The notes under the pieces were generated by a model. That model saw only the letters and a list, made by a program, of their open reading frames with translations. It did not search any database and had not been told where the DNA came from. 64,000 nucleotides of DNA from Candidatus Nanohaloarchaea archaeon (GTDB lineage: Archaea > Nanohalarchaeota > Nanosalinia > Nanosalinales > Nanosalinaceae): the NCBI GenBank assembly GCA_041640035.1, contig JBEQBC010000002.1:105580-169579 (forward strand). The letters are read 5' to 3'. Positions 1-64,000 of the stretch are shown piece by piece. The translations under genes and the position numbers were made by a program. Each line of letters begins with the position of its first letter. Position 1 is the stretch's first letter.

Positions 1-64
1 GCACTGCCGAGCCAATCATTAAGGGAATAATTACTAACCCTATTACTTTTGTGAGGGACCACAT
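1..64 (-). CDS. 5' fragment (gene runs off the window start) of a paralogue of the 104..1579 membrane-anchored protein
   Basis: Minus-strand ATG at 62-64 reads MWSLTKVIGLVIIPLMIGSAV... This matches the N-terminal anchor MLSVKKIVVIVMIPLMFGGVILAG of the gene just upstream. Only 21 codons are visible. Confidence 0.35.
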   Translation of the reverse strand, partial: MWSLTKVIGLVIIPLMIGSAV

Positions 65-103
65 AACTATAGAATTGCTTTCTCTATTGTAAAAGGTACC
101 GGA

Positions 104-1579
104 TTAGACAGGCATCCAGCCTATTTCCCATATATGTGTAAGTAAATCTTCATCTCCACCCGTACCGCCTTCGTGGTTCCATCTATATCTTCTAGTCACA
201 CATTCATATTCTTCGCCTAGGTAATCTACGACCTGCCCCTCATTTGCGTCCGATAGACTGTCACAAGAGTAGGTGGTTCCACCGGAGCTAAGATCTCCAT
301 GGTATTCCAGATCAGGGTCAGGATAGAAATGCCGATTCTGGAGGCAGTTTGTTGCATTTACTTTTACTCTGATGAAGGTGAATGTGCGGCTTTCGAAACC
401 ACGGTACTCTCCAACAATCTTATTGTTTTTACCCCATACGGCTTCACCCTCATTCCATATGGTGTTCGCGTTTGTCTTTACATACCCTGATGCGCCTTCA
501 CATATGGCATACCAAACATCTCTTCTTGGAAAGTCTCCCCATCCGTCCCCACCATTATCGCCATAGTCACTTCCATCAACTTCTTCATCTATATTTTCTT
601 TTGTCAAGATAGGTGCCTCTATGATGGCATCGCTTTCAGCGCTTTGATGCTCATTAAATGGAGGACTATTACCATTAACTCCGTAATTAAGATCTTGAGG
701 GGACCCAGCTCCATCATCTGGGTAGGGAAGATAATCCATCCATTCGTTGGCCTCATAGAATTCAGGGCCTACATACTCCTCGTTATCAGCAGGACAGTTA
801 CCAACATAATTCAGGAATTGTGCTGCCCATACTCGACTACCTGAGTCTCTTCCGGGAAAGAATGTCTGAGCTGCTTCGAAAGTAATCTGTCCGTAACGAC
901 CTTCCATGTCATTTCCACGGTTCGATAGCCATCCCGGCTCTAATTTACAGGTCGCCATGTTCCATAGATCTTCCAAACCTCCCATCAGAGTTCCGAAAGT
1001 GAATTGGAAGGCAATACCTATCAAGTCGCCTTCTCTCAGTGCTTGAGATCTTTTATCTACAATATGATGACTTATCTCGTTACCTGTTCCCACGCATGTA
1101 GGTACGAAGTTGGATCTTTCCAAATAATTGAAGGGGCGATACCATCCTTCTCTGTCACCACTGGAGCGGTGTTGACGGCCAGGTATAGAATATTTGATCT
1201 TTTTTTCACTGTTTTGAGCTATCTTACTTGGCCATTCCCATCCTGATACATATTCAGAAACTCTTTGTCCCCCTATATCATCCTGACCGCTTTCTACCTC
1301 ACCATGAATCCAGTATAGAAGCTGGCAGTTAACAGCTGATATCTGACTATATATCACTAAATCCCTAAATTGTTCCTTCGCTCTTCGCTGACGCAAAGTC
1401 TCTCCCTCAGGAGATTGACCTATCACAATATGCCGAGCTTCCTGATTTATGTCCTGTCTCGCATTTTCCTGCCAGAAGTTGAGTTCATTCTCCTTCATTT
1501 GCTGGAGACCGGCTAATATGACTCCTCCAAACATCAGCGGAATCATTACTATAACAACAATCTTCTTTACAGATAACAT
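104..1579 (-). CDS. N-terminally membrane-anchored, probably extracytoplasmic protein of unknown function (491 aa, 8 Cys, W/G/N/Y-rich)
   Basis: Long ORF with a single N-terminal hydrophobic helix and no motif I recognise. Its ATG lies 1 nt after the stop of the pilin-like gene, so it is likely co-transcribed with the pilus-type genes. Confidence 0.6.
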   Translation of the reverse strand: MLSVKKIVVIVMIPLMFGGVILAGLQQMKENELNFWQENARQDINQEARHIVIGQSPEGETLRQRRAKEQFRDLVIYSQISAVNCQLLYWIHGEVESGQDDIGGQRVSEYVSGWEWPSKIAQNSEKKIKYSIPGRQHRSSGDREGWYRPFNYLERSNFVPTCVGTGNEISHHIVDKRSQALREGDLIGIAFQFTFGTLMGGLEDLWNMATCKLEPGWLSNRGNDMEGRYGQITFEAAQTFFPGRDSGSRVWAAQFLNYVGNCPADNEEYVGPEFYEANEWMDYLPYPDDGAGSPQDLNYGVNGNSPPFNEHQSAESDAIIEAPILTKENIDEEVDGSDYGDNGGDGWGDFPRRDVWYAICEGASGYVKTNANTIWNEGEAVWGKNNKIVGEYRGFESRTFTFIRVKVNATNCLQNRHFYPDPDLEYHGDLSSGGTTYSCDSLSDANEGQVVDYLGEEYECVTRRYRWNHEGGTGGDEDLLTHIWEIGWMPV

Positions 1580-1580
1580 G

Positions 1581-1796
1581 TTAACAAAGCTCTAAGCGGC
1601 CTCCAGTCATGTCTGCAATTACTGATGCTAGGTTGGTACATCCTGAGGCGGCTTCTCCTGATTTTTGGATTGCTGAGACAGTCATTGTTCCCAGAATAAG
1701 GAGCAAGAGTAAAGCAATTATTAGCCCTATTATAAATGGTACAGCCTGTACCCCTTTCCTGTGTGCTTTTACTTTCAGGGAAGGGTTGATTGCCAT
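1581..1796 (-). CDS. Small type IV pilin-like protein (candidate class III signal peptide)
   Basis: 71 aa. A basic leader MAINPSLKVKAHRKG is followed by the hydrophobic helix VQAVPFIIGLIIALLLLLILG, which is the archaeal prepilin pattern (K/R-G then hydrophobic). It lies directly downstream of the platform and ATPase genes. Confidence 0.5.
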   Translation of the reverse strand: MAINPSLKVKAHRKGVQAVPFIIGLIIALLLLLILGTMTVSAIQKSGEAASGCTNLASVIADMTGGRLELC

Positions 1797-1871
1797 GTTG
1801 ACATAAACGCGGCGATCAGTATTAAAGCTAATGCCAGCCCTATCATCGCATTTATCCCAAGTTCTGCTTTT

Positions 1872-4055
1872 CTAGACTGCACCCATCTCACCCACCATTC
1901 CACCGAACATCAGAGACACTATAAGTAAAGTCATGGTATAGAACATGAGTCCGGCAATCATAACTTTTCCGATAAACATATTTCTGTAAGTCTCGTTCTC
2001 TCCCTTCGTAATCTTCATGTAGAAGGTTCCAAGCAGGTATAGAAGTTGAATTAAATACAACCCTACAACGAGCTGCAGAAGTTCTGGCGGGATAGCCTCA
2101 TCCAGATTTCCTAGGATCCCTCCGAAGCTGGATACACCTCCGCCTCCAGGAGCTCCGGCAGGGCCGCCACCTGAACCTATACCCGCGTTAGCTTCTTGGA
2201 AGGATGATGATAATCCAAACATAGAGGTTATGATTGTCTGGCTCATTCCTACCGCTACTCCTGATACAACTGGTGCAAGCATGTATGCAAGCATCTGGAT
2301 AGTGGTTGTAGTATCTTCCATCAAATCGTTAAGCTTTTCCTGCGTCTCATGGATGTTCTCCAGATATCTCGAAATCGTAAGCATCGCCTGAGAGGCCATC
2401 TTATTTCCTTTCTCTGATGAACGGATTATAGCCCGCATTACTGTCGATATTAGCTGGCTTGGGAACTCATGTACTGCTCCGTACTGATCATCAAACAGAG
2501 ATTCCTCAAATGTCATACCCATTCTGTGAATATTTGCTGATGCCGAGTTGAACAACTGAGAGATCTCCATATCTGATGTTGCCTCCGCTGCATCCTCCAA
2601 TGCGACTTCTATAGGTGTTCCACCCGATATCTTGTTTCCAAGCTGGAACAGTGCTGTTGGGAACTGTTTCTCGATGCTATGGATTTCCTCTTCAGCTGCC
2701 TTACGCTCCATGTTCCCAAGTACTTTAGAAACCCCTATCCCAAGCCCCAAACCTAGTGTTATTGAAACACTCCTGAGCAACATCGGTAGCGGCGCCAGAG
2801 AACCATCCGATACAAAAATACCTGGAACAGCTGCAGGATCAATATCCGAGACAGGATAGAAAGCCGGGAATGCCAGATATCCTAGGAACCCATAGGCTGA
2901 TATAACCATGAATATTGCTGCACCTATCATCCAAGTGGGTATCTCCAGTTCAGAGTCGATAAGTTCTATCCTGTAGATCCCACGCTCAGGAAGCCGTTCC
3001 TCATCAGTTGAAGAGCTTGATGATACCGTTGGAGGTCGGGAGCTAAGCACTCTCTGCATGAATACATACAGGGAGGCAGGAAGCATGATGTTAAATAGTA
3101 TAATTAGATGCATAGGCGTTATAGCGTCCCCCATAAAGACCGAGATAAGTGGGAGCATAATCATCGCAAGTACAGGCAGCATAGCTCCTAATGCGTTCAG
3201 TATCATGACCGGCGTTTTCAACCCCTGAGCGTAGTGCTTCATCTCTTCCCGGGTTCCATCCAGAATGGTATCAATAGCGTCCTGAAGCATATCATTCCTT
3301 CTTTCCGCGTTTGGTTCATTCATTGAGCCTTTGATCAGGTTCAGAGACTGCAGGAAGTCGTCATTGTAGTCTTTCCATTTCTTGGTGTAGTTCTCGAGAG
3401 ATGTCTCTACATTTGAGTATTCTCCAACCTCTACATTCCATAGCACCTCTTTCAGATCGTCTGAGATAGGTCCATCTAAGTTCAGTGCCGCAAAACGTAG
3501 AGCTCCTTCCAAATTTGGACTCGAACGCATGTATACAACCATGTAGAGTATTGCAAGGATCATCTCTCCGCTGCTCCGGATCACCTTGTTTTTGGCCTCG
3601 AATTTAGGCTTGTAGAAGATGAATACTGCTACGCCAAACGGAATAATAGCCGATATCGCCATCAATGAAACAGGTATAATAGCTCCAAGTAGCATGTTTA
3701 CCGCAAATACGAACATCCAGGTAAGAAAACCTATTATTGCAGCTCCTACAGTTCCTGAGAGAACCTGACCTGGCGTAATCTGCCATCCAAGAAGATTGAT
3801 AGCTGGATTCAGTTTATTAATTGTGCTTTCGTCTGCTTCAAGATTGAGGTAGCCTGCCATTCTGTGGCAGAACTTTTCATATTTAGATATCTGTCGGGCG
3901 TCTTTCTCTTCTTCCTTAAATTCCTTGTATCTTTTTGAGTACAGGCTGTGACGGTTGTTGTCGTATGGAGGGAGTTGGAGATCTTTGTCTATATCGTTGA
4001 TGATGTTCTCTATATCTTCTTTTTCTTCTTCTCCTATTCCCTCTTCATCTCTCAA
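1872..4055 (-). CDS. FlaJ/TadC/PilC-type polytopic membrane platform protein of a type IV pilus-like machine
   Basis: 727 aa. An acidic cytoplasmic N-terminus is followed by two blocks of TM helices separated by soluble helical segments (duplicated T2SS-F-like layout). TTG start 7 nt after the ATPase stop, preceded by an AGGTG SD. Adjacent to the secretion ATPase. Confidence 0.65.
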   Translation of the reverse strand: MRDEEGIGEEEKEDIENIINDIDKDLQLPPYDNNRHSLYSKRYKEFKEEEKDARQISKYEKFCHRMAGYLNLEADESTINKLNPAINLLGWQITPGQVLSGTVGAAIIGFLTWMFVFAVNMLLGAIIPVSLMAISAIIPFGVAVFIFYKPKFEAKNKVIRSSGEMILAILYMVVYMRSSPNLEGALRFAALNLDGPISDDLKEVLWNVEVGEYSNVETSLENYTKKWKDYNDDFLQSLNLIKGSMNEPNAERRNDMLQDAIDTILDGTREEMKHYAQGLKTPVMILNALGAMLPVLAMIMLPLISVFMGDAITPMHLIILFNIMLPASLYVFMQRVLSSRPPTVSSSSSTDEERLPERGIYRIELIDSELEIPTWMIGAAIFMVISAYGFLGYLAFPAFYPVSDIDPAAVPGIFVSDGSLAPLPMLLRSVSITLGLGLGIGVSKVLGNMERKAAEEEIHSIEKQFPTALFQLGNKISGGTPIEVALEDAAEATSDMEISQLFNSASANIHRMGMTFEESLFDDQYGAVHEFPSQLISTVMRAIIRSSEKGNKMASQAMLTISRYLENIHETQEKLNDLMEDTTTTIQMLAYMLAPVVSGVAVGMSQTIITSMFGLSSSFQEANAGIGSGGGPAGAPGGGGVSSFGGILGNLDEAIPPELLQLVVGLYLIQLLYLLGTFYMKITKGENETYRNMFIGKVMIAGLMFYTMTLLIVSLMFGGMVGEMGAV

Positions 4056-4061
4056 TCCGTA

Positions 4062-6326
4062 TTACACCTGTCTTTCCAGCCATTCTTCCCATCGAGCCAT
4101 TATTCTCTCGGTTTCTTGCCCGCCATATTCTTTCCTTACGTCTTCAGCTATAGTATGGTACTTCTGATTTGCTTTTACAACGAACTCTGCTTCCAGAAGC
4201 TCATCGTTACCTGTTTCATCTGCTTTATCAGCGATTTTCTGCTTCATGTCTTTTCTCAGTTGGATATTGTCCCATACTGCTTCCCAGTTGTTCTTCCATT
4301 CACGGATATTGGAGGCGATACGGTTCAGGATAAGTGATTCGCCGTTCAGAAGTGTATCCGTTGGAACGAGTTCGTCCTTGTTGCTGTCATAACGCATAAG
4401 TTCAACGAAGGCATTCTCTTCTTGTGGGTCGTCTGTCCAGGATTTTCTGACCTCTGTGATACCTGTTACTCTTCTATATGTTTCCAGGCCGTCAGGGCTT
4501 CTAATCTTGTTGACTGATACGATGATATCTGTAGCTTTGAAAGAAGTTTTCGGTACATTTAGGTCGTTGACCACTCGGTCGAATACGGAATATGCGTCTT
4601 CTCCGTGGATTGTTCCTCCAACGAAGTTCGCGACTGCTCCTACACGCATAGCCTCGTAAAGTGCCTGAGCTTCATCCGATCTTACTTCTCCGATGACAAG
4701 TGCTGAGTCTCCTAACCGGAGTGATGTTCTGATTGCTTCATCTGCTCCTAACTCACTTTCGTTCTGAGTAATTACGGACTGTGATTTCATCCTTTCGATG
4801 TTGTATCCGAGGTCTTTCATCTGCGGAATCGGTAGCTCTAGAGTGTCCTCTACTGTGACTATACGGTGGTTTTTCATGATTTCGAGCATGGATGCTGATA
4901 GTATGGATGTTTTTCCTGCTCCTCTTGTCCCTGCGAATAGTACGGACCGGTTTCCGTCGACGATGAATGATAGTAGTGCGGCTCCGAGTGCATTGATCAT
5001 GCCGTTGTTGACGAATAATGGTAGTGTCCATGCTCTTGATCGGTGTCGTCGGAAAGCGAACGCTAATCCTTCGGGTGATAGGCTTTCCTGGATGACTGCT
5101 ACTCGTGCTCGTCCTCCTTCGACCTCTGTCTCAGTGTCCAGTACCGGGTTGGCTTCGTCGAGTGGTCGGCCTGACTGTATTCTGAACCGGGTTGCCCATG
5201 ACTCTGCCTCGTCTCTTGTCGGTATCAGGTTGGTTTTGCATTCCTCGTAGTCCTGATGGCTGATGTACATCGGTGAGTCTCCGATCGGGGAGTTGATGTA
5301 GACATCCTGCACTTTCGGGTCAGAAAGCAGAAGTTCGAGTACTCCGAGTCCGGAGGTGTACCTGTTTAGTATGCTTGTTAGTTCTTCGAGTTCTTCCATC
5401 TCTAGGTTCATGTCCATTTGTGCGGCGATATCTCTGAGCATGTCTTTTCCGATGTTCTCGAATACATCACGCATTCTTTCCGGCTGAGCGAACTCTCCGG
5501 ACTCCGGTTTATGTGACGCCATATATCTCCTGGCTGCGTCAAGCAGCTTGTACTTCTCTTCAGAAAGGTTGAACTCCGGCGGATCGATGTGGTATACTGG
5601 CCGGGTTTTTCCTGGTACGCGGTAGATGGTTACTTCTACATCGTTCCGAGCTTCGTACCGGTCGATCTCCTCTCCTTTTTCGGGAGGGAGGCTCATGAAC
5701 TTCGTAAGCATGAAGTTAGGCCGAACCAGAGGGTGGAAGAACTCTCTGTATACATCCCTGTCCCCTACATGGAATCCTGTAATGTACTCTTGTGCCTGAT
5801 CGATTATCTGGCAATCTTCTATTCTTTCTCTTATAGGCTTGAGAACATCCTGTACGAAGTATTTGTTGCATCTCTTCTGCTGTGGGTAACCTTCCTTCAT
5901 TTTCTGTTTCATGTGGCGCTCTTTTCTCTTTATCTTGACATATGCGCCGACAGGATCTCTTCTAAGCCTGTCTAGCACTATTTTCTGTACTTCAGGTAGT
6001 TCTTCTGAGTAGAGTTCCTGGCATTTCTTTCTGTCGATGTCCTGTGACAGGTAGCCCTGATTGGCTATGTCTTCTATGGCTGTTGAGATTTCTTTCAATA
6101 GTTCTATCTGTTCTTCGGTGTATTCGTAGTCTCTGGATTCTGATAGTACTACGGAGCTGGCTCCTGGTACTTCTTCTAATATGTCTACTACTCTTCCCAT
6201 TACTTCGGGGTAGTCCTCTATTGAGGCTCCGTAGACTGATCCCAAGGTGTTCACTTCTATTGTGCCGGATTCTTCGTCGTATTCGTAGTCGAAGATGTCT
6301 TTGTCTGAAGGGGGCATACCAAGCAT
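4062..6326 (-). CDS. Type II/IV secretion-family ATPase (FlaI/PilB/VirB11-like) with a long N-terminal extension
   Basis: Walker A FAGTRGAGKTS, Walker B region LGDSALVIGEVRSDEA, then GGTIHGED. 754 aa. Confidence 0.85.
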   Translation of the reverse strand: MLGMPPSDKDIFDYEYDEESGTIEVNTLGSVYGASIEDYPEVMGRVVDILEEVPGASSVVLSESRDYEYTEEQIELLKEISTAIEDIANQGYLSQDIDRKKCQELYSEELPEVQKIVLDRLRRDPVGAYVKIKRKERHMKQKMKEGYPQQKRCNKYFVQDVLKPIRERIEDCQIIDQAQEYITGFHVGDRDVYREFFHPLVRPNFMLTKFMSLPPEKGEEIDRYEARNDVEVTIYRVPGKTRPVYHIDPPEFNLSEEKYKLLDAARRYMASHKPESGEFAQPERMRDVFENIGKDMLRDIAAQMDMNLEMEELEELTSILNRYTSGLGVLELLLSDPKVQDVYINSPIGDSPMYISHQDYEECKTNLIPTRDEAESWATRFRIQSGRPLDEANPVLDTETEVEGGRARVAVIQESLSPEGLAFAFRRHRSRAWTLPLFVNNGMINALGAALLSFIVDGNRSVLFAGTRGAGKTSILSASMLEIMKNHRIVTVEDTLELPIPQMKDLGYNIERMKSQSVITQNESELGADEAIRTSLRLGDSALVIGEVRSDEAQALYEAMRVGAVANFVGGTIHGEDAYSVFDRVVNDLNVPKTSFKATDIIVSVNKIRSPDGLETYRRVTGITEVRKSWTDDPQEENAFVELMRYDSNKDELVPTDTLLNGESLILNRIASNIREWKNNWEAVWDNIQLRKDMKQKIADKADETGNDELLEAEFVVKANQKYHTIAEDVRKEYGGQETERIMARWEEWLERQV

Positions 6327-6359
6327 TATTATTCGGGGTTTCCTAAATTAAAAGATACG

Positions 6360-6770
6360 ATGCCAGATCAAGACCTGATCAACCAGATTATTAACCGGGT
6401 GAACGATTTCAACCGGCGGATGAGAGACCTGGAGGAGAAAATCCGGAACCTGACTGCCCGAGTTAATACTCTTGACGATACGATTATGAACAAGACCAAG
6501 ACCCTGAATAATGACTTACAGGAACTGGATGACGAGATAGGAGAGCTCAGCGATCGTATCGCAAACCTAGAGGTCGATGTAAAGGAAATCAACCGTGAAA
6601 AGCGTAAGTATGTGAGCCAGCAGGAACTTGAGGAGATGGAGAACTACATGGATCTCATGAACCCTGTGAATTCTAATTTCACGACTGAGAAGCAGGTTGA
6701 TCAGAAGATCGAGAACAATTCACTAAGCCAAGAGGAAGTTGAGAAACTGATTGAGCAGAAGATGAATTAA
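6360..6770 (+). CDS. Acidic coiled-coil protein, unknown function
   Basis: 136 aa, heptad-rich (DLEEKIRNLTARVNTLDD..., IANLEVDVKEINREK). Divergent from the ATPase gene, with only 33 nt between the two start codons. Confidence 0.5.
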   Translation: MPDQDLINQIINRVNDFNRRMRDLEEKIRNLTARVNTLDDTIMNKTKTLNNDLQELDDEIGELSDRIANLEVDVKEINREKRKYVSQQELEEMENYMDLMNPVNSNFTTEKQVDQKIENNSLSQEEVEKLIEQKMN

Positions 6771-6829
6771 AGTGTGTATGATTTAATAACGGGCGGAACC
6801 AAAATGTTTTCTAGAGGTAATCCTGATAA

Positions 6830-7753
6830 ATGAAATTTGAACTTTTTGGACGCCTCGGCGACGACAACGAGACCGGAGATCAGCAAGCAGAAGACTCAGG
6901 AGGATTTAATGCCGGATACGATGACGAAGGAGGCGACTTCCAGACAGGCGGAGACCTAGATAGAACGGTTCAGAACCTGTTCGACCAGGGTTACTCGGAA
7001 GACGAGATCAAGAATGAACTGCAGGGACAATACTCTGCGACAGAAGTTTCTCAGGCAATTAATCGCGTTGTAACTTCTAACGCCACAGGAAACGCCAATA
7101 ATAGTGGTGGCAGCGGAAATAGTGATGGACCTGAGCCTATGACTCCTTATCAGGGAGATGAAGATGCGGTCAGTCCTATGGACGAAGGTTATGACGGAGA
7201 TGACCAAAATGGTGGTGGAGGCGGAAACAGTATGGAAAACAATATGAACCAGAACAACAATCAGAATACTATGATGCAAGGGCAGCAAAACCAGCAGTCT
7301 CAACAGCAGCAACAGCAACCTCTGCAGTCAGGAGGTCAGAGCCAGAAAGGAAGCGCTAACTCTGGTAATGTAGATCCTGCTGTAGAAGAACTTATTGAAA
7401 CTATAATCGCAGAGAACTTCGAGAAGGTTGAAGCAGAGTTCCATAATGTTTACGACGAACTTGATACCTTCGCAGATGAAATCGAAGACCTGAAGCAAAG
7501 AGTGCACGATCTTGAGGTCAGAGATGACGAGGATCAACAGCAGTTCGTTCAGAAGATCGACGAGGTTGAAGAACATATCGATGAGTACGAGTCCCGTATC
7601 GGAGGACTTGAGAAAGCCTTCCAGCAGGTACTTCCATCACTCGTTGACAATGTAAGAGAGCTTACAGACCTTGTCCAAGATCTGAAGGATGAAGGAGATG
7701 TGAGCGAAGGAGACTTCGAGGACATGGACATGGAAAGTCTCAAGAACGAATAA
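6830..7753 (+). CDS. Acidic protein with a Q/N-rich low-complexity core and a C-terminal coiled coil, unknown function
   Basis: 307 aa. Gly/Asp-rich N-terminus, the stretch NNMNQNNNQNTMMQGQQNQQSQQQQQQPLQ, then a heptad-rich tail (EIEDLKQRVHDLEVRDDEDQQQFVQKIDEVEEHIDEYESRIGGLEKA). Confidence 0.5.
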   Translation: MKFELFGRLGDDNETGDQQAEDSGGFNAGYDDEGGDFQTGGDLDRTVQNLFDQGYSEDEIKNELQGQYSATEVSQAINRVVTSNATGNANNSGGSGNSDGPEPMTPYQGDEDAVSPMDEGYDGDDQNGGGGGNSMENNMNQNNNQNTMMQGQQNQQSQQQQQQPLQSGGQSQKGSANSGNVDPAVEELIETIIAENFEKVEAEFHNVYDELDTFADEIEDLKQRVHDLEVRDDEDQQQFVQKIDEVEEHIDEYESRIGGLEKAFQQVLPSLVDNVRELTDLVQDLKDEGDVSEGDFEDMDMESLKNE

Positions 7754-7817
7754 GAATTCCTTCTCGTTTTCTATTTCCCAAATTTTTCTCTTTCTAAACA
7801 ATTCTTTCTAAATAAAA

Positions 7818-7846
7818 TCTAGTTGAGAGAAGAAACTAGAGTTTTT
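7818..7846. terminator. Hairpin plus T-run between convergent genes (candidate bidirectional terminator)
   Basis: tctagtt (7818-7824) pairs with aactaga (7834-7840) around a 9-nt loop, followed by gttttt. The reverse strand also ends in a T-run. Confidence 0.3.
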
Positions 7847-7847
7847 C

Positions 7848-8360
7848 CTATTCTGACTGTCCTGCTGTCAGAGCCACGAGAGCTACTATCATCAGCAGTA
7901 TAAGTATTGGCATGACTACTTCCTCGAATATCTTGCTCCAGTTCTCTATGTCCGGAATGATGTTGGGTATTCCGAAGAAGTTAGATATTATAGCAAGTAG
8001 TGCTACTACAAATATTCCTGCACCAAGAATGAGAGGTAGGGATCTATCATTATCCTGAAGGTTCTCCAAGTCATATCCTGCTACTCCGAGCACGATCATC
8101 AGGCCGATTACCGCGAAGATGCCGAAAGTAGCTGCTGCAACTACATTAGTCAGAAGTCCTGCCGGAATAAACATGTAAGCTCCTCCACCAGCCATGAAAG
8201 CTATAGCTAGAGATATCGAGCCATTGACAAACTCATCTTCACTTATGAAATGGTATTTCTCTAGCACACCGTAACTTACTGCTAGTACGAGTAACCATGG
8301 GAAGAAGAATCTGAATATCTGCATTTCTGCCATGGTCTGGATTATCTGCTCGAAAACCAT
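7848..8360 (-). CDS. Polytopic membrane protein, paralogue of 8368..8979
   Basis: 170 aa. IIQTMAEMQIFRFFFPWLLVLAVSYGVLEK aligns with LLEIMAENGFFSGLLPFVVAYVLFFLTLKR. VIGLMIVLGVAGYDL aligns with VIGLLGLLVVLAFIGLDI. Confidence 0.6.
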   Translation of the reverse strand: MVFEQIIQTMAEMQIFRFFFPWLLVLAVSYGVLEKYHFISEDEFVNGSISLAIAFMAGGGAYMFIPAGLLTNVVAAATFGIFAVIGLMIVLGVAGYDLENLQDNDRSLPLILGAGIFVVALLAIISNFFGIPNIIPDIENWSKIFEEVVMPILILLMIVALVALTAGQSE

Positions 8361-8367
8361 GACTGGT

Positions 8368-8979
8368 TTATCCTCCTCCGGAGCCGCCGGCTAGTTCATC
8401 GAACAGTTTTCCAGGCGAGAAACTACTACCGGCGTCAGGATCTGACAGTGTCCAGTAGATCAGCCCTGCTACTACCAGTACCCATATTAGTCCTGAATCA
8501 ACTGTGAAGTTGATGAACTGTTCCAAGCCCTCACTGTTGATGTTATCCGGTATGAATATTCTTCCTCCTCCTGTTACGAAGAAGGCCAGTACTACGATAC
8601 CAGTTAGTATCAATCCGTAGATACCTCTGGACTCACTGTCTCCAGTGCCGATATCTAGGCCGATGAATGCTAGTACGACCAGTAACCCGAGCAATCCTAT
8701 TACGGATACTGCTATTGCTCCAAGGTACTCTACGAAGAAAGTCTGGTAGGCTGGGTTCCTTACGAGGAACTGTGCTACGAAGAATGCGAATACTACTGAA
8801 AGCGTCGCTGCGAACTTGTTGTCTCCGTCCTCTTCCTCGAATAGAGGTATTCGTTTGAGTGTGAGGAAGAAGAGTACATATGCCACTACGAAGGGCAGGA
8901 GACCTGAGAAGAATCCGTTCTCCGCCATTATTTCTAGGAGGTTGTTGAACCCTCCTGCACCTGCGTCGTGGCTAGTCAC
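8368..8979 (-). CDS. Polytopic membrane protein, paralogue of 7848..8360, with a Gly-rich C-terminus (GGSGGG)
   Basis: 203 aa with a GTG start. The TM pattern matches the downstream paralogue. Confidence 0.6.
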   Translation of the reverse strand: MTSHDAGAGGFNNLLEIMAENGFFSGLLPFVVAYVLFFLTLKRIPLFEEEDGDNKFAATLSVVFAFFVAQFLVRNPAYQTFFVEYLGAIAVSVIGLLGLLVVLAFIGLDIGTGDSESRGIYGLILTGIVVLAFFVTGGGRIFIPDNINSEGLEQFINFTVDSGLIWVLVVAGLIYWTLSDPDAGSSFSPGKLFDELAGGSGGG

Positions 8980-8985
8980 TTTCTA

Positions 8986-9243
8986 TTATTCACCTTGTTG
9001 ATCTAGGTAGTGGCTTACTTTTCGGTTTAGTAGCCATAGTTCTCTACCTATGATCATTAGTCCAAGCATGACGATCCATGGCTGGATGTCTCTTCCGAAT
9101 GATACCATGGTTGCTTCCTGTGATGAGTAGAATGCTGTCCATAGAGCTACCGCGATCGCTCCGAATGATAGGATTACGATTACGAGTTCGTCTAGGATGT
9201 TTTCTACATTGTATAGGTAGTTTCGGAATCTTTTGGAGTCCAT
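8986..9243 (-). CDS. Small two-TM membrane protein, unknown function
   Basis: 85 aa with two hydrophobic helices (LVIVILSFGAIAVALWTAF and WIVMLGLMIIG). Tightly packed in the operon. Confidence 0.5.
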   Translation of the reverse strand: MDSKRFRNYLYNVENILDELVIVILSFGAIAVALWTAFYSSQEATMVSFGRDIQPWIVMLGLMIIGRELWLLNRKVSHYLDQQGE

Positions 9244-9246
9244 AGT

Positions 9247-9387
9247 TTAGAAACCTCCTCCGCCCATGCCGCCCATTCCTGAGCGCATTCCTAAGAGTTT
9301 TGCGATTACAAATCCTGCTACTAGGCCCACTACGGCGGCTTCTGGTTCAGCCATCAGGCCGTTCATTATTTGGTCAGGTAATGCCAT
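9247..9387 (-). CDS. 46-aa single-TM Gly-zipper protein not in the ORF track; paralogue of the core of 14185..14454
   Basis: My own translation gives MALPDQIMNGLMAEPEAAVVGLVAGFVIAKLLGMRSGMGGMGGGGF. The AAVVGLVAGFVI helix and Gly-rich tail match AAIVGLIVGFVI...GGGGDMGGGG of the 89-aa protein. The stop lies 3 nt before the next gene's start. Confidence 0.45.
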   Translation of the reverse strand: MALPDQIMNGLMAEPEAAVVGLVAGFVIAKLLGMRSGMGGMGGGGF

Positions 9388-9438
9388 TGTTGTTTTAAGC
9401 CTCTGATAAAGTTCATTATGAACTACTTGTTTAAATAA

Positions 9439-10485
9439 TTAAACCGATGTTGCCTTCTGCGTTGTTTCTGATTTCGCTGGAGTTTCCGGGGTTTGAGGTG
9501 TTTCTCTGGTCTGCTGTACTTCCAGATGCTCCATATATCTATTTTCTGCTGGAGCGTATTCTTGGTCTTCTGATCTGGCTGCTATGTAGTCGGAGATCTC
9601 TTGGTTTACATCTACTTCTTCAGAGTACATTTCATTGATAGCAGTACCTGGGTCAGAATTAACTTCTAAGCCGACTATCTCGCCATCGGGAGTCTTCATG
9701 TAATCGAATGCGGCTACCTCTAAGCCTTCAGTTGCCTGTATTGCTGCATCGATTTCATAGTCAAATATATCTCCCGGATCTGTGTATTCTCCGCCGTTAG
9801 CTATATTGTTAGCAATTCCTTCTCCATCTTCACGGGCAGCTATCTCTAGCACGGTGGCATCTTCTCCATCACCTAGCACTAGTGCACGACAGTCTTTGAA
9901 GCCTTCTTCATGCGGTACAGATTCTTCTAACCTGTATTCTTCTCTATCAAATTCCTCAAGATATTCTTCCAAGGTCTCGGATTCTTCTATTTCCGTGATT
10001 CCGTTCCCAAAAGAGCTTCTCGCTGGTTTTGCGATAACCTGATCGTCTTCAAGCACCTCAAAAGCTCCTTCTTCAGAATAGCTTTCAGCCATTCGGACAT
10101 TTTGGAGGTTACTAAATGATTCTTCCAGCATTTCAGAAGTCCTGTTCTTATCGTTATGGAACCAAGACATCAAAGGATCTTGTATAAAATCTATATCCTG
10201 GTCTTCTACTGCCGCAGAAACCTGCTCAGCTATTTCTCTGCTTTCTTCATCATCCATTCCTGAAGTAAATTTTTTGTGGCGATAGAAAACTGTTTGATCA
10301 TCTATTTTTTCTAATTCGTCTACAGATGATACATCGGTTACATCGTACCCCTGTTCATCCAGTTCTTCAACAGTCTTTTTCCTGGTCGGTGTATCTACTT
10401 CGCCTGCGTACAGTATATCTGCCTCTTCAACATCTGTTTCTCTTATTATATCATGTACGGTTCTGTCGAAGAGCCATCCAAACAT
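9439..10485 (-). CDS. ATP-grasp ligase, RimK/alpha-L-glutamate-ligase-like
   Basis: The C-terminal half reads QVIAKPARSSFGNGI ... DCRALVLGDG..TVLEIAARED..IANNIANGGEY ... AAFDYMKTPDGEIVGLEVNSDPG. This follows the RimK-type ATP-grasp pattern (KP..GS.G.G., D.R..V.G, N...GG, GvD......V.EVN..PG). Confidence 0.7.
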   Translation of the reverse strand: MFGWLFDRTVHDIIRETDVEEADILYAGEVDTPTRKKTVEELDEQGYDVTDVSSVDELEKIDDQTVFYRHKKFTSGMDDEESREIAEQVSAAVEDQDIDFIQDPLMSWFHNDKNRTSEMLEESFSNLQNVRMAESYSEEGAFEVLEDDQVIAKPARSSFGNGITEIEESETLEEYLEEFDREEYRLEESVPHEEGFKDCRALVLGDGEDATVLEIAAREDGEGIANNIANGGEYTDPGDIFDYEIDAAIQATEGLEVAAFDYMKTPDGEIVGLEVNSDPGTAINEMYSEEVDVNQEISDYIAARSEDQEYAPAENRYMEHLEVQQTRETPQTPETPAKSETTQKATSV

Positions 10486-10519
10486 AGAAACAGATTTGTT
10501 ACATGAAAGTTATAAAATT

Positions 10520-12130
10520 TTAGAAGGAGTCCTTCCAGTTCTCGAGACCCTGAATAGCGTCATCTATCGCTGCGATCAAGTCCTGATCATCATCAATCTC
10601 GTGGTTGTTTGCGTTATGAAGAGCTCTGAGATCGTCTCTCAGATCTGCGAGTTCGTTCGGTATATGAGTATTCACCAGTTCGTTTACATCACTGTCCGGG
10701 AATTCAGGGTTGTTGCATCCTGTATCCGTGTTCAGGTCGTCGATGATATCACGGATATCTGAAAGGTATGCATGTATATCACCGGAGTTGGAGTGGTTCT
10801 GTATGTCTCCAATACGGGATTCGATTTCGGTCTTCTCTGAATTGCTTATCTGCAGCTCGTCCTTGAGTACAGATTTCAAGTCCTGTAACTGTCTCTTTAT
10901 AGTTCCTTTGCGGTTCTTGAGTTGTTCAAGAGAGTTCTCCAAGGCTTCTTCGTGCTCTTCCATTCTACGGGCTCTGTTGAAAAGTCCTTCGTTGTCCAGT
11001 TCCTGTGCATAATCTTCTATCCTCTGTTCGTAGTCCTCAACCTGATCTACATCCTGCATCAGAAGGTTGATGCCTTTCAGTGATTTTGTGACGGTTTCGG
11101 CTTCAGCTATCAGTTTGTTTAGTTCATCGTCCAGGTTTGAGGTTACATGTTCCTCTTTCGTTTCTATCCTCTCGACTGCATCTATTATTGTTTCAAGCTC
11201 CTCCTTTGCATCAATCAAGCCGAATTCTTGATACCGGGATGGAAGGTCCATCGTACCGAGGTCAGTGTTCTCCAACAGTCCTCCTCCGCCTAGAATCATG
11301 TCCGGATGCAGGTTGTCTAGGTTTGGGTTGGATCCGCTGGAGGAGTTGTTTTTGAGCTTGGTGAGTTTTCCACGCATATGGTTAACTCCGGCTGTCAGGT
11401 ACTTTATCCGGTTATTTACATTTTCGTAATCTCTGCTTGCGTTCTTAACACCGTTGATAGCATCGTTGATGTGATCTATCTCCGAGCTCAGGTCTTTGGC
11501 TGCGTTGTTCATCGCTCCTTCTATATGGTCATCTGAGTCGTCTATTTCTTCTACTATCGATTCGATTTCTGCTTCTGTCTGTTCAGGTTGGTCCTGTACA
11601 TTTCCGTCACCGACATTTCTTAGTCTCTGACCTGCTTCCCTTGCTTCCTCTATACCGTAGTTCAGGGCCTTGCCTGTTTTTCCTGCTGTCCAAGCTGCAC
11701 TTGCTGCTCCACCTCCTACTACTGCAATCAGGAGGGCGATTACTCCGAAGAAGAGTGCTCCTACTAGCATCATCTGGATGTCCCAGACGAATCCCATAGC
11801 GTGACCGGTGCCTAAAATAGACAACACTGTCAGAAGCGCAAGTACCGCCAGAAGATTCTTTTTATCGTCATCCTGAACCCCTGAAGATTGAAGGTTGAAT
11901 AGCTCTTCTATCTCGAGTTTGACGACGATTTTCTTCATGATCATGTAGACAGAGAGCCAGATCAAGCCAAAGGTAGCAGCAAGGCCTAGATTGTGAACCA
12001 TATCTCCCTGTGTAAGTCCAAGTGCACTTATTATGCCGGTAATATCTGTTAGAGAAGTGCTTCCGCCATGATTTGCTGCTGCTAAAGGTGTTGCTAAAAG
12101 GGTCAAAGTTGAAAGTAGTTTTTTCTTCAT
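10520..12130 (-). CDS. Signal peptide / NHGGS / 3-TM membrane module fused to a ~380-aa acidic coiled coil; tandem paralogue of 12130..13719
   Basis: 536 aa. MKKKLLSTLTLLATPLAAANHGGS, then three TM helices, then continuous heptad-rich sequence. The start overlaps the upstream stop by 1 nt (TAATG). Confidence 0.7.
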   Translation of the reverse strand: MKKKLLSTLTLLATPLAAANHGGSTSLTDITGIISALGLTQGDMVHNLGLAATFGLIWLSVYMIMKKIVVKLEIEELFNLQSSGVQDDDKKNLLAVLALLTVLSILGTGHAMGFVWDIQMMLVGALFFGVIALLIAVVGGGAASAAWTAGKTGKALNYGIEEAREAGQRLRNVGDGNVQDQPEQTEAEIESIVEEIDDSDDHIEGAMNNAAKDLSSEIDHINDAINGVKNASRDYENVNNRIKYLTAGVNHMRGKLTKLKNNSSSGSNPNLDNLHPDMILGGGGLLENTDLGTMDLPSRYQEFGLIDAKEELETIIDAVERIETKEEHVTSNLDDELNKLIAEAETVTKSLKGINLLMQDVDQVEDYEQRIEDYAQELDNEGLFNRARRMEEHEEALENSLEQLKNRKGTIKRQLQDLKSVLKDELQISNSEKTEIESRIGDIQNHSNSGDIHAYLSDIRDIIDDLNTDTGCNNPEFPDSDVNELVNTHIPNELADLRDDLRALHNANNHEIDDDQDLIAAIDDAIQGLENWKDSF

Positions 12131-13719
12131 TATAGATCAGCGAATTTGTTCAGTAGTCGTTCTTCGGCTGCTTCTTCCTGTTCGTTCTGCTGTTCGATTT
12201 TCTCTAGGTGCTCTCCAATCTTGTTGAGATTGTCTTGCATGTTCTCCATTCTTCTCCAGGCTTGCGGTGCATAATCACTGTCTCCGATGTTTTCCAAGAC
12301 ATTCTTCTCGAGAGCTTCTATCTGATTGAGTATTCTGCCGTCTTCTTTTACGAGCGTTTGAAGCTGCTGAATCTCTTCCTCTTCAAGTTTTATTTCATTC
12401 TTGATTAGGTCTTTGGCTCTCTCGATGAGTTCTTCCAGTCTCTGTTCTTCGCTCATTAGTTCTTGGTAGTAGCTCTTCATCTGCTCGATTTCTTTCTCTT
12501 CCTGTTCAGCTTCTTTGTATACTTTCTCGCTCCCCATCTCTTGAGAGATGCTTTCGAGATATTCATCTAGCTGTTCAGCCTCGCCTATCTCCTGTTTAAT
12601 CCTGCTGAGAAGATTCTGAAGGACGATAAATTCTTCAAGCTTGTTGACTAGGATATGGACCTCATCTTCCATTTCTTCCTCTTCTTTGGTTTCCAGAGAT
12701 TCGATAAGTTTGATATCCTCTTGGACTCCCTTTAGTTCTTCATCTATTGTCTTGAGGCCTTTGAAGCTGTCTACAAACCCTCCTGGCGCTACCTGGTTTT
12801 CTGTTGCTCCTTTTCCTAACCCTGAAGCGGAAAGATTGTTCTCATGCGAGTTCTCCAACGAACTATTAGCTTTGTTTAGTTCATTATTGACATCATCCAG
12901 TCTTGCTTTAATATCCTTGACGCCTTTCTCTTCTTTCTGATCCTGCTTAAGAATCCTTTGTGCGTCCTCAATAGCCTGCTCGAACTCATCCAGATCCTTC
13001 TTCATCATTCCGGAAAGAGTTTTTTCTGATGATTCCACAAGTTCGATTACTTTCTCTACATCATGGGCGGCTTGATCTGATTCTTGCTCGGGATCTTCAC
13101 TTTGACCCGAAGTCACATCTTCTTCTTCATGTTCTGCTCTTGTTGCTACATCCTGAGCCTGAGTGGTCCGGTCTCTAACCGCTTCAATATCCTGATTATC
13201 GTACTCATCGCTGCCTGCGTTAGCCCCTTCATCAAGTTCATTAAGTCCCCATGCACCTGCTTTGGCAGCTTTACCGGTGGAGAACATGAAGAGACCTGCT
13301 CCACCACCTAAAACCAGAATTATCAGAGAAGCTACCAAGAAGCCTACTGCTAACAGTAGTGTTTGTTGAATAGTATCTATTGTGAATCCGAGGTAGGTGT
13401 GTGATGCACCTGCTGCAGAAACAACTATTAGAAGAGATAGTACTGCTCCTAGGTTTCTGCCGTCATCTCCGTATGTGCCACCTCCCATGTTGAAGAGGTC
13501 TTCGAGTTCGAATCGCATGATCAGTTTCTTGGTTATCATGTAGACTGTGAACCAGATCAGTGCGAAGGTTGCTGCGGAGATTGCGATCTGTCTCCAGTTA
13601 TCTACAGGGAATGGAAAGTTGGAGATTAGACCGATTAGTCCTCCGGACCCTCCGTGGTTCGCGGTTGCGATTGATGTGAAAGCCAGTAAAAGTGAGGAGA
13701 AGATGGCTTTTTTGTTCAT
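12130..13719 (-). CDS. Signal peptide / NHGGS / 3-TM membrane module fused to a ~370-aa acidic coiled coil; tandem paralogue of 10520..12130
   Basis: 529 aa. MNKKAIFSSLLLAFTSIATANHGGSGG. The N-terminal ~165 aa are collinear with the downstream paralogue (IWFTVYMITKKLIMRFELEDLFN vs IWLSVYMIMKKIVVKLEIEELFN). Confidence 0.7.
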   Translation of the reverse strand: MNKKAIFSSLLLAFTSIATANHGGSGGLIGLISNFPFPVDNWRQIAISAATFALIWFTVYMITKKLIMRFELEDLFNMGGGTYGDDGRNLGAVLSLLIVVSAAGASHTYLGFTIDTIQQTLLLAVGFLVASLIILVLGGGAGLFMFSTGKAAKAGAWGLNELDEGANAGSDEYDNQDIEAVRDRTTQAQDVATRAEHEEEDVTSGQSEDPEQESDQAAHDVEKVIELVESSEKTLSGMMKKDLDEFEQAIEDAQRILKQDQKEEKGVKDIKARLDDVNNELNKANSSLENSHENNLSASGLGKGATENQVAPGGFVDSFKGLKTIDEELKGVQEDIKLIESLETKEEEEMEDEVHILVNKLEEFIVLQNLLSRIKQEIGEAEQLDEYLESISQEMGSEKVYKEAEQEEKEIEQMKSYYQELMSEEQRLEELIERAKDLIKNEIKLEEEEIQQLQTLVKEDGRILNQIEALEKNVLENIGDSDYAPQAWRRMENMQDNLNKIGEHLEKIEQQNEQEEAAEERLLNKFADL

Positions 13720-13757
13720 GCAGTAGTTAATCCTCTCCTTCTTTAAATTAATTCACC

Positions 13758-14204
13758 TTAGAAGATGGCTTTGAATCCCCAGTAGAGAACTAGGAGTCCT
13801 ACCCCTATGAATATTATGTAGGTGAGTCCTCCGAAGACTACGAATATCAGTTCGTTGATATCTTGGAATAACTGGGTTGGAACCAGCATGAGTGAAACTG
13901 CCAGAGCGATTAGTGTGGCGTACTTGTTTCTCTGTTTTCTGGCCTGTTCTCTTTCACTGTGCCATTCGTCTTCAGCGCTTAATGCGAATTTTAGGGCTTG
14001 TTTCAGTCCGATCTGGAAGATGAAGAATATCAAGAGGAATGGTGCTACAAGTTCCGTTAGTATCTCTGCCTGAGAATCGTAATGCGGTATCTGGAGGTTC
14101 TCGTATGGGTTTCCTCCACCACTGTGAAATGAAGCGGCTGCTGTTGAAACAGTGATAGTTAGTAGTAGAATGATTGAGAGGTATTTAGTCAAAGTCGAAG
14201 TCAT
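13758..14204 (-). CDS. Stand-alone signal peptide / FHSGGG / 3-TM membrane module (no coiled coil)
   Basis: Start moved to the ATG at 14204 (MTSTLTKYLSIILLLTITVSTAAASFHSGGGNP). The longer track ORF would run antisense-free into the upstream gene. Same SP-His-Gly-Gly-3TM layout as the two large paralogues. Confidence 0.6.
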   Translation of the reverse strand: MTSTLTKYLSIILLLTITVSTAAASFHSGGGNPYENLQIPHYDSQAEILTELVAPFLLIFFIFQIGLKQALKFALSAEDEWHSEREQARKQRNKYATLIALAVSLMLVPTQLFQDINELIFVVFGGLTYIIFIGVGLLVLYWGFKAIF

Positions 14205-14454
14205 CGCCGCCACCTCCCATGTCGCCGCCTCCGCCGATATCTCCTCCACCACTTCCGCCGCTACGGGCGTGTTTGATGTAGGCCGGCAGCATATCATCTA
14301 TTACGAAGCCGACTATGAGTCCAACTATTGCGGCTGCTGCGTATTCTCCTGGCAGGGGGAGTAATGAATCAAAGCTTCCTCCTAGCATATCTGCTGCTCC
14401 GACTGCTGCGATAGAGGCTACGGGATAGGCGACGAATTCCCAAGGGTCCTTCAT
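14185..14454 (-). CDS. Small membrane protein with a Gly-zipper helix and a Gly/Asp-rich tail (…GGGGDMGGGGDDFDFD)
   Basis: 89 aa and first gene of the 14454-to-10520 operon. Its core is paralogous to the 46-aa ORF at 9247..9387. Confidence 0.55.
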   Translation of the reverse strand: MKDPWEFVAYPVASIAAVGAADMLGGSFDSLLPLPGEYAAAAIVGLIVGFVIDDMLPAYIKHARSGGSGGGDIGGGGDMGGGGDDFDFD

Positions 14455-14557
14455 ACAAAAATTGTTTTTGAAGGAGAGTTATTAAATTACTTGGAGCCTG
14501 GCTACGGCGTCTGTAAGCAAAATTTATATAAGCAGAAAACGGGTTATTACGGTCTAT

Positions 14558-15733
14558 ATGGGTCTACTTTCAAGCGCTAAGAATCAGATCAACAAAGCGA
14601 AAAAATCTATGGGAAATGTAAAAGACAGGCTAAGCCGTGTAGCAAAAGGCGAGCAAGAGCTTCAAGACGAGATGAACCACTACCAGGATCTTGAAGGACA
14701 GGTGGAGGATGACCTTAGACAGGGAGATAGAAATGTAGCAGATGAAGAAGCTCAGAAACTTGAAAGCGGAGAAATGGAAGCTGCAGAAAGACTGGAAAAC
14801 CTAGATGAGGAGATGCTGGAGATCTTCAAGCAAAACATGAGAGAGGTAAAGTTGACCGCGAATGCCATGAAGGAAAGAGATCAGTTTGAGGAAAGGACTA
14901 GGAAGAAGGTGCGACAGATCGCGAACGAACATAAGGAATTTGATGAGAGACTAAAGCAGGCTTCTCAAAATCTTGAAAGATATATTCAGGAGTCCAAACA
15001 GAATAGCAATAGAATGACTAGAGGTGAAGTCGGTAGAGAAGCACAGACCGACCAAGGTAAGAACTGGCAGGACCTAGAAGAAGAGGCCGAGCACATGAGA
15101 GATAGTATCAACGATGTGGTAAGAAGAGAGAACAACATGCTTGAGCTCTTGAATGCTGAAGAAAAAAGCATGGAAGAATTCAAGGAAGAGTGGGAAGAAA
15201 GCCTTAAAGAAATGAAAAAACTCAGAAACGAGGTTCAAACTTTCTATGGTCAGGAGCAGGAAATGGAGAAAATTGCAGAAGAGCTTGGCGACAGCGATTT
15301 AATGCAGAAAGTAGCTCAGGGAGAGGAAGAAGCTAAACAGATCAAGCAGACATTCAAGGAACTTGATAGCCGTATCGAAGAAATCGAACAGATGCTGGAG
15401 AAGATGGAACAGGAAGACGATTCAATCGTAAAGCACCAGAGTAATGTCACCAATAGAGCTGAAGAAATCCTTGAGATGTCTAAAAACGCTAGAAGGCAAG
15501 TTGCAGAGGTAGAGAACATAGTTGAACGAGATAATTATGAGCATCTGGAGTTCACCAGCCCTGAAAAATGGGAGAAAGAGATAGAGGTCATCAACAAATC
15601 TCTCAACAATGTTGAAGAACTTGTGCAGAAGTTCGAGGAAATCGAAGATCAGGAAATTAAGATTGAGGAACAGGAAGAACAGGTTATTGAAACCGAAGCA
15701 CAGGAGGGCGCTCAGGCAGTCGGAGACGACTAA
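14558..15733 (+). CDS. Soluble E/K-rich coiled-coil protein with an amphipathic N-terminus, unknown function
   Basis: 391 aa and almost entirely heptad-like. N-terminus MGLLSSAKNQINKAKKSMGNVKDRL. AAATTTATATAAG TATA-like box about 25-35 nt upstream. Confidence 0.55.
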   Translation: MGLLSSAKNQINKAKKSMGNVKDRLSRVAKGEQELQDEMNHYQDLEGQVEDDLRQGDRNVADEEAQKLESGEMEAAERLENLDEEMLEIFKQNMREVKLTANAMKERDQFEERTRKKVRQIANEHKEFDERLKQASQNLERYIQESKQNSNRMTRGEVGREAQTDQGKNWQDLEEEAEHMRDSINDVVRRENNMLELLNAEEKSMEEFKEEWEESLKEMKKLRNEVQTFYGQEQEMEKIAEELGDSDLMQKVAQGEEEAKQIKQTFKELDSRIEEIEQMLEKMEQEDDSIVKHQSNVTNRAEEILEMSKNARRQVAEVENIVERDNYEHLEFTSPEKWEKEIEVINKSLNNVEELVQKFEEIEDQEIKIEEQEEQVIETEAQEGAQAVGDD

Positions 15734-15754
15734 AAAACATCTAACAACTATTTT

Positions 15755-15991
15755 TTATTTCTCTTCAAACTTACCTAGTCTTTCCAGAGTTTCTAGTATA
15801 CCCCATGCGTAGATTACAGCTTCCCAGGCGCGTATATAGTCTTCCTCCTCTAGAAAATGATATGTGTCATCTCTGTATGCCTTTACATTCTCCATCTGTT
15901 CGACTTCACTGTCTCTCTCCTCCATTCTACTTTCCAGTTTCTCTAACCATTCCCTGGTTTCTTCCTCAAGTTTCTCCTGAGTCTTGTTCAT
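15755..15991 (-). CDS. Small helical protein, DUF357-like
   Basis: 78 aa. AYRDDTYHFLEEEDYIRAWEAVIYAWGILETLERLG resembles the DUF357 pattern (…FLE.GDY..A.EA.SYA.GWLD.G). The start overlaps the dphB stop by 1 nt. Confidence 0.4.
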   Translation of the reverse strand: MNKTQEKLEEETREWLEKLESRMEERDSEVEQMENVKAYRDDTYHFLEEEDYIRAWEAVIYAWGILETLERLGKFEEK

Positions 15992-16686
15992 TAGAAGTCC
16001 TCCAAGTTTTCGTCCTCTACATGGGAGGTTTCCCCTAATATAATAATGGAGTGCGGTGTCTCACCGGTGATATCTAGGTCGCCTAACCTGCCGCAGCTTA
16101 TGTTTTGATCATCGAGATTAGCTCTTTCCAGGAAAATAGCGTCCTTATCCGCTAGTTCTTCGTCCATTTCAACCAGTTTATCCCTCGCCTCATCGGCCGG
16201 ATAATCGATATCAAGAAGTACTAATGTGTGGAGGCCTACAGAGAGGTTATCTTGAATGTACTCTGTGATTGATTCCGGTTTCATATCCTTGGGAAGAGTT
16301 ACTGTTCTTCCGAACTTGTAGATGCTTAAACCAGTCTCTGCGATGGATGTGAATATAGAAGGTGCGTGAACAACATCGGTTTCGATCCCTTTCTTTTCTG
16401 CTCTTCTCTTGATATCATAATGGGTTGTAGCGGTTAACGCATCTCCCGAAACAAGAAAGGCTGTTTCCTGTTGTTCAGCTGATTCTACAATAGTATCCTT
16501 CTGCTCTACTTCATCGCGTGAAAGCTTCTGGATATCCTTACCTGTTTTTTCCTCTAATTTCTTTAGATCAACTGTTTCTGTATTTGTGTAAAACTCTGCG
16601 AATACTTTTTCAGAGTTTTCTATCCCTTTCAGGCCTTTTACGGTTATTTCATCGTCGTCGAGACCCAGTCCAATAAGGTGAAGCAT
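15991..16686 (-). CDS. dphB: Diphthine synthase
   Basis: MLHLIGLGLDDDEITVKGLKGIENSEKVFAEFYTN ... AFLVSGDALTATTH ... GLSIYKFGRTVTLP. These are the characteristic tetrapyrrole-methylase/Dph5 motifs. Confidence 0.85.
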   Translation of the reverse strand: MLHLIGLGLDDDEITVKGLKGIENSEKVFAEFYTNTETVDLKKLEEKTGKDIQKLSRDEVEQKDTIVESAEQQETAFLVSGDALTATTHYDIKRRAEKKGIETDVVHAPSIFTSIAETGLSIYKFGRTVTLPKDMKPESITEYIQDNLSVGLHTLVLLDIDYPADEARDKLVEMDEELADKDAIFLERANLDDQNISCGRLGDLDITGETPHSIIILGETSHVEDENLEDF

Positions 16687-16743
16687 CTTAACTAAACAGG
16701 TTGATGTAACTGTTTTTAATTAGTTGGAAGACATTTCGATTTC

Positions 16744-17775
16744 ATGAAACAGGAAAAACTAGAGAAAAAGGCTGAAGAACTGTTTGAAAGACAGGGATTC
16801 AGAATTAAGAGAGAAGACGATGTCTTCAAGGCCTGTAATGAAGGAGACGAATTAGAATTCCAAGTATTCAGCTCTGAGAAATACAGTGTAGAAGAAGCAA
16901 GAGAAAGAATTGAGAATGATACAGATGCAGTATTTGTAGATGAAAGCCTGAGAGAAATCAAAGAAGTGGCGGAAACTGATGTATCTGTCTTGAAAGAGGA
17001 AGAAGACGGTAAAAGCTATGATTTACCTAGTTTTGAGTTGATCGGAGATATCGCAGTAATAAACGATCTGGACGGAAAAGATGAGGAAGAAGTGGTTGAG
17101 GGAATCACTGAGAACCATCCTCACATTGAAACTATTCTATTGAAATCAGAGCAGCTGTCAGGCGAATTCAGAGTTGGCGGATACAAGAAGCTGTATGGAC
17201 AGGATACCGAAACAGTGCACAAGGAGTTCGGAGTGGATATCAAAGTGGATCCGACCAAGGCTTACTACTCCGAAAGGTTCTCTACCGAAAGAAAAAGAGT
17301 AGCCGATCAGATCAAACCAGGAGAAAAAGTACTGGTGATGTTCGCAGGAGTAGGACCTTTCGCACTGATCGCAGCCAGGCACTCAGAGGCGGAAAGAATA
17401 GTAGCAGTGGAGAAAAACCCTGAAGCGTGCGAATACCTGAAGGAAAATATCAAGCTAAACAACTTTACAGAACGGATCGAAGCTAGGTGCGGAGATGTTG
17501 AGGAGATACTTCCAGAGCTAGAAGACCGTTTTGATCGGATAATAATGCCTCTACCAGGAAAAGCCGATGAATTCCTCGACCTTGCAGAATCTGTCGTATC
17601 TAAAGACGCAGTGATTCATTACTACCGTTTCATGGAGGAAGACGACAGAGAGGGTTTAGAATCAGAGATAGAAAGTATTTTAGAACATGATTTCAGAGTG
17701 AGGGAGATGGTGAAATGCGGGGAGAAAAGTCCATCTACGGACAGAGTTTGCGTTGATATTGCTTTAACTTCTTGA
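16744..17775 (+). CDS. trm5: Met-10+/Trm5-family tRNA methyltransferase (Trm5 or Taw2-type)
   Basis: VLVMFAGVGPFALIAARHSEAERIVAVEKNPEACEYLKENIKLNN ... DRIIMPLP. This is a class I SAM-MTase of the Trm5/TYW2 family. Confidence 0.75.
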   Translation: MKQEKLEKKAEELFERQGFRIKREDDVFKACNEGDELEFQVFSSEKYSVEEARERIENDTDAVFVDESLREIKEVAETDVSVLKEEEDGKSYDLPSFELIGDIAVINDLDGKDEEEVVEGITENHPHIETILLKSEQLSGEFRVGGYKKLYGQDTETVHKEFGVDIKVDPTKAYYSERFSTERKRVADQIKPGEKVLVMFAGVGPFALIAARHSEAERIVAVEKNPEACEYLKENIKLNNFTERIEARCGDVEEILPELEDRFDRIIMPLPGKADEFLDLAESVVSKDAVIHYYRFMEEDDREGLESEIESILEHDFRVREMVKCGEKSPSTDRVCVDIALTS

Positions 17776-17921
17776 ATAGAACAACCATTTAAAACTTTGT
17801 AGTTATTGTATAGTTGTAAAAATCTGAGAGCGAGCGATTGAGTCAGCAAAGAGTTCCAAAAATTAGTGATCTGGAAGCTCTCTAAAATCCAAAAACAATC
17901 AAAAAAAGAGGTGAATTTATT

Positions 17922-18296
17922 ATGAGCGCAGAAGACGCATTTGAAGTCCTTGAACTAGCAATGGACGATCACTACACAGCAGCAGAGCTTAAGGACCAGT
18001 ATGATGATGAACTGGTAGATCAGGCATACGAAGCAAGAGACAAAGCAGTTCAGATGGCAGATGAGTACGGAGACGCACTTGAAGCTACAGAAACAGAAGC
18101 AAGAGCAGTTGCAGATTACCTGATGAAGCACAGAAGCCACATGGACGAAAAGGCACTCGAGCTAAGCAACGCTGCTGATGAGATTCAGGAAGATCTAGAA
18201 GATGTCGACGAACCAGATGTAGATACAGACAACCTTCTTGACATGGCGAACGATCTAGAGACCCGAGTCGAGAACGAGTACGACTTTAACTTCTAA
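17922..18296 (+). CDS. Acidic helical protein (domain A only) of a local mosaic family
   Basis: 124 aa. MSAEDAFEVLELAMDDHY... aligns over ~95 aa with the N-terminus of 18401..19135. GAGGTGA SD upstream. Confidence 0.6.
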   Translation: MSAEDAFEVLELAMDDHYTAAELKDQYDDELVDQAYEARDKAVQMADEYGDALEATETEARAVADYLMKHRSHMDEKALELSNAADEIQEDLEDVDEPDVDTDNLLDMANDLETRVENEYDFNF

Positions 18297-18400
18297 GATC
18301 TTTCACATACTTTCCTATCCCCTATTATTTCTTCTCATTTTATCGATCATGAACAGAAACATCAAAACATTTAAAATGTTGTCACCATAAGGTAAACAAT

Positions 18401-19135
18401 ATGAGTGCAGAGGATTCATTCGAAACCCTAGAACTAGCTGTGGACGATCATTATAGAACAGTAGAACTGTTCGAGGAAGCAGTAGATGATGCCGCAATGG
18501 GCAGAGAAGTACTGACACAGCTGATAGATATAACACAGGAGTACGAAGAATTCAGGGAAAGCACAGCGACAGTCAACACGGCCATAGCATCCTACCTTAT
18601 GGATCATAGAGATCATATGGATGCAAGAGCAGTAGAACTGAAGAACGACCACGATCGCCTCGAAGAAGTTATTGAAAATTACAGCCCTGACGGAGCCACA
18701 GGTGGAGGAAGCAGTGACGAAATAGACATCAACATAACATTTGAAGACGACAGAAGAGGCTTCCTGAAAACAGTAGCTGCAGGCGGCGCATTACTTGCAG
18801 GCGGAGGCCTAGCATACGGAACATGGCAGAACAGCGGCGACGATATCTACATCGCAGAAGAAAATATAGGGGAAACACCTGGAGACTATACACAGGATGT
18901 GGCTAGCAGCGAAGTCATAGAAAAGTATGTATCAAACATGATGGACGAGGAAGCGTTCTCCGATACATTCACCGAGGTCGGCCAGGATATTGACGGAAAA
19001 GACCTCAGCATGGGTTATATGGATAGTGAAAACCGTATTGACTTCTACGGCGACCAGGTAGTCAGCTCGGTAGAGATGGAAGACCAGCTTTACAATGAGG
19101 CAAAAGACGAACTCAACGAAGTACTACAAAACTGA
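18401..19135 (+). CDS. Mosaic protein: domain A, then an internal RRGFLK twin-arginine-like motif with a hydrophobic segment, then acidic domain C
   Basis: 244 aa. MSAEDSFETLELAVDDHY..., then DDRRGFLKTVAAGGALLAGGGLAYG at residues 116-140. The C-terminal ~60 aa resemble the C-terminus of 19196..20347. Confidence 0.6.
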   Translation: MSAEDSFETLELAVDDHYRTVELFEEAVDDAAMGREVLTQLIDITQEYEEFRESTATVNTAIASYLMDHRDHMDARAVELKNDHDRLEEVIENYSPDGATGGGSSDEIDINITFEDDRRGFLKTVAAGGALLAGGGLAYGTWQNSGDDIYIAEENIGETPGDYTQDVASSEVIEKYVSNMMDEEAFSDTFTEVGQDIDGKDLSMGYMDSENRIDFYGDQVVSSVEMEDQLYNEAKDELNEVLQN

Positions 19136-19195
19136 ATTGTTGTTACTATCCAATAACTATAAAAAACATGAGTGTTAATACTATAGTGTGATAAC

Positions 19196-20347
19196 ATGGT
19201 AAACTGGACTAACCTAAAGAACACGCTTACAGGCGGAGCAAGTACCGCCAAAGACGAGATGACCAAAACCACAAGAAGAAAATTCCTAACCGGGACAGCA
19301 GCCGCAGGAGCAACAGTACTAGGGGCAGATGCCCTGAGCGACGGAGCAGTCTCTGAAACAGCAGGAAACTGGTGGGAAGAGATTGTAGAAGATCCTATCG
19401 GAATGAACATCGATACAGTTAACGAATACAATGAAGCAGTGACTGACTTCGAGAACAACTTTGAGGACATGTATCGGTCCGAACTACATTCAGCCAGAGG
19501 AACAGACGATGTAGGAAGAATGCCCGGCAACCTAGAAGCAGGAGATTCCCTAGACGACGGACAGTACAAAGCACTAGGATTCAACGATGACGACATCAAC
19601 AACTCCGACGGAAGAAATGTAGTAGAAAGAGTCGTAGATGATGAAGAATTCACAGTTCTCACACCTGACGCAGTCAGCATGGAAGACAGCAGCTTCGGAG
19701 ACGAGTTCGGAGCACTAGCAATCAACCAGGATCAGAACGAGTTCGATGCTTCTGATCTAAGACAGATGAGAGATGCATACCAGGAAGCAGCTCAGGTAAC
19801 TCAGGACTGGATGGTCCGAGTAAACGAACTGCAGACAGAAGGAGAAAGCCTCGACAGACTCTCAACCGAGTACGAAGATGAGGAAGAAGTTCCAGCAGTT
19901 CAACAGGCAAGAGAGAACCAGCAGTACCTCGGAGATGTACAGAACACACTTACAACCGACCACCTCAAGTTCCGAGCACAGGCTAACCTGTTCGACCACG
20001 CACTTCAGAACAGCCCTTACAGCGATGGTGACGAAGTAGGAGTAGACTACGAAGAAGAAACTCAAACACCTGAAGACACTGCTACGGACACACCTGACGA
20101 TGATACTCCGACAGAAACTCCAGGCGATTCCTACGGAGAGCACGACACTTACGGAGATCTTTCAGGTTACTGTGAATGGGAGGACGACACGATCAACGAG
20201 ATCCATGAGTACATGGACGAGAACGACATCGACAGCTATGATGAGTTCGATGTTGACATCAGCTCAACAAACGGGGACTTCACAGTTGAGCTTACCTACG
20301 ATGGTAACACCATCAGCGCTGACAATGTAGAAGGCTGCGGGGCATAA
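19196..20347 (+). CDS. Acidic exported/anchored protein with an N-terminal twin-arginine (Tat-type) signal and C-terminal domain C
   Basis: 383 aa. TKTTRRKFLTGTAAAGATVLGADA at residues 23-46 follows the canonical S/T-R-R-x-F-L pattern. Thr/Pro/Asp linker. C-terminal INEIHEYMDENDIDSYDEFDVDISSTNGDFTVELTYDGNTIS. Confidence 0.6.
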   Translation: MVNWTNLKNTLTGGASTAKDEMTKTTRRKFLTGTAAAGATVLGADALSDGAVSETAGNWWEEIVEDPIGMNIDTVNEYNEAVTDFENNFEDMYRSELHSARGTDDVGRMPGNLEAGDSLDDGQYKALGFNDDDINNSDGRNVVERVVDDEEFTVLTPDAVSMEDSSFGDEFGALAINQDQNEFDASDLRQMRDAYQEAAQVTQDWMVRVNELQTEGESLDRLSTEYEDEEEVPAVQQARENQQYLGDVQNTLTTDHLKFRAQANLFDHALQNSPYSDGDEVGVDYEEETQTPEDTATDTPDDDTPTETPGDSYGEHDTYGDLSGYCEWEDDTINEIHEYMDENDIDSYDEFDVDISSTNGDFTVELTYDGNTISADNVEGCGA

Positions 20348-20399
20348 ATACCCCCTTCCCCCTTTATTGTATTATTGTAGAGGTGTTTACCCTTAATCT

Positions 20400-23300
20400 A
20401 TGAAACTAAACAAAGGCTTGATAATCGCATTCTTCATAATTTTCGCAGCATCAGCTGCAGCTAACCCAGATGTTTCAGTAAACAACCTTCCTGACACCGC
20501 AACACTTCAGGACGGCATAGATATAGAGGGAAGCGCCAGTGGAGAAGATCTCGACGAACTCAGCATCAGAATGAGAGACGCAGGAGACAGCCTCTGGACC
20601 ACATATGTAGAAACCAAAGACTGCCAGGGATTACCGGACTGCAGCGTAAACATAAACGACTACAGCCCAGACAGCACTGGAGAAAAAGAATTCTCAGTAT
20701 ACATAGACAATAATAATGGCGAAGGCAACCACACCGAACCTCAAACCGTAGAGTTTACAGACGGATCCGGAGACGCACAATTAGATGTTTCAATGGATAA
20801 TCTAGATAGCCAGGCTCCGACAGGAGAAGACTTCACATTTGGAGCTAGCGCCAGTGGAGAAAACCTTGACACTCTAGAAATCCAGTATAGAGAGGAAAAT
20901 GGCGACTGGGAAACACTAGGAGCAACCAAAAACTGCGAAGGACTACCAGACTGCTCTATTGACTCAAGAACATATAATACAGATACAGCACAGAATGTAG
21001 ACTTCAAAGCAGTTGTAACCGAGGAGAGCGGAGACACAGACGAAACAAGTATTCAGACAGTAGAATTTACAGAGTCATCAGATGCACAGCTAGAAGTAAC
21101 CATGGACAACCTGGACAGCCAGGCACCAGTAGATGAAGACTTCAACTTTGATGTATCAGCGAGCGGTGAAAACCTTGATACACTGACCGTCGAGTACCGT
21201 GAAGAAGGTGGCAGCTGGGAACCCCTTGACTCCAAGAACTGTGAGGGACTTCCAGACTGCAGCTTCAACCCGGTTACTTACACACCTACAGAAACACAGG
21301 AAGTAGACTTCAAGGCAAACATCGAGGAAGAAAGCGGCGATACTGACGAAACAAGTTCTCAATCAGTTGATTTTGTTTCAGACACAAGGATTGACTCCAA
21401 AAGCATGAACGATCTTCCAGACGAACACTTTACAGATACAGACCTCGAGGTAGAGGGAAGCGTATCTGGAGAGAACCTTGACAGGCTTGAAATACTTGTA
21501 GATGATGGAGACGGGTTCTCAGAATGGGAAGACAAAGACTGCAACGACGCACTGGACTGCTCTATAGACAGAGACTACCAGACCTCTGAAACAGGAGATG
21601 TAGAGTTCAAACTGAAGGCTTACGCCGGAACTCATGAGGAAGAAACTGATGGAAAGACAGTAGAGTTCGTTGAACCACAGATCTCATTAAGCGCAGACTA
21701 CCCTATCAACACCCCGGAAGTAGAATCACCTGTCGATATCAACTGGTTCGTCGATAACCCGGAAGATGTAGATATTGACTACACATTGACGGTAGAGGAT
21801 GAGGACGGCGACCAGGTGTTCTCAGAAGATAATATAGACGAGACAAGCTACAGCCTCGACGAAGACTTGGATGAAGGAACATACACATGGACCGTAGAAG
21901 CAGTAGACAACGACGGAGATGTAAGAGCAGATGCAGACGGATCATTCGACCTACAGAACGCTTACATAGACGGAGTAACGATGAATGATCTGCCGAACCA
22001 GCAGCTTACAGATGAAGACATGGAGATAGAAGCAAGCGCAAGCGGAAGAGACCTCCAAGAACTAATGATAAAACAGAGAGTGCACGGTGACTGGGATACT
22101 TACCATGACAAGGACTGTGAAGGATTGCCTGACTGCAGTATCGATCTACCGGATTACAGCAGAAGTACAGAAGGAGAAGTAGACTACAAAGCAGTAGCAG
22201 TCGCAGGAACAGGAGATGACGAAGAAGAACAGGAATCAGATATACAGACAGTAGAGTTCGTTGACGAAGTTTACCTTGAAGCAGACTTCGACTACCATCC
22301 GGAAAATCCGGAGGTAGATGAAACAGTAGAGTTCGAATCTGAAAGTTCAGGTGATATCGAGGAATGGACCTGGGACTTCGGAGACGGAGAAACAGCCAGC
22401 GGACAGGAGGTAGAACACGAGTTTGATGAGGAGGGCGAATACCCTGTCGAGCTGACAGTCAGCAACGGAGAAAACGAAGATGACGAAACAAAGATCATAG
22501 ATGTAGGAACTGAACCGGATGACTGTGATATAGATGTAGGCGACATCGAATTTGATCCAGAATATGTACAGCCTGGAGAGGAAAGCACTATCAGCATCAC
22601 AGTCGAGAACGACGGCGACAGACAGGACATAGAGGTAGAGTTCCAGGTAAACGACTACAGAGAAAGCCTGGAAGAAGACACACTTGACAGCGGTGAAGAA
22701 GAGGAATACAGCATAACAATCAGCCGCGACTACGACGCAGAGATCATAGCAACAGTAACAACCGAATCCGGAGGAGAAAACCCATGCGGATACCAGGAAT
22801 GGAATCGAATCGATACACTATATGTAAACGAGGAAGGAGAGAACGATGCAACTTTCAACTTCGATGTAGAAGATGAAGACGGAGACTCACTCGAAGATGT
22901 AACAATCAGCGGAGAGAACGGAGACGACTTCACACGGTACACCGACGATGATGGAGAAGCAACTGCAAACATCGAAAGCGGAACATACGATATAACCGCC
23001 TCCAAACCAGGATACGATTCAGAAACAAAGACAAGAACTGTTGACAGCGGAGAAACCAGAAATGTGGATTTCGAACTAGAAAGAGATGAATCAGCAGAAA
23101 ACGAAGGTCAGCTATCCGTACTTGCAGAAGAACTTGACGGAGAGAGACTTGAAGATGTAGAAATCACAGCAGAGAACGGAGATGACGAAACAGAGTACAC
23201 AGATGATGACGGAAGAGCATTCATCTACCTGGAAGAAGGAGATTACACCATCACAGCAGAGAAAGACGGATACCTCGATCAGGCAAGAGATGTAGAGATC

Positions 23301-24545
23301 GAAGCAGGAGAAAGAACACCTGTACTGTTCGAGATGGTTTCCGAAGATGAAGACAGTATAAGGATAACAGATCTGGAATATGACGACACAGTTTGTAGAG
23401 GAGACACACTATCCGTTGTAGTATCTATCAGGAACAGCCGTGACTCTGATGAGATAGTCACCATGAGAACCGAAGGACTTGGAACAGATACAGACAGAGA
23501 AGTAGTCACAGACCGTGGAGAAACAATAACACGAGAAGTCCTTCTGACAAATGTAGAGGGAAGCGGAACAGAACAGTTCACAGTATCGATCGAGAACTCG
23601 GTATACGACGAAGAGACCGGAGAAGTAGAGGTCGAGGACTGCGGAACAACCGATCAGCCTGACGCAGAGGCAACAGGTCTGACTGCAGAAGTCAACCCTA
23701 GAACGATCCAGGCAGGAGAAACAGTCAATATCAGAGGATTCGTTGACGGGATTCGTGGAGCAGCAGAAGTAGAGTTCGAATCCAACAGCGATCAGATCGC
23801 AAGCACGAGCACCGACAGATCAGGCTACTACTCAACATATGTCAGATTCAACACGCCGGGAACCAAGAGCATCGACATAGAGGCAGGTGGTTTGACCCGT
23901 ACAAGAAATGTAGAAGTCCTGGCGACAGCGACGGTAGGTGGAATCACAGCTCCAAGACAGGTATTTGAATCAGAGACCTTCGAGATCTGTGCAGATGTAA
24001 GTTCGCAGGTTGACGCAGATGTGGTACTGCTTCGGAACGGAGATGTAGTTGAGTCAAAGACCGGGGTCGGAGAAGTCTGCTTCGAGACAGAAGCAGGTGA
24101 GCCAGGAACAGCGATCTACGAAGTAAGAGCATTGACAAGCGGTTCAGGTGGAAGTTCAACCCGTGCAGTTCAGGTACTTGAGCAGGGTAATGAGGTAGAG
24201 AGCTTCCCAGGACAGTTGGCTTCGGTTGAGTCTGGAGGCAGTATCGCGAGAGTAGAATTGTATAACACCAACGATGATCTGAAGAGCTACGATATTGAGC
24301 TGACAGGTATTGATGATAGATGGTACACTCAGAGTGATGAGACAGTTCAGCTGAGAAGCGGTGAAAGAGAGACAGTCTACATCTACCTTACGCCAAGAGC
24401 GGAGGGCGAGTACCGTCCACTGCTCAGCGTAAGTTCAAAGGGAACCACGATTTACAGTCAGGAGATAATCCTGGAGACAGAGGGTACGACTGATTCGAAT
24501 CCTCCAGGATTTTTCCAGAGACTTTTCAGATTCCTTGGAATTTAG
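20400..24545 (+). CDS. Giant secreted/surface protein built from repeats (1381 aa): 5 copies of a ~100-aa C-x-x-L-P-D-C module, a PKD domain, CARDB-like and carboxypeptidase-regulatory-like Ig folds
   Basis: Signal peptide MKLNKGLIIAFFIIFAASAAA. Module motifs are DCQGLPDCS, NCEGLPDCS (x2), DCNDALDCS and DCEGLPDCS. PKD signature WTWDFGDGETASGQEVEHEFDEEGEYPVELTVSN. Two YTDDDG...G.Y.I.A.K.GY segments. Confidence 0.8.
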   Translation: MKLNKGLIIAFFIIFAASAAANPDVSVNNLPDTATLQDGIDIEGSASGEDLDELSIRMRDAGDSLWTTYVETKDCQGLPDCSVNINDYSPDSTGEKEFSVYIDNNNGEGNHTEPQTVEFTDGSGDAQLDVSMDNLDSQAPTGEDFTFGASASGENLDTLEIQYREENGDWETLGATKNCEGLPDCSIDSRTYNTDTAQNVDFKAVVTEESGDTDETSIQTVEFTESSDAQLEVTMDNLDSQAPVDEDFNFDVSASGENLDTLTVEYREEGGSWEPLDSKNCEGLPDCSFNPVTYTPTETQEVDFKANIEEESGDTDETSSQSVDFVSDTRIDSKSMNDLPDEHFTDTDLEVEGSVSGENLDRLEILVDDGDGFSEWEDKDCNDALDCSIDRDYQTSETGDVEFKLKAYAGTHEEETDGKTVEFVEPQISLSADYPINTPEVESPVDINWFVDNPEDVDIDYTLTVEDEDGDQVFSEDNIDETSYSLDEDLDEGTYTWTVEAVDNDGDVRADADGSFDLQNAYIDGVTMNDLPNQQLTDEDMEIEASASGRDLQELMIKQRVHGDWDTYHDKDCEGLPDCSIDLPDYSRSTEGEVDYKAVAVAGTGDDEEEQESDIQTVEFVDEVYLEADFDYHPENPEVDETVEFESESSGDIEEWTWDFGDGETASGQEVEHEFDEEGEYPVELTVSNGENEDDETKIIDVGTEPDDCDIDVGDIEFDPEYVQPGEESTISITVENDGDRQDIEVEFQVNDYRESLEEDTLDSGEEEEYSITISRDYDAEIIATVTTESGGENPCGYQEWNRIDTLYVNEEGENDATFNFDVEDEDGDSLEDVTISGENGDDFTRYTDDDGEATANIESGTYDITASKPGYDSETKTRTVDSGETRNVDFELERDESAENEGQLSVLAEELDGERLEDVEITAENGDDETEYTDDDGRAFIYLEEGDYTITAEKDGYLDQARDVEIEAGERTPVLFEMVSEDEDSIRITDLEYDDTVCRGDTLSVVVSIRNSRDSDEIVTMRTEGLGTDTDREVVTDRGETITREVLLTNVEGSGTEQFTVSIENSVYDEETGEVEVEDCGTTDQPDAEATGLTAEVNPRTIQAGETVNIRGFVDGIRGAAEVEFESNSDQIASTSTDRSGYYSTYVRFNTPGTKSIDIEAGGLTRTRNVEVLATATVGGITAPRQVFESETFEICADVSSQVDADVVLLRNGDVVESKTGVGEVCFETEAGEPGTAIYEVRALTSGSGGSSTRAVQVLEQGNEVESFPGQLASVESGGSIARVELYNTNDDLKSYDIELTGIDDRWYTQSDETVQLRSGERETVYIYLTPRAEGEYRPLLSVSSKGTTIYSQEIILETEGTTDSNPPGFFQRLFRFLGI
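20463..21674 (+). repeat. Four tandem ~300-nt coding repeats (protein modules 1-4 of the 1381-aa protein)
   Basis: Residues 22-121, 122-225, 226-326 and 327-425 are collinear. Copies 2 and 3 are also visibly similar at DNA level (…gatagccaggctcc… vs …gacagccaggcacc…, …ggagaaaaccttgacact… vs …ggtgaaaaccttgatacact…). Confidence 0.8.
21957..22265 (+). repeat. Fifth, dispersed copy of the C-x-x-L-P-D-C module
   Basis: Residues 520-622 (NAYIDGVTMNDLPNQQ...DKDCEGLPDCSIDLPDYS...IQTVEFVD). Separated from copies 1-4 by a different ~94-aa Ig-like segment. Confidence 0.75.
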
Positions 24546-24657
24546 AGTACTTTTTGGGCTGACTTGGGTTTCTATTTATGCCCGAGTAGCCAATTTTTTT
24601 CACTACTACAAATTAATATAAAAGATTTAGTTGAGGTGTTATTATTAGGTGACAATT

Positions 24658-26409
24658 ATGAACTATAAAGGTTCCAAACTTGGATTACTACTTGCACTTT
24701 TAACTCTTACAACAGCCGTGGCTGCGGCAAGCCCAGCCGAAATGTACATGTTCCCTCAGTCCTCCGATGTGAGGATTGACTCATTCACAGAGTACCAGAT
24801 AGAGATCGAAAATACTGGTACGACAGAAGATGTCTATACTATCTCATCCCCTAACGAAGGAGTTAGAGTGATGCCATCAAGGATACCACAGAACACCGGT
24901 CAAACACTTGCACCGGGAGAAAGCGCGGAGATCTATGTTGTTTATAACCCGCCTACTGATACTGAAGCAGGAACTTACTCATTTACTATCAACGCAGAAT
25001 CAAGAGCTTCTGGCGAAACTTACTCCGTACAGGGAGAAGCAGATGTGATCCGTGGCCACGATATCGAGATCACAGCAGACAGCACTCAAACTGTTTGTAG
25101 AGGAGAACAGGCACAGTACCAGCTAGTACTTGAGAACAGAGGTATGCAGCCTGAAGAATTCCAGCTAACAACAGATAGAGGCGACCTTTCCCAGAGCCGT
25201 GTAAACCTTGCAGAAGGAGAAACCAAGACAGTTACAGTCACAACATCCTCAGAAACAGCTCTGCAAGAAAGCTTCAATGTAGTCGCAGCATCAACAACAA
25301 GCTACGCTCAGGATATCCAGACACTCAACCTAGATGTTGAAACATGTTACACATCTGAGATGTCTGTAACACCTGAAAACCAGAGAACAGCTGCATACAC
25401 AGAAGCAGAGTACGATATAACAGTTCGGAACCTTGGAACCAAAGCCGACACATTCACACTTTCCGCAAGCAACGGACAGTTCACAAGCAACCAGGTAGAA
25501 GTCGGTGCAGAAAGTACAGAAACAGTTACTCTGAGCTACAGACCTGAAACACTTGGAACCACCAGCATCGATATCTCAGCTGAAGGAAAGTCCTCAGCAT
25601 CAAGCACTGTACAGGTCGAATCCTACAACGGCATGGATGTAGAGACCTCATTCAGCCAGGACGGCTACACCGTATGTGAGAATCAGGAAAGAAATGTAGG
25701 CCTGCGTGTTGAGAACACAGGCGAGGCAACAGACACCTTCGATCTTTCAACAAGTGAAGGAGAAATCAGAAGCGATGAAGTAACACTTGAACCAGGAGAA
25801 TCACAGAGAGTTCCAATCAGATTCACAGGTTCGGACTATGAGGAAGGTAGCGAAATCGGTGTTGATGTAGAGGCAGTTTCACAGACATTCGACGAGACAA
25901 GCGACACTGTTTCAACAACAGTCACAGTTGACAACTGCTGGGACCTAGAGATGAATGTAGTTCCAACAGTTCTCAGCGCAGGAGAGAACAGAAGCGCAGT
26001 CTACGAGGTCAAACTCGAGAACACAGGTTCAAAGGAGAACACCTACAGACTAGACAGCCAAGGACCAGAATGGATCTCACTCAGACCAGAACAGGTCACA
26101 GTCCAAGCAGGAGAAACAGAACACGCCTACATCTACGCAGGAATCCCTTACGAGAAGAAGGGAGAAGTACAGATCACAGCAGAAGCAGTAGGAACCAATG
26201 TAACTGAAACCGAAGAGGTTACACTGGTAATAGGCCAAGAAGTAGAGGAATCAATCAGAAACAACCAGAACAAGGTAACAGGCGCATTCACAAGACTAGG
26301 CGACTCAATCACAGGCCTAGCTAACTCAAGCACACTGGTCAAGCTCCTAGGAGCAATCCTAGCAGGAGCAGTCCTGACAGGACTCATCCTGTACAGAGAA
26401 ACCAGATAA
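24658..26409 (+). CDS. Surface protein of about six CARDB/Ig-like repeats with a signal peptide and a C-terminal TM anchor
   Basis: I prefer the ATG at 24658 (GGTGA SD 5-6 nt upstream) over the GTG at 24649. MNYKGSKLGLLLALLTLTTAVAAA. Recurring pattern C..E.a.Y.l.veN.G...D.F.LS. C-terminus LVKLLGAILAGAVLTGLILYRETR. Confidence 0.75.
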   Translation: MNYKGSKLGLLLALLTLTTAVAAASPAEMYMFPQSSDVRIDSFTEYQIEIENTGTTEDVYTISSPNEGVRVMPSRIPQNTGQTLAPGESAEIYVVYNPPTDTEAGTYSFTINAESRASGETYSVQGEADVIRGHDIEITADSTQTVCRGEQAQYQLVLENRGMQPEEFQLTTDRGDLSQSRVNLAEGETKTVTVTTSSETALQESFNVVAASTTSYAQDIQTLNLDVETCYTSEMSVTPENQRTAAYTEAEYDITVRNLGTKADTFTLSASNGQFTSNQVEVGAESTETVTLSYRPETLGTTSIDISAEGKSSASSTVQVESYNGMDVETSFSQDGYTVCENQERNVGLRVENTGEATDTFDLSTSEGEIRSDEVTLEPGESQRVPIRFTGSDYEEGSEIGVDVEAVSQTFDETSDTVSTTVTVDNCWDLEMNVVPTVLSAGENRSAVYEVKLENTGSKENTYRLDSQGPEWISLRPEQVTVQAGETEHAYIYAGIPYEKKGEVQITAEAVGTNVTETEEVTLVIGQEVEESIRNNQNKVTGAFTRLGDSITGLANSSTLVKLLGAILAGAVLTGLILYRETR

Positions 26410-26733
26410 CTTGCCAAATATTTTTCTTCTCTCATCTTCTTCTCATTACTTATTTCTCAACAGCTTAACTGTCCATATTTGCCTAGTTGTTCGAGTATGT
26501 CAAAGACAACCAAGTAACTGATCCGATACCACAATTAATACAAACATTTGAAAAACTTCACAGACTCTTCACCAGATATCTAATTTCTCTCTGAAAAGCA
26601 TAAAGCTCATAGAGCTAGTATAGTAGAAAATGTTACCAAAAGACGATAAGGTGTTGCCTAGTAGCGAAACATTATCTAGAGAATTGTTTTCTCAGTTCAA
26701 AAATAGAAAGAAGAGAAAATAGAAACGGACTGA

Positions 26734-27699
26734 TTACCGCCTTGGCTGAACTGTAGCCGTCGTGCTTGCATCCGTGTAATAACTGTAGCTAGCGTCAATG
26801 GTTAGAGGAACTGTCTGTGTGATTGAGAATGAGTCTGGCAGAGTCATCTCAAAGCAGTGATTTCCTCTTGAACCTGTCAACATTACTGTCTCTGTCGCAG
26901 TTCCATCGTCATTTGCTGCGGGGAAGTCTACTCCTGCGGATTCAGATACACTAACTTCTACTTTGTCTCTTGGATCGTTGTCCTCTGAACCTAGATCAAT
27001 GCTTGTGATTTCTCCATCTTGCGTATCAGTGTATTCATCGACACTAGGTGCGAATGGTGTTCCCTGACCTTCATTTCTGACTGTTACACAGAGATCGGAG
27101 TCAACACTTGAACTTTCCCCATCTTCAGATGTGAAGTATCTGACCGGGCTGCGTGTATTGATATCAATCTGGATCGGACCATCTGTGTTGGATGTTGAAG
27201 GTCTTGAAGGACTGTAGTCTCCCTGCAGGAATTCGTCCTCCCGTACAAGTTCAATCTGTGTAGTTGCTTCGGATGAGTAGTCGTAGTAGAGCCGAGTCTG
27301 GAAATTGTAGTCAACAGATTGAGATCCTAGGTCGGGAGCAGTAAGCGCCCAGTTCTGCCTTCTTGTCTGAGCAGGTATCTCATTCTCTGGATCTGCTGCT
27401 CTAATTCCTCCTATGTCTACAATCTGAGGCCCTGATTCAATCTCCCAAGAGCCAGGTCCTCCTCCGATAGGAGCCTGGTAAAGCTTGGCTACTGCATTGG
27501 ATGCATCAACTCCTCCTTGATTGATTACGCTCATGGATATCTGAGCTGACTGTCCACTAAAGGTGCTAGAAGGAGTTGCGGAGAAATTGGTTATTTGAAC
27601 ACCAGCTGTTGAAGCTGATTCTTCGCCGCCACCATTAGTACATCCTGCAATGATGACGGTAATTGCGATAAGTGCTAAAGCTGTTTTGTTTGTTTTCAT
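26734..27699 (-). CDS. Lipobox protein, paralogue 3 of 3 (unknown function)
   Basis: MKTNKTALALIAITVIIAGCTNGGGEE (lipobox IIAGC). Two conserved Cys and the C-terminal signature IDASYSYYTDASTTATVQPRR. Confidence 0.65.
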   Translation of the reverse strand: MKTNKTALALIAITVIIAGCTNGGGEESASTAGVQITNFSATPSSTFSGQSAQISMSVINQGGVDASNAVAKLYQAPIGGGPGSWEIESGPQIVDIGGIRAADPENEIPAQTRRQNWALTAPDLGSQSVDYNFQTRLYYDYSSEATTQIELVREDEFLQGDYSPSRPSTSNTDGPIQIDINTRSPVRYFTSEDGESSSVDSDLCVTVRNEGQGTPFAPSVDEYTDTQDGEITSIDLGSEDNDPRDKVEVSVSESAGVDFPAANDDGTATETVMLTGSRGNHCFEMTLPDSFSITQTVPLTIDASYSYYTDASTTATVQPRR

Positions 27700-27701
27700 G
27701 G

Positions 27702-28562
27702 TTATCGTACTATTGTTATAGGCAGGGTTTGTTGTTTCTGGTATTTATAGGATGCGGCAACGAAAACATTACGCTGAGACTCTGAATCCACATTAAACGC
27801 ACATTCATCACTGAACTCATCATCCTCCGTATTTCTCCTACGGCCATCTGAAGGACATATCAAATCGCCGTCATCATCCTCAAATATTGATCTAGGAGTA
27901 TAACTGAAGTCGTACTTCTCTGATTCAACGGAGCCTGGTCCACTGTTCCTTATATCGAGCTCAAATTGGTTGAAACTGCTGTCCAGAGCCGCCGGGTTGT
28001 CTGCTGTGATAGTCAATGTAACTTCATTATTTGAGAATTTTCTTGTGACCTGATCTGAAGACTCTATATCGTCTCTATCCATGAAACTAAATGTAAGCGG
28101 TTCTCTATTGGTTACCTGTGAATCATAGGAAACAATTACTGAAACATATTCCTGTTTCTGATCAAACTGTCCTAACCGTGATCTGTTAGGGGCGTATACT
28201 TCCCAGGTACATCTCATTTGATCCACTGTTTCCTCTCTCACTGCATTCAAATTCTCTTTGTTACATGCTTCATCAGTAGTGGTATCGCTTACATTTTCTA
28301 GATATCCTGTATTAGCTAACTCGATTTGTGGGTCGACATCGATTTCGTGGTGGTTGGATAGAACAAGCTGTATCTCTGTTCGCTGACCTAGATTTCCGTC
28401 ACCTGCACGGAGCTGGTTATCCGCTACAGAAACCTCTGTTAGTTCTAGGCCTTTTCCTGGATCTGGTTCTATTCCTTCTGGCGAATCATTGGTTTCAATT
28501 AGGCTTGTGCATCCTGAGACTATGACTGCTGCCGCTATTAAGGCTAGAATTCGTTTATCCAC
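27702..28562 (-). CDS. Lipobox protein, paralogue 2 of 3 (unknown function)
   Basis: GTG start. MDKRILALIAAAVIVSGCTSL (lipobox IVSGC). C-terminal VFVAASYKYQKQQTLPITIVR. Overlaps the upstream gene by 8 nt. Confidence 0.6.
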   Translation of the reverse strand: MDKRILALIAAAVIVSGCTSLIETNDSPEGIEPDPGKGLELTEVSVADNQLRAGDGNLGQRTEIQLVLSNHHEIDVDPQIELANTGYLENVSDTTTDEACNKENLNAVREETVDQMRCTWEVYAPNRSRLGQFDQKQEYVSVIVSYDSQVTNREPLTFSFMDRDDIESSDQVTRKFSNNEVTLTITADNPAALDSSFNQFELDIRNSGPGSVESEKYDFSYTPRSIFEDDDGDLICPSDGRRRNTEDDEFSDECAFNVDSESQRNVFVAASYKYQKQQTLPITIVR

Positions 28563-29448
28563 GGTACTGCACCGTTATGTGGTCTTTTGAAACGGTTTTT
28601 GTGAAGTTGTAGTCTGCTGAAACTCGGATTTCTTCTCTGATACTTGAATCAACTTCTTTGTTGACATCTACATTACATGTGATACTGGTAGAGGATGAGC
28701 CTCTGACCTGTATATTGCTTGGTGTGTTGCAGTTGTTTACTTCTACATCATTGCCGGGTACTTGAATAGTCGGTGATTCGATGTTCAGAAGACCTACTCC
28801 ATCTCCTTCCTCGGTATCCTGGTTGGCAAATTCTACCCTAACTTGGATGTCGTCTCCCTCCATGAAGACCGGAGAACCACCTTCAGAGCTACTTCCGATT
28901 AGTTCTATGGTTACATCCATCGGTCCGTTGGAGGAAGCTGCTCCAAGACCTTCAAGGCTTTCAACATCACTGTTATCCTTCACCTGGAACTGGTGGTATG
29001 CTTGTACGGTGTACTGGAAAGGTATTCTGAAGGACATATCGATTGTCTGGTCGGCGTAGAATCTGATTCGGCTCTCGTCGAACTGGTGTAAATCCCAGTT
29101 CATGGATAAAGTGCCGTCCGGTCTCAAAGTGTATCTTTCTTTGGTTTCAGTTGTATTAGTACTTTCCGCTCCAAAGTCCGATATCAACAGTAAGTCTGGC
29201 GTGTAGCTGGTTAGAACATTTTTACCTTGATCTCCAACCGTGATATTAGCTTCCGTATTACCTACATTCCTTACATTCAGTGTTGCAGTTACATTTGACC
29301 CCGAGTATATGGTCTGTGGAACTAGTTCGAATCTTTCTACTGCGATCGCGTCTCCTTCATGTGATTCTTCTCCTGATCCGCCATTTGTACATCCGGATAT
29401 AATTACTGTAGCTGCTAGAACCAGCATAATTACTTTACTGTTGTGCAT
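28555..29448 (-). CDS. Lipobox protein, paralogue 1 of 3 (unknown function)
   Basis: MHNSKVIMLVLAATVIISGCTNGGSGEE (lipobox IISGC). CARDB-like first domain (YSGSNVTATLNVRNVGNTEANITV). C-terminal IRVSADYNFTKTVSKDHITVQYRG. Confidence 0.65.
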   Translation of the reverse strand: MHNSKVIMLVLAATVIISGCTNGGSGEESHEGDAIAVERFELVPQTIYSGSNVTATLNVRNVGNTEANITVGDQGKNVLTSYTPDLLLISDFGAESTNTTETKERYTLRPDGTLSMNWDLHQFDESRIRFYADQTIDMSFRIPFQYTVQAYHQFQVKDNSDVESLEGLGAASSNGPMDVTIELIGSSSEGGSPVFMEGDDIQVRVEFANQDTEEGDGVGLLNIESPTIQVPGNDVEVNNCNTPSNIQVRGSSSTSITCNVDVNKEVDSSIREEIRVSADYNFTKTVSKDHITVQYRG

Positions 29449-29461
29449 ATATTGTACAGTT

Positions 29462-30262
29462 ATGTTGGCTGGGATTAAAAGGTTTTTATACGAATACTAC
29501 TGGCTGCCGATAATAGATGAGTCAGTCTACTATAATCCTGTCAACACCATCACATATGCTCTGCTTTTCGCAGTACTTACAATTTACTTCATACCATGGT
29601 TCTTCGAAAAACTAGATTTAGATTTTGACAGAGATCTAGTTACAGCACTCACTCCTTACATCTTCTTAGGAGGGGTGACCCGCAGCCTGAAAGACGGAGG
29701 CTATGTGGACACAATACTGCTGGAAACACCTATCATCTACATCTTGTTAATCGGCTTCGCACTGTCAATGTTGACAGTAGGGAAAAAGATAGAGAAAAAC
29801 TTTGAGGATCTGCGGTACAGCTATATTACAGGAGGAGCAGCGGCACTGGTCATCATCCTGGAACTATTCGTGATGGACTACAGCACCCTTTCGGGACTTT
29901 CATGGTTCATCATCATCTCTGCTCTAAGCCTAGGAATAGTTTACGGAATTTTGAAAGCGATTAAAACAGAGATGAATCGAACTATTGATTTAATTCCAAT
30001 ATACGCACATTTCTGGGATGCATCAAGCACCTTCGTAGTACTGAACTACGGCGGAACCGAAAAACATGTGCTAGCCGACTACTTCATCCAGTTGATGGGT
30101 CCAAAAGGAATGTTCATCATGAAAGGAATAGTCATCTTCCCAGCAGTACTCTACATAAACAAAGAATTCGAAGGAGAAGAAAGAAACTACTACCTATTCC
30201 TCATAGCCCTACTCGGATTCGCGCTCGGAACAAGAAATATTCTATCATTGATAACAGCTTAG
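29462..30262 (+). CDS. Polytopic membrane protein, DUF63-like
   Basis: Start moved to the ATG at 29462 (MLAGIKRFLYEYYWLPIIDESVYYNPVNTITYALLF...). The upstream part of the track ORF is antisense to the lipoprotein gene. About 7 TM helices. Assigning it to archaeal DUF63 rests on my memory of that family. Confidence 0.5.
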   Translation: MLAGIKRFLYEYYWLPIIDESVYYNPVNTITYALLFAVLTIYFIPWFFEKLDLDFDRDLVTALTPYIFLGGVTRSLKDGGYVDTILLETPIIYILLIGFALSMLTVGKKIEKNFEDLRYSYITGGAAALVIILELFVMDYSTLSGLSWFIIISALSLGIVYGILKAIKTEMNRTIDLIPIYAHFWDASSTFVVLNYGGTEKHVLADYFIQLMGPKGMFIMKGIVIFPAVLYINKEFEGEERNYYLFLIALLGFALGTRNILSLITA

Positions 30263-33150
30263 CCTTCAAAGCAAGAGTAGGTTCCAGACTCAAGCATCGT
30301 CAATACACCACTGCACCCATTCTTAGCTTCGTTGTAGGCATCTCTCCTGTCCTTACCGTCCAAAAGGTTATCAAATGCCTGATCTAACCAACCTTGACTT
30401 GGAGAACATGATGTTCTTACATCGGCAGGTTTAAGGAAGAATACCTGTTCTGCATAACTTTCCTCCCATTCTAATGCAAACTCTTCTACTGCTCTCTTCT
30501 TATTGTTATTCTGTAAATCAGCGCAGACAGTTCTCCAAGTTATTTCTCTTGATTCAACATCTCTTCCTCCTACATCTGTAAGATATATTGCGGCGGGCGG
30601 TGCGTCAACGTCTAGTTCATCTTCACCGAGATTTACATATTCCCATTCTCCCGTTTGCATACCTATTACCGGCTTACCTCCGGTTTTGCTGAAGTAGGCT
30701 ATTTTTCTATCGCTTTCAGTGACTTCTTCTTCTATAATGTAGTTCCAATCTATAGCCATGTCTCCCTCATTGATATTTTCATAGTTTATGGTCTCTCCTT
30801 CGTATAGGCCATTTACCCATGCGTCTTCGTTTAGACTTCTCTCGTCTTCAATACTTGCGCCGACCTCCATACCAAGGCTTCTAACATCACATCCTCCTAC
30901 TGCTGTAGATCTCCGGGCTGAGTCACATGTCGTCAAGAAGTTGTCTTTGACCCATTCTGGCTGTCCATTGAGCTCTTGTTTCGGTATGAGGAATGGACAA
31001 TCTCTTCCAGAACATAGGGTATTCCAGACCTGGAAATCATCTGTTATTCCATCCTTGATCACCGTGTAATTAGCTGAAACATCCATGATGAGGGTCTCAC
31101 CAGAAGAGCTAATCTCATCCGGATTAGCTAGTTTCATTGTGCACTCCATAACACTCGGAGATCGTGCAGTTGTATACCATCTATCGGCTTCTATTGTTTC
31201 TCTTCTTATCTGTTCTCTACCAGGTTCAGACAATTCATAAGTCTGAACATTAGCCATACCAGTATCTTGAAGTGTGAAGTCACCACATGACCCCTCAACG
31301 ATTTCCGTTGACCTAGATGGCGTAAAAGTAACGCTTTCCGGATCAATCCTGTAAATTACATCTGAATCATCAGTCTGGAAACCAATCTGTACCTCAAACG
31401 GCCTAGATCTTCTTTCCCCATCATCCATTTCATCATATATTACCGGAGCGTATACATTGATATAGCTCTTCACGGGAGTATCAGCAGTCTCAGACTTTTT
31501 GTAGCCTCTCTCCAATTCTCTGTCTGCGTAATTTTCATAGGACATAGCTCTGATTCTCAGGTTAGACTGCGAGAAGTAATCATACATATAGCTAAGTTCT
31601 GCTGTCCTCGTTAGCTTGGCCTGACCTGGCTGAAGCAGTCTACAATCAAACAGGTTGATTTCCTCTTTCAGAGTTTCTTCCTGTTCAGTACCTACACCAA
31701 CTACATAGCTGTCACCAGGCGGAATAGTGGTACGATCTGTGCCATCTACATCTTGGTAGAAGCTTATTGGTAGGAAATCGGTCCCGCAAACACTATTTCC
31801 ACTTATATCTCTTATATCAACTCTATACTGGACATCTCTGGCAGCAATACCTTTGAGACCATTCATAGGGTTCTCTAATGCAAAGGAGACGCTGAGAGGT
31901 CTCCAAGGTCTCTGATAAGCTACATCTATTGTTTGACCTTGCTCAATTTCAAAACCTGATGATGTCAAATCATACTCTTCTCCCTGCTCTTCTGAACCTG
32001 GACGTTGAGTATTGTTCATCTGCCATTCCGTGAAGCATTCCGGTCCCTGTGCAAAGCACTGAAGTTTGGCCACCTGACTCTGAACTGCCAGCGTTACAGG
32101 CTCCAAGTCTATATTTGGAATGTATGGTGCGATTGCCTGTCCTCCGTAGTTTGCATATTCTGCTGAGAATCCTAATGCACCCATTATCGGTCCTCCTATG
32201 AGAGGCATGTATATCTTGAGCATGAATCCGAACAGTGCGAATATGATTCCGATCTGGAATACAAACAGTACGATTGCAAATAGCATTAGTGGCCAGAGTG
32301 CTACTCCTTCACCTGCCTCGACGGCTTCGTAACCCATTTCAGCTCCTTCACTCGCGACTCCGGCTTTAGTTGCTTTCTTTGCGCCGGCTTCAGCAGCTTC
32401 GGAGGCCATCGGGTTGAGTTCTGCTAGTTTTCCTCCTATACTTGAGACATTGCCTGGTACGCATCCTTTGAACCATTCGACTATGCCGCTTCCTTCTGCT
32501 TCTGCGGCCTTTGAGGCTCCTTTCTCTACTGCTGATTTGGCCTCGTGAAGTTCTCCTCTTGATTCCATAGCGTCCCTGTATTCGTCTGCTGCTGAAGAGG
32601 CTCCTGGGTTTGTATACATTGAGTCTAGCTTGGACCCAGAGTCATCGCTTCCGCCGATACCTCCTTTGAGAACGCTTACTATGGTTGCAAGTATGATTAT
32701 CGGGAGGAAGGCTCCTACCAGAAGTAGTAGTACTGTTATTAGTGCGCCCTGTATGCTTGAGAATGAGAGGACTGATGCTGCTGAGGTTAGTGTTCCTAGA
32801 GATGGCTGGAAGATTGCGAATGCGAAGACTAGGAAGATTGCCGCGCCGAACACAGATTTCTTGGTGTTGTGTTCTACATACTCTACTCCCTTTGTCAGGT
32901 TCTCAAGTTTATCTTCAATCCATTTGAGGACGCCATAGCTTTCCTTGAACGGTAAAGCGATCAATCTTATTATGAAGAACAGTATTATCTGCGGTATTCC
33001 TAGGAACAGGAGGTAGGTCAGATATATGTCGGCTTTGACCTTTATCTTGATGTATTTCCATCCGAAATAGAGGATTGAGAACAGCGGTATACCTGGCGGT
33101 GGCAGGAACAAGTCTCCTATAATCAGTATCGCCATCGTCAGTAGTCCCAT
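30259..33150 (-). CDS. 963-aa polytopic membrane protein with an A/E/G/K-rich loop and a large Cys-rich C-terminal (probably extracellular) domain, unknown function
   Basis: N-terminal ~330 aa contain multiple TM helices flanking the low-complexity stretch SSAADEYRDAMESRGELHEAKSAVEKGASKAAEAEGSG...AAEAGAKKATKAG. The C-terminal ~600 aa have about 20 Cys and a segment (…DCRLLQPGQAKLTRTAELSYMYDYFSQSNLRIRA) resembling the lipoprotein C-terminal signature. Confidence 0.7.
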   Translation of the reverse strand: MGLLTMAILIIGDLFLPPPGIPLFSILYFGWKYIKIKVKADIYLTYLLFLGIPQIILFFIIRLIALPFKESYGVLKWIEDKLENLTKGVEYVEHNTKKSVFGAAIFLVFAFAIFQPSLGTLTSAASVLSFSSIQGALITVLLLLVGAFLPIIILATIVSVLKGGIGGSDDSGSKLDSMYTNPGASSAADEYRDAMESRGELHEAKSAVEKGASKAAEAEGSGIVEWFKGCVPGNVSSIGGKLAELNPMASEAAEAGAKKATKAGVASEGAEMGYEAVEAGEGVALWPLMLFAIVLFVFQIGIIFALFGFMLKIYMPLIGGPIMGALGFSAEYANYGGQAIAPYIPNIDLEPVTLAVQSQVAKLQCFAQGPECFTEWQMNNTQRPGSEEQGEEYDLTSSGFEIEQGQTIDVAYQRPWRPLSVSFALENPMNGLKGIAARDVQYRVDIRDISGNSVCGTDFLPISFYQDVDGTDRTTIPPGDSYVVGVGTEQEETLKEEINLFDCRLLQPGQAKLTRTAELSYMYDYFSQSNLRIRAMSYENYADRELERGYKKSETADTPVKSYINVYAPVIYDEMDDGERRSRPFEVQIGFQTDDSDVIYRIDPESVTFTPSRSTEIVEGSCGDFTLQDTGMANVQTYELSEPGREQIRRETIEADRWYTTARSPSVMECTMKLANPDEISSSGETLIMDVSANYTVIKDGITDDFQVWNTLCSGRDCPFLIPKQELNGQPEWVKDNFLTTCDSARRSTAVGGCDVRSLGMEVGASIEDERSLNEDAWVNGLYEGETINYENINEGDMAIDWNYIIEEEVTESDRKIAYFSKTGGKPVIGMQTGEWEYVNLGEDELDVDAPPAAIYLTDVGGRDVESREITWRTVCADLQNNNKKRAVEEFALEWEESYAEQVFFLKPADVRTSCSPSQGWLDQAFDNLLDGKDRRDAYNEAKNGCSGVLTMLESGTYSCFEG

Positions 33151-33153
33151 CTA

Positions 33154-34284
33154 TTATTCCTCCGTCTTCACCGATCTGATCTCAAAGTCGTTAAGTTCGT
33201 ACACATTTCTGCTTATTATTTCTAGCTGGTTTTGAGAACTTAAATCTTCTGAATCGATGTTAATCGTGTTTTGACCTGTTTCCGGATCAAGTTCAAATGT
33301 GTTCCCGTTCAGGGTTACATTCATCGGTTCTGTTGTCAGAAGATTCTGATAATCAAATGTGATAGTCTCGTTAGTATTTCCTCTCTGAGCATAGTTTAGC
33401 TCTGTCTGGTTGAGTGCGAAGCTGTCTTCAACTTCTTCTAGCTGGACTGCTCCACGGTACCGAACTGATAGTACTGCGTTCTCTAACACATATTCCGAGT
33501 CGGATTCCGTTTCAAATCTAATAGTGTTGTATCCTGGCTCGAGATCGCTGTTTGCAGGAGTCAGTTCTACTGTCTGTGTCCCCCTGACTGTTCGCTGGCT
33601 GAATACCTGATTATCATTTACATAGACTTCAAGAGGGCTATTCTTGGTTGTTTCTCCAGGCGGCAGATTCATCTCTAGGGTTGCTGTATCGAAGTCCTGT
33701 ATCTCGTATTCGAACATACGGAAGCTTGTCTCATAATCGTGGTACTTACGGTCATTAACTCTTACCTCAAAGTCCTCTAAAGCATATTCAACATTTCCTA
33801 GGATGCCATCACGGTTTGCTGAAATCTTGATATTGTTCATGCCGTTCTTTAGTGTTTCTTCAGGTATCTCGACTGTTCTTTCGGCGGTTGCGACCATGTA
33901 TTCGTTGAAAACGGTTTCTCCGTTGACTGAGACTTTGACTTTTCCATTTCCTTGCTTTCCAAGTACTTCGAAGGTTACATTTCCTTCTCTTGGCTGTGTT
34001 CCGTTGTACTGTACTGTTGTTGAGCCACCGCCAAGAAGCTTGTCAGAAATAGTGATTTCTTCTCTGTTGTAGACCGGTATGTTTCCACGGGTTTCTCCCA
34101 CAGTGATCCTTCCGAAGTCTACATTCCTGTAGTCTTCATTGGAGGATCCTACCTGTCCGAAATCGTTTTCATACAGTGTCATGGCTTCTGCTGGCTGTCC
34201 TCCACCGAACTCGCCGCTTGCTATGAAGAACAATCCGAATATTGCGAGTCCGACTCCTAGTATCGCTGCGAACTGTTGAGCCAT
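33154..34284 (-). CDS. N-terminally anchored protein with three ~100-aa beta-type repeats, unknown function
   Basis: MAQQFAAILGVGLAIFGLFFIASG anchor. Each repeat ends similarly: NIKISANRDGILGNVEYALEDFEVRV, NTIRFETESDSEYVLENAVLSVRY, NQLEIISRNVYELNDFEIRSV. The stop lies 3 nt before the 963-aa gene's start. Confidence 0.65.
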   Translation of the reverse strand: MAQQFAAILGVGLAIFGLFFIASGEFGGGQPAEAMTLYENDFGQVGSSNEDYRNVDFGRITVGETRGNIPVYNREEITISDKLLGGGSTTVQYNGTQPREGNVTFEVLGKQGNGKVKVSVNGETVFNEYMVATAERTVEIPEETLKNGMNNIKISANRDGILGNVEYALEDFEVRVNDRKYHDYETSFRMFEYEIQDFDTATLEMNLPPGETTKNSPLEVYVNDNQVFSQRTVRGTQTVELTPANSDLEPGYNTIRFETESDSEYVLENAVLSVRYRGAVQLEEVEDSFALNQTELNYAQRGNTNETITFDYQNLLTTEPMNVTLNGNTFELDPETGQNTINIDSEDLSSQNQLEIISRNVYELNDFEIRSVKTEE

Positions 34285-34339
34285 ATAACAGGTTTTTGCT
34301 TATGGAGGTTTTTATTTGTAGGCCGGGCAACCTGTAATT

Positions 34340-35317
34340 ATGAAACTGTTAAACCAGAACCGTCAGGAAGGATACGCGAAGATTGAGGTCGAGAACGAGG
34401 ACGATCTCTGGCGTATCAAAGACTTCTTCAGAGAAGGCGATAAAATCAGAAAGTTCACACAGAGAACCAAGCTGGAGGGAAGAGAGAAGAAGAGCATGAA
34501 GATTACGATCCAGCTTGAGAAGAAGAGTTTCGAGAACGGACGACTCAGGCTTACCGGAGAGATAACAGAAGCTGGAGACGATGTAGAGCTTGGATACCAC
34601 AGCTTCAATGTAGAGAACGGATCCGAACTCGAGCTCTGGCGTGACTTCTCAGAAGGTGACTGGGATAAACTGGAGGAATGGAGCGAGAAAGATCCTTACA
34701 GCGTCCTATTTTGTCTAGTTGAGAAGGGAGAAGCCGATTTCTACATAGTCAGAGAATCCGGAATACAGAGCCTTTCTGGAGTAGAGGAAAACCTTCCTGG
34801 AAAGATGTACGGCTCTGAGAAATCAGAAGACGAGTTCTTGAAGCAGGTCGCTGCAACGATAAGAAGAGTTGAAGGCGATGTCGACTTCGTGGTTCTGGCC
34901 GGGCCAGGATTCACGAAGAACAGCCTGAAAAACCACTTGGAAGTCGAGAACCTTTTTATGCAGGATACATCAGTTACAGGAGAAACCGGTTTACATGAAG
35001 CTATCAAGCGTGGTGCACTGGATAAAGTAGTCCGATCCTCCAGAGTAGCTGATGAAACCCAGATAATGGAGGAATTCATGGAAAAACTGAGAAAAGACGA
35101 GCCGGTAAGCTACGGAGAGGAAGTAGAGGAACTAGCGGAAATGGGTGCTGTTGAAAAACTGTTAATTACTCCGAAAAAGGCGCGTCAAAGGAAAGATATT
35201 GTTGAAACGGTGGAGCAGCAGGGCGGCGAGGTCCAGGTCGTACATACAGACCATGAAGCCGGTGAAAGACTGGAAGGATTCACTGGACTGGCAGCTATTC
35301 TGCGTTACCGGGTTTAG
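34340..35317 (+). CDS. pelA: Pelota (Dom34) mRNA surveillance / ribosome rescue factor
   Basis: MKLLNQNRQEGYAKIEVENEDDLWRIKDFFREGDKIRKFTQRT... together with the eRF1-like middle and C-terminal domains. 325 aa. Confidence 0.85.
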   Translation: MKLLNQNRQEGYAKIEVENEDDLWRIKDFFREGDKIRKFTQRTKLEGREKKSMKITIQLEKKSFENGRLRLTGEITEAGDDVELGYHSFNVENGSELELWRDFSEGDWDKLEEWSEKDPYSVLFCLVEKGEADFYIVRESGIQSLSGVEENLPGKMYGSEKSEDEFLKQVAATIRRVEGDVDFVVLAGPGFTKNSLKNHLEVENLFMQDTSVTGETGLHEAIKRGALDKVVRSSRVADETQIMEEFMEKLRKDEPVSYGEEVEELAEMGAVEKLLITPKKARQRKDIVETVEQQGGEVQVVHTDHEAGERLEGFTGLAAILRYRV

Positions 35318-36420
35318 GTATCTGGACGGTCCTGAAGAGTCATCTCTACAGTCTGTCTTTCTCCATCCCGGATGATATGTACATCTACAGTATCTCCAAC
35401 TTCAGTATTTCTTAGAAGATAGTCAAGTATATCATTGATGTCTTCAACCTCTCTGTCCTCAATACCTACTATTACATCGCCTCCAAGAACGATATTTCTA
35501 CCCTCCATTTCTCTATTTCCAGGCCTGAGACCTGCTTCAGCTGCAGGGCCGTCCTCGATCACACTTTGAACCAGGAAACCTGAGGAATTTTCTAAATTCA
35601 TTTCACGGGCGATTTCTGCGTCTACATTTACTCCTGTTATCCCTATCCAGGAATGCTCGTAATCATTTTCCTCTATCAGTCTAGGTATTACTTCTCCGAC
35701 AGTTTTGGAGGATACTGCGAACCCGATACCTGAGAATGTGCCGGTGTTGGACTGGATCGCGGTGTTGACTCCGATGACTTCTCCGTCCATGTTGAGAAGT
35801 GGTCCTCCGCTGTTGCCAGGGTTGATTGCGGCATCTGTCTGGAGTACATTTGGTATGGAGAATCCTCCGCCTACACGGATTCTTCTCTCTTTCTGTGATA
35901 TGATGCCAGAAGTCATCGATCCTTCAAGTCCGAAAGGATTTCCGATTGCTGCTACTCGCTGTCCGACCTTGACATCTGTGCTTTCCGCAAGTTCCAAAGG
36001 CTGAAGATCGTTTTTCTGTACCTTGATCACAGCGAGATCTGTGTATTCGTCAGTCCCTGTTATTTCTGCTCTTCTGCTCGTTCCGTCCGTAAATGTAACC
36101 GTTATCGTTTCCGCATCTTCTATTACATGGTAGTTTGTAACTATATGACCTCTTTCAGTATATACAAACCCTGAGCCTTCTGCCTGTGTCTGTCCTCCGG
36201 TGTGTATAGCTACTACTGATTGATCTGTCTGTTCGAATAAAGTGTTGAGACTGTAACTAGTGTTTACGATTCTTGTCTGTGTCTGCTGTTGCGGCTCCTG
36301 ATTCTCAAGTTCGTTAATTCTTTCGTCAAGTGTTTGGTAGGATACAAAGCCACCTAGAAGTGTTCCGAAAAGCAGAATAGATGCTGCGGCGAATATGTTT
36401 ATCCGTGTTTCTGGTTTCAC
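35314..36420 (-). CDS. htrA: HtrA/DegP-family serine protease (trypsin-like domain plus PDZ), membrane-anchored
   Basis: TNYHV (His), DLAVIKV (Asp) and GNSGGPLLNMDGEVIGVNTAI (Ser). C-terminal PDZ-like segment. N-terminal TM helix. GTG start. Confidence 0.85.
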   Translation of the reverse strand: MKPETRINIFAAASILLFGTLLGGFVSYQTLDERINELENQEPQQQTQTRIVNTSYSLNTLFEQTDQSVVAIHTGGQTQAEGSGFVYTERGHIVTNYHVIEDAETITVTFTDGTSRRAEITGTDEYTDLAVIKVQKNDLQPLELAESTDVKVGQRVAAIGNPFGLEGSMTSGIISQKERRIRVGGGFSIPNVLQTDAAINPGNSGGPLLNMDGEVIGVNTAIQSNTGTFSGIGFAVSSKTVGEVIPRLIEENDYEHSWIGITGVNVDAEIAREMNLENSSGFLVQSVIEDGPAAEAGLRPGNREMEGRNIVLGGDVIVGIEDREVEDINDILDYLLRNTEVGDTVDVHIIRDGERQTVEMTLQDRPDT

Positions 36421-36460
36421 AGATTTAACCTGTTATATGAGAATTTTATATCTACGGTTT

Positions 36461-37261
36461 CTAGATCAAGTCCATCTTGTAAAGCTTCAATCCTTCCTCT
36501 ACTTCGATATTAACCTGTTTCTGATTATTTTTCCCGAGTTCTGCGAGATGGGAGATGCCGGCGAACATGATGTTCTCTTTCCCGACCATTTCATGATCTG
36601 AGTATACTTTTACAGTCTTGACAGAGTCCTTTGGGTCAGCTACTATGTAAAGCTGGTTTTTACCAGTTATGAAGCTGATCTCTGCGTTTTCTCCTGCTTC
36701 TAGACATTCTTCTGTCTGTTTCCATTCTCCTGATATCGACAGGTCTGTTTTGGTGGGGCTCTTGGATTTGACCTCTTTCTTGCCGTGGAATCGGTGTTCT
36801 GGATGTAGGTCGGAGTTCTTGAGACCTAGGTGTTTTTCCTGTGGGTTGTGAGGTACCCTGAGTTCTGTCTGTATGCCGAGGAAGTCCTCCAGGTCTTTGA
36901 GGTCGTGGTCGCCTGAGCTGTGGTGTTTGACTTCTCCATCTTCTATTACAAGTTTTTTAGGCGAGTTTCTTTCCATCCATCGCTGTTTTTCTGGTTTATG
37001 TGCGGCGCTGAAGTCTGCTTCTTTATCTTTGATGGTTTTTTCCAGGAATTCTCTGTCCTCGAAGTCGTGCTCAGGCTGGTGAAGTACGACCAGGTGTATT
37101 CCACGGTTGCGGGCTATCTCTGCCAGCATCTCCAGCTCTGTATGGCATCTGAGGCATTTCGGATCCCACAGGTGTACTAGGTGTTTGCCTTGGCTGAAGT
37201 CTGGTTTTCCGTTTATCCATTCCTCGGCTTCGATATCTTCGAATTCGTCGCCTACAAACAT
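36461..37261 (-). CDS. Thioredoxin-fold (redoxin) protein with a DipZ-like C-terminal domain
   Basis: CLRC (CxxC) in LVHLWDPKCLRCHTELEMLAEI. The C-terminal LSISGEWKQTEECLEAGENAEISFITGKNQLYIVADP...VKVYSD resembles the C-terminal domain of DipZ-type proteins. Confidence 0.55.
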   Translation of the reverse strand: MFVGDEFEDIEAEEWINGKPDFSQGKHLVHLWDPKCLRCHTELEMLAEIARNRGIHLVVLHQPEHDFEDREFLEKTIKDKEADFSAAHKPEKQRWMERNSPKKLVIEDGEVKHHSSGDHDLKDLEDFLGIQTELRVPHNPQEKHLGLKNSDLHPEHRFHGKKEVKSKSPTKTDLSISGEWKQTEECLEAGENAEISFITGKNQLYIVADPKDSVKTVKVYSDHEMVGKENIMFAGISHLAELGKNNQKQVNIEVEEGLKLYKMDLI

Positions 37262-37327
37262 TCTTACTGTATGTTTTGAGCTGGTTATCTATTAAGTTAT
37301 GGCTGAGAACTTGTTCATTACAGGTCT

Positions 37328-37693
37328 ATGAAAGAGTTCGTTAACCGTTGGGATGAGAAAATATTCAGTATCACCCCGATCGGAGCATCAGATTACGAAC
37401 TTAAGCAAAGGATTCAAGGAGAAGATCTTGATTTTGAGGATTATGAAGAGTCTCTGGATAGCTACCGTTTTGCACAGGCAGTATTCAATATTTCACGGGT
37501 GCTTCTATACGCAGGTTTAATCAGCTCGATAGCAAGCACCTTCAATATCTACGGTCTTGGAATCATCGAGCAGATAGCATCCTATATCGGTGCAACAGTC
37601 ACATTCATATTTTACACCGTTACAAGACACATAGCCAGTCGCAGGAAGGAGCTGTACCGTTTGGAGCGGGAGCTGCTTCTGAATCAGGTTTAG
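37328..37693 (+). CDS. Small membrane protein, unknown function
   Basis: 121 aa with two hydrophobic helices (VLLYAGLISSIASTF and IASYIGATVTFIFYTV). Confidence 0.45.
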   Translation: MKEFVNRWDEKIFSITPIGASDYELKQRIQGEDLDFEDYEESLDSYRFAQAVFNISRVLLYAGLISSIASTFNIYGLGIIEQIASYIGATVTFIFYTVTRHIASRRKELYRLERELLLNQV

Positions 37694-37696
37694 GTT

Positions 37697-38899
37697 TTAT
37701 TCTCTATCGAGCACGGTGTAAAGGATTATTATCGTGAGTGTTGAGAACAGTACTGCTGGTGCGAATACCTGAAGCATCTGCTCTGAGATAACACCTAGAT
37801 CTATCGCGATTATCAGTACTACCAGTGTTTCTATATCCAGGCTGAGCAGTGATGCCGCTACTGTCATTGGTTTCTCTATATCGTGTAGCCTTGATACTAT
37901 GTATCCGATTACGATCTTTGGTACTGTTGAGAGTGCGAAGAGCAGGAATGCTGCATCGATGTTTGCTATCATCCCGGAGCTTCCGAATATTGTTAGTCCG
38001 AGGCCGAACCAGGCGAAGAATATCGGTATGAAAAGTCCTTCTGCTATGGCGCTTATTTTTTCCTGGAATGCGCGGCTGTCTGTGAAGTCGCTTCTTGATA
38101 CGATGACTCCTGCGAAGAATGCGCCGAGTACTGAGGATAGTCCTACTGTCTGGCTTATGTAAGACATGAAAAGCAGCAGTGAGAAGGTTATTGCGAACTG
38201 TGCTTCTGTCTCCTCAAACATCATGATGTAGTCATCGATCTTGTGGATAAATTCATGTAGTATGTAGAATACCGCGATGAAACCTAAGATAGATCCTATC
38301 TTGATCAGTTTAGCCTGTAATCCCTGTGTTGCATAGACTACAAGACCGGTCAGTGCTATGAAGCCCATTGTTACATTTATTACAGATGATTTTATCGTGT
38401 ATTTGCCGATGTGTTCTCTTAGCAGTCCTTTTGACATCATCAGCTTGGAAGGAACTCCTATATCTACTACCGCGTATGCCAAAGCGATGAACAGGAATGC
38501 TGATACCCCTTGATCCGGTAGGTAGGATGGCTGAAGTAGTAGAAGGGTTGAGAATATTACGGCGAATGTTCCGAGTAGTATAGATGTACCTAGCTGTAGG
38601 CCTTCACGGTGCGTGAATATATCAACTACATTTTCTTCTTTCAGTCCTGCTTGGAAAAGTATGAGTGTGGCGCCTACTGTGGCGAATCCTGCTACGGATG
38701 ATGCTGATATCGCCCATCCTTCAGGTATCAGAGAAGTGTATGATGCCAGGTTTGTGATTCCGGGTCCTAGAAGTACCCCGGCTACTATGTAGCCCAGTAT
38801 GGATTCCAGTCCTATCCTTTCGAAGAGTTCTCCGACTAGGAAGGAGAACGCGAGTAGTATTCCGACTGAGAGCAGTGTTGCTCCGCTGAGACTAGCCAT
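37697..38899 (-). CDS. Cation:proton antiporter, CPA2 (Kef/NapA-type)
   Basis: LAFSFLVGELFERIGLESILGYIVAGVLLGPG and about 11 further TM helices. I prefer the ATG at 38899 (GAGGAGG SD 5 nt upstream) over the TTG at 38914. Confidence 0.8.
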   Translation of the reverse strand: MASLSGATLLSVGILLAFSFLVGELFERIGLESILGYIVAGVLLGPGITNLASYTSLIPEGWAISASSVAGFATVGATLILFQAGLKEENVVDIFTHREGLQLGTSILLGTFAVIFSTLLLLQPSYLPDQGVSAFLFIALAYAVVDIGVPSKLMMSKGLLREHIGKYTIKSSVINVTMGFIALTGLVVYATQGLQAKLIKIGSILGFIAVFYILHEFIHKIDDYIMMFEETEAQFAITFSLLLFMSYISQTVGLSSVLGAFFAGVIVSRSDFTDSRAFQEKISAIAEGLFIPIFFAWFGLGLTIFGSSGMIANIDAAFLLFALSTVPKIVIGYIVSRLHDIEKPMTVAASLLSLDIETLVVLIIAIDLGVISEQMLQVFAPAVLFSTLTIIILYTVLDRE

Positions 38900-39314
38900 T
38901 GTGAGCCTCCTCAATCAGTGTGTCTTCATGTACGACGCCGATTATTTCGCCGTCTTCCTCGACCGGCAAGGCTCTGATATCCTCTCTATCCATCAGAAAA
39001 GCCATCTCTCCAACTTCTTCGTCAGGTTCGATTGTTATCTCGTGTTTGTTCATCAGATCTTCAGCTGTATCCGGCGTATAGCTTCCATCAAAGCTGAAGC
39101 CAAGTATACCTACGACTTTCTCCTCATCCAGTCTCTCCTCAGGTATAAGGTGTTTTAGAAGAACTTCTTCATGGATCTCGCCCACGAAATCGCCATCTTT
39201 CTCAACTATCAATGCGTTCTCAGAACCGTGAAACTCCTCTACAACAGTATCTATATCTGTATCATGCGGGATAAAATCCGGTTCATCCATTATATCGCGG
39301 GCAGTCAAAGCCAT
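38892..39314 (-). CDS. CBS-domain pair protein
   Basis: Start moved to the ATG at 39314 (MALTARDIMDEPDFIPHDTDIDTVVEEF...ALIVEKDGDFVGEIHE...ALPVEEDGEIIGVVHEDTL). The track extension overlaps tRNA-Ser. Overlaps the antiporter start by 8 nt. Confidence 0.75.
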   Translation of the reverse strand: MALTARDIMDEPDFIPHDTDIDTVVEEFHGSENALIVEKDGDFVGEIHEEVLLKHLIPEERLDEEKVVGILGFSFDGSYTPDTAEDLMNKHEITIEPDEEVGEMAFLMDREDIRALPVEEDGEIIGVVHEDTLIEEAHNG

Positions 39315-39353
39315 ATCAAGAAATAAAAGGTTCTGTAATTTAAAGAAAGTGGT

Positions 39354-39442
39354 CGCCGGGACTGGGATTTGAACCCAGGAGGGACGGTATGTCCCACCGG
39401 TTCTCAAGACCGGCGCGTTCAACCAAGCTCCGCCATCCCGGC
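39354..39442 (-). tRNA. tRNA-Ser (anticodon UGA), long variable arm
   Basis: Hand-folded. Acceptor GCCGGGA/TCCCGGC, anticodon arm CCGGT-CTTGAGA-ACCGG, variable arm GGGAC-ATAC-GTCCC, T arm CTGGG-TTCAAAT-CCCAG, discriminator G. No encoded CCA. Confidence 0.9.
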
Positions 39443-39486
39443 AAAAGGCTGTATGAACTGTTTTTCAGGTTAAGTATCTTATAACC

Positions 39487-40059
39487 TTACTCTAGTTTGG
39501 CTTCTTCGTATCTCTTTTTGATTTCTTCGAAAAGTTCTCTTCCTGTTTCTGTGTTGAGTCTTTCCTCTGAGTGCTGGAAGAATTCGTCGAGTGATTTTTC
39601 TTTGGAGTGGCGTCTCTGTTTGGAGTATTTTAGCGCCTGGATGCACATGTCCAGGACATCCATGTCTTTGACGAATTTGGCTGTCTGTGTTTCTCTTTCT
39701 TGGTATTCTTCCCAGAGCTCTATTATATCGTCGAATCTGCTTTCTGGAGGTAGGTCGTGTATTGCTCTTCTCTCCATTTCCTCCTTTTCTTCATCTGTTC
39801 TTTCGTATCTGTCGGAGTGTTTCTTGGATACTAGGTCGCCTGTTTTGGCTTCTGGTAGATCCTGTATAACAGCCATTTTGACTGCTTTTCCTTCATCTAC
39901 TCCTTCTTCTTCGGCGTAGAGTAGGCATAGAAATTTGACGCCCCATACATGTGATGCTACGGATTCAGGGTCTTTGATTCCTTTGAAAAGCCATCCTGTA
40001 CGCGGTTCGTCCTTGAGGTTGTATGACTCCAGTAGGAAGTCGATATCGTCAGATTTCAT
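39487..40059 (-). CDS. HD-domain phosphohydrolase (YfbR/HDDC2-like 5'-nucleotidase family)
   Basis: RTGWLFKGIKDPESVASHVWGV ... AVIQDLPEAKTGDL, which are the H...HD...D motifs of the HD superfamily. Confidence 0.75.
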   Translation of the reverse strand: MKSDDIDFLLESYNLKDEPRTGWLFKGIKDPESVASHVWGVKFLCLLYAEEEGVDEGKAVKMAVIQDLPEAKTGDLVSKKHSDRYERTDEEKEEMERRAIHDLPPESRFDDIIELWEEYQERETQTAKFVKDMDVLDMCIQALKYSKQRRHSKEKSLDEFFQHSEERLNTETGRELFEEIKKRYEEAKLE

Positions 40060-40065
40060 TGTATT

Positions 40066-41025
40066 TCATTGATCCCAGTTTTTCGGGTATGTTTCCGGGT
40101 CCATGAAGACTTTTTCTAGTTCGGCTGCTTTTCCGTCTTCTGCGTCGTACATTTCCTGGGAGTTCATCGATGCTTCTGCGAGTGCGACGAGTTCTCCTTT
40201 CAGGGTCATGATCGCTACGGTTTCTTCTTCCTTGATTCCGTCCTGTAGTTTGGTTATCCCGTTTACTCCAAGGTTTGCTCCGTTGGCTACGGCGTTTACT
40301 GCTGTGTCTTTGATGACTATCTTGGATAGGTGGTTTACGGCTTTTTCTATCGGCTGAAGTATTTCCTGGAGCTTGGATTCTTCGTCCTGTATGTGGAACT
40401 GGTATTCGTCTACCAGATCTTGAAGTGTGTATGTGTCTTCGATTTCCAGTTCTCCTTGTTTGGTTCTGCGGAGTTCTGTCATCTCTGCGTCTGTATCTGT
40501 TTCTTCTCCGAGCTGTTCTGCGAACACTCTTACATAGAACCCTGATTCACATTCAAGCCGTACAAGTATCTTTTCTTCCCTGTTTTCGATTAGTTTCGCT
40601 TCGTACAGTTCTCTTTCCCGTGGTTCTTTCTTCACCGCGCTTTTCTCTGGCGGCGTTTGAGTATTGGTTCCTTCGAATTCGCTGAGTACTTTTTTGAGTT
40701 CCTGAGTACCTATTTCTTCGTCAAGTTCGATTTCTGCTATGTATTCCTTCTTTGCTTTGGATAGTGCGTCTGCTATCTTGGTTCCCTTGTTGATTCCGAC
40801 AGGCAGTATTCCGGTTGCGTGAGGATCTAGTGTGCCGAAATGCCCCGTCTTTCTGAGATCAAGTTCCTCTTTTATCCAGTGGCTGACCTGGTTACTGGTC
40901 GGTCCGTGTGGCTTGTCGATAGGTACGAAGCACTGTTCCAACAGTTCTTCTACTGTTCTCTTGTGCGGCGGCTTTCCATAGCCCTGCTCCGGCTCTGCCT
41001 CCTCTCTTGTATACCACTGAACCAT
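40066..41025 (-). CDS. cbf5: H/ACA RNP pseudouridine synthase Cbf5 (TruB family with a PUA domain)
   Basis: VPIDKPHGPTSNQVSHWIKEELDLRKTGHFGTLDPHATGILPVGINKGTKI, plus the C-terminal PUA-like VIKDTAVNAVANGANLGVNGI. Confidence 0.9.
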   Translation of the reverse strand: MVQWYTREEAEPEQGYGKPPHKRTVEELLEQCFVPIDKPHGPTSNQVSHWIKEELDLRKTGHFGTLDPHATGILPVGINKGTKIADALSKAKKEYIAEIELDEEIGTQELKKVLSEFEGTNTQTPPEKSAVKKEPRERELYEAKLIENREEKILVRLECESGFYVRVFAEQLGEETDTDAEMTELRRTKQGELEIEDTYTLQDLVDEYQFHIQDEESKLQEILQPIEKAVNHLSKIVIKDTAVNAVANGANLGVNGITKLQDGIKEEETVAIMTLKGELVALAEASMNSQEMYDAEDGKAAELEKVFMDPETYPKNWDQ

Positions 41026-41094
41026 ACCTATTAACTAATAAGAGACTTTTTTTAATCAGACCGGTGCTGGAATTAGAAGAGAAAAAATATTGTG

Positions 41095-41823
41095 TTATTG
41101 TACTCCGAGTAGTTTTCTGAATAGGATGCTGAGTGGCATGAGTACTATGATGTAGTATCCTAGCCAGTTGAGTTCGTCTCCTGCGAACGGTATTGAGATT
41201 GGTAGTTGTACGAACTCTGATGTTAGTTTGAGGCTGTATCCTTCTGTGCTGGTTAGTCCGCCTTCGCTGTATCTGAAGTCTTTGATCAGCCACTGGATTC
41301 CGTATCTTTCGACTTTGTCTCCTACCTGGTACTGTTCGCCGTCAATCTCTACCGTCTTGTTGGCTGTGGTGTTGTCTACATTCAGGGTTGTTGACTGGCC
41401 GGCGTATGAGAACTCTCCCTGGAACATCTCTGTGGAGTTGTCGACTGGTTGGAGCTGTATTGCTGGTGCGTATGTGGCTCCTAGCCATGGGAAGATTAGC
41501 ATGACGAAGACCATGGTGGCGATTGATGGTTTGAAGTTGACCATCATGAACTTCTTGTTCAGTTCGAAGGATTTCTTCATGTGTTCGGATGCGTCCTTGT
41601 CTTCGTCCTTCTGTGCTTCCTTCAGTTTTTCCTGTTCCTTGTCCAGTTTTTCTTTGATCTTGTCCCGTTTTTCCTGGTCTAGGAAGATGTAGTATAGTAG
41701 TGAGAATATTATTGCCAGTCCTGCTGCTATTGCTCCGAGACTTATGTACGGTCCCATTGATAGGAGTGGCTGGAAGATTGCGCTGTAGAAGCTGAATAGC
41801 GCTGTTTTGAGTCCTGTAATCAT
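41095..41823 (-). CDS. DUF106 / archaeal YidC-Oxa1-like membrane insertase candidate, with an inserted ~95-aa non-TM segment
   Basis: TM1, then a K/E-rich coiled hairpin (DQEKRDKIKEKLDKEQEKLKEAQKDEDKD...MKKSFELNKKFMMVNFKP), then TM2. This is typical DUF106 and the classic position next to secY. An extra segment lies between TM2 and the last TM. Confidence 0.65.
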   Translation of the reverse strand: MITGLKTALFSFYSAIFQPLLSMGPYISLGAIAAGLAIIFSLLYYIFLDQEKRDKIKEKLDKEQEKLKEAQKDEDKDASEHMKKSFELNKKFMMVNFKPSIATMVFVMLIFPWLGATYAPAIQLQPVDNSTEMFQGEFSYAGQSTTLNVDNTTANKTVEIDGEQYQVGDKVERYGIQWLIKDFRYSEGGLTSTEGYSLKLTSEFVQLPISIPFAGDELNWLGYYIIVLMPLSILFRKLLGVQ

Positions 41824-41875
41824 TTTTTCTGTCTCTACTTTATGTTGGGGTTTTCTGGGTTAAAAAATGGTTTTT

Positions 41876-43285
41876 TTATGACTGGAAGAAGTCTCCGAGT
41901 GCTGGGTGGATTTCTTCCAGTTGTTTCTGTGCTAGCTGTTCATACATTCTGTAGATGATCATAACTGTTAGCAGGATTCCTGTTCCTCCTCCTGCTGCCT
42001 GTGTCATGTTCGCGGATGCTGCTAGCAGTCCCATGGTTGCTCCGGAAAGTACGGTTAGGCCTGGGATGTATCTGTCTAGTACTTTTTTGATGACTCGAGA
42101 GTCTTTTCTGAATCCTGGGACTTTCATGCCTGTTTCGCTGATCTGTTCTGCGACGCTCTGTGAGTCCTGTCCGCTGGTTCGTGCCCAGAAGATGGAGAAT
42201 ACTGTTGATCCTGTGATGTATACTCCTAGGTAGAAGAATATGTGGAAGATGTCTGATGGGCCTACTGCGGCGAATCCGTTCTGGATTAGCCCGGTTATTA
42301 CATCTGTTGGTGCGTTGAGGTATCCTGCGAGTCCGCCTGTTGCTTGTCCGTTGCTGAAGGTTCCGAGGATGCTTGTTCCGCTTCCTCCTGTTAGTGCGGA
42401 GCCGACAATCTGTACATTTGCGACTAGTGCTCCGACGAATATGATTGGCATTACGCTGGTGTATAGGAATTTGAGCGGCCATTTCTGTCCGAATCCTCTT
42501 ACATTTCCGAATGTGAGCGGTATTTCAACTCGCATGGATTGTAGGTATACTGCTACTGCGAATACTCCTATTGTTGCTACTACTGGTAGGAGTGCTGATG
42601 CTTCTAGGTTTACTGCGAAGTTGAGTAGTGCTCCTGCAGGGTTTCCTTCTACATTCCAGAATAGGTCCTGTGTCTGGGTTAGTGGGCTGATGAAGCCGAT
42701 TATGATTTGTTTAGATACTCCTGCGGCAATGAACAGGCTGACTCCCTGTCCGAATCCCCATTTCTTGACGAGGTCGTCAAGTAGTATGATTAAGACTCCT
42801 CCTAGTGCGATCTGCGCTGTTATCAGGGAGATTACTAGGTATGAGTTCTGTACTGATGCCTGTAGAAGGTTTCCAAATGTTCCGCTGAGTACATACCCCA
42901 GGGCCATGAAGATTGTTAGGCCGTATGCTAGGAGTTTCTGTGCGGACTGGAACTTTAGCTGTCCTTCATCTGTGTTTGTGTTCCATGGAAGTATTTCGCT
43001 TCCTACCATCATCTGTAGTACGATGGATGCTGTGACGATCGGTGTAATTCCGAGTGTCAGTATTGTTCCGATTGATGCTCCTACAAGTGTCTGGAACTGT
43101 TGCAGCTGTCCAAGTGCCCCTGATGCTACAGGGTTTCCGAGTGTGTATACAGGTATGCTGCTTAGAAGGAAGTATAGTAGTAGTACTATCCCTGTCCAGG
43201 TAAGCATTTCTTTAAGTGACTGTTCTTTTTCCGGTTCTCTTACTGTTGGAAGGTACTGAGCTGCTTTGACTAATGTTTCTGACAT
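41876..43285 (-). CDS. secY: Preprotein translocase subunit SecY
   Basis: 469 aa, 10-TM pattern. LPTVREPEKEQSLKEMLTWTGIVLLLYFLLSSIPVY. Conserved position after uL15. Confidence 0.95.
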   Translation of the reverse strand: MSETLVKAAQYLPTVREPEKEQSLKEMLTWTGIVLLLYFLLSSIPVYTLGNPVASGALGQLQQFQTLVGASIGTILTLGITPIVTASIVLQMMVGSEILPWNTNTDEGQLKFQSAQKLLAYGLTIFMALGYVLSGTFGNLLQASVQNSYLVISLITAQIALGGVLIILLDDLVKKWGFGQGVSLFIAAGVSKQIIIGFISPLTQTQDLFWNVEGNPAGALLNFAVNLEASALLPVVATIGVFAVAVYLQSMRVEIPLTFGNVRGFGQKWPLKFLYTSVMPIIFVGALVANVQIVGSALTGGSGTSILGTFSNGQATGGLAGYLNAPTDVITGLIQNGFAAVGPSDIFHIFFYLGVYITGSTVFSIFWARTSGQDSQSVAEQISETGMKVPGFRKDSRVIKKVLDRYIPGLTVLSGATMGLLAASANMTQAAGGGTGILLTVMIIYRMYEQLAQKQLEEIHPALGDFFQS

Positions 43286-43376
43286 TCTTGTTTTTCACTC
43301 CTGCTTACTCTGGGTGGTTCTGGGGACATGAAAAGTGGAAAAACCGTGTAAATAATATGTTATGTATGAGGGTTTT

Positions 43377-43805
43377 TTACTCCTCTGTCTTTACCGCTTT
43401 GCCTTCTGCTTCTTCGATCTTTTCTTCGGCTCTGCTTGAGAACTTTGGAGCGTGTACCTCGATGTTTTTGGTCAGTCGGCCTTTGGCAAGTACTTTGTCG
43501 TAGCCTAGTTCCTCTAGATCGACTTTGAAGCCATCTTCTGTTTCTTCTGCTAGTCCTTCTTCTACAAGTCTTTCAATCTGCTGGTCTAGATCTCGTAGGT
43601 TGATTCCTGTCTGGTCTTCGTTTCTAGTGTTGAAGCCGTCTTCTCCGAGTTTGTGGACGCCGTCTTTGGTCATTTTTTCGTGCTTAGCTTTCTTTCCGCG
43701 TCCTGCGTTTCCTCGGCCTCCTCTGTGGCCTGCTCCTCTGTTTTTCTTGCTGCTTCCGTGTCCGTGGCTGCCGGATTTGTTCTTCTTGGATCTTCTCTTT
43801 GTCAT
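43377..43805 (-). CDS. rpl15: Ribosomal protein uL15
   Basis: GSHGHGSSKKNRGAGHRGGRGNAGRGKKAKH. Operon position. Confidence 0.9.
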   Translation of the reverse strand: MTKRRSKKNKSGSHGHGSSKKNRGAGHRGGRGNAGRGKKAKHEKMTKDGVHKLGEDGFNTRNEDQTGINLRDLDQQIERLVEEGLAEETEDGFKVDLEELGYDKVLAKGRLTKNIEVHAPKFSSRAEEKIEEAEGKAVKTEE

Positions 43806-43809
43806 CTGT

Positions 43810-44157
43810 TTACACCATCTTCTGAAGTAGTTCGTCTAGGTTTTCTCTCTTGCCGAGTGCTCCGCCTTGGTTCACATTTCTCTTGGTGTCTTTGAATCCT
43901 CCTGTTGGAGGTGCAAGGCTTACTGTTGTTCCGTGTTCGACTTCGACATCTCTGGAGTCTTCAAGTTCTTCGATCATTTCGTCGCTGATCTCTCCGTATG
44001 TTACGAAGTCTTTGACTTTGTTGAACATTCCCTGAATTGATTCTTCGTCTTCGTAGATTACGCACTGGTTTCTCTTATCTAGGTTGAGGTTTTCCATCGT
44101 TCTTTCTATATCGTGTGGTGTGTCTCTGTTTCCTCTGATTCTGATTGCTGCTATCAC
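43810..44157 (-). CDS. rpl30: Ribosomal protein uL30
   Basis: (GTG)IAAIRIRGNRDTPHDIERTMENLNLDKRNQCVI. Operon position. Confidence 0.9.
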   Translation of the reverse strand: MIAAIRIRGNRDTPHDIERTMENLNLDKRNQCVIYEDEESIQGMFNKVKDFVTYGEISDEMIEELEDSRDVEVEHGTTVSLAPPTGGFKDTKRNVNQGGALGKRENLDELLQKMV

Positions 44158-44825
44158 TGTTCTTCACCTTTGTATTCTCCGATTTTTTCTAGTGCATTGA
44201 AGACTGCTTTGATCAGGTTTTCTCGTGTACGGGTTTGTCCTCTGCTTTCTACCCATACATCTTCGAAGCCTGCTAGTTCGAGTACTTTTTTGACATCGTC
44301 GCTTGCTGCGATGCCGATTCCTTTTGGTGCTGGTTTGAGTTCTGCTTCTACGCTGCCGGATTTTCCTGTTACCTTGAATGGTACGCTGTGGTCTGTTCCG
44401 CATGCGCATTCCCAGCTTCCGCATCCTTTGCTTACTTCGATAAGGTTGAGCTTGGCTCTGCGGTTGGCGTCTTCGATTGCTGCTCTTGTGTCGTCTGCTT
44501 CTCCCATGCCTAGTCCGATAATTCCGTTTCTGTTTCCGAGGACTGCCATGGATTTGGTGTTGTATCTTTCTCCTGATTTATGCATTCTGCATGTTCTTTT
44601 GGAGACTGTTCTTCTTTTTCCTCCTCCTTTTCCTGGTGTTCCTCCGATGAGGATCACTTCTTCTTCCAGGTCTGTGAGTTGGTCGACGATCTCTGTTTCC
44701 ATGATTTCTCGGTCATGGTTGAGTGCTTCTCTGATGGTGGTTACTTGTCCTTTTGCGACCTCTCTTCCTAGCTTGGTCTTTGGTTTCCAGACTTCTTCTG
44801 TTTCTTCGGTTTGTTGTTCTGCCAT
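44154..44825 (-). CDS. rps5: Ribosomal protein uS5
   Basis: AVLGNRNGIIGLGMGEADDTRAAIEDANRRAK...PAPKGIGIAASDDVKKVLELAG. Confidence 0.95.
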   Translation of the reverse strand: MAEQQTEETEEVWKPKTKLGREVAKGQVTTIREALNHDREIMETEIVDQLTDLEEEVILIGGTPGKGGGKRRTVSKRTCRMHKSGERYNTKSMAVLGNRNGIIGLGMGEADDTRAAIEDANRRAKLNLIEVSKGCGSWECACGTDHSVPFKVTGKSGSVEAELKPAPKGIGIAASDDVKKVLELAGFEDVWVESRGQTRTRENLIKAVFNALEKIGEYKGEEQ

Positions 44826-44831
44826 TCTATA

Positions 44832-45341
44832 TCACTCATATTCTTCGTCAATTTTTTCAAGGGTTTTATCGAACTGTTCAGGAACATTTTCTCCTGTCAT
44901 TTCCTCGATGTGTTCTCCCCGGATTCTTTCCTGTGCTGGGAAGATTCCGTCGCCGGCTGGTATTTCGAGTCCACCGTCGATCAAGCCTTTGAGGGCTGCG
45001 TATTCTCTGCTGCCCTGTTTTGGTGTCTTGAGTCCTAGGTCGAGGATTGCTTCGTTGCTGTCTGCTTTCTTTGCTGCCAGGTATCCTGTCAGGTATGCTG
45101 CTGGAAGGTTTCCTGTGTGCTGTTCCCATCCGTACTCTCTAAGGTGTTTGCTTGTTGTCTGTGCTGTGTTTTCGTCGCCTTCTTCACTGTAGTGTGAGAG
45201 CTGGACGGTTGTATGCTGATTTGATGTTCTTACTACTGCTCTTGGTTGACCTGATTTCAGAAGTTTCAGTCGCTGATCGTAATCTGTTTTCTTTTCTCTT
45301 CGTCTTCTGAAAGGAAGGTTAAAGTTTGTTGAATCTGCCAT
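44832..45341 (-). CDS. rpl18: Ribosomal protein uL18
   Basis: FRRRREKKTDYDQRLKLLKSGQPRAVVRTSNQHTTVQL. Confidence 0.95.
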   Translation of the reverse strand: MADSTNFNLPFRRRREKKTDYDQRLKLLKSGQPRAVVRTSNQHTTVQLSHYSEEGDENTAQTTSKHLREYGWEQHTGNLPAAYLTGYLAAKKADSNEAILDLGLKTPKQGSREYAALKGLIDGGLEIPAGDGIFPAQERIRGEHIEEMTGENVPEQFDKTLEKIDEEYE

Positions 45342-45348
45342 TAGTATT

Positions 45349-45792
45349 TCACTGCTCCATCTTGTTTTCTACATGGTTTTCTAGGTGTTTTGTGTCTCGG
45401 AAGAAGCCTCCTTTGCTCATGTCGTAAAGCTTCCGGTACTGTTCCTGTGTGATCTCGTCATTGTCTCTCATCTCTTTGAGACGGTTTCTGATCGCCCGGA
45501 TTTTCTCCATCCATTTGTCTTTGTCGCTTTTCCGTGCTGACTTCTTTCCTTTTCTGCTTCCTTGGCCTTTTCTCTGTCCTTTCTTCTTCTGTTTCTTGAT
45601 CTCTTTGCTTCGGCCTTTGGATGTTCCTTTTTCGTCTCTTTTCTGGATTGCTCCTCCTTCGATAAGGTTTCTGATGTCGTTCCGTGTGATTGCTTCGGAT
45701 ACTTCTTCCTGTTCATCAGGATCGATGTAGATCCTGTTCTCTCCGACATCAAGGATTTCTGCTGCCATTCTTTTCTGATTCTTGAGGTCCAT
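45349..45792 (-). CDS. rpl19e: Ribosomal protein eL19
   Basis: MDLKNQKRMAAEILDVGENRIYIDPDEQEEVSEAITRNDIRNLIEGGAI. Confidence 0.95.
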   Translation of the reverse strand: MDLKNQKRMAAEILDVGENRIYIDPDEQEEVSEAITRNDIRNLIEGGAIQKRDEKGTSKGRSKEIKKQKKKGQRKGQGSRKGKKSARKSDKDKWMEKIRAIRNRLKEMRDNDEITQEQYRKLYDMSKGGFFRDTKHLENHVENKMEQ

Positions 45793-46122
45793 TTATTCTT
45801 CACCTCTGTTCAGGACTTTGATGTCCTGACTGTCTGCTTTTTCAAGTATTTCTTGTTTTTTCCGTCCGCCGACATTTGAGCTGATTCTTGCTGCTTCTGT
45901 TTCCGGATCGATTTCTTCTAGATCCTTTGGTCGGTGGACAAGTGTTTCTTCGAGTCCTGAAGGATGTTTTCCTCTGTCTTCGGTTGCTGTTCTTCTGCCG
46001 ACTTTCGGAACCTGTACTGCTCCTTTCTTTTCAAGTCGGGCTCTTGAGTGCTTTCCTCGAGGTCTTCTCCAGGATGTGTTCTTCAGTTTGCTCTTCTTGT
46101 GTTTATCTTCTCTCTGTGTCAT
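45793..46122 (-). CDS. rpl32e: Ribosomal protein eL32
   Basis: WRRPRGKHSRARLEKKG...VGRRTATEDRGKHPSGLEE.LVHRPKDLE. Confidence 0.9.
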   Translation of the reverse strand: MTQREDKHKKSKLKNTSWRRPRGKHSRARLEKKGAVQVPKVGRRTATEDRGKHPSGLEETLVHRPKDLEEIDPETEAARISSNVGGRKKQEILEKADSQDIKVLNRGEE

Positions 46123-46670
46123 TATTGACCATCCTCCGCGTTGGTGATGTAGATTCCGTCTTGGAATGTTCGTGGGTCACGGTTTCCTTTTTGGGAGAGC
46201 TGTTCGATCCGTGCTGCTGTTTGGCTTGCTGCTTCTTTGTCTGGACTGGTTACTGTGATTTCATCGCCGTCAACCTGTACACTGGCGTTGTCCATGATGT
46301 CTGCTTCTCTTGGTTTTCTTTCTCCCATGAAGTTCTCTACCAGCACTTTGTCTCCTTCCTGTTTGATTGTCATCGGGAAGTGGGCGTAGACCGCCTTTAG
46401 TTCGTATGTGTGCGGATTCTCGAGGCCTTCGATCATGTTGTTTACATGGCTTCTGAAGGCGTTGACTATGCTCTTTACATCTTTCTTGTGTGAGTCTGTG
46501 CTGATTGTTACTTCGTCGCTACCTACTTCTACTGTTACTAGTGCGTGTTCCAGTTCTTTCTGTGCTTCTGTACCGTTCTGGCTGACTGTGAGTACGCCGT
46601 CCTGGTATTCTGCTTCGACTTCTTCTGGTAGTTCTACTGTTTCTTTCATTGTTGGATCACTAGTAGACAT
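46122..46670 (-). CDS. rpl6: Ribosomal protein uL6
   Basis: VELPEEVEAEYQDGVLTVSQNG...AVYAHFPMTIKQEGDKVLVENFMGERKPR. Confidence 0.95.
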   Translation of the reverse strand: MSTSDPTMKETVELPEEVEAEYQDGVLTVSQNGTEAQKELEHALVTVEVGSDEVTISTDSHKKDVKSIVNAFRSHVNNMIEGLENPHTYELKAVYAHFPMTIKQEGDKVLVENFMGERKPREADIMDNASVQVDGDEITVTSPDKEAASQTAARIEQLSQKGNRDPRTFQDGIYITNAEDGQ

Positions 46671-47061
46671 ATCCGAGGAGTTTTCCGCCGTGATTGTCCT
46701 CGATTGCTTCTTCGTGGGTTTTGATGCCTTTCGGCGTGGTGACGATCAGGTGTCCGAAGTTTCGGGCTGGTAGGTATCTCTTTGCCCATTTGTCGAATTC
46801 GTCTACCTGTGTTGGGAAGTTTGGTTTGATCGGTCGGCACTGGTTCAGGTTGTTTGTTACTTCTACTCTGAATCGGTCTCCCTGTCCGTCCTCGATCAGT
46901 TCGAATACGCCGATGTAGTCCAGTCTCTGTAGCTGGATGAGTACCTGCTTGATTGTCTCTGTTGCAGGTTCAATCTCTGCGTATTCACGGTTTTGCTGTA
47001 CTGCGTTATTGATTGCGGATAGTGCGTCGCTGAGTGGATCTTGCTTCATCTTTTTGGTCAC
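46660..47061 (-). CDS. rps8: Ribosomal protein uS8
   Basis: DPLSDALSAINNAVQQNREYAEIEPATETIKQVLIQLQRLDYI. Confidence 0.95.
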   Translation of the reverse strand: MTKKMKQDPLSDALSAINNAVQQNREYAEIEPATETIKQVLIQLQRLDYIGVFELIEDGQGDRFRVEVTNNLNQCRPIKPNFPTQVDEFDKWAKRYLPARNFGHLIVTTPKGIKTHEEAIEDNHGGKLLGYVY

Positions 47062-47286
47062 CTACTTGAGCTGTTCAAATCCTAGGTCTTCTGCGATTTC
47101 ACGGAAGCACTGTCTGCAGTAGTCAAGTCCGTATTTTGAGATGACTCCTCTGCCTGTTCTTCCGCATCTTCTGCATTCTTTCTTTGATTTTCCGAAGTCT
47201 TTTTCTTTAGGTGTGTTGTGTTTCTCGAACTTCCGTCTCTTTCCGTCTTTGTGGCTGATCTGGTCGAGTATTTCTTCGTATCCCAT
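47062..47286 (-). CDS. rps14: Ribosomal protein uS14 (zinc-ribbon type)
   Basis: [26 protein letters not shown]. Confidence 0.9.
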
Positions 47287-47795
47287 TATTGTACCACCTC
47301 TGCTCCGAGTTCTTCTTCGACGAACTCCTGAGCGTCTTCACGGTCTACTTTGTGGTCTTTTCCTAGTTCTCTTGGCTTGTGGTCTCTTTTCTTGGTTCTG
47401 TAGCCAGGTCTTTCGAGTTTGACATTTACTTCGAAACCTTTCATGCCGATGTCTGCGTCGTAGTCCATTCCTGGTACATCGATGTATTCGGATACTCCGA
47501 ATCCGAAGTTTCCGTTGTCATCGAAGCTTCGAGCTGAGATTTCGTTGTTTACTGCTGGAAGGATTTTTTCTAGGAATTCTCTTGCTTCTTCTCCTCTAAG
47601 TGTTACTTTGGCTCCTATGTTGAGGCCTTCTCTTAGTCCGAATGTCTTACTTGTCTCTCCGGATTCTGTTCTTACTGGTTCTCTTCCTGTCAGTTTTTCG
47701 ATCAGGTCGTATGCTTTTTCTACTCCGTCGCCGACCTGTCCTTCTGCGATGTTAACTGTTACTTTTTCGATATGTACTTGCTTCATCTCGTTCAT
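47286..47795 (-). CDS. rpl5: Ribosomal protein uL5
   Basis: [16 protein letters not shown]...[43 protein letters not shown]. Confidence 0.95.
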
Positions 47796-48448
47796 TGTGT
47801 GTCACCTAGGTCAAGTCCTGTTGTTGCTACAAGGTTTTCGAGTCGTGTGTCGAATTCTTCGCCGTTGCTTACTGTGGCTGTGTCTGGGTTGACTCCTTGC
47901 CGTGTGATTTCCTGTAGTTCGCCTGTTTTTCCGGCGTGTTTTCCGTCTGTTACCAGGACCTGTGCTCCTTCTTCTAGTACTACTTCTTCTCCGTCGTTCA
48001 GTCGGAGTGTGTTTCCTGCGTCGTATTCTTCGTCTGTCTGGTAGTTTTCTCCGTTGTGAAGATGGTAGACATATTCTCCTCCTTCGTCTTTCTTGCCTGT
48101 GATCTTTGCGATCACTTCGTCACTGTCTGTCTCCTGGAACTCTAGGTCGTTTTTCTTCTTGACTACCCGGAATTTTTCTTCTGCGTCAGGTAGTTCGATC
48201 AGGTCCAGGTTGCCTACTCCTTCACGGATATCTCCTACTGGTTCGTTGTTTCTTAGTAGCTGTCCGTTTCGGATGATTTCTTTTGCTTCTTTCTTGTTTT
48301 CTGCGTAGTTTGTTACATCTCTGAGGAATACCAGTGCCGGGATGGCGTCGGTATTCTCTCTTGAACCCGTGATGGTTGTGATGTAGGTCTGATCCTTTCT
48401 CTGGATCGGGTAGTGTCGTGGTGCGGAAAGTCTTTTCTGATGTGTCAT
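47792..48448 (-). CDS. rps4e: Ribosomal protein eS4
   Basis: MTHQKRLSAPRHYPIQRKDQTYITTITGSRENTDAIPALVFLRDV. Confidence 0.95.
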   Translation of the reverse strand: MTHQKRLSAPRHYPIQRKDQTYITTITGSRENTDAIPALVFLRDVTNYAENKKEAKEIIRNGQLLRNNEPVGDIREGVGNLDLIELPDAEEKFRVVKKKNDLEFQETDSDEVIAKITGKKDEGGEYVYHLHNGENYQTDEEYDAGNTLRLNDGEEVVLEEGAQVLVTDGKHAGKTGELQEITRQGVNPDTATVSNGEEFDTRLENLVATTGLDLGDTQ

Positions 48449-48451
48449 ATT

Positions 48452-49150
48452 TTACTTCTCCTCCTTGTTTTCTTCGTCTTCTTCAGTTTCTTCGGATTTT
48501 TCAAGTTCCTCTTCCATTTCCTCGATTTCTTCGTCGATCTCTTCATCGAGGTCCTCATCTTCTTCTGTCTCTTCTTCTGCTTCTTCCTGCATCTGTTCGA
48601 GTTGTTCCTCATCGATCTCTTCTTCAAGTTCTTCGAGTTCTTCTTCGTCCATGTCCTGCATCTGCTGTGCTGCCTGCATCTGCTTCATCATTTCATCTTC
48701 TTCCTCTGCTGCTTCGAGAACTTCTTCGACTTCTTCTTCGTCTACTTCGATGCTTGCGATGTCTGCTTCTTCGTATCTTTCGATTCGTTTTTCGTCTTCG
48801 ATGCTTAGTGCTACTACTTGAAGGTTGGATGGTGCGAACGGTACATGTATTTCTGTTCCGTCCTGACGGTTCTTGGATAGGCCGTCGATGTATACTTTCT
48901 GTTCTTCTCTGTCGATGTTTCTGATTATTCCTTTGCTTCCTTCGAATTCTCCGGTCATGACCTGTACTCGGTCTCCTCTTCGGAGTGGAAGTGTTTTGGT
49001 TTCCAGTTCGTCTCTGATTTCGTCGCTGAGTCTTGCTGAGAGAAGCTTGTCTTTTACATGTTTTGGAGCGTTTCTACGGTATTTTCTCTGTTTGGAAGGG
49101 TTTTTGCTTCCTTTCCATTCTCGGCTCCAGTTCTGTGTTTTCTGTGTCAT
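48452..49150 (-). CDS. rpl24: Ribosomal protein uL24 with a ~105-aa poly-acidic C-terminal extension
   Basis: The core is SKQRKYRRNAPKHVKDKLLSARLS...LRRGDRVQVMTGEFEGSKGIIRNIDREEQKVYIDG. It is followed by IEVDEEEVEEVLEAAEEEDEMM...EEEIDEEQLEQMQEEAEEETEEDEDLDEEIDEEIEEMEEELEKSEETEEDEENKEEK. Confidence 0.9.
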   Translation of the reverse strand: MTQKTQNWSREWKGSKNPSKQRKYRRNAPKHVKDKLLSARLSDEIRDELETKTLPLRRGDRVQVMTGEFEGSKGIIRNIDREEQKVYIDGLSKNRQDGTEIHVPFAPSNLQVVALSIEDEKRIERYEEADIASIEVDEEEVEEVLEAAEEEDEMMKQMQAAQQMQDMDEEELEELEEEIDEEQLEQMQEEAEEETEEDEDLDEEIDEEIEEMEEELEKSEETEEDEENKEEK

Positions 49151-49164
49151 TATCTAGTTTACCT

Positions 49165-49566
49165 CTATACTACCTGTGATGCGATTTTTCCGACTGAGCT
49201 GTATCTCTGTACTACTTCTTTTGCGATCGGGCCTCGTGTTACTGATCCTTTTGGCATTCCTGTCTGTTCTTCTACTAGTACAGCTGCGTTGTCTTCGAAT
49301 TTTACTCGGAGTCCGTTTGGTCTTTGGAATTCTTTTGCCTGTCTTACGATTACTGCGTCGTATACCTGGTGTTTGACTTCCTGGTCTCCTTTCAGGATTT
49401 TGACTTTGACTGTGTCGCCGATTCCTGCGCTGTTTCGTCGGCTTCTTCGTCCCTGTCTATGTTTTACTCCGATTATCTTCAGTTTTTTAGCTCCGCTGTT
49501 GTCGGCGCATGTTAGTTCTGCTCCGATGTCCAGTCCTCTTGTGATGTTGGATCCTACTGGCTTCAT
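49165..49566 (-). CDS. rpl14: Ribosomal protein uL14
   Basis: ITRGLDIGAELTCADNSGAKKLKIIGV...VIVRQAKEFQRPNGLRVKFEDNAAVL. Confidence 0.95.
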   Translation of the reverse strand: MKPVGSNITRGLDIGAELTCADNSGAKKLKIIGVKHRQGRRSRRNSAGIGDTVKVKILKGDQEVKHQVYDAVIVRQAKEFQRPNGLRVKFEDNAAVLVEEQTGMPKGSVTRGPIAKEVVQRYSSVGKIASQVV

Positions 49567-49913
49567 TGTTCTTCAGCCTCTTCGTCGTCTACTTTTTCGA
49601 TTATGATGTGGCTTTTTGTCTTGGAGATTGGTCGTGTTTCGCCGACTCTAACTGTTTCTCCTTCTTCTACCTCCATGTCCTCTGGTACATGGACGGTTAT
49701 TTTTGTGTTTCTTCTTTCTTTTCTCTCGTATTTCGGTACATTTTCTGCGTATTCCCATCTGACGGTCGCTGATTTCTCCATTTTGTTGGATACTACTGTT
49801 CCTGTGAACTGTCCGCCGCTTACTGGGTATTCTGTTTCGGTATTGGTTGTCAAAGCTGTTTTGTCACCTTTTGTGGTTGTCTTCTCGTTGTTTTGATGGA
49901 AGGGAGTAATCAA
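49563..49913 (-). CDS. rps17: Ribosomal protein uS17 (TTG start, N-terminus uncertain)
   Basis: GTVVSNKMEKSATVRWEYAENVPKYERKERRNTKITVHVPE...VRVGETRPISKTKSHIII. An in-frame TAA lies 4 codons upstream of the TTG, so no ATG start is possible upstream of Met45. Confidence 0.85.
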   Translation of the reverse strand: MITPFHQNNEKTTTKGDKTALTTNTETEYPVSGGQFTGTVVSNKMEKSATVRWEYAENVPKYERKERRNTKITVHVPEDMEVEEGETVRVGETRPISKTKSHIIIEKVDDEEAEEQ

Positions 49914-50110
49914 GTTCTTGGTTTATCTGGTTCTGCCTGACTACAGTGATTTCCAGTTAGAATCTGTCAAAGAGTAATATGCAGTACCTCACCTTAACTG
50001 AGGTGTTCGAGCAGGGATTTTGACAGACCTAACCGAAAGTATCGAACACTTAATGTGTCCGAGTTTCGTCAGGGAAAACCGGGTAAACTGTGTTTCCCTT
50101 CTCAGGTCGT
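49914..50110 (-). promoter_or_regulatory. Structured ~190-nt RNA: long 5' leader of the rps17-to-secY transcription unit, or an independent small RNA
   Basis: Non-coding gap in an otherwise contiguous operon. It contains a 17-bp bulged helix (49954-49971 with 50019-50035) enclosing the hairpin 49986-50004, plus hairpins at 50043-61 and 50072-98. Four pairs are G-U only on the minus strand. Confidence 0.45.
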
Positions 50111-50122
50111 GAAGTTAAAGTG

Positions 50123-50144
50123 GAAAGTAAACTTTAAAAGGGTG
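50123..50144 (-). promoter_or_regulatory. Candidate archaeal promoter (TATA box TTTTAAAG) for the rps17 unit
   Basis: The minus strand reads CACCCTTTTAAAGTTTACTTTC directly after the rnp1 stop. This is nearly the same element as upstream of rpl3 (55843-55867). Confidence 0.45.
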
Positions 50145-50151
50145 GTTTTGG

Positions 50152-50397
50152 TTAGATCCTATCCTCAGGTCGTTCCAGTATATCCGTACCTTCGACCTCA
50201 ACCATGTTATCCTGTACATGTATTATGAATTTGCGGCCTTTCTTCGGAACCTTCTTCCCATCAATATTCAGAGTGTTCTGCGTTTCGTCAAGTATCTCAC
50301 CTGAGATATCTTCCTGTGAGTCATCTGGTGAAGACTTTACCTCTGCCTGGAGGCCTATTAGTTCGTGACGAAAAATGTTTTCAGAGGTTCTTGGCAT
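50152..50397 (-). CDS. rnp1: RNase P protein component 1 (Rpp29/Pop4)
   Basis: FRHELIGLQAEVKSSPDDSQEDISGEILDETQNTLNIDGKKVPKKGRKF. Conserved position between L29/SUI1 and S17. Confidence 0.8.
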   Translation of the reverse strand: MPRTSENIFRHELIGLQAEVKSSPDDSQEDISGEILDETQNTLNIDGKKVPKKGRKFIIHVQDNMVEVEGTDILERPEDRI

Positions 50398-50456
50398 GGT
50401 AGAACAGGTATTGAAAGGAGAGAAAATGTGGGAAAAAAGTTGTTAGAGAGGTTTGA

Positions 50457-50762
50457 TCACTTGATCTCGATCTGTGATCGGTCGAAGCCTTGGTCTACAA
50501 GGACATCTTCTATCCTTCTTTTGTGGTTTCCTTGTAGCTCTATCTTGCCGTCTTTGGCTGTTCCGCCGCAGGCAAGCTTTGTTTTGAGCTTGGAGGATAG
50601 GTCGCCAAGGTCGACTGAATCGTCGATTCCCTCGATTACTGTGACTTCCTTGTTGTAGCTTCTTGTGTCGATTTTGACAGTTATTTTCTGTTCATCTTTT
50701 GCGATGTCGCCGCAGACACAAAGGTCCTGTGGCATTCCGCATTTTGGACAAGTCTCGGACAT
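50457..50762 (-). CDS. sui1: Translation initiation factor aSUI1 (eIF1 homologue)
   Basis: [14 protein letters not shown] zinc knuckle, then [57 protein letters not shown]. Confidence 0.9.
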
Positions 50763-50806
50763 TTTAAGTATAATTTATAATGGAGAAAAGAACTTGTTAA
50801 AAGGTT

Positions 50807-51004
50807 TTATTCTTCCTCGTTGAGGACTGTTTTGATCCGGGCGATGGTTCTCTTCATTTCCTTAATCCGTCCAGGGTTTTCGGAGAATCCTCCTACTTCG
50901 ATCTGTCCTCGTTCTTCAACGAGTTCTTTCTTCAGATCTGTCATTTCCTGTTTGAGTTCGTCTTTGCTCATGTCCCGGATTTCTTCTGTTCTTAGGATTG
51001 CCAT
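50807..51004 (-). CDS. rpl29: Ribosomal protein uL29
   Basis: ILRTEEIRDMSKDELKQEMTDLKKELVEERGQ...RIKEMKRTIARIKTVLNE. Confidence 0.9.
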   Translation of the reverse strand: MAILRTEEIRDMSKDELKQEMTDLKKELVEERGQIEVGGFSENPGRIKEMKRTIARIKTVLNEEE

Positions 51005-51016
51005 TTTTTATCGCCT

Positions 51017-52108
51017 CTATTTGCGGTTCCTCAACCATTCTAGAAGTGTTTTTCTGCTTTTTCCGCTTTCCTCAGCTTCGATCAGTTCGTCGACTGGCAC
51101 TTCTTCAAGCTCTTCTTCTAGTTCTCTTACTTCTTCCTTTGCTTCCTTTACTGTGTTGGAAACGATTTCGTCGTGCTCGATTTCTTCAAGAGCTTCTTGA
51201 GCCTCTTCGATAGCTTCTTCAGCCTCTACTGCCTCCTCTTTGGCTTCTTCCAGTTCTTCTTCAGCTTCTTCGACTGCTTCCTCTACTTCTTCCTCAATGT
51301 CTTCGTCTTCTTCTGTTAGTTCGTCTGGCTGGTTCTCGAATGCGTCTCTAATCTCTGATTTTTCGACACTGGATGTATCTACATCTTCTTCGAGATCCTC
51401 CATAGCTCTTTCGAGCTCTGCTGAGGTCATGTTATCTGCTTCCTGGATGATCTTGTCGATGAGCTCTGGCTTCTCTGCTTCGTCAGCTGTTTCTCCTTCT
51501 GACTGGTGAAGGATTTCCTTGCTTACATCGACATCTCTGTGCTTGAATTCTGGCAGTTCCTTCATGATCCGGACTTTTACGCCGATTGCTCCCGGCTTGG
51601 TTCTTGCAAGCTGGTATGCCTTTTCGACATTGTCCTTGGATGTGTTTCCGCATCTCTTTACATATCCGAATGAGAATTTCTCTGTTCTTCCTCGGTTACC
51701 AGATAGCTTTCCTGCAATCTCTACTTCTGCTCCGATTACTCCTGCTTCCTTCATTCTTCGGATGTATGTGTATCCGACTCTTTTGGCGTGTCCTCCTTTT
51801 TCTAGCCAGGAGGCGATGCTTTTTGCTACGATTTCTGCGTCGGAGTCAGGGTTCTCGATTTCGTTGACCTCGATCTGAGGGTTCTCGAAATCGAATTCTT
51901 TCTCCATTTTCTCTGTAAGTTCCTGTATTCTTGATCCACCGCGTCCGATAACGAGTCCTGGACGCTGTGCGTGTACTACTATTTTTGTTGAAGTAGGTGT
52001 TCTTACAAGTTCACTTTTACTGTATCCTGCGCCTTCGAGTTCTTCTTCTAGGAACTCGTCCAGCCTTACTTTCCTTGCTCCTTGTTGAATGAATTGTTTT
52101 TCTTGCAT
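51017..52108 (-). CDS. rps3: Ribosomal protein uS3 with a long acidic C-terminal extension
   Basis: KH-domain core (IVVHAQRPGLVIGRGGSRIQELTEKMEKEF...IAGKLSGNRGRTEKFSFG). It is followed by ~160 aa rich in E/D (…EEDEDIEEEVEEAVEEAEEELEEAKEEAVEAEEAIEEAQEALEE…). Confidence 0.95.
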   Translation of the reverse strand: MQEKQFIQQGARKVRLDEFLEEELEGAGYSKSELVRTPTSTKIVVHAQRPGLVIGRGGSRIQELTEKMEKEFDFENPQIEVNEIENPDSDAEIVAKSIASWLEKGGHAKRVGYTYIRRMKEAGVIGAEVEIAGKLSGNRGRTEKFSFGYVKRCGNTSKDNVEKAYQLARTKPGAIGVKVRIMKELPEFKHRDVDVSKEILHQSEGETADEAEKPELIDKIIQEADNMTSAELERAMEDLEEDVDTSSVEKSEIRDAFENQPDELTEEDEDIEEEVEEAVEEAEEELEEAKEEAVEAEEAIEEAQEALEEIEHDEIVSNTVKEAKEEVRELEEELEEVPVDELIEAEESGKSRKTLLEWLRNRK

Positions 52109-52122
52109 TAGTATAACCTCTT

Positions 52123-52533
52123 TTATTTCTCTCCTACCACGATTTCGACATGTGCTCTTTTGTTTGTTCCCTGATGTCTTCCAGGAGTTCTGAATTCTCT
52201 TCCCTGGTTAGTGATGAAGTCTTCAACATACAGGTTTGAAGGGTTTAGTCCTTCATGTTCTGCGTTGCTTTCAGCGCTTTCAAGCACTTCAAGAACATTC
52301 TTTGCGGCTTTTTCAGGGTATTTACCTGAGTCACCGTGTCCGCTTCTATGTCCTGCATCGCTGTCGAACTTGGTGTATGGGACTGCTAGGTCCTTCTCGA
52401 TTACCTTGTTCAGTTTTCTTTTCGCTTTCTCTACTGAGTCTCCTTTCAGGAAGCGACCGATTTCGGTGCAGTCCTTCCAGGAAACGGGCATGTTTTTGCC
52501 CTGTGCCTTTGCCTGGTGTGCTGTTGTTTCCAT
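52123..52533 (-). CDS. rpl22: Ribosomal protein uL22
   Basis: AKAQGKNMPVSWKDCTEIGRFLKGDSVEKAKRKLNKVIE...GKYPEKAAKNVLEVLESAESNAE. Confidence 0.95.
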   Translation of the reverse strand: METTAHQAKAQGKNMPVSWKDCTEIGRFLKGDSVEKAKRKLNKVIEKDLAVPYTKFDSDAGHRSGHGDSGKYPEKAAKNVLEVLESAESNAEHEGLNPSNLYVEDFITNQGREFRTPGRHQGTNKRAHVEIVVGEK

Positions 52534-52542
52534 TGTTGATCA

Positions 52543-52920
52543 CTACTTGAGCGGTACATGCTTGGAAGATCTTGTAGCTCCAAGTCCTGGTGCGCTGTGT
52601 GATACTTTCTTTCGGGTTTTGGATAGTTCTCCTAGGTAGTGGCCGATCATTTCTGCCTGGATTTCGACATCCAGGAATCCTTGGCCGTTGTATACCTTGA
52701 CTGTCTTGCCCACCATCTCTGGTAGTACAATCATGTTTCTCTCATGAGTTTTCGCTACATCGCTGTCTTCAAGTGTTTCCAGTAGCTTTTTCTCGTCTTC
52801 ATTCAGGCCACGGTTGAGCTTGCGTCGTCCTCGTGCATCGAGGAGTTCTGCGAACTCGTCGCGGCTCATCTCCTTGAGTTCATCAAGGCTTTTTCCTCTG
52901 TATTTGAAATCTTCTGACAT
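52543..52920 (-). CDS. rps19: Ribosomal protein uS19
   Basis: FKYRGKSLDELKEMS...MVGKTVKVYNGQGFLDVEIQAEMIGHYLGELSKTRK. Confidence 0.95.
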   Translation of the reverse strand: MSEDFKYRGKSLDELKEMSRDEFAELLDARGRRKLNRGLNEDEKKLLETLEDSDVAKTHERNMIVLPEMVGKTVKVYNGQGFLDVEIQAEMIGHYLGELSKTRKKVSHSAPGLGATRSSKHVPLK

Positions 52921-52941
52921 TATAGTATCACTCTAGTTGTT

Positions 52942-53643
52942 TTAGTCCTTGTTTTTACCGCTTCTTTTAGCGGCGATGTTTCCGACCTTTCTACCAGGCG
53001 ATTCATGCCGGGATACGGTTTTTGCTTTTCCAGGTTTTGCTGATCCACCGAATGGGTGGTCTACTGCGTTCATTGCAACACCGGAAACCTTTGGATACAG
53101 TTTGCCTTTCGCCTTCATGGAGTGATGCTTGTTTCCTGCTTTGACGAATGGCTTGTCCTTTCTTCCGCCTGCTGCTACCTTTCCAACTGTGGATCGGCAT
53201 TTCTTGGACAGTTTCTTGAAGCTGCCGCTTGGAAGCTGGATTCGTACGCCGTCTTCTTCATGTGTTACGACGAATGCGTATGTTCCACTGCTTCTAACTA
53301 GTTTCCCGCCTGCTCCAGGCTGTGTTTCGATATTATGTATTGGTACTCCTTCTGGGATTTCTGCCAGTGGGAGTGTGTTTCCTTCTTCGATTGATGCGCT
53401 TACACCTATTTCGATTTCATCTCCTACTGCAAGGTTCTCTGGTGCGAGGACATTTCTTGTTTCGCCGTCCTCGAACTCTACTTCTGCTACGGGAGCAGTC
53501 CTTGCTGGATCGTGCTGTATATCTGTGACTGTTCCTGTTGTTTCTGCGTTTTTCTGTTCTACGCTGCCTTTGCCTTTATGGCCGTTGGCTTTGTAGTTCG
53601 GAGATCCTTTTCCTCGTCGTTGTTGTCTTAGTGGACTTCCCAT
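52942..53643 (-). CDS. rpl2: Ribosomal protein uL2
   Basis: GSPLRQQRRGKGSPNYKA...GGKLVRSSGTYAFVV...GVAMNAVDHPFGG. Confidence 0.95.
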   Translation of the reverse strand: MGSPLRQQRRGKGSPNYKANGHKGKGSVEQKNAETTGTVTDIQHDPARTAPVAEVEFEDGETRNVLAPENLAVGDEIEIGVSASIEEGNTLPLAEIPEGVPIHNIETQPGAGGKLVRSSGTYAFVVTHEEDGVRIQLPSGSFKKLSKKCRSTVGKVAAGGRKDKPFVKAGNKHHSMKAKGKLYPKVSGVAMNAVDHPFGGSAKPGKAKTVSRHESPGRKVGNIAAKRSGKNKD

Positions 53644-53659
53644 AGTTGATTCACCTTGT

Positions 53660-53926
53660 TTACATCATACCTAACTGAGTTGCTACATCCATTGCATCGT
53701 CTGATTCGCTTAGTGTGACGAATGCCTTTTTCTTTGCCTGTGGAGTGATAGCGGTGTTTACTTTTTTAACCGTGACATCAAACAGTGTTTCGACTGCGTC
53801 TTCAACTTGAGGCTTGTCGGCCTCAAGATCGACGATCAGTACTAGTTGGTTCTGTTCTACCAGATCCATTGCTTTCTCTGTTAGATGTGGATTCTGAATT
53901 ATGTCCCATGCTCTTTCTTCCTGCAT
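53660..53926 (-). CDS. rpl23: Ribosomal protein uL23
   Basis: IIQNPHLTEKAMDLVEQNQLVLIVDLEADKPQVEDAVETLFDVTVKKVNT. Confidence 0.9.
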   Translation of the reverse strand: MQEERAWDIIQNPHLTEKAMDLVEQNQLVLIVDLEADKPQVEDAVETLFDVTVKKVNTAITPQAKKKAFVTLSESDDAMDVATQLGMM

Positions 53927-53943
53927 CGTGTGTTAAACCTCAT

Positions 53944-54699
53944 TTATTGGAAGAGGTTTTCCTCTTCCAGTCTTTCAACTGCTTTCTGACTCCAAACTGT
54001 GAGTCGGCCCGGTGTTACGCCGGATGAAAGCAGTTGTGCGTTCAGATTTTCTACTGATACTGCGTCTACGCCCGGAATATTCTGGGCTGCTTTGATAGCA
54101 TCTGTTTGTTCGCCGAAGACTACTAGAGGTCCTGTTCTGTGGTTGTATTTTCTTCCTCTGTTGCTTCCCTGTCCTGCTCTGAAGCTTACATCTGCTGCTC
54201 GTTCAAGTTCTTCGCTCATTCCTAGTTCTTCAAGCTTCTCTTGGATTTCCTTAGTCTTTTCCAGGTCTTCTAGTCCTTCCTCTACGACTGGTACTTCGCC
54301 GTCGTATCGGTGGTTTTCCTGTACGAGGTCTTCTTTGGTTGTTGCTGTGATTGCAGATCTGATTGCCTTTCTTCTTTCCTTGTCGTTGATTTCTTCATCA
54401 AAGTCTTTCTCTGCTTTTGGAGGGTGAGCTGCTCGTCCGCCTCTTGTGGATGGGGATTCGGCTCCTTCTCCGTAGATCTGCATTCCTCGTGCGTGCATTA
54501 CTTTACGAGGGATTCTTGACTGTCCTCTTCCTTTTCGGCTTCTGTATGCGTTGTTTCGCTGTCTCCATCTTACTACATGTCGGAGACCTGCTTCTGGGTC
54601 TGCTCCGTATTTTTGCCGGTTCTTGGATTGAATTGAGAGGACTGCTCTCTTTACTATGTCCGGTCTTACTCGTTCCTCAAACTGGTTTGGTAGTTCCAT
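53944..54699 (-). CDS. rpl4: Ribosomal protein uL4
   Basis: VRPDIVKRAVLSIQSKNRQKYGADPEAGLRH...RGGRAAHPPKAEKD...GPLVVF. Confidence 0.95.
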   Translation of the reverse strand: MELPNQFEERVRPDIVKRAVLSIQSKNRQKYGADPEAGLRHVVRWRQRNNAYRSRKGRGQSRIPRKVMHARGMQIYGEGAESPSTRGGRAAHPPKAEKDFDEEINDKERRKAIRSAITATTKEDLVQENHRYDGEVPVVEEGLEDLEKTKEIQEKLEELGMSEELERAADVSFRAGQGSNRGRKYNHRTGPLVVFGEQTDAIKAAQNIPGVDAVSVENLNAQLLSSGVTPGRLTVWSQKAVERLEEENLFQ

Positions 54700-54716
54700 T
54701 TTGTGTTAAACCTCGT

Positions 54717-55685
54717 TTATTGTTCCACATAGGTGATTTCTGGTTCTCCTGGATTTTCGTCTTTTCTGAGAGGTGTTCTCAGTCTGATCAGTCGGTTTGT
54801 GGAACCTGGTACTGATCCTTTGATTAGTATGTACTCTGATTCAAGTTCTCCGTAGTTCTTGAATCCTCCGCTGACCTGTACTTCTTCAGGTTCTCCTGTT
54901 GAGAGGATTCTCTTGTTTAGTTCTGTACGGTTGTTGAATCCTTGCTGTCCTGGTAGTGGGATCTTCCAGCTTAGCTGGTCAGGGTGCCATGGTCCAACGT
55001 TCCCTGCTTTTCTCCGTTTCTTCTGTGTCTTGTGGCTTAGTTTCTTGATGCCGTATCTTTTGACTGGTCCTTCCATTCCTTTTCCTTTGGTTACTGCGAC
55101 TACATCGGAGTACATTCCTTCTTCGAATACATCTGAGAAGTTGATTTCTTTTCCGATCATGTCTTCTGCGTATTCGAACTTGTCTTCAACGCTTCCTCCG
55201 ATTGCTACTTCGAAGTTTTCTGCTTTCTTCTTGGAGATTGCTGCTTTCTGTGGCTGTGTGTGTACCAGTAGTCGGACATCTGTTATTTCGTCTTGTATTT
55301 CTTTTGCTGCTTCGAGGTTGTCCATGTTTCCTTCTTTTGGAGTGTCTACAGCTCTCTGTAGTTCTTTGGCTGGGCTTTCTGTCCATGCCTCTGTGAATAC
55401 TTGTTTTCCTGAGTTTGGATCTTCTGTGTAGAATCGTGCTCCGTATACTCTGAGCGGTGGTGCTTCGAGTACTGTTACCGGTACTGCTTTTTCTTGTCCT
55501 TGAGTTGCTCCATCTTGGTCATCTACCATTAGGACTCTGGTCATTCCTGCTTTGTATCCAGCGTATCCTAGTGGTTTCTGTTCGTCGGTTTCTTCCCAGG
55601 AGTTGATCTCCGGGTAGATTCTCTCAGCTCGTACCTTGGGCTTAAATCCAAGTGATCCGCTTCTAGGTCTGTTTTTCTTAGGCAT
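54717..55685 (-). CDS. rpl3: Ribosomal protein uL3
   Basis: PRSGSLGFKPKVRAE...GYAGYKAGMTRVLMVDD...VTKGKGMEGPVKRYGI...AGNVGPWHPD. Confidence 0.95.
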   Translation of the reverse strand: MPKKNRPRSGSLGFKPKVRAERIYPEINSWEETDEQKPLGYAGYKAGMTRVLMVDDQDGATQGQEKAVPVTVLEAPPLRVYGARFYTEDPNSGKQVFTEAWTESPAKELQRAVDTPKEGNMDNLEAAKEIQDEITDVRLLVHTQPQKAAISKKKAENFEVAIGGSVEDKFEYAEDMIGKEINFSDVFEEGMYSDVVAVTKGKGMEGPVKRYGIKKLSHKTQKKRRKAGNVGPWHPDQLSWKIPLPGQQGFNNRTELNKRILSTGEPEEVQVSGGFKNYGELESEYILIKGSVPGSTNRLIRLRTPLRKDENPGEPEITYVEQ

Positions 55686-55830
55686 GCTATTTGTTTACAC
55701 CTCTAAAGCATATGCAGATAGCCAATACACTTTGTGTGAAGTGATGATTGGTTGAACTGCTGTTCCATTGGCCTCAAAGAGGCTTGGACTCCCAGAGAAC
55801 AACCCGATTCATATCAGGCGTTCGGGAGTA
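55686..55830 (-). promoter_or_regulatory. Long structured 5' leader of the rpl3-to-rnp1 transcription unit
   Basis: About 140 nt lie between the TATA-proximal region and the rpl3 ATG. Hairpins: ACUCCC...GGGAGU, GCCUC-UUU-GAGGC and CCAAU..CACUU-CACACA-AAGUG..AUUGG. GAGGTG SD 13 nt before the ATG. Confidence 0.4.
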
Positions 55831-55842
55831 AGAAAACGATAG

Positions 55843-55867
55843 AAAGTAAATTTTATAAATAGGGTGT
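55843..55867 (-). promoter_or_regulatory. Candidate archaeal promoter (TATA box TTTATAAAA) for the rpl3 unit
   Basis: The minus strand reads CACCCTATTTATAAAATTTACTTTC. It shares the CACCC-TATA-TTTACTTTC architecture with 50123-50144. Confidence 0.45.
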
Positions 55868-55878
55868 CCCTTGTAGGT

Positions 55879-56238
55879 CTAGTCCTCAAGAAGTTCCTCC
55901 ACCGCTTCCCTGAACTTCGGTGAAAGAGCTTCAAGCACATTCTCACGGCGCTCACCGGAGAACTCTCTGACCTCTTCAGCAGCAGCTTCAACCTGATCCT
56001 CAAGCTCCTGATCCTGCCTGATCTCATCGCTATACATCTGGAAGATCACCTGTTCCAAGATCTCTTCTGCCCGTTCCCTTACTTCAGGTGAGAGGACATC
56101 CAGTTCCTCCAGTACTTCTTGACGGGTATTGTCATCTAATAGGTCCTCTATCTCCTCCTGAAGCTCCTCGTCGATAACTTCATCAGATGTGTTAGTGTGG
56201 AGGAACTTCTCGTCTATATCTTCCAGTGTCATAGCCAT
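55879..56238 (-). CDS. Small highly acidic helical protein with an internal repeat, unknown function
   Basis: 119 aa. LEELDVLSPEVRERAEEILEQ is repeated as LEALSPKFREAVEELLED. Confidence 0.45.
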   Translation of the reverse strand: MAMTLEDIDEKFLHTNTSDEVIDEELQEEIEDLLDDNTRQEVLEELDVLSPEVRERAEEILEQVIFQMYSDEIRQDQELEDQVEAAAEEVREFSGERRENVLEALSPKFREAVEELLED

Positions 56239-56262
56239 TATACATTATATGCTGAGATCTAT

Positions 56263-57669
56263 TTATCCTTTGATGTTGACAACTGGAAGGAGTCTGGCAG
56301 CTTTCCGTCCTATATCAAGCTCGTCAGAGACCCTGATAACTTCATCTATATCCTTGTACGCGTCGGGAGCCTCCTCAGCAACGGTCTCCCCGCTGCGTGC
56401 CTTGACAAAAATTCCCTTGTTCTCTAAATCTTTCTGAAGCCTGTCGGCGCTGTGATCTTCCTTCGCCTGGTTACGGGATTTTAGTCTTCCTGCTCCGTGT
56501 GCTGTGGAACCGAAGCTTCTTTCCAGCGAGCTTTCGCCACCTACAAGAATATAGCTTGATGTACCCATGCTTCCAGGCAGTAGAACAGGTTGCCCGATAT
56601 CCTTGTATACTTCAGGCACTTCTTTCCTGCTTTTCGGGAAGGCTCTGGTTGCTCCTTTTCTGTGAACCAGCAATTCTCTGTCTTCGCCGTCAACTTCATG
56701 AGTTTCTTCCTTAGCGATGTTGTGGCATACATCGTACAGTAGCTCGGTTTCGACATTGCCGAAAAGTTTGTCGAGTGCTTCTCTTACTGCTTCTGTTATT
56801 CCTTGCCGGTTTGCCCATGCGTAGTTTGCTGCTGCGTACATTGCATCACGGTAGTCCTGTCCAAGTTGTTCGTTGAGCGGTCCGTACATCAGGTTTTTCT
56901 CCGGTATCTTTTCTGCGATCTCAGGGTACTCTTTCTCGAACTCTCTGAGATATTCTGTACAGGTTTGATGGCCGAGTCCTCGGCTTCCGGAGTGGATCAT
57001 GACTACGATTTGATCTTCCTCCAGGTCGTAGACATCTTTGAATACTTCTCCTACGCGCTGTACTTCGAGGAAGTGGTTGCCGCTTCCGAGGCTGCCGACT
57101 TGGTCGACTCCTCTCTTGATTGCGTCTTCAGGTACTTTTTCCGGTTTGCCTGGCAGTCTTCCTTTTTCTTCGCATCTTTTCTTGTCTTCTTCTGTGGCGT
57201 AGCCGTTTTCTATCATCCAGTCGATGCCTTTCTTCATTATCTCCTTGAGATCGTCTTCATCTGTGTCGATGTAGCTGCCGCCGCCTAGTCCGCACGGCAC
57301 CTGTTTGTATAGTATGTTTACGAGTTGTTCCTCTTTGCCCTGTATGTCTTCGTAGGTGAGGTCTGTTTTGAGAAGTCTTACTCCGCAGTTGATATCGAAG
57401 CCTATTCCGCCGGGGCTGATGAATCCGTCTTCTGCGTCTACGGCTGCTACGCCTCCGATAGGGAATCCGTATCCTTGGTGTCCGTCAGGCATCAGTACTG
57501 CCTGTTTCTCTATTCCTGGCAGTGAGGCTACATTCTTGATCTGTTCCAGTGCACGGTCTTCTTTCATCTCGTCCAGTAGTTTTTCCGATGCGTATATCCG
57601 TGCTGGTTTCTTCATCTCGCCTTTCTGCGGTATCTCGTAGATGTTGTCTTCGACTTTGTTTATCTCCAT
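56263..57669 (-). CDS. rtcB: RNA-splicing ligase RtcB
   Basis: PDGHQGYGFPIGGVAA, GGIGFDINCGVRLL, SGSRGLGHQ, HNIA and STAHGAGR. These are the canonical RtcB metal/GMP-histidine motifs. Confidence 0.95.
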   Translation of the reverse strand: MEINKVEDNIYEIPQKGEMKKPARIYASEKLLDEMKEDRALEQIKNVASLPGIEKQAVLMPDGHQGYGFPIGGVAAVDAEDGFISPGGIGFDINCGVRLLKTDLTYEDIQGKEEQLVNILYKQVPCGLGGGSYIDTDEDDLKEIMKKGIDWMIENGYATEEDKKRCEEKGRLPGKPEKVPEDAIKRGVDQVGSLGSGNHFLEVQRVGEVFKDVYDLEEDQIVVMIHSGSRGLGHQTCTEYLREFEKEYPEIAEKIPEKNLMYGPLNEQLGQDYRDAMYAAANYAWANRQGITEAVREALDKLFGNVETELLYDVCHNIAKEETHEVDGEDRELLVHRKGATRAFPKSRKEVPEVYKDIGQPVLLPGSMGTSSYILVGGESSLERSFGSTAHGAGRLKSRNQAKEDHSADRLQKDLENKGIFVKARSGETVAEEAPDAYKDIDEVIRVSDELDIGRKAARLLPVVNIKG

Positions 57670-57696
57670 AAGAATAGATTCTCCGTTGAAAATTTT

Positions 57697-58110
57697 TTAG
57701 ATATCTAGGACTGCTTCCAGTTCCCAGCCTTCTCCTTTGATGTAGTCTACCTTCATCTCGTTGTAGGTCGGTGCCTTGATATCCATAGGCTGCTGGTTCA
57801 GATTGATTGTGTCGACCATGATATCGGCTTCGATTCTGTGACCTTCATCTAGTTCCTCGTAATCCAGGTTTTTGGCATGGCTGATGACGACATCTTCAAT
57901 ATCCTGAAGGTTGATCAGTCGGTCCATGAAGTCGAAAAGCAGCGCCTCTAAATTTTCTGATTCGACTTCGATGCTGTGGGTGTACATTCCTCCTCCGCCA
58001 TCCACTATTTCGGAGAATGCTTTAACTACTTCTTTGAATGCTTCGTCGAGTGTGTCTCCTTGTGCGCGGAATTTTTCGTCTGCGGAGTGTTCAAGTATTT
58101 CGTAGCTCAT
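57697..58110 (-). CDS. Archease (RtcB activator)
   Basis: MSYEILEHSADEKFRAQGDTLDEAFKEVVKAF ... IKAPTYNEMKV. Adjacent to rtcB. Confidence 0.85.
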   Translation of the reverse strand: MSYEILEHSADEKFRAQGDTLDEAFKEVVKAFSEIVDGGGGMYTHSIEVESENLEALLFDFMDRLINLQDIEDVVISHAKNLDYEELDEGHRIEADIMVDTINLNQQPMDIKAPTYNEMKVDYIKGEGWELEAVLDI

Positions 58111-58718
58111 AATTTCTCTGGAAACCTCTTCTTCAGTGCTTTCTTCACAAGTTGTTCTTGCTCCTCCAGGTCTAAATCAGTGTTGTCTATAATCAGGTCG
58201 TACATCTCTAAATCTTCAACATCTATACCGTAGTAATCGCTGTAACGCTGCCTGTTATCCTTGTCACGCTGCTCAATTTTGTCCTTCGCTTCTTCAAAAC
58301 TTGATTTATCATCTTCATCATCTCTTTCACCTGCATCACTGTCTTCTTTAACTCTTCGCGCTCTTTCATCGATTTCAGCTGTCAGGTAGATTCTTAGGTC
58401 TGAGTAGCTTCCCAGAACCCATGAGGAAATCCTTGACTCGATGACACATGATTCGTTTAATCCTTTCTCCAGTGTGCGTTCATCAACCGTAATGTCTGTC
58501 TTTTTGTCAGCCTGTGCGCTTAGCTCTTCGACCGTCAGTCCTTTTTCCTGTGCTAGCTGTCGGAAGAAGTCGCCTGCGGAGTAGTTTGGTATGTCCAGTT
58601 CTCTGGAGATGAACTCTGCTAGTGTTCCTTTTCCGGCTCCAGACGGCCCGTCTATCGTGATCAGTATATCTGAGTTCTTCTCTCTGTCTTTCTGGAACTC
58701 CGTTATGTAGCTCTCCAT
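58107..58718 (-). CDS. cmk: Cytidylate kinase, archaeal type, with an acidic C-terminal extension
   Basis: ITIDGPSGAGKGTLAEFISRELDIPNYSAGDFFRQLAQEKGLTVEELS (P-loop plus Cmk pattern). Overlaps the archease start by 4 nt. Confidence 0.8.
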   Translation of the reverse strand: MESYITEFQKDREKNSDILITIDGPSGAGKGTLAEFISRELDIPNYSAGDFFRQLAQEKGLTVEELSAQADKKTDITVDERTLEKGLNESCVIESRISSWVLGSYSDLRIYLTAEIDERARRVKEDSDAGERDDEDDKSSFEEAKDKIEQRDKDNRQRYSDYYGIDVEDLEMYDLIIDNTDLDLEEQEQLVKKALKKRFPEKL

Positions 58719-58812
58719 GTATCCAGATTAACAGAATTTATTTTATGGTTTGGTGATGGAAACCTGCGAAGTCTTTTTAACCGAAGAGTTCGTATCCACT
58801 TGAGGGATACCT

Positions 58813-59868
58813 TTGCAGAAAGGACTTTCCTACGACGATGTGTTGATCAAGCCACAGAAAACCAGTGTAACAAGTCTTTCAGATGTCGATACTTCTACAG
58901 AAATAGCCGGAAGAGAACTATCCTTACCGATAGTTTCCGCTGCCATGGATACTGTAACTGAAACAGAGATGGCTGAGGAACTTGCAAGACAGGGCGGACT
59001 CGGATGTATACATCGATTCCTGACACCAAGCGAACAGGCCGAACAGATAGCTGAAGTGAAGGAGGCGGAGGTCGAAAACGAGAGAGCTGCGACCGATGAA
59101 AACGGAGATCTGCTGGTCAGCGGCGCGGTAGGACTGGATGACCGGCAAAGAGCTGAAAAACTGATATCGGCCGGAGTGGACTTCATAGTACTTGATATCG
59201 CTCACGGTCACCACGAATCACTTCTGGAGGATATCCGTTTCTACAGCGAGGAAACCAGCGTACCTGTAATAGCCGGAAATGTAGGTACAGCAGAAGGAGC
59301 AAAGGATTTCGAGGAAGCCGGCGCCGACGCAGTCAAAGTCGGTATCGGACCAGGCTCAGCATGCACCACCCGCGAGATGACTGGCGCCGGCGTACCACAG
59401 TTCACAGCGGTGAAGAACTGTTCCGAAGCCGTAGATGTACCTGTAATAGCGGACGGAGGAATCAGAAAACCCGGTGACCTAGCGAAAGCAGTTGCAGCCG
59501 GTGCAGCAGCCGGACAGATCGGGGGCATGTTCGCAGGAACAGATGAAGCACCAGGCGAGTTGATGGAGATCGAAGGAGAGAAATACAAGATCTTCCGAGG
59601 TATGGCGTCCCGTGAAGCCGCAGAGGAACGAGTTGAAAGGGAGGAAAGGGATGAAAAGTACTCTGACCGCGTACCTGAAGGAGTAGAAACCAAGGTAGAG
59701 TACAAGGGAGAGCTGGAAAGAATTACTTCCAACCTGAGAGGCGGTCTTCGTTCAAGTATCAGCTACTGTGGAGCGGGCAACATACCGGAGGCCCAGGCTA
59801 ACTCGGAGTTCATCCAGATATCCGAGTCAACCCAGTCCAGAAACTCGCATCACGCAGAAAGCCTGTAA
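58813..59868 (+). CDS. IMP dehydrogenase / GMP reductase family enzyme lacking the CBS (Bateman) insert
   Basis: TTG start. [25 protein letters not shown] (catalytic Cys loop), [16 protein letters not shown]. 351 aa, too short to contain CBS domains. Confidence 0.8.
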
Positions 59869-59906
59869 ACACAGGTAAAAATTCTTAACTTTTCAATCAC
59901 AACGGA

Positions 59907-60146
59907 TTGACTGTGGAAACGGTAACTGACCGTGAGGAGGAAGCTCTCAGGCTTCTGGACTCTGGCGGAGACTACGGCGATATAATCGAAACCTATGACA
60001 ACGGAGCGGAGATAATCGAATCACTGGAGGAGAAGGACCTAGTCACCGAATCCGATAACGGCGTGAAAGCAGCTCTCTCCAGCAAAGCACATGTATACCT
60101 CAGCAGACAGGAGGAGAATTCTTGCATGACGCTTTCCCGGACCTGA
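59907..60146 (+). CDS. Small acidic protein, possible winged-helix domain
   Basis: 79 aa. TTG (or nearby GTG) start and no clear SD. IIESLEEKDLVTESDNGVKAALSSKAHVYL resembles a recognition-helix/wing segment. Confidence 0.35.
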   Translation: MTVETVTDREEEALRLLDSGGDYGDIIETYDNGAEIIESLEEKDLVTESDNGVKAALSSKAHVYLSRQEENSCMTLSRT

Positions 60147-61009
60147 ACGAGAACGAAGCGTTAACGCTTTACGGTACACTGGCCGGCGTATCCAGACAGG
60201 AACTGGCAGAATCACTGGATGTCAGCGGACCCACCGTCTCAAACTACAGAAACGAATTAGTAGATTCAGACTATCTGAGAAACCTGCGGCCTGGCAGAGG
60301 ACCTTCAGAATACATACCGGGAACAGAAGTCATCGGAATGTTCGAAGATTACAGTCCTGAACCTAAGTTTTTGGAAGGACTTGATGCCGCAGAACCGTTC
60401 TCAGAGGAAGAAGAGATTCGCTGGCTGATCGGAGAAGACCTGTACCACCTGACGCAAGAACAAAGTATAGAAGATTTCGAGGAAGAAATAGCTGAAGATC
60501 AGGAAGCCGAGAATCGTGATGAACTCGGTCTGGACCATGAGAGGTTTGAGAGCACGCAGGCAGCACTTCTTCTCGACCTAGTTGATGAAGGTGAAGGATT
60601 CGGGGTTATATCTGACCGTGTAGAGGATGCGCACGAACTTTCCGAGCACCTGGAAGAGATCGAGTTCGTGGAAGAGGACCGAGATAGTTTCTCAGGTCTA
60701 GAAGTGACAGAAAGAGGACAGGAATACCTTGAATCTGCGACCCTGGCCAAAAAAGACGGCAACAGCAGCAAGAGCAGTAGCAGCGGCAGTAGTGGAAGCA
60801 GTTCCTCGAGAACTAGGTCTTCACGGAACGGGAACCGTTCTGATACGGAGGCTGATAAAGATCTTCAGGACCTCGGTGACGAGCTATTGGATGGTCATGA
60901 GGAGACCTGGGAGCAGGAAGAAGATAGGAAGAGAGACTTTACGGATGATGAGGAAGCTGAAGAAGTTGATATTGAAGACGATAACGCTGGTTATGAAGGA
61001 TTTACTTGA
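60122..61009 (+). CDS. Winged-helix/HTH protein with a long acidic, Ser-rich C-terminal region
   Basis: TTG start with a GGAGGA SD 7 nt upstream. LTLYGTLAGVSRQELAESLDVSGPTVSNYRNELVDSDYL is HTH-like. SSKSSSSGSSGSSSSRTRSSRNGN tract. Confidence 0.55.
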   Translation: MHDAFPDLNENEALTLYGTLAGVSRQELAESLDVSGPTVSNYRNELVDSDYLRNLRPGRGPSEYIPGTEVIGMFEDYSPEPKFLEGLDAAEPFSEEEEIRWLIGEDLYHLTQEQSIEDFEEEIAEDQEAENRDELGLDHERFESTQAALLLDLVDEGEGFGVISDRVEDAHELSEHLEEIEFVEEDRDSFSGLEVTERGQEYLESATLAKKDGNSSKSSSSGSSGSSSSRTRSSRNGNRSDTEADKDLQDLGDELLDGHEETWEQEEDRKRDFTDDEEAEEVDIEDDNAGYEGFT

Positions 61010-61029
61010 GAAAGAAATACAGTCTAAAG

Positions 61030-61104
61030 CGCGGAGCCCGGGATTTGAACCCGGGTCTTCACCGTGACAGGGTGAAATGATGGGCCAGACTACACCAGCT
61101 CCGC
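61030..61104 (-). tRNA. tRNA-Asp (anticodon GUC)
   Basis: Hand-folded. Acceptor GCGGAGC/GCTCCGC, anticodon arm TCACC-CTGTCAC-GGTGA, T arm CCGGG-TTCAAAT-CCCGG, discriminator G. 75 nt, no intron. Confidence 0.9.
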
Positions 61105-61174
61105 ACCGGTTTATCTGCTGACTGTACCAATTCATTAACCTGAAATTCTTTTAAACACTTAGCCTATCCTTCCT

Positions 61175-61681
61175 TCAGTCGAAGAAGGTAGCATATCTGA
61201 ACTCAAGGTTCTGCTCCACATTGATGTTTTCGGGTCTATCATAGTTTTCTCTATTCTCGAGGAAACCTGCCGTTCCGTTGTCCTCGTATACTGTCAGGTC
61301 TGTGAAGTAGTTTAGTTGTAGGTCGCCGTTTGCGTATGCTGAGAGCGCCATGTCCGTGTTTCCGCAGCAGTTGTTGAACTGTGTTCCTGCCCGTGAAATC
61401 GGTTGGTAATCAAGTAGTTCTTCTGCGTCTTCCGGTTCTATGAAGCCGTTCCAGGTATCTTCTATATGTATGTCGTAGATTTCTTCTCCGCCGTAAGGTT
61501 CTACTGCTTCTTTCGATTCTGCCAGGTTGTCGGGATTGGCTTCTATATGTGCTACATCGCCGGGGAACTGTTTGACTGCTTCGGGTATTCTTTCGGAGAG
61601 CATCCCGTTGTCAAAGCTCTCATCACTTCTGGCGTGAGTCACAAGTAGTAACGGCTTCACTTTTGTTGTATTGGAAGACAA
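61175..61681 (-). CDS. Hypothetical acidic protein
   Basis: 168 aa with a TTG start. No motif I can assign. GTQFNNCCGNTDMALSAYANGDL is faintly isochorismatase-like, but I would not rely on it. Confidence 0.4.
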   Translation of the reverse strand: MSSNTTKVKPLLLVTHARSDESFDNGMLSERIPEAVKQFPGDVAHIEANPDNLAESKEAVEPYGGEEIYDIHIEDTWNGFIEPEDAEELLDYQPISRAGTQFNNCCGNTDMALSAYANGDLQLNYFTDLTVYEDNGTAGFLENRENYDRPENINVEQNLEFRYATFFD

Positions 61682-61729
61682 CTATTTTATACAGTTTTGT
61701 TTAAAACAGTCGCTCAGACATCAGAAAGT

Positions 61730-62914
61730 ATGAACAACTCAAAATACCTGATCATCGGCGACGGAGTAGCAGGAAACTCAGCAGCCGAAACCATCAAAAG
61801 AAACGATGAAGACACATCGATAACAGTACTAACCGCCGACTCAGAACCATTGTACAACCGGATCACCCTGAAGAGCTACATGAAAGGCAAGATGCCCAAA
61901 AAATTCACCAGGGTACATCAAAGAGACTGGTACCAAGAAAAAGATATCGACCTAGAACTGGAGACCACAGTAATCGATGTAGACAAAGAAGAGAAGCAAG
62001 TAAAATGTGCGGATGGCTCAAAGTACAGTTACGAGAAACTTCTGCTAGCCACAGGCGGGAAAAAGAAGCATCTTCCGGAGGACGAAGGCTTCGACAACCT
62101 GCATTATATGTGGGACTGGCAGGACGCAGATACAATCAAGGAGTCAGCTGAAGAAGCAGATAAAGCCGTAGTTATAGGAGCAGGACTTCTAGGAATAGAC
62201 CTGGCAGTCATCTACGCCGAACACGGAGTTGAAGTCGACTACCTGATGCGTGGAAGCCACTGGTGGCGCAGAGGTATAAGCCAGGAAGGAGCAGAAATAG
62301 TGCACCAGAAACTGGAGGAGAAAGGCGTCAACATAGTAAAGAACTGTCCTGTCGACGAAATAATACATGAAAACGGAGAAGCCAGAAAGGTGATTGGAGA
62401 GAACGGTGAAGCGTACATTTGTGATGCAGTAGGAGTGGCTATAGGCCGTGATCCGAACTTCGGTTATGTGGATGTAGAGAAAACAGATACCGGAGCTGTG
62501 AAAACAGATAGGTTCCTTGAGACCTCTGAAGAGGATATCTACGCGGCTGGAGACCTAGTGAATTATTACTCTCCTCTGTTCGAGCATCGTAGAGAGGGAG
62601 GTACCTGGGATCACAGCGCCCGGATGGGCAGAAGAGCCGGAGAGAACATTGCAGGAGAGAAAGAGGAGTTCTACTTTGTTCCGAGTTACGGTGTAGGTCA
62701 TTTCGATGTACAGCTTCTCAGCCTGGGAGAGAACCATGGAGAAAAGATCTGGAGAAGAGACGGCGACCAGTACCTGGAAATTGCTTTTGAAGACGACAGA
62801 GTTATCGGAGCGGTACTGATCGGTGATATGTCACCAAGCGACGGTATAGAGGAAGCTATCGAAGATAAGAAGTCATTTGAGGATAAGGAAGCGGCTATCG
62901 AGAGTTTCTGGTAG
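61730..62914 (+). CDS. FAD/NAD(P)-dependent pyridine-nucleotide-disulfide-family oxidoreductase
   Basis: I prefer the ATG at 61730. KYLIIGDGVAGNSAAE (FAD GxGxxG), LLLATGG, AVVIGAGLLGIDLA (NAD GxGxxG), IYAAGD. Confidence 0.8.
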   Translation: MNNSKYLIIGDGVAGNSAAETIKRNDEDTSITVLTADSEPLYNRITLKSYMKGKMPKKFTRVHQRDWYQEKDIDLELETTVIDVDKEEKQVKCADGSKYSYEKLLLATGGKKKHLPEDEGFDNLHYMWDWQDADTIKESAEEADKAVVIGAGLLGIDLAVIYAEHGVEVDYLMRGSHWWRRGISQEGAEIVHQKLEEKGVNIVKNCPVDEIIHENGEARKVIGENGEAYICDAVGVAIGRDPNFGYVDVEKTDTGAVKTDRFLETSEEDIYAAGDLVNYYSPLFEHRREGGTWDHSARMGRRAGENIAGEKEEFYFVPSYGVGHFDVQLLSLGENHGEKIWRRDGDQYLEIAFEDDRVIGAVLIGDMSPSDGIEEAIEDKKSFEDKEAAIESFW

Positions 62915-63188
62915 AAGACGGCGAGCTGTATCTTTCTTTGAGATAACTGAATACCTGTTCCTCACCTTCCTCTAGATCAAGGAAGTCCTTCATCGTTGTG
63001 TCTATTCCTTTGAACTGGATGCTGTCCGGCGTGACTATCGCGTTGTAGCTCCGTGTCTGTACCAGCATGTTTCCCTCTTCCGTGAAACCCTGTTCGACTC
63101 TACGAACTGAAGATGTGTTTTCGTACTGTTCAAGGTCTTCGAACATCTGATTTAGATCTCTTCTGCTTTCTGCGTACAGAGACTCCAT
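62895..63188 (-). CDS. Hypothetical small protein
   Basis: 97-aa ORF in an otherwise empty interval. Its 3' end overlaps the convergent oxidoreductase gene by 20 nt. No recognisable motif. Confidence 0.35.
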   Translation of the reverse strand: MESLYAESRRDLNQMFEDLEQYENTSSVRRVEQGFTEEGNMLVQTRSYNAIVTPDSIQFKGIDTTMKDFLDLEEGEEQVFSYLKERYSSPSSTRNSR

Positions 63189-63242
63189 CTTACCGTGTAA
63201 TTGGTGAGAAAAAGTTATGGATGTAACGATGAGAAAGAAGAA

Positions 63243-64000
63243 TTATTTGTTGTTCTGGACATCTGTCTCGACTTCGATATCTTCAAGTGCCTCCAGCGCC
63301 TTCGGTGATACGAAAGCTAGGTCCTGCCAGTCCTTGGTCATCCTTGGACATGCGCAGTTGACATAGATATCGATGCCGTATCCTTTGTAGTCTGACTCGA
63401 AGATTCTGTCTTCCACGAAGATGTAGACATCTTTGCCCATACTTTCAAGTTTCTCCTTCGCGATCTGTACTGCCTGCATGTAGTTCTGTCCTTTCTTGCT
63501 TGAGGTGACTATACCCCATTTCTTCTTGTCTTTGTGCTTCAGTACGCGTGCGTATTCAGCTTGCATCTCGTTTTCCAAGCTGTTTGCTGGTTCTACCCAG
63601 ATGTGTTCTTCGTATGGGTCGACTACATAGACTTTTTTGCCTGCTTCGCTGACCTGTGAAGGGTGGAAGTGTCCTGAGCCGAGGAATACGAATGCGTCGA
63701 CTTTGTGTGCGATGTTGTGTGCTGCGCCTGCGTCACATCCCAGTACTTGTCCTGGTTCGCTGGTCCGCAGTCCGGTTTTTCCATCGACTACTTCGTACCC
63801 TTTGTCTTCTAGGAATTCTCGGGCTTTTTCGGCTCTGTCCATGTACTGTGTTACTCCGACGAGTCCGACTGTTTCTTCCTCAATTTCATTATAATGTTCT
63901 TCTAGAACGCCCATGAGGTCTCTGTCTTCTCTGTATGGCAGGTAGAATACATCGTAGTCCTTCATCTGCTGTTTTTCAGGGTGAAGAAATCTTGTGTGCC
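63243..64000 (-). CDS. dph2: Diphthamide synthesis radical-SAM enzyme Dph2 (5' end outside the window)
   Basis: PGQVLGCDAGAA, FLGSGHFHP and YVNCACPRM match domains 2-3 of archaeal Dph2. The frame stays open upstream of the track's Met to the window edge (…HTRFLHPEKQQMKDY…), so the gene is truncated by the window and is not a short variant. Confidence 0.8.
   Translation of the reverse strand, partial: HTRFLHPEKQQMKDYDVFYLPYREDRDLMGVLEEHYNEIEEETVGLVGVTQYMDRAEKAREFLEDKGYEVVDGKTGLRTSEPGQVLGCDAGAAHNIAHKVDAFVFLGSGHFHPSQVSEAGKKVYVVDPYEEHIWVEPANSLENEMQAEYARVLKHKDKKKWGIVTSSKKGQNYMQAVQIAKEKLESMGKDVYIFVEDRIFESDYKGYGIDIYVNCACPRMTKDWQDLAFVSPKALEALEDIEVETDVQNNK

Follow-up and report, generated by a model that had tools for sequence, protein, structure and literature searches.

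Archaellum loci encode cytoplasmic coiled coils beside a FlaI-type ATPase and a FlaJ-type platform. Among these, ArlX (FlaX), a protein of about 250 aa with a single membrane helix at its N-terminus, is membrane-anchored and forms a ring around the motor, and ArlC/D/E are soluble. In haloarchaea, the pilus subclade 4F has the coiled-coil protein arCOG07564 as an accessory, and the listing for this subclade gives pilins, an S-layer-like protein and a coiled-coil protein, with nothing like the genes described below (Makarova, Koonin and Albers, 2016; PMC4858521). A type IV pilus-like "Locus 2" has already been flagged in DPANN archaea, and proteomic data for Ca. Nanohaloarchaeum antarcticus contain several products of its loci, the coiled-coil proteins among them (Hamm et al., 2024, Nat Commun; PMC11291902). 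Coiled-coil accessories are recognised both for 4F, a related pilus subclade, and for Locus 2.

The window analysed here, a 64,000-nucleotide stretch of a nanohaloarchaeal contig, carries an array of nine ORFs (g1-g9), all on the minus strand between 7848 and 14454. They encode proteins of 89, 148, 529, 536, 348, 46, 85, 203 and 170 aa, as an earlier note on this DNA had read them; genes called independently on related contigs have products of the same sizes, and the membrane layouts stated in that note agree with hydropathy. These are real genes under purifying selection, because synonymous-only codon changes far outnumber amino-acid changes in comparison with the related locus L002 (24/7 in g1, 53/7 in g2, 5/1 in g6, 16/2 in g7 and 64/17 in g8). 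The genes had also been described as coupled by overlaps of 1-20 nt, which holds for g1/g2 (20 nt) and g3/g4 (1 nt) only; the remaining six junctions are gaps of 3-51 nt.

The array opens with g1 (14185..14454), an 89-aa small membrane protein; its helix is of the GxxxG type (GLIVGFVIDDMLPAY), and its acidic C-terminal tail is rich in Gly and ends in DDFDFD. The motifs MxDPW and GF(V/M)ID(D/E)..PAY and the DDF..DF tail are conserved in orthologues from 10 loci, an Asp at the helix end is invariant in the orthologue alignment, and g1 has no family match. The 46-aa g6 (9247..9387), conserved in 8 loci, has a single helix (GLVAGF) and a tail rich in Gly, the last residue of which is Phe in every aligned orthologue and Trp in L017. 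It had been called a paralogue of g1, and hhalign does join the two (78%, E 1.8e-5), over 23 columns only; g6 may be regarded as a short, paralogue-like relative. Basic residues after the helix suggest an N-out/C-in orientation for both. The 85-aa g7 (8986..9243) is a two-helix membrane hairpin, with 47-82% identity across lineages and the motif PW..M.ALMIIGRELWL invariant in an alignment of 7 orthologues.

The two large proteins are g3 (12130..13719; 529 aa), with a signal-peptide-like N-terminus, three membrane helices and an acidic helical tail of ~365 aa, and its 536-aa paralogue g4 (10520..12130). The module and tail are common to both, as the earlier note had it: the proteins match by BLASTP (2e-31, 27% identity) colinearly across the membrane module, where identity is 45%, and the tail. 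A second gene copy of the module is absent from L006, L011, L016 and L017, and L013 begins too near the g4 position for the presence of g4 to be judged; g4 is a lineage-specific duplicate. The membrane module of g3 is found in 30 representative clusters of 1.84 billion, no more, and an AF2 model of g3 residues 1-170 (pLDDT 70.3) places helices at 42-69, 90-105, 117-137 and 141-168. The tails (23-27% D+E) diverge fast, to ~20% identity, and are not the 370-380 aa of uninterrupted coiled coil first described: heptad periodicity collapses in a central, non-helical, Gly/Asn/Pro-rich break at ~285-320 in g3 and ~250-300 in g4. Basic residues are found at the cytoplasmic ends of the helices. On topological grounds the tails must be cytoplasmic, as had been proposed, because a cleaved signal peptide followed by three helices and an uncleaved anchor followed by three helices both give a C-in protein.

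The 148-aa g2 (13758..14204), which has three membrane helices behind a signal-peptide-like N-terminus, plausibly shares the module of g3/g4 and lacks the tail. This part of the earlier reading is favoured by hhalign, to a degree that depends on the alignment used (87%, E 3.9e-6, with a 7-sequence g2 alignment; 38.6%, E 3.2e-4, with 59 sequences), and BLAST gives no match between g2 and the module. All 60 g2 clusters are nanohaloarchaeal and none is named. The last two genes, g8 (8368..8979; 203 aa) and g9 (7848..8360; 170 aa), each encode five predicted membrane helices and are paralogous, as had been claimed (hhalign 96.3%, E 1.9e-9, 135 columns, with a reversed control of 0.5%; BLASTP 6e-4). 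Their first TM-loop-TM unit was also thought to resemble that of g2; the hhalign values for g2 and g8 (21-30%, E 5e-4 to 1e-3) exceed those of reversed controls (≤2.3%), a weak resemblance that does not establish homology. The 28 clusters of g8 are nanohaloarchaeal without exception, and g8 occurs at 7 loci among 185,579 species genomes; its Pfam matches are weak, inconsistent and to membrane regions only.

The eight proteins other than g5 have no match in Pfam, NCBIfam, PADLOC, PHROGs or PDB sequences, which agrees with the earlier view that no known family is recognisable here, g5 excepted. Homology of array proteins to known pilus or archaellum accessory proteins was not found either; no relatives were found on viral contigs, and defence and phage models give generic coiled-coil matches alone. 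Monomer AF2 models are of low confidence (g8 pLDDT 63.7, and g3 as above) and have no fold match.

The exception, g5 (9439..10485), is a 348-aa RimK-type ATP-grasp ligase (Pfam RimK 1.6e-8, 34.8 bits against a cut-off of 21). It is found in L001-3, L007-10 and L012 and missing from L006, L011, L013, L016 and L017, and is thus a lineage-specific insertion outside the conserved core of the array. The proposed division into two sub-operons separated by the ATP-grasp gene is therefore a derived state, since more distant nanohaloarchaea lack both this gene and the second large one; the ancestral array has only one gene for a coiled-coil protein anchored in the membrane. That the array is transcribed as two units is still plausible, given the conserved promoter-like element in front of g6. 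This 16-nt AT-rich element, GGTTTAATTATTTAAA (9430..9445, minus strand), lies ~45-55 nt upstream of the g6 start, occurs once in the window, and is identical in the window, L001, L002, L009, L007 and Nanosalina L006, where it is kept even though the gene preceding g6 differs. It is a candidate archaeal promoter (BRE/TATA-like) for g6-g9. Directly after the g9 stop codon, an inverted repeat (ctctagtt...aactagat) followed by a T-run (7800..7847, minus strand) likely marks the end of the transcription unit.

Beyond g9 lies a pilus-motor locus, the motor genes of which can be assigned confidently by their sequence matches. The 754-aa type IV filament assembly ATPase (FlaI/CpaF/GspE type; 4062..6326, minus strand; Pfam T2SSE 3.9e-16) has a ~300-aa N-terminal extension, matches PDB 2OAP (1.5e-24) as well as CpaF and FlaI, and is 77-95% identical across lineages. 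It is followed, in all related loci, by the gene for a 727-aa TadC/PilC/FlaJ-type membrane platform (1872..4055, minus strand; Pfam T2SSF 27.9 bits against a cut-off of 25.2). Past the platform, translations show ORFs on the minus strand (104..1903) of 42 aa (1775-1903), 71 aa (1581-1796; ...HRKG/VQAVPFIIGLIIALLL) and 491 aa (104-1579; with an N-terminal hydrophobic anchor). They have no family match and are putative pilins; the Nanosalina platform gene is also followed by short ORFs with a basic N-terminus before a hydrophobic stretch. Between the array and the ATPase gene, on the plus strand, are ccB (6830..7753), a 307-aa acidic, Gln-rich cytoplasmic coiled coil convergent with g9, and ccA (6360..6770), which encodes a coiled-coil protein of 136 aa and diverges from the ATPase gene. 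An invariant neighbour of the array, ccB is present in all loci (55-82% identity), has a weak FlaC_arch match, and probably corresponds to one of the CCPs (coiled-coil proteins) described by Hamm et al. (2024). On the other side, divergent from g1, is ccU (14558..15733, plus strand), a 391-aa acidic coiled-coil protein. This neighbour is variable; elsewhere another coiled-coil gene sits just upstream of g1. Large PKD/Ig-like surface proteins are encoded near the locus.

Ten related loci are distinct and have enough flanking sequence to be informative (L001, L002, L006, L007, L008, L009, L011, L013, L016 and L017). All ten keep the order g1-g2-g3-(g4)-(ATP-grasp)-g6-g7-g8-g9, the opposite-strand ccB and ccA, the FlaI/CpaF-type ATPase and the TadC/PilC platform, with g proteins that are 20-45% identical across these lineages; the array was never found apart from the ATPase and platform. 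The order has survived local gain and loss, including that of g4 and g5, a 754-aa soluble coiled-coil gene in Nanosalina, and nearby toxin-antitoxin insertions. Neither matches to well-characterised families nor scattered, unlinked paralogues, the two findings that the earlier note had named as fatal to its reading, turned up, and its private protein family corresponds to unannotated families confined to the Nanohaloarchaeota. Its candidate, a free-standing envelope or membrane-skeleton system, does not fit well with a pilus-like motor that adjoins the array in every long enough related locus, with pilin-like ORFs past the platform.

As the nine genes are restricted to the Nanohaloarchaeota and always stand beside a type IV pilus-like motor, we infer that they are probably parts of that machine. 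The best explanation, to which we would give a little less than an even chance, is that g1-g9 provide a type IV filament machine with a membrane base and a scaffold in the cytoplasm, both specific to this lineage and ArlX-like in function but not homologous to ArlX. The core machine would be the ATPase and platform, probably with the downstream pilin-like products. The base would consist of seven membrane proteins, small or polytopic (g1, g2, g6, g7, g8/g9 and the g3/g4 modules), assembled around the platform. The acidic g3/g4 tails would project into the cytoplasm and, together with the soluble ccA, ccB and ccU, would surround the ATPase as a scaffold or cage, functionally like the crenarchaeal ArlX ring or the euryarchaeal ArlC/D/E. 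In the lineage of the window, g5 may modify the C-terminus of one component. If this is true, the array represents hitherto unrecognised parts of a machine that tiny symbionts may use for host contact.

Synteny alone is weak evidence for such an association, because the housekeeping genes Trm5, a diphthine synthase-like TP_methylase and DUF357 are equally conserved neighbours of the array, and the linkage could result from vertical descent in small genomes. The motor adjacency could thus be inherited gene order, and the anchored coiled coils an autonomous sub-membrane lattice that shapes or stiffens a tiny cell. The two opposite-strand genes between the array and the ATPase, the array's own apparent promoters and terminator-like end, and tails that evolve as fast as many structural coiled coils all speak for this scaffold. 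It is nevertheless unlikely, given that the array stays with the ATPase and platform in all informative loci despite local rearrangements, that a lattice anchor needs fewer than seven distinct conserved membrane proteins, and that most lineages carry one tail gene only.

Ced and Ted are conjugation-derived DNA-import systems, and a comparable complex where symbiont and host meet, serving as a channel or fusion site, powered by the ATPase and used for uptake of host material, would suit proteins that are confined to obligate symbionts and encoded close to large surface proteins. We consider this conduit more doubtful still, as the locus has no VirB4/HerA-type ATPase or other conjugation marker, the long tails face the symbiont cytoplasm, away from the host, and the faint T4SS_pilin (E 0.072) and PrgI (E 4.2) matches, each in 1 of 19 members, are at noise level. 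An ion-driven, stator-like unit, in which g3/g4 surround g1 and force or signal passes along the tail, would draw on a layout like that of ExbB/TolQ and ZorA (N-out, three helices, C-in and a long tail in the cytoplasm), the invariant g1 Asp and PADLOC ZorA matches to g4 (best 1.3e-4), but is very improbable, since those matches are limited to the coiled-coil tail alongside LmuB and JetC and are therefore generic, 19 family members gave no MotA_ExbB match at E up to 10, a PDB profile match was likewise absent at E up to 10, Foldseek gave no match to ExbB, MotA or ZorA, and the inferred orientation of g1/g6 is opposite to that of MotB/ExbD.

ZorA of Zorya and ExbB/TolQ/MotA share with the array a membrane module, a very long cytoplasmic coiled-coil tail and a small single-helix partner encoded alongside; however, the membrane modules show no homology, the g1 partner would be oppositely oriented, and the array proteins have no peptidoglycan-binding or periplasmic domain. 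With RimK/LysX, g5 shares the full-length RimK ATP-grasp domain, above the Pfam cut-off, but it falls far under the NCBIfam subfamily and equivalog cut-offs (TIGR00768, 45 bits against 143) and has no PDB sequence match. As for ArlX and ArlC/D/E, the coiled coils of the array are also encoded near FlaI-type ATPase and FlaJ-type platform genes (Makarova et al., 2016; PMC4858521), but sequence similarity to these proteins was not detected, and g3/g4 differ from ArlX in their signal-peptide-like segment, three helices and ~365-aa tail. The locus also differs from the archaellum in its ATPase, which is far under the FlaI equivalog cut-off (NCBIfam FlaI 3.8e-41), and in having no recognised ArlH, ArlF/G or archaellin. 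With subclade 4F it shares ATPase and TadC genes, a coiled-coil accessory protein of the cytoplasm and, close by, an S-layer-like surface protein (PMC4858521); ccA and ccB also have DUF7310 matches, which are weak and under the cut-off. For the seven membrane-protein families and the membrane-anchored coiled-coil protein, no description was found in the available parts of the text and supplements of Hamm et al. (2024; PMC11291902), which treat soluble coiled-coil proteins and motor genes. Locus 2 itself has a FlaI/CpaF-type ATPase and TadC platform flanked by coiled-coil genes, likewise in Nanohaloarchaeota. The gene numbering of Ca. Nanohaloarchaeum antarcticus puts the FlaI-like ATPase (NAR1_01710) near the CCP NAR1_01690, a 47-aa ORF (NAR1_01650) and a 731-aa protein (NAR1_01640) (PMC11291902). 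Judged by gene sizes and order rather than by sequence comparison, the array locus looks like Locus 2.

The array at 7848-14454 consists of nine co-oriented minus-strand genes encoding protein families that are new, with the exception of a RimK-type ATP-grasp protein, g5 (9439-10485, 348 aa). Upstream of this gene lie g1 (14185-14454, 89 aa), g2 (13758-14204, 148 aa), g3 (12130-13719, 529 aa) and g4 (10520-12130, 536 aa), and downstream of it g6 (9247-9387, 46 aa), g7 (8986-9243, 85 aa), g8 (8368-8979, 203 aa) and g9 (7848-8360, 170 aa). Related public contigs, whose genes were called independently, show the same sizes and also support the 148-aa start of g2 rather than a longer 179-aa ORF. 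G+C content is approximately 44-47% and the encoded proteins are very acidic. Purifying selection acts on all of its small ORFs, the counts of synonymous-only versus amino-acid-changing codons against the related locus L002 being 24/7 for g1, 53/7 for g2, 5/1 for g6, 16/2 for g7 and 64/17 for g8. The earlier note described the array largely correctly, but its implication that the genes are coupled by overlaps throughout needs revision: from g1 to g9 the junctions are -20, +38, -1, +34, +51, +3, +6 and +7 nt, i.e. two overlaps and six gaps.

No family was recognised by that note, and this has held for all array proteins other than g5. Single-protein searches placed none of them in a Pfam, NCBIfam, PADLOC or PHROGs family. 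Pfam was additionally run on every member of the alignments of g8 and of the g3/g4 module, i.e. the N-terminal membrane part of these two proteins, and the sole matches outside g5 were generic coiled-coil ones on the tails and weak, inconsistent, noise-level ones in membrane regions (DUF4131, EamA, Tetraspanin). A profile of the g3/g4 module retrieved nothing from PDB sequences at E up to 10. Foldseek, which had been suggested as a check, was run on AlphaFold2 models of the g3 module and g8 and gave no PDB match better than E 1.3 (TM < 0.3), with nothing better than E 2.2 (TM < 0.3) for the g3 module; the models are of mediocre confidence (pLDDT 70.3 and 63.7, respectively) and too uncertain for this blank to be strong negative evidence. 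A ComEC-like DNA channel was raised by DUF4131 matches in 8 of 19 g8 members and then ruled out, as these matches span different helices at E 0.001 or weaker, amid many unrelated transporter matches. A viral or defence-island origin was also rejected, there being no relatives on viral contigs and no PHROG or PADLOC membership.

Kinship within the array is clear for two pairs. The g3 and g4 proteins align colinearly through membrane module and tail (BLASTP 2e-31), with 45% identity in the first ~170 residues, and g8 and g9 are paralogous by hhalign (96.3%, E 1.9e-9, 135 columns; reversed-sequence control 0.5%). The module which g2 was proposed to have in common with g3 and g4 is a plausible case of homology. 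Its layout is the same (signal-peptide-like start, short outside segment, helix 1, basic ~25-aa loop, helix 2, short loop, helix 3) and hhalign aligns it colinearly, but the score varies with the alignment used, from 87% (E 3.9e-6, seven g2 sequences) to 38.6% (E 3.2e-4, 59 sequences), and BLAST finds no match. The likeness of g2 to g8 (21-30%) exceeds every reversed control (<=2.3%), which by itself is not evidence of homology. A GxxxGF helix is common to g1 and g6 (78%, 23 columns).

The g3 and g4 tails are acidic (27% and 23% Asp plus Glu, respectively) and show heptad periodicity, which is lost in a central Gly/Asn/Pro-rich stretch (g3 ~285-320, g4 ~250-300). Each tail therefore consists of two helical segments with a hinge between them and is not the uninterrupted coiled coil first proposed. 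Within the family the tails are colinear and weakly conserved, and a glycine of the hinge is among the few well-conserved positions. Distant members of the module family have a mature N-terminus reading AQ(I/V)(T/S)GG in place of NHGGS, and the His-containing motif is therefore local to the lineage of the window.

An exhaustive HMMER search over 1.84 billion representative proteins found the g3/g4 module in 30 clusters, N-terminal in every one and followed by a long tail in most full-length members. The g2 and g8 families comprise 60 and 28 clusters, their named members all being nanohaloarchaeal "hypothetical proteins", and genomes of "Candidatus Nanohaloarchaea" or "Candidatus Nanosalina" account for the named homologues. 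The window is therefore DNA of an uncultured nanohaloarchaeon. No relatives were found on viral contigs. A g8 pattern built from a five-sequence alignment and scanned across 185,579 species genomes identified seven loci, all nanohaloarchaeal, two of which are filed under bacterial names. The contigs JBLGBK010000001.1 (L010, labelled Colwellia polaris MAG) and JBDGRJ010000033.1 (L012, labelled Candidatus Paceibacteria MAG) carry the nanohaloarchaeal array, and L010 is identical gene for gene to the related locus L007 in coordinates and scores; both appear to be mis-binned nanohaloarchaeal contigs within public bacterial MAGs.

When all retrieved loci were mapped with phmmer and combined with public gene calls, a single order emerged wherever enough flank was available: g1-g2-g3-(g4)-(g5)-g6-g7-g8-g9, then two opposite-strand coiled-coil genes (ccB and ccA), a pilus-type ATPase and a platform protein. 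The paralogues are thus linked, not scattered, in every sufficiently flanked relative. Close relatives keep this order, and so do lineages as distant as Ca. Nanosalina sp. VS9-1 and Nanohaloarchaea archaeon SW_7_43_1, whose array proteins are only 20-55% identical to those of the window. Identity to the window is highest for the ATPase (77-95%), followed by the platform (63-67%), ccA/ccB (55-82%), the group g7, g9, g1, g6 and g8 (37-82%), g2 (30-70%) and finally g3 (20-27%). Distant lineages have one membrane-anchored coiled-coil gene and an array without the ATP-grasp gene, which marks the duplication and the ATP-grasp insertion of the window as derived. In Nanosalina the g4 position (L006 7176-9440) is occupied by a 754-aa soluble acidic coiled-coil protein lacking a membrane module. 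In Ca. Nanohaloarchaeum antarcticus a 731-aa protein (NAR1_01640) is numbered just before a 47-aa ORF (NAR1_01650) in a published supplement (Hamm et al., 2024; PMC11291902). The g4 slot seems to accept differing coiled-coil proteins. At the other end of the array, two distant loci (L016 8605-9708, L017 8680-9738) have a gene just upstream of g1 and on its strand, whose product combines a pair of hydrophobic helices at the N-terminus with a Gly/Ser/Asn-rich linker, a probable globular domain and, at the C-terminus, a coiled coil; it differs from the soluble 391-aa coiled-coil gene (ccU) found in the window at 14558-15733.

The g5 protein has a RimK ATP-grasp domain (PF08443, 34.8 bits versus a cut-off of 21, profile positions 2-188 of 188) and is not a RimK or LysX equivalog (45 versus 143 bits and 31 versus 276 bits). 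In Ca. Nha. antarcticus a RimK-like ligase (Nar1_01550, K05844, 489 aa) is numbered a few genes before the ATPase locus in the same supplement (Hamm et al., 2024; PMC11291902), so an ATP-grasp gene recurs near the locus at differing positions. Orthologues have conserved C-termini (g6 ...GG(x)F, g7 mostly ...GE, g8 often ...GG, g1 ...DDF..DF(D)), which could serve as processing or ligation recognition sites. Since the termini ...GE of g7, ...GGF of g6, ...GG of g8 and ...DFD of g1 are also kept in lineages with no ATP-grasp in the array, they provide no evidence either way on C-terminal modification by this enzyme.

A 16-nt near-palindromic AT-rich element, GGTTTAATTATTTAAA (9430-9445, minus strand), lies ~45-55 nt upstream of the g6 start, overlapping the g5 stop codon. 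It is single-copy in the window and identical in L001, L002, L007, L009 and Nanosalina (L006), where another gene precedes g6. TATA-like boxes precede g1 by 25-38 nt and the ATPase start by ~20-30 nt, and an inverted repeat with a T-run follows g9. These promoter-like elements and the repeat make g1-g5 and g6-g9 likely transcription units, with a separate ATPase-platform unit. The two sub-operons of the earlier note thus stand as predicted units; their division by an ATP-grasp gene and the second large gene represent a derived state.

Downstream of the array and outside the stretch that the earlier note covered, on the same strand, the 754-aa ATPase (4062-6326) matches T2SSE (PF00437, 3.9e-16, 59.1 bits versus a cut-off of 24.9) and, in the PDB, afGspE (2OAP, 1.5e-24), CpaF (2.3e-18) and FlaI (5e-18); it also carries an unmatched N-terminal extension of ~300 aa. 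The 727-aa platform protein (1872-4055, same strand) matches T2SSF (PF00482, 27.9 bits versus a cut-off of 25.2) and adjoins the ATPase in all loci. The wider locus therefore has both the FlaI/GspE/CpaF ATPase and the adjoining TadC/PilC/FlaJ platform by which type IV filament systems are recognised. The opposite-strand genes ccB (6830-7753) and ccA (6360-6770), which lie between g9 and the ATPase, encode acidic coiled coils with weak DUF7310 and FlaC_arch matches. Three ORFs after the platform gene (104-1903, minus strand; 42, 71 and 491 aa) each begin with basic residues and then a hydrophobic helix and resemble archaeal prepilins or adhesins, with no family match. Among the ORFs scanned in 1-36 kb of the window, no prepilin peptidase (PibD/FlaK/EppA, Peptidase_A24) was recognised.

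Elsewhere in the window, PKD and CarboxypepD_reg/PEGA domains occur in a 1381-aa protein (20400-24545, plus strand) and several Ig-like domains in a 586-aa protein (24649-26409, plus strand), both likely to be surface or S-layer-like proteins; PKD proteins of similar kind flank L001, L002, L016 and L017. From ~40000 to 58000 the AT skew on the plus strand is strongly negative (-0.34 to -0.55), and a long series of short minus-strand ORFs, possibly a ribosomal-protein gene cluster, occupies the same interval.

Our preferred reading, a tentative one, is that the nine genes encode a nanohaloarchaeal-specific membrane base and cytoplasmic scaffold of a type IV filament machine. The g3/g4 tail is cytoplasmic whether the N-terminal hydrophobic segment is cleaved or not. 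In this model the platform protein would be the centre of an assembly of small and polytopic membrane proteins, and the tails, if extended, would project into the cytoplasm for tens of nanometres. In the crenarchaeal archaellum, ArlX frames the ATPase. The tails, together with ccA, ccB and ccU, may frame the ATPase, which here bears the ~300-aa extension, in an ArlX-like manner. We go no further than this because synteny in small, vertically inherited genomes also keeps unrelated neighbours (Trm5, TP_methylase and DUF357). The same consideration leaves some room for an autonomous sub-membrane scaffold, which we regard as unlikely beside the constant order of array, ATPase and platform. A host-contact conduit is less probable again; the families are confined to a lineage that depends on contact with host cells, and the locus does not belong to the conjugation type (VirB2/VirB6, Ced/Ted), having no VirB4/HerA-type ATPase and a T4SS_pilin match in just one of 19 members (E 0.072). 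An ExbB/ZorA-like stator, kept solely as an analogy of very low probability, failed every membership test run: there was no MotA_ExbB match at E up to 10 in 19 members, PDB profile (E up to 10) and Foldseek (nothing better than E 2.2, TM < 0.3) searches were blank, PADLOC ZorA matches were confined to the tail, and g1 and g6 do not resemble a stator partner (N-in/C-out, essential helix Asp, external anchoring domain), as basic residues follow their helix, giving an orientation predicted from the positive-inside rule, and their Gly-rich tails have no domain.

Nanohaloarchaeota and other DPANN depend on physical contact with host cells. The analysis extends one pilus-like locus by seven or more conserved membrane proteins specific to the lineage and by a coiled coil tethered to the membrane, and the array proteins are specific, testable candidates for the DPANN apparatus of host contact, with concrete targets in the cultivated Ca. 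Nanohaloarchaeum antarcticus and Ca. Nanohalobium constans. Should they belong to the motor base, the machine would be more elaborate than any other archaeal type IV filament system except the archaellum, and its scaffold would have arisen independently of ArlX and ArlCDE. More doubtful than the membrane base itself is the wider proposal that the seven membrane families and the anchored and soluble coiled coils form an undescribed, Nanohaloarchaeota-specific basal body around a pilus-type motor, an organelle by which these obligate symbionts would hold on to their haloarchaeal hosts or exchange material with them.

The locus is not an archaellum: the FlaI model scores 141 bits versus a cut-off of 550, and the flanking genes scanned have no archaellin, ArlH or ArlF/G domains. 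No ArlX-like match was found in the array by Pfam or NCBIfam, libraries which may hold no ArlX model. ArlX/FlaX has one N-terminal membrane helix and a coiled coil of ~200 aa, whereas g3 and g4 have three helices and a longer tail. Two type IV pilus-like loci, both with coiled-coil proteins (CCPs) beside CpaF and TadC, are conserved in Nanohaloarchaeota and other DPANN; filament-protein genes (FlaF, PilA) are shown in Locus 1 only, and NAR1_01690 is named in the main text as a Locus-2 CCP (Hamm et al., 2024; PMC11291902). The locus in the window looks like Locus 2, judging by gene sizes and numbering rather than sequence comparison. Its ATPase has no intein, unlike the 1249-aa intein-bearing FlaI-like ATPase (NAR1_01710) listed for Ca. 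Nha. antarcticus, and neither the membrane-protein families nor a coiled coil anchored in the membrane is described in the available text and supplements (Hamm et al., 2024; PMC11291902). In an earlier survey, haloarchaeal pilus subclade 4F has a cytoplasmic coiled-coil accessory protein and lineage-specific membrane proteins are noted in other archaeal pilus loci (Makarova et al., 2016; PMC4858521), so lineage-specific accessories of such machines are a known pattern. The locus is best seen as an archaeal type IV filament locus whose set of lineage-specific accessories is unusually rich, not as a categorically new system.
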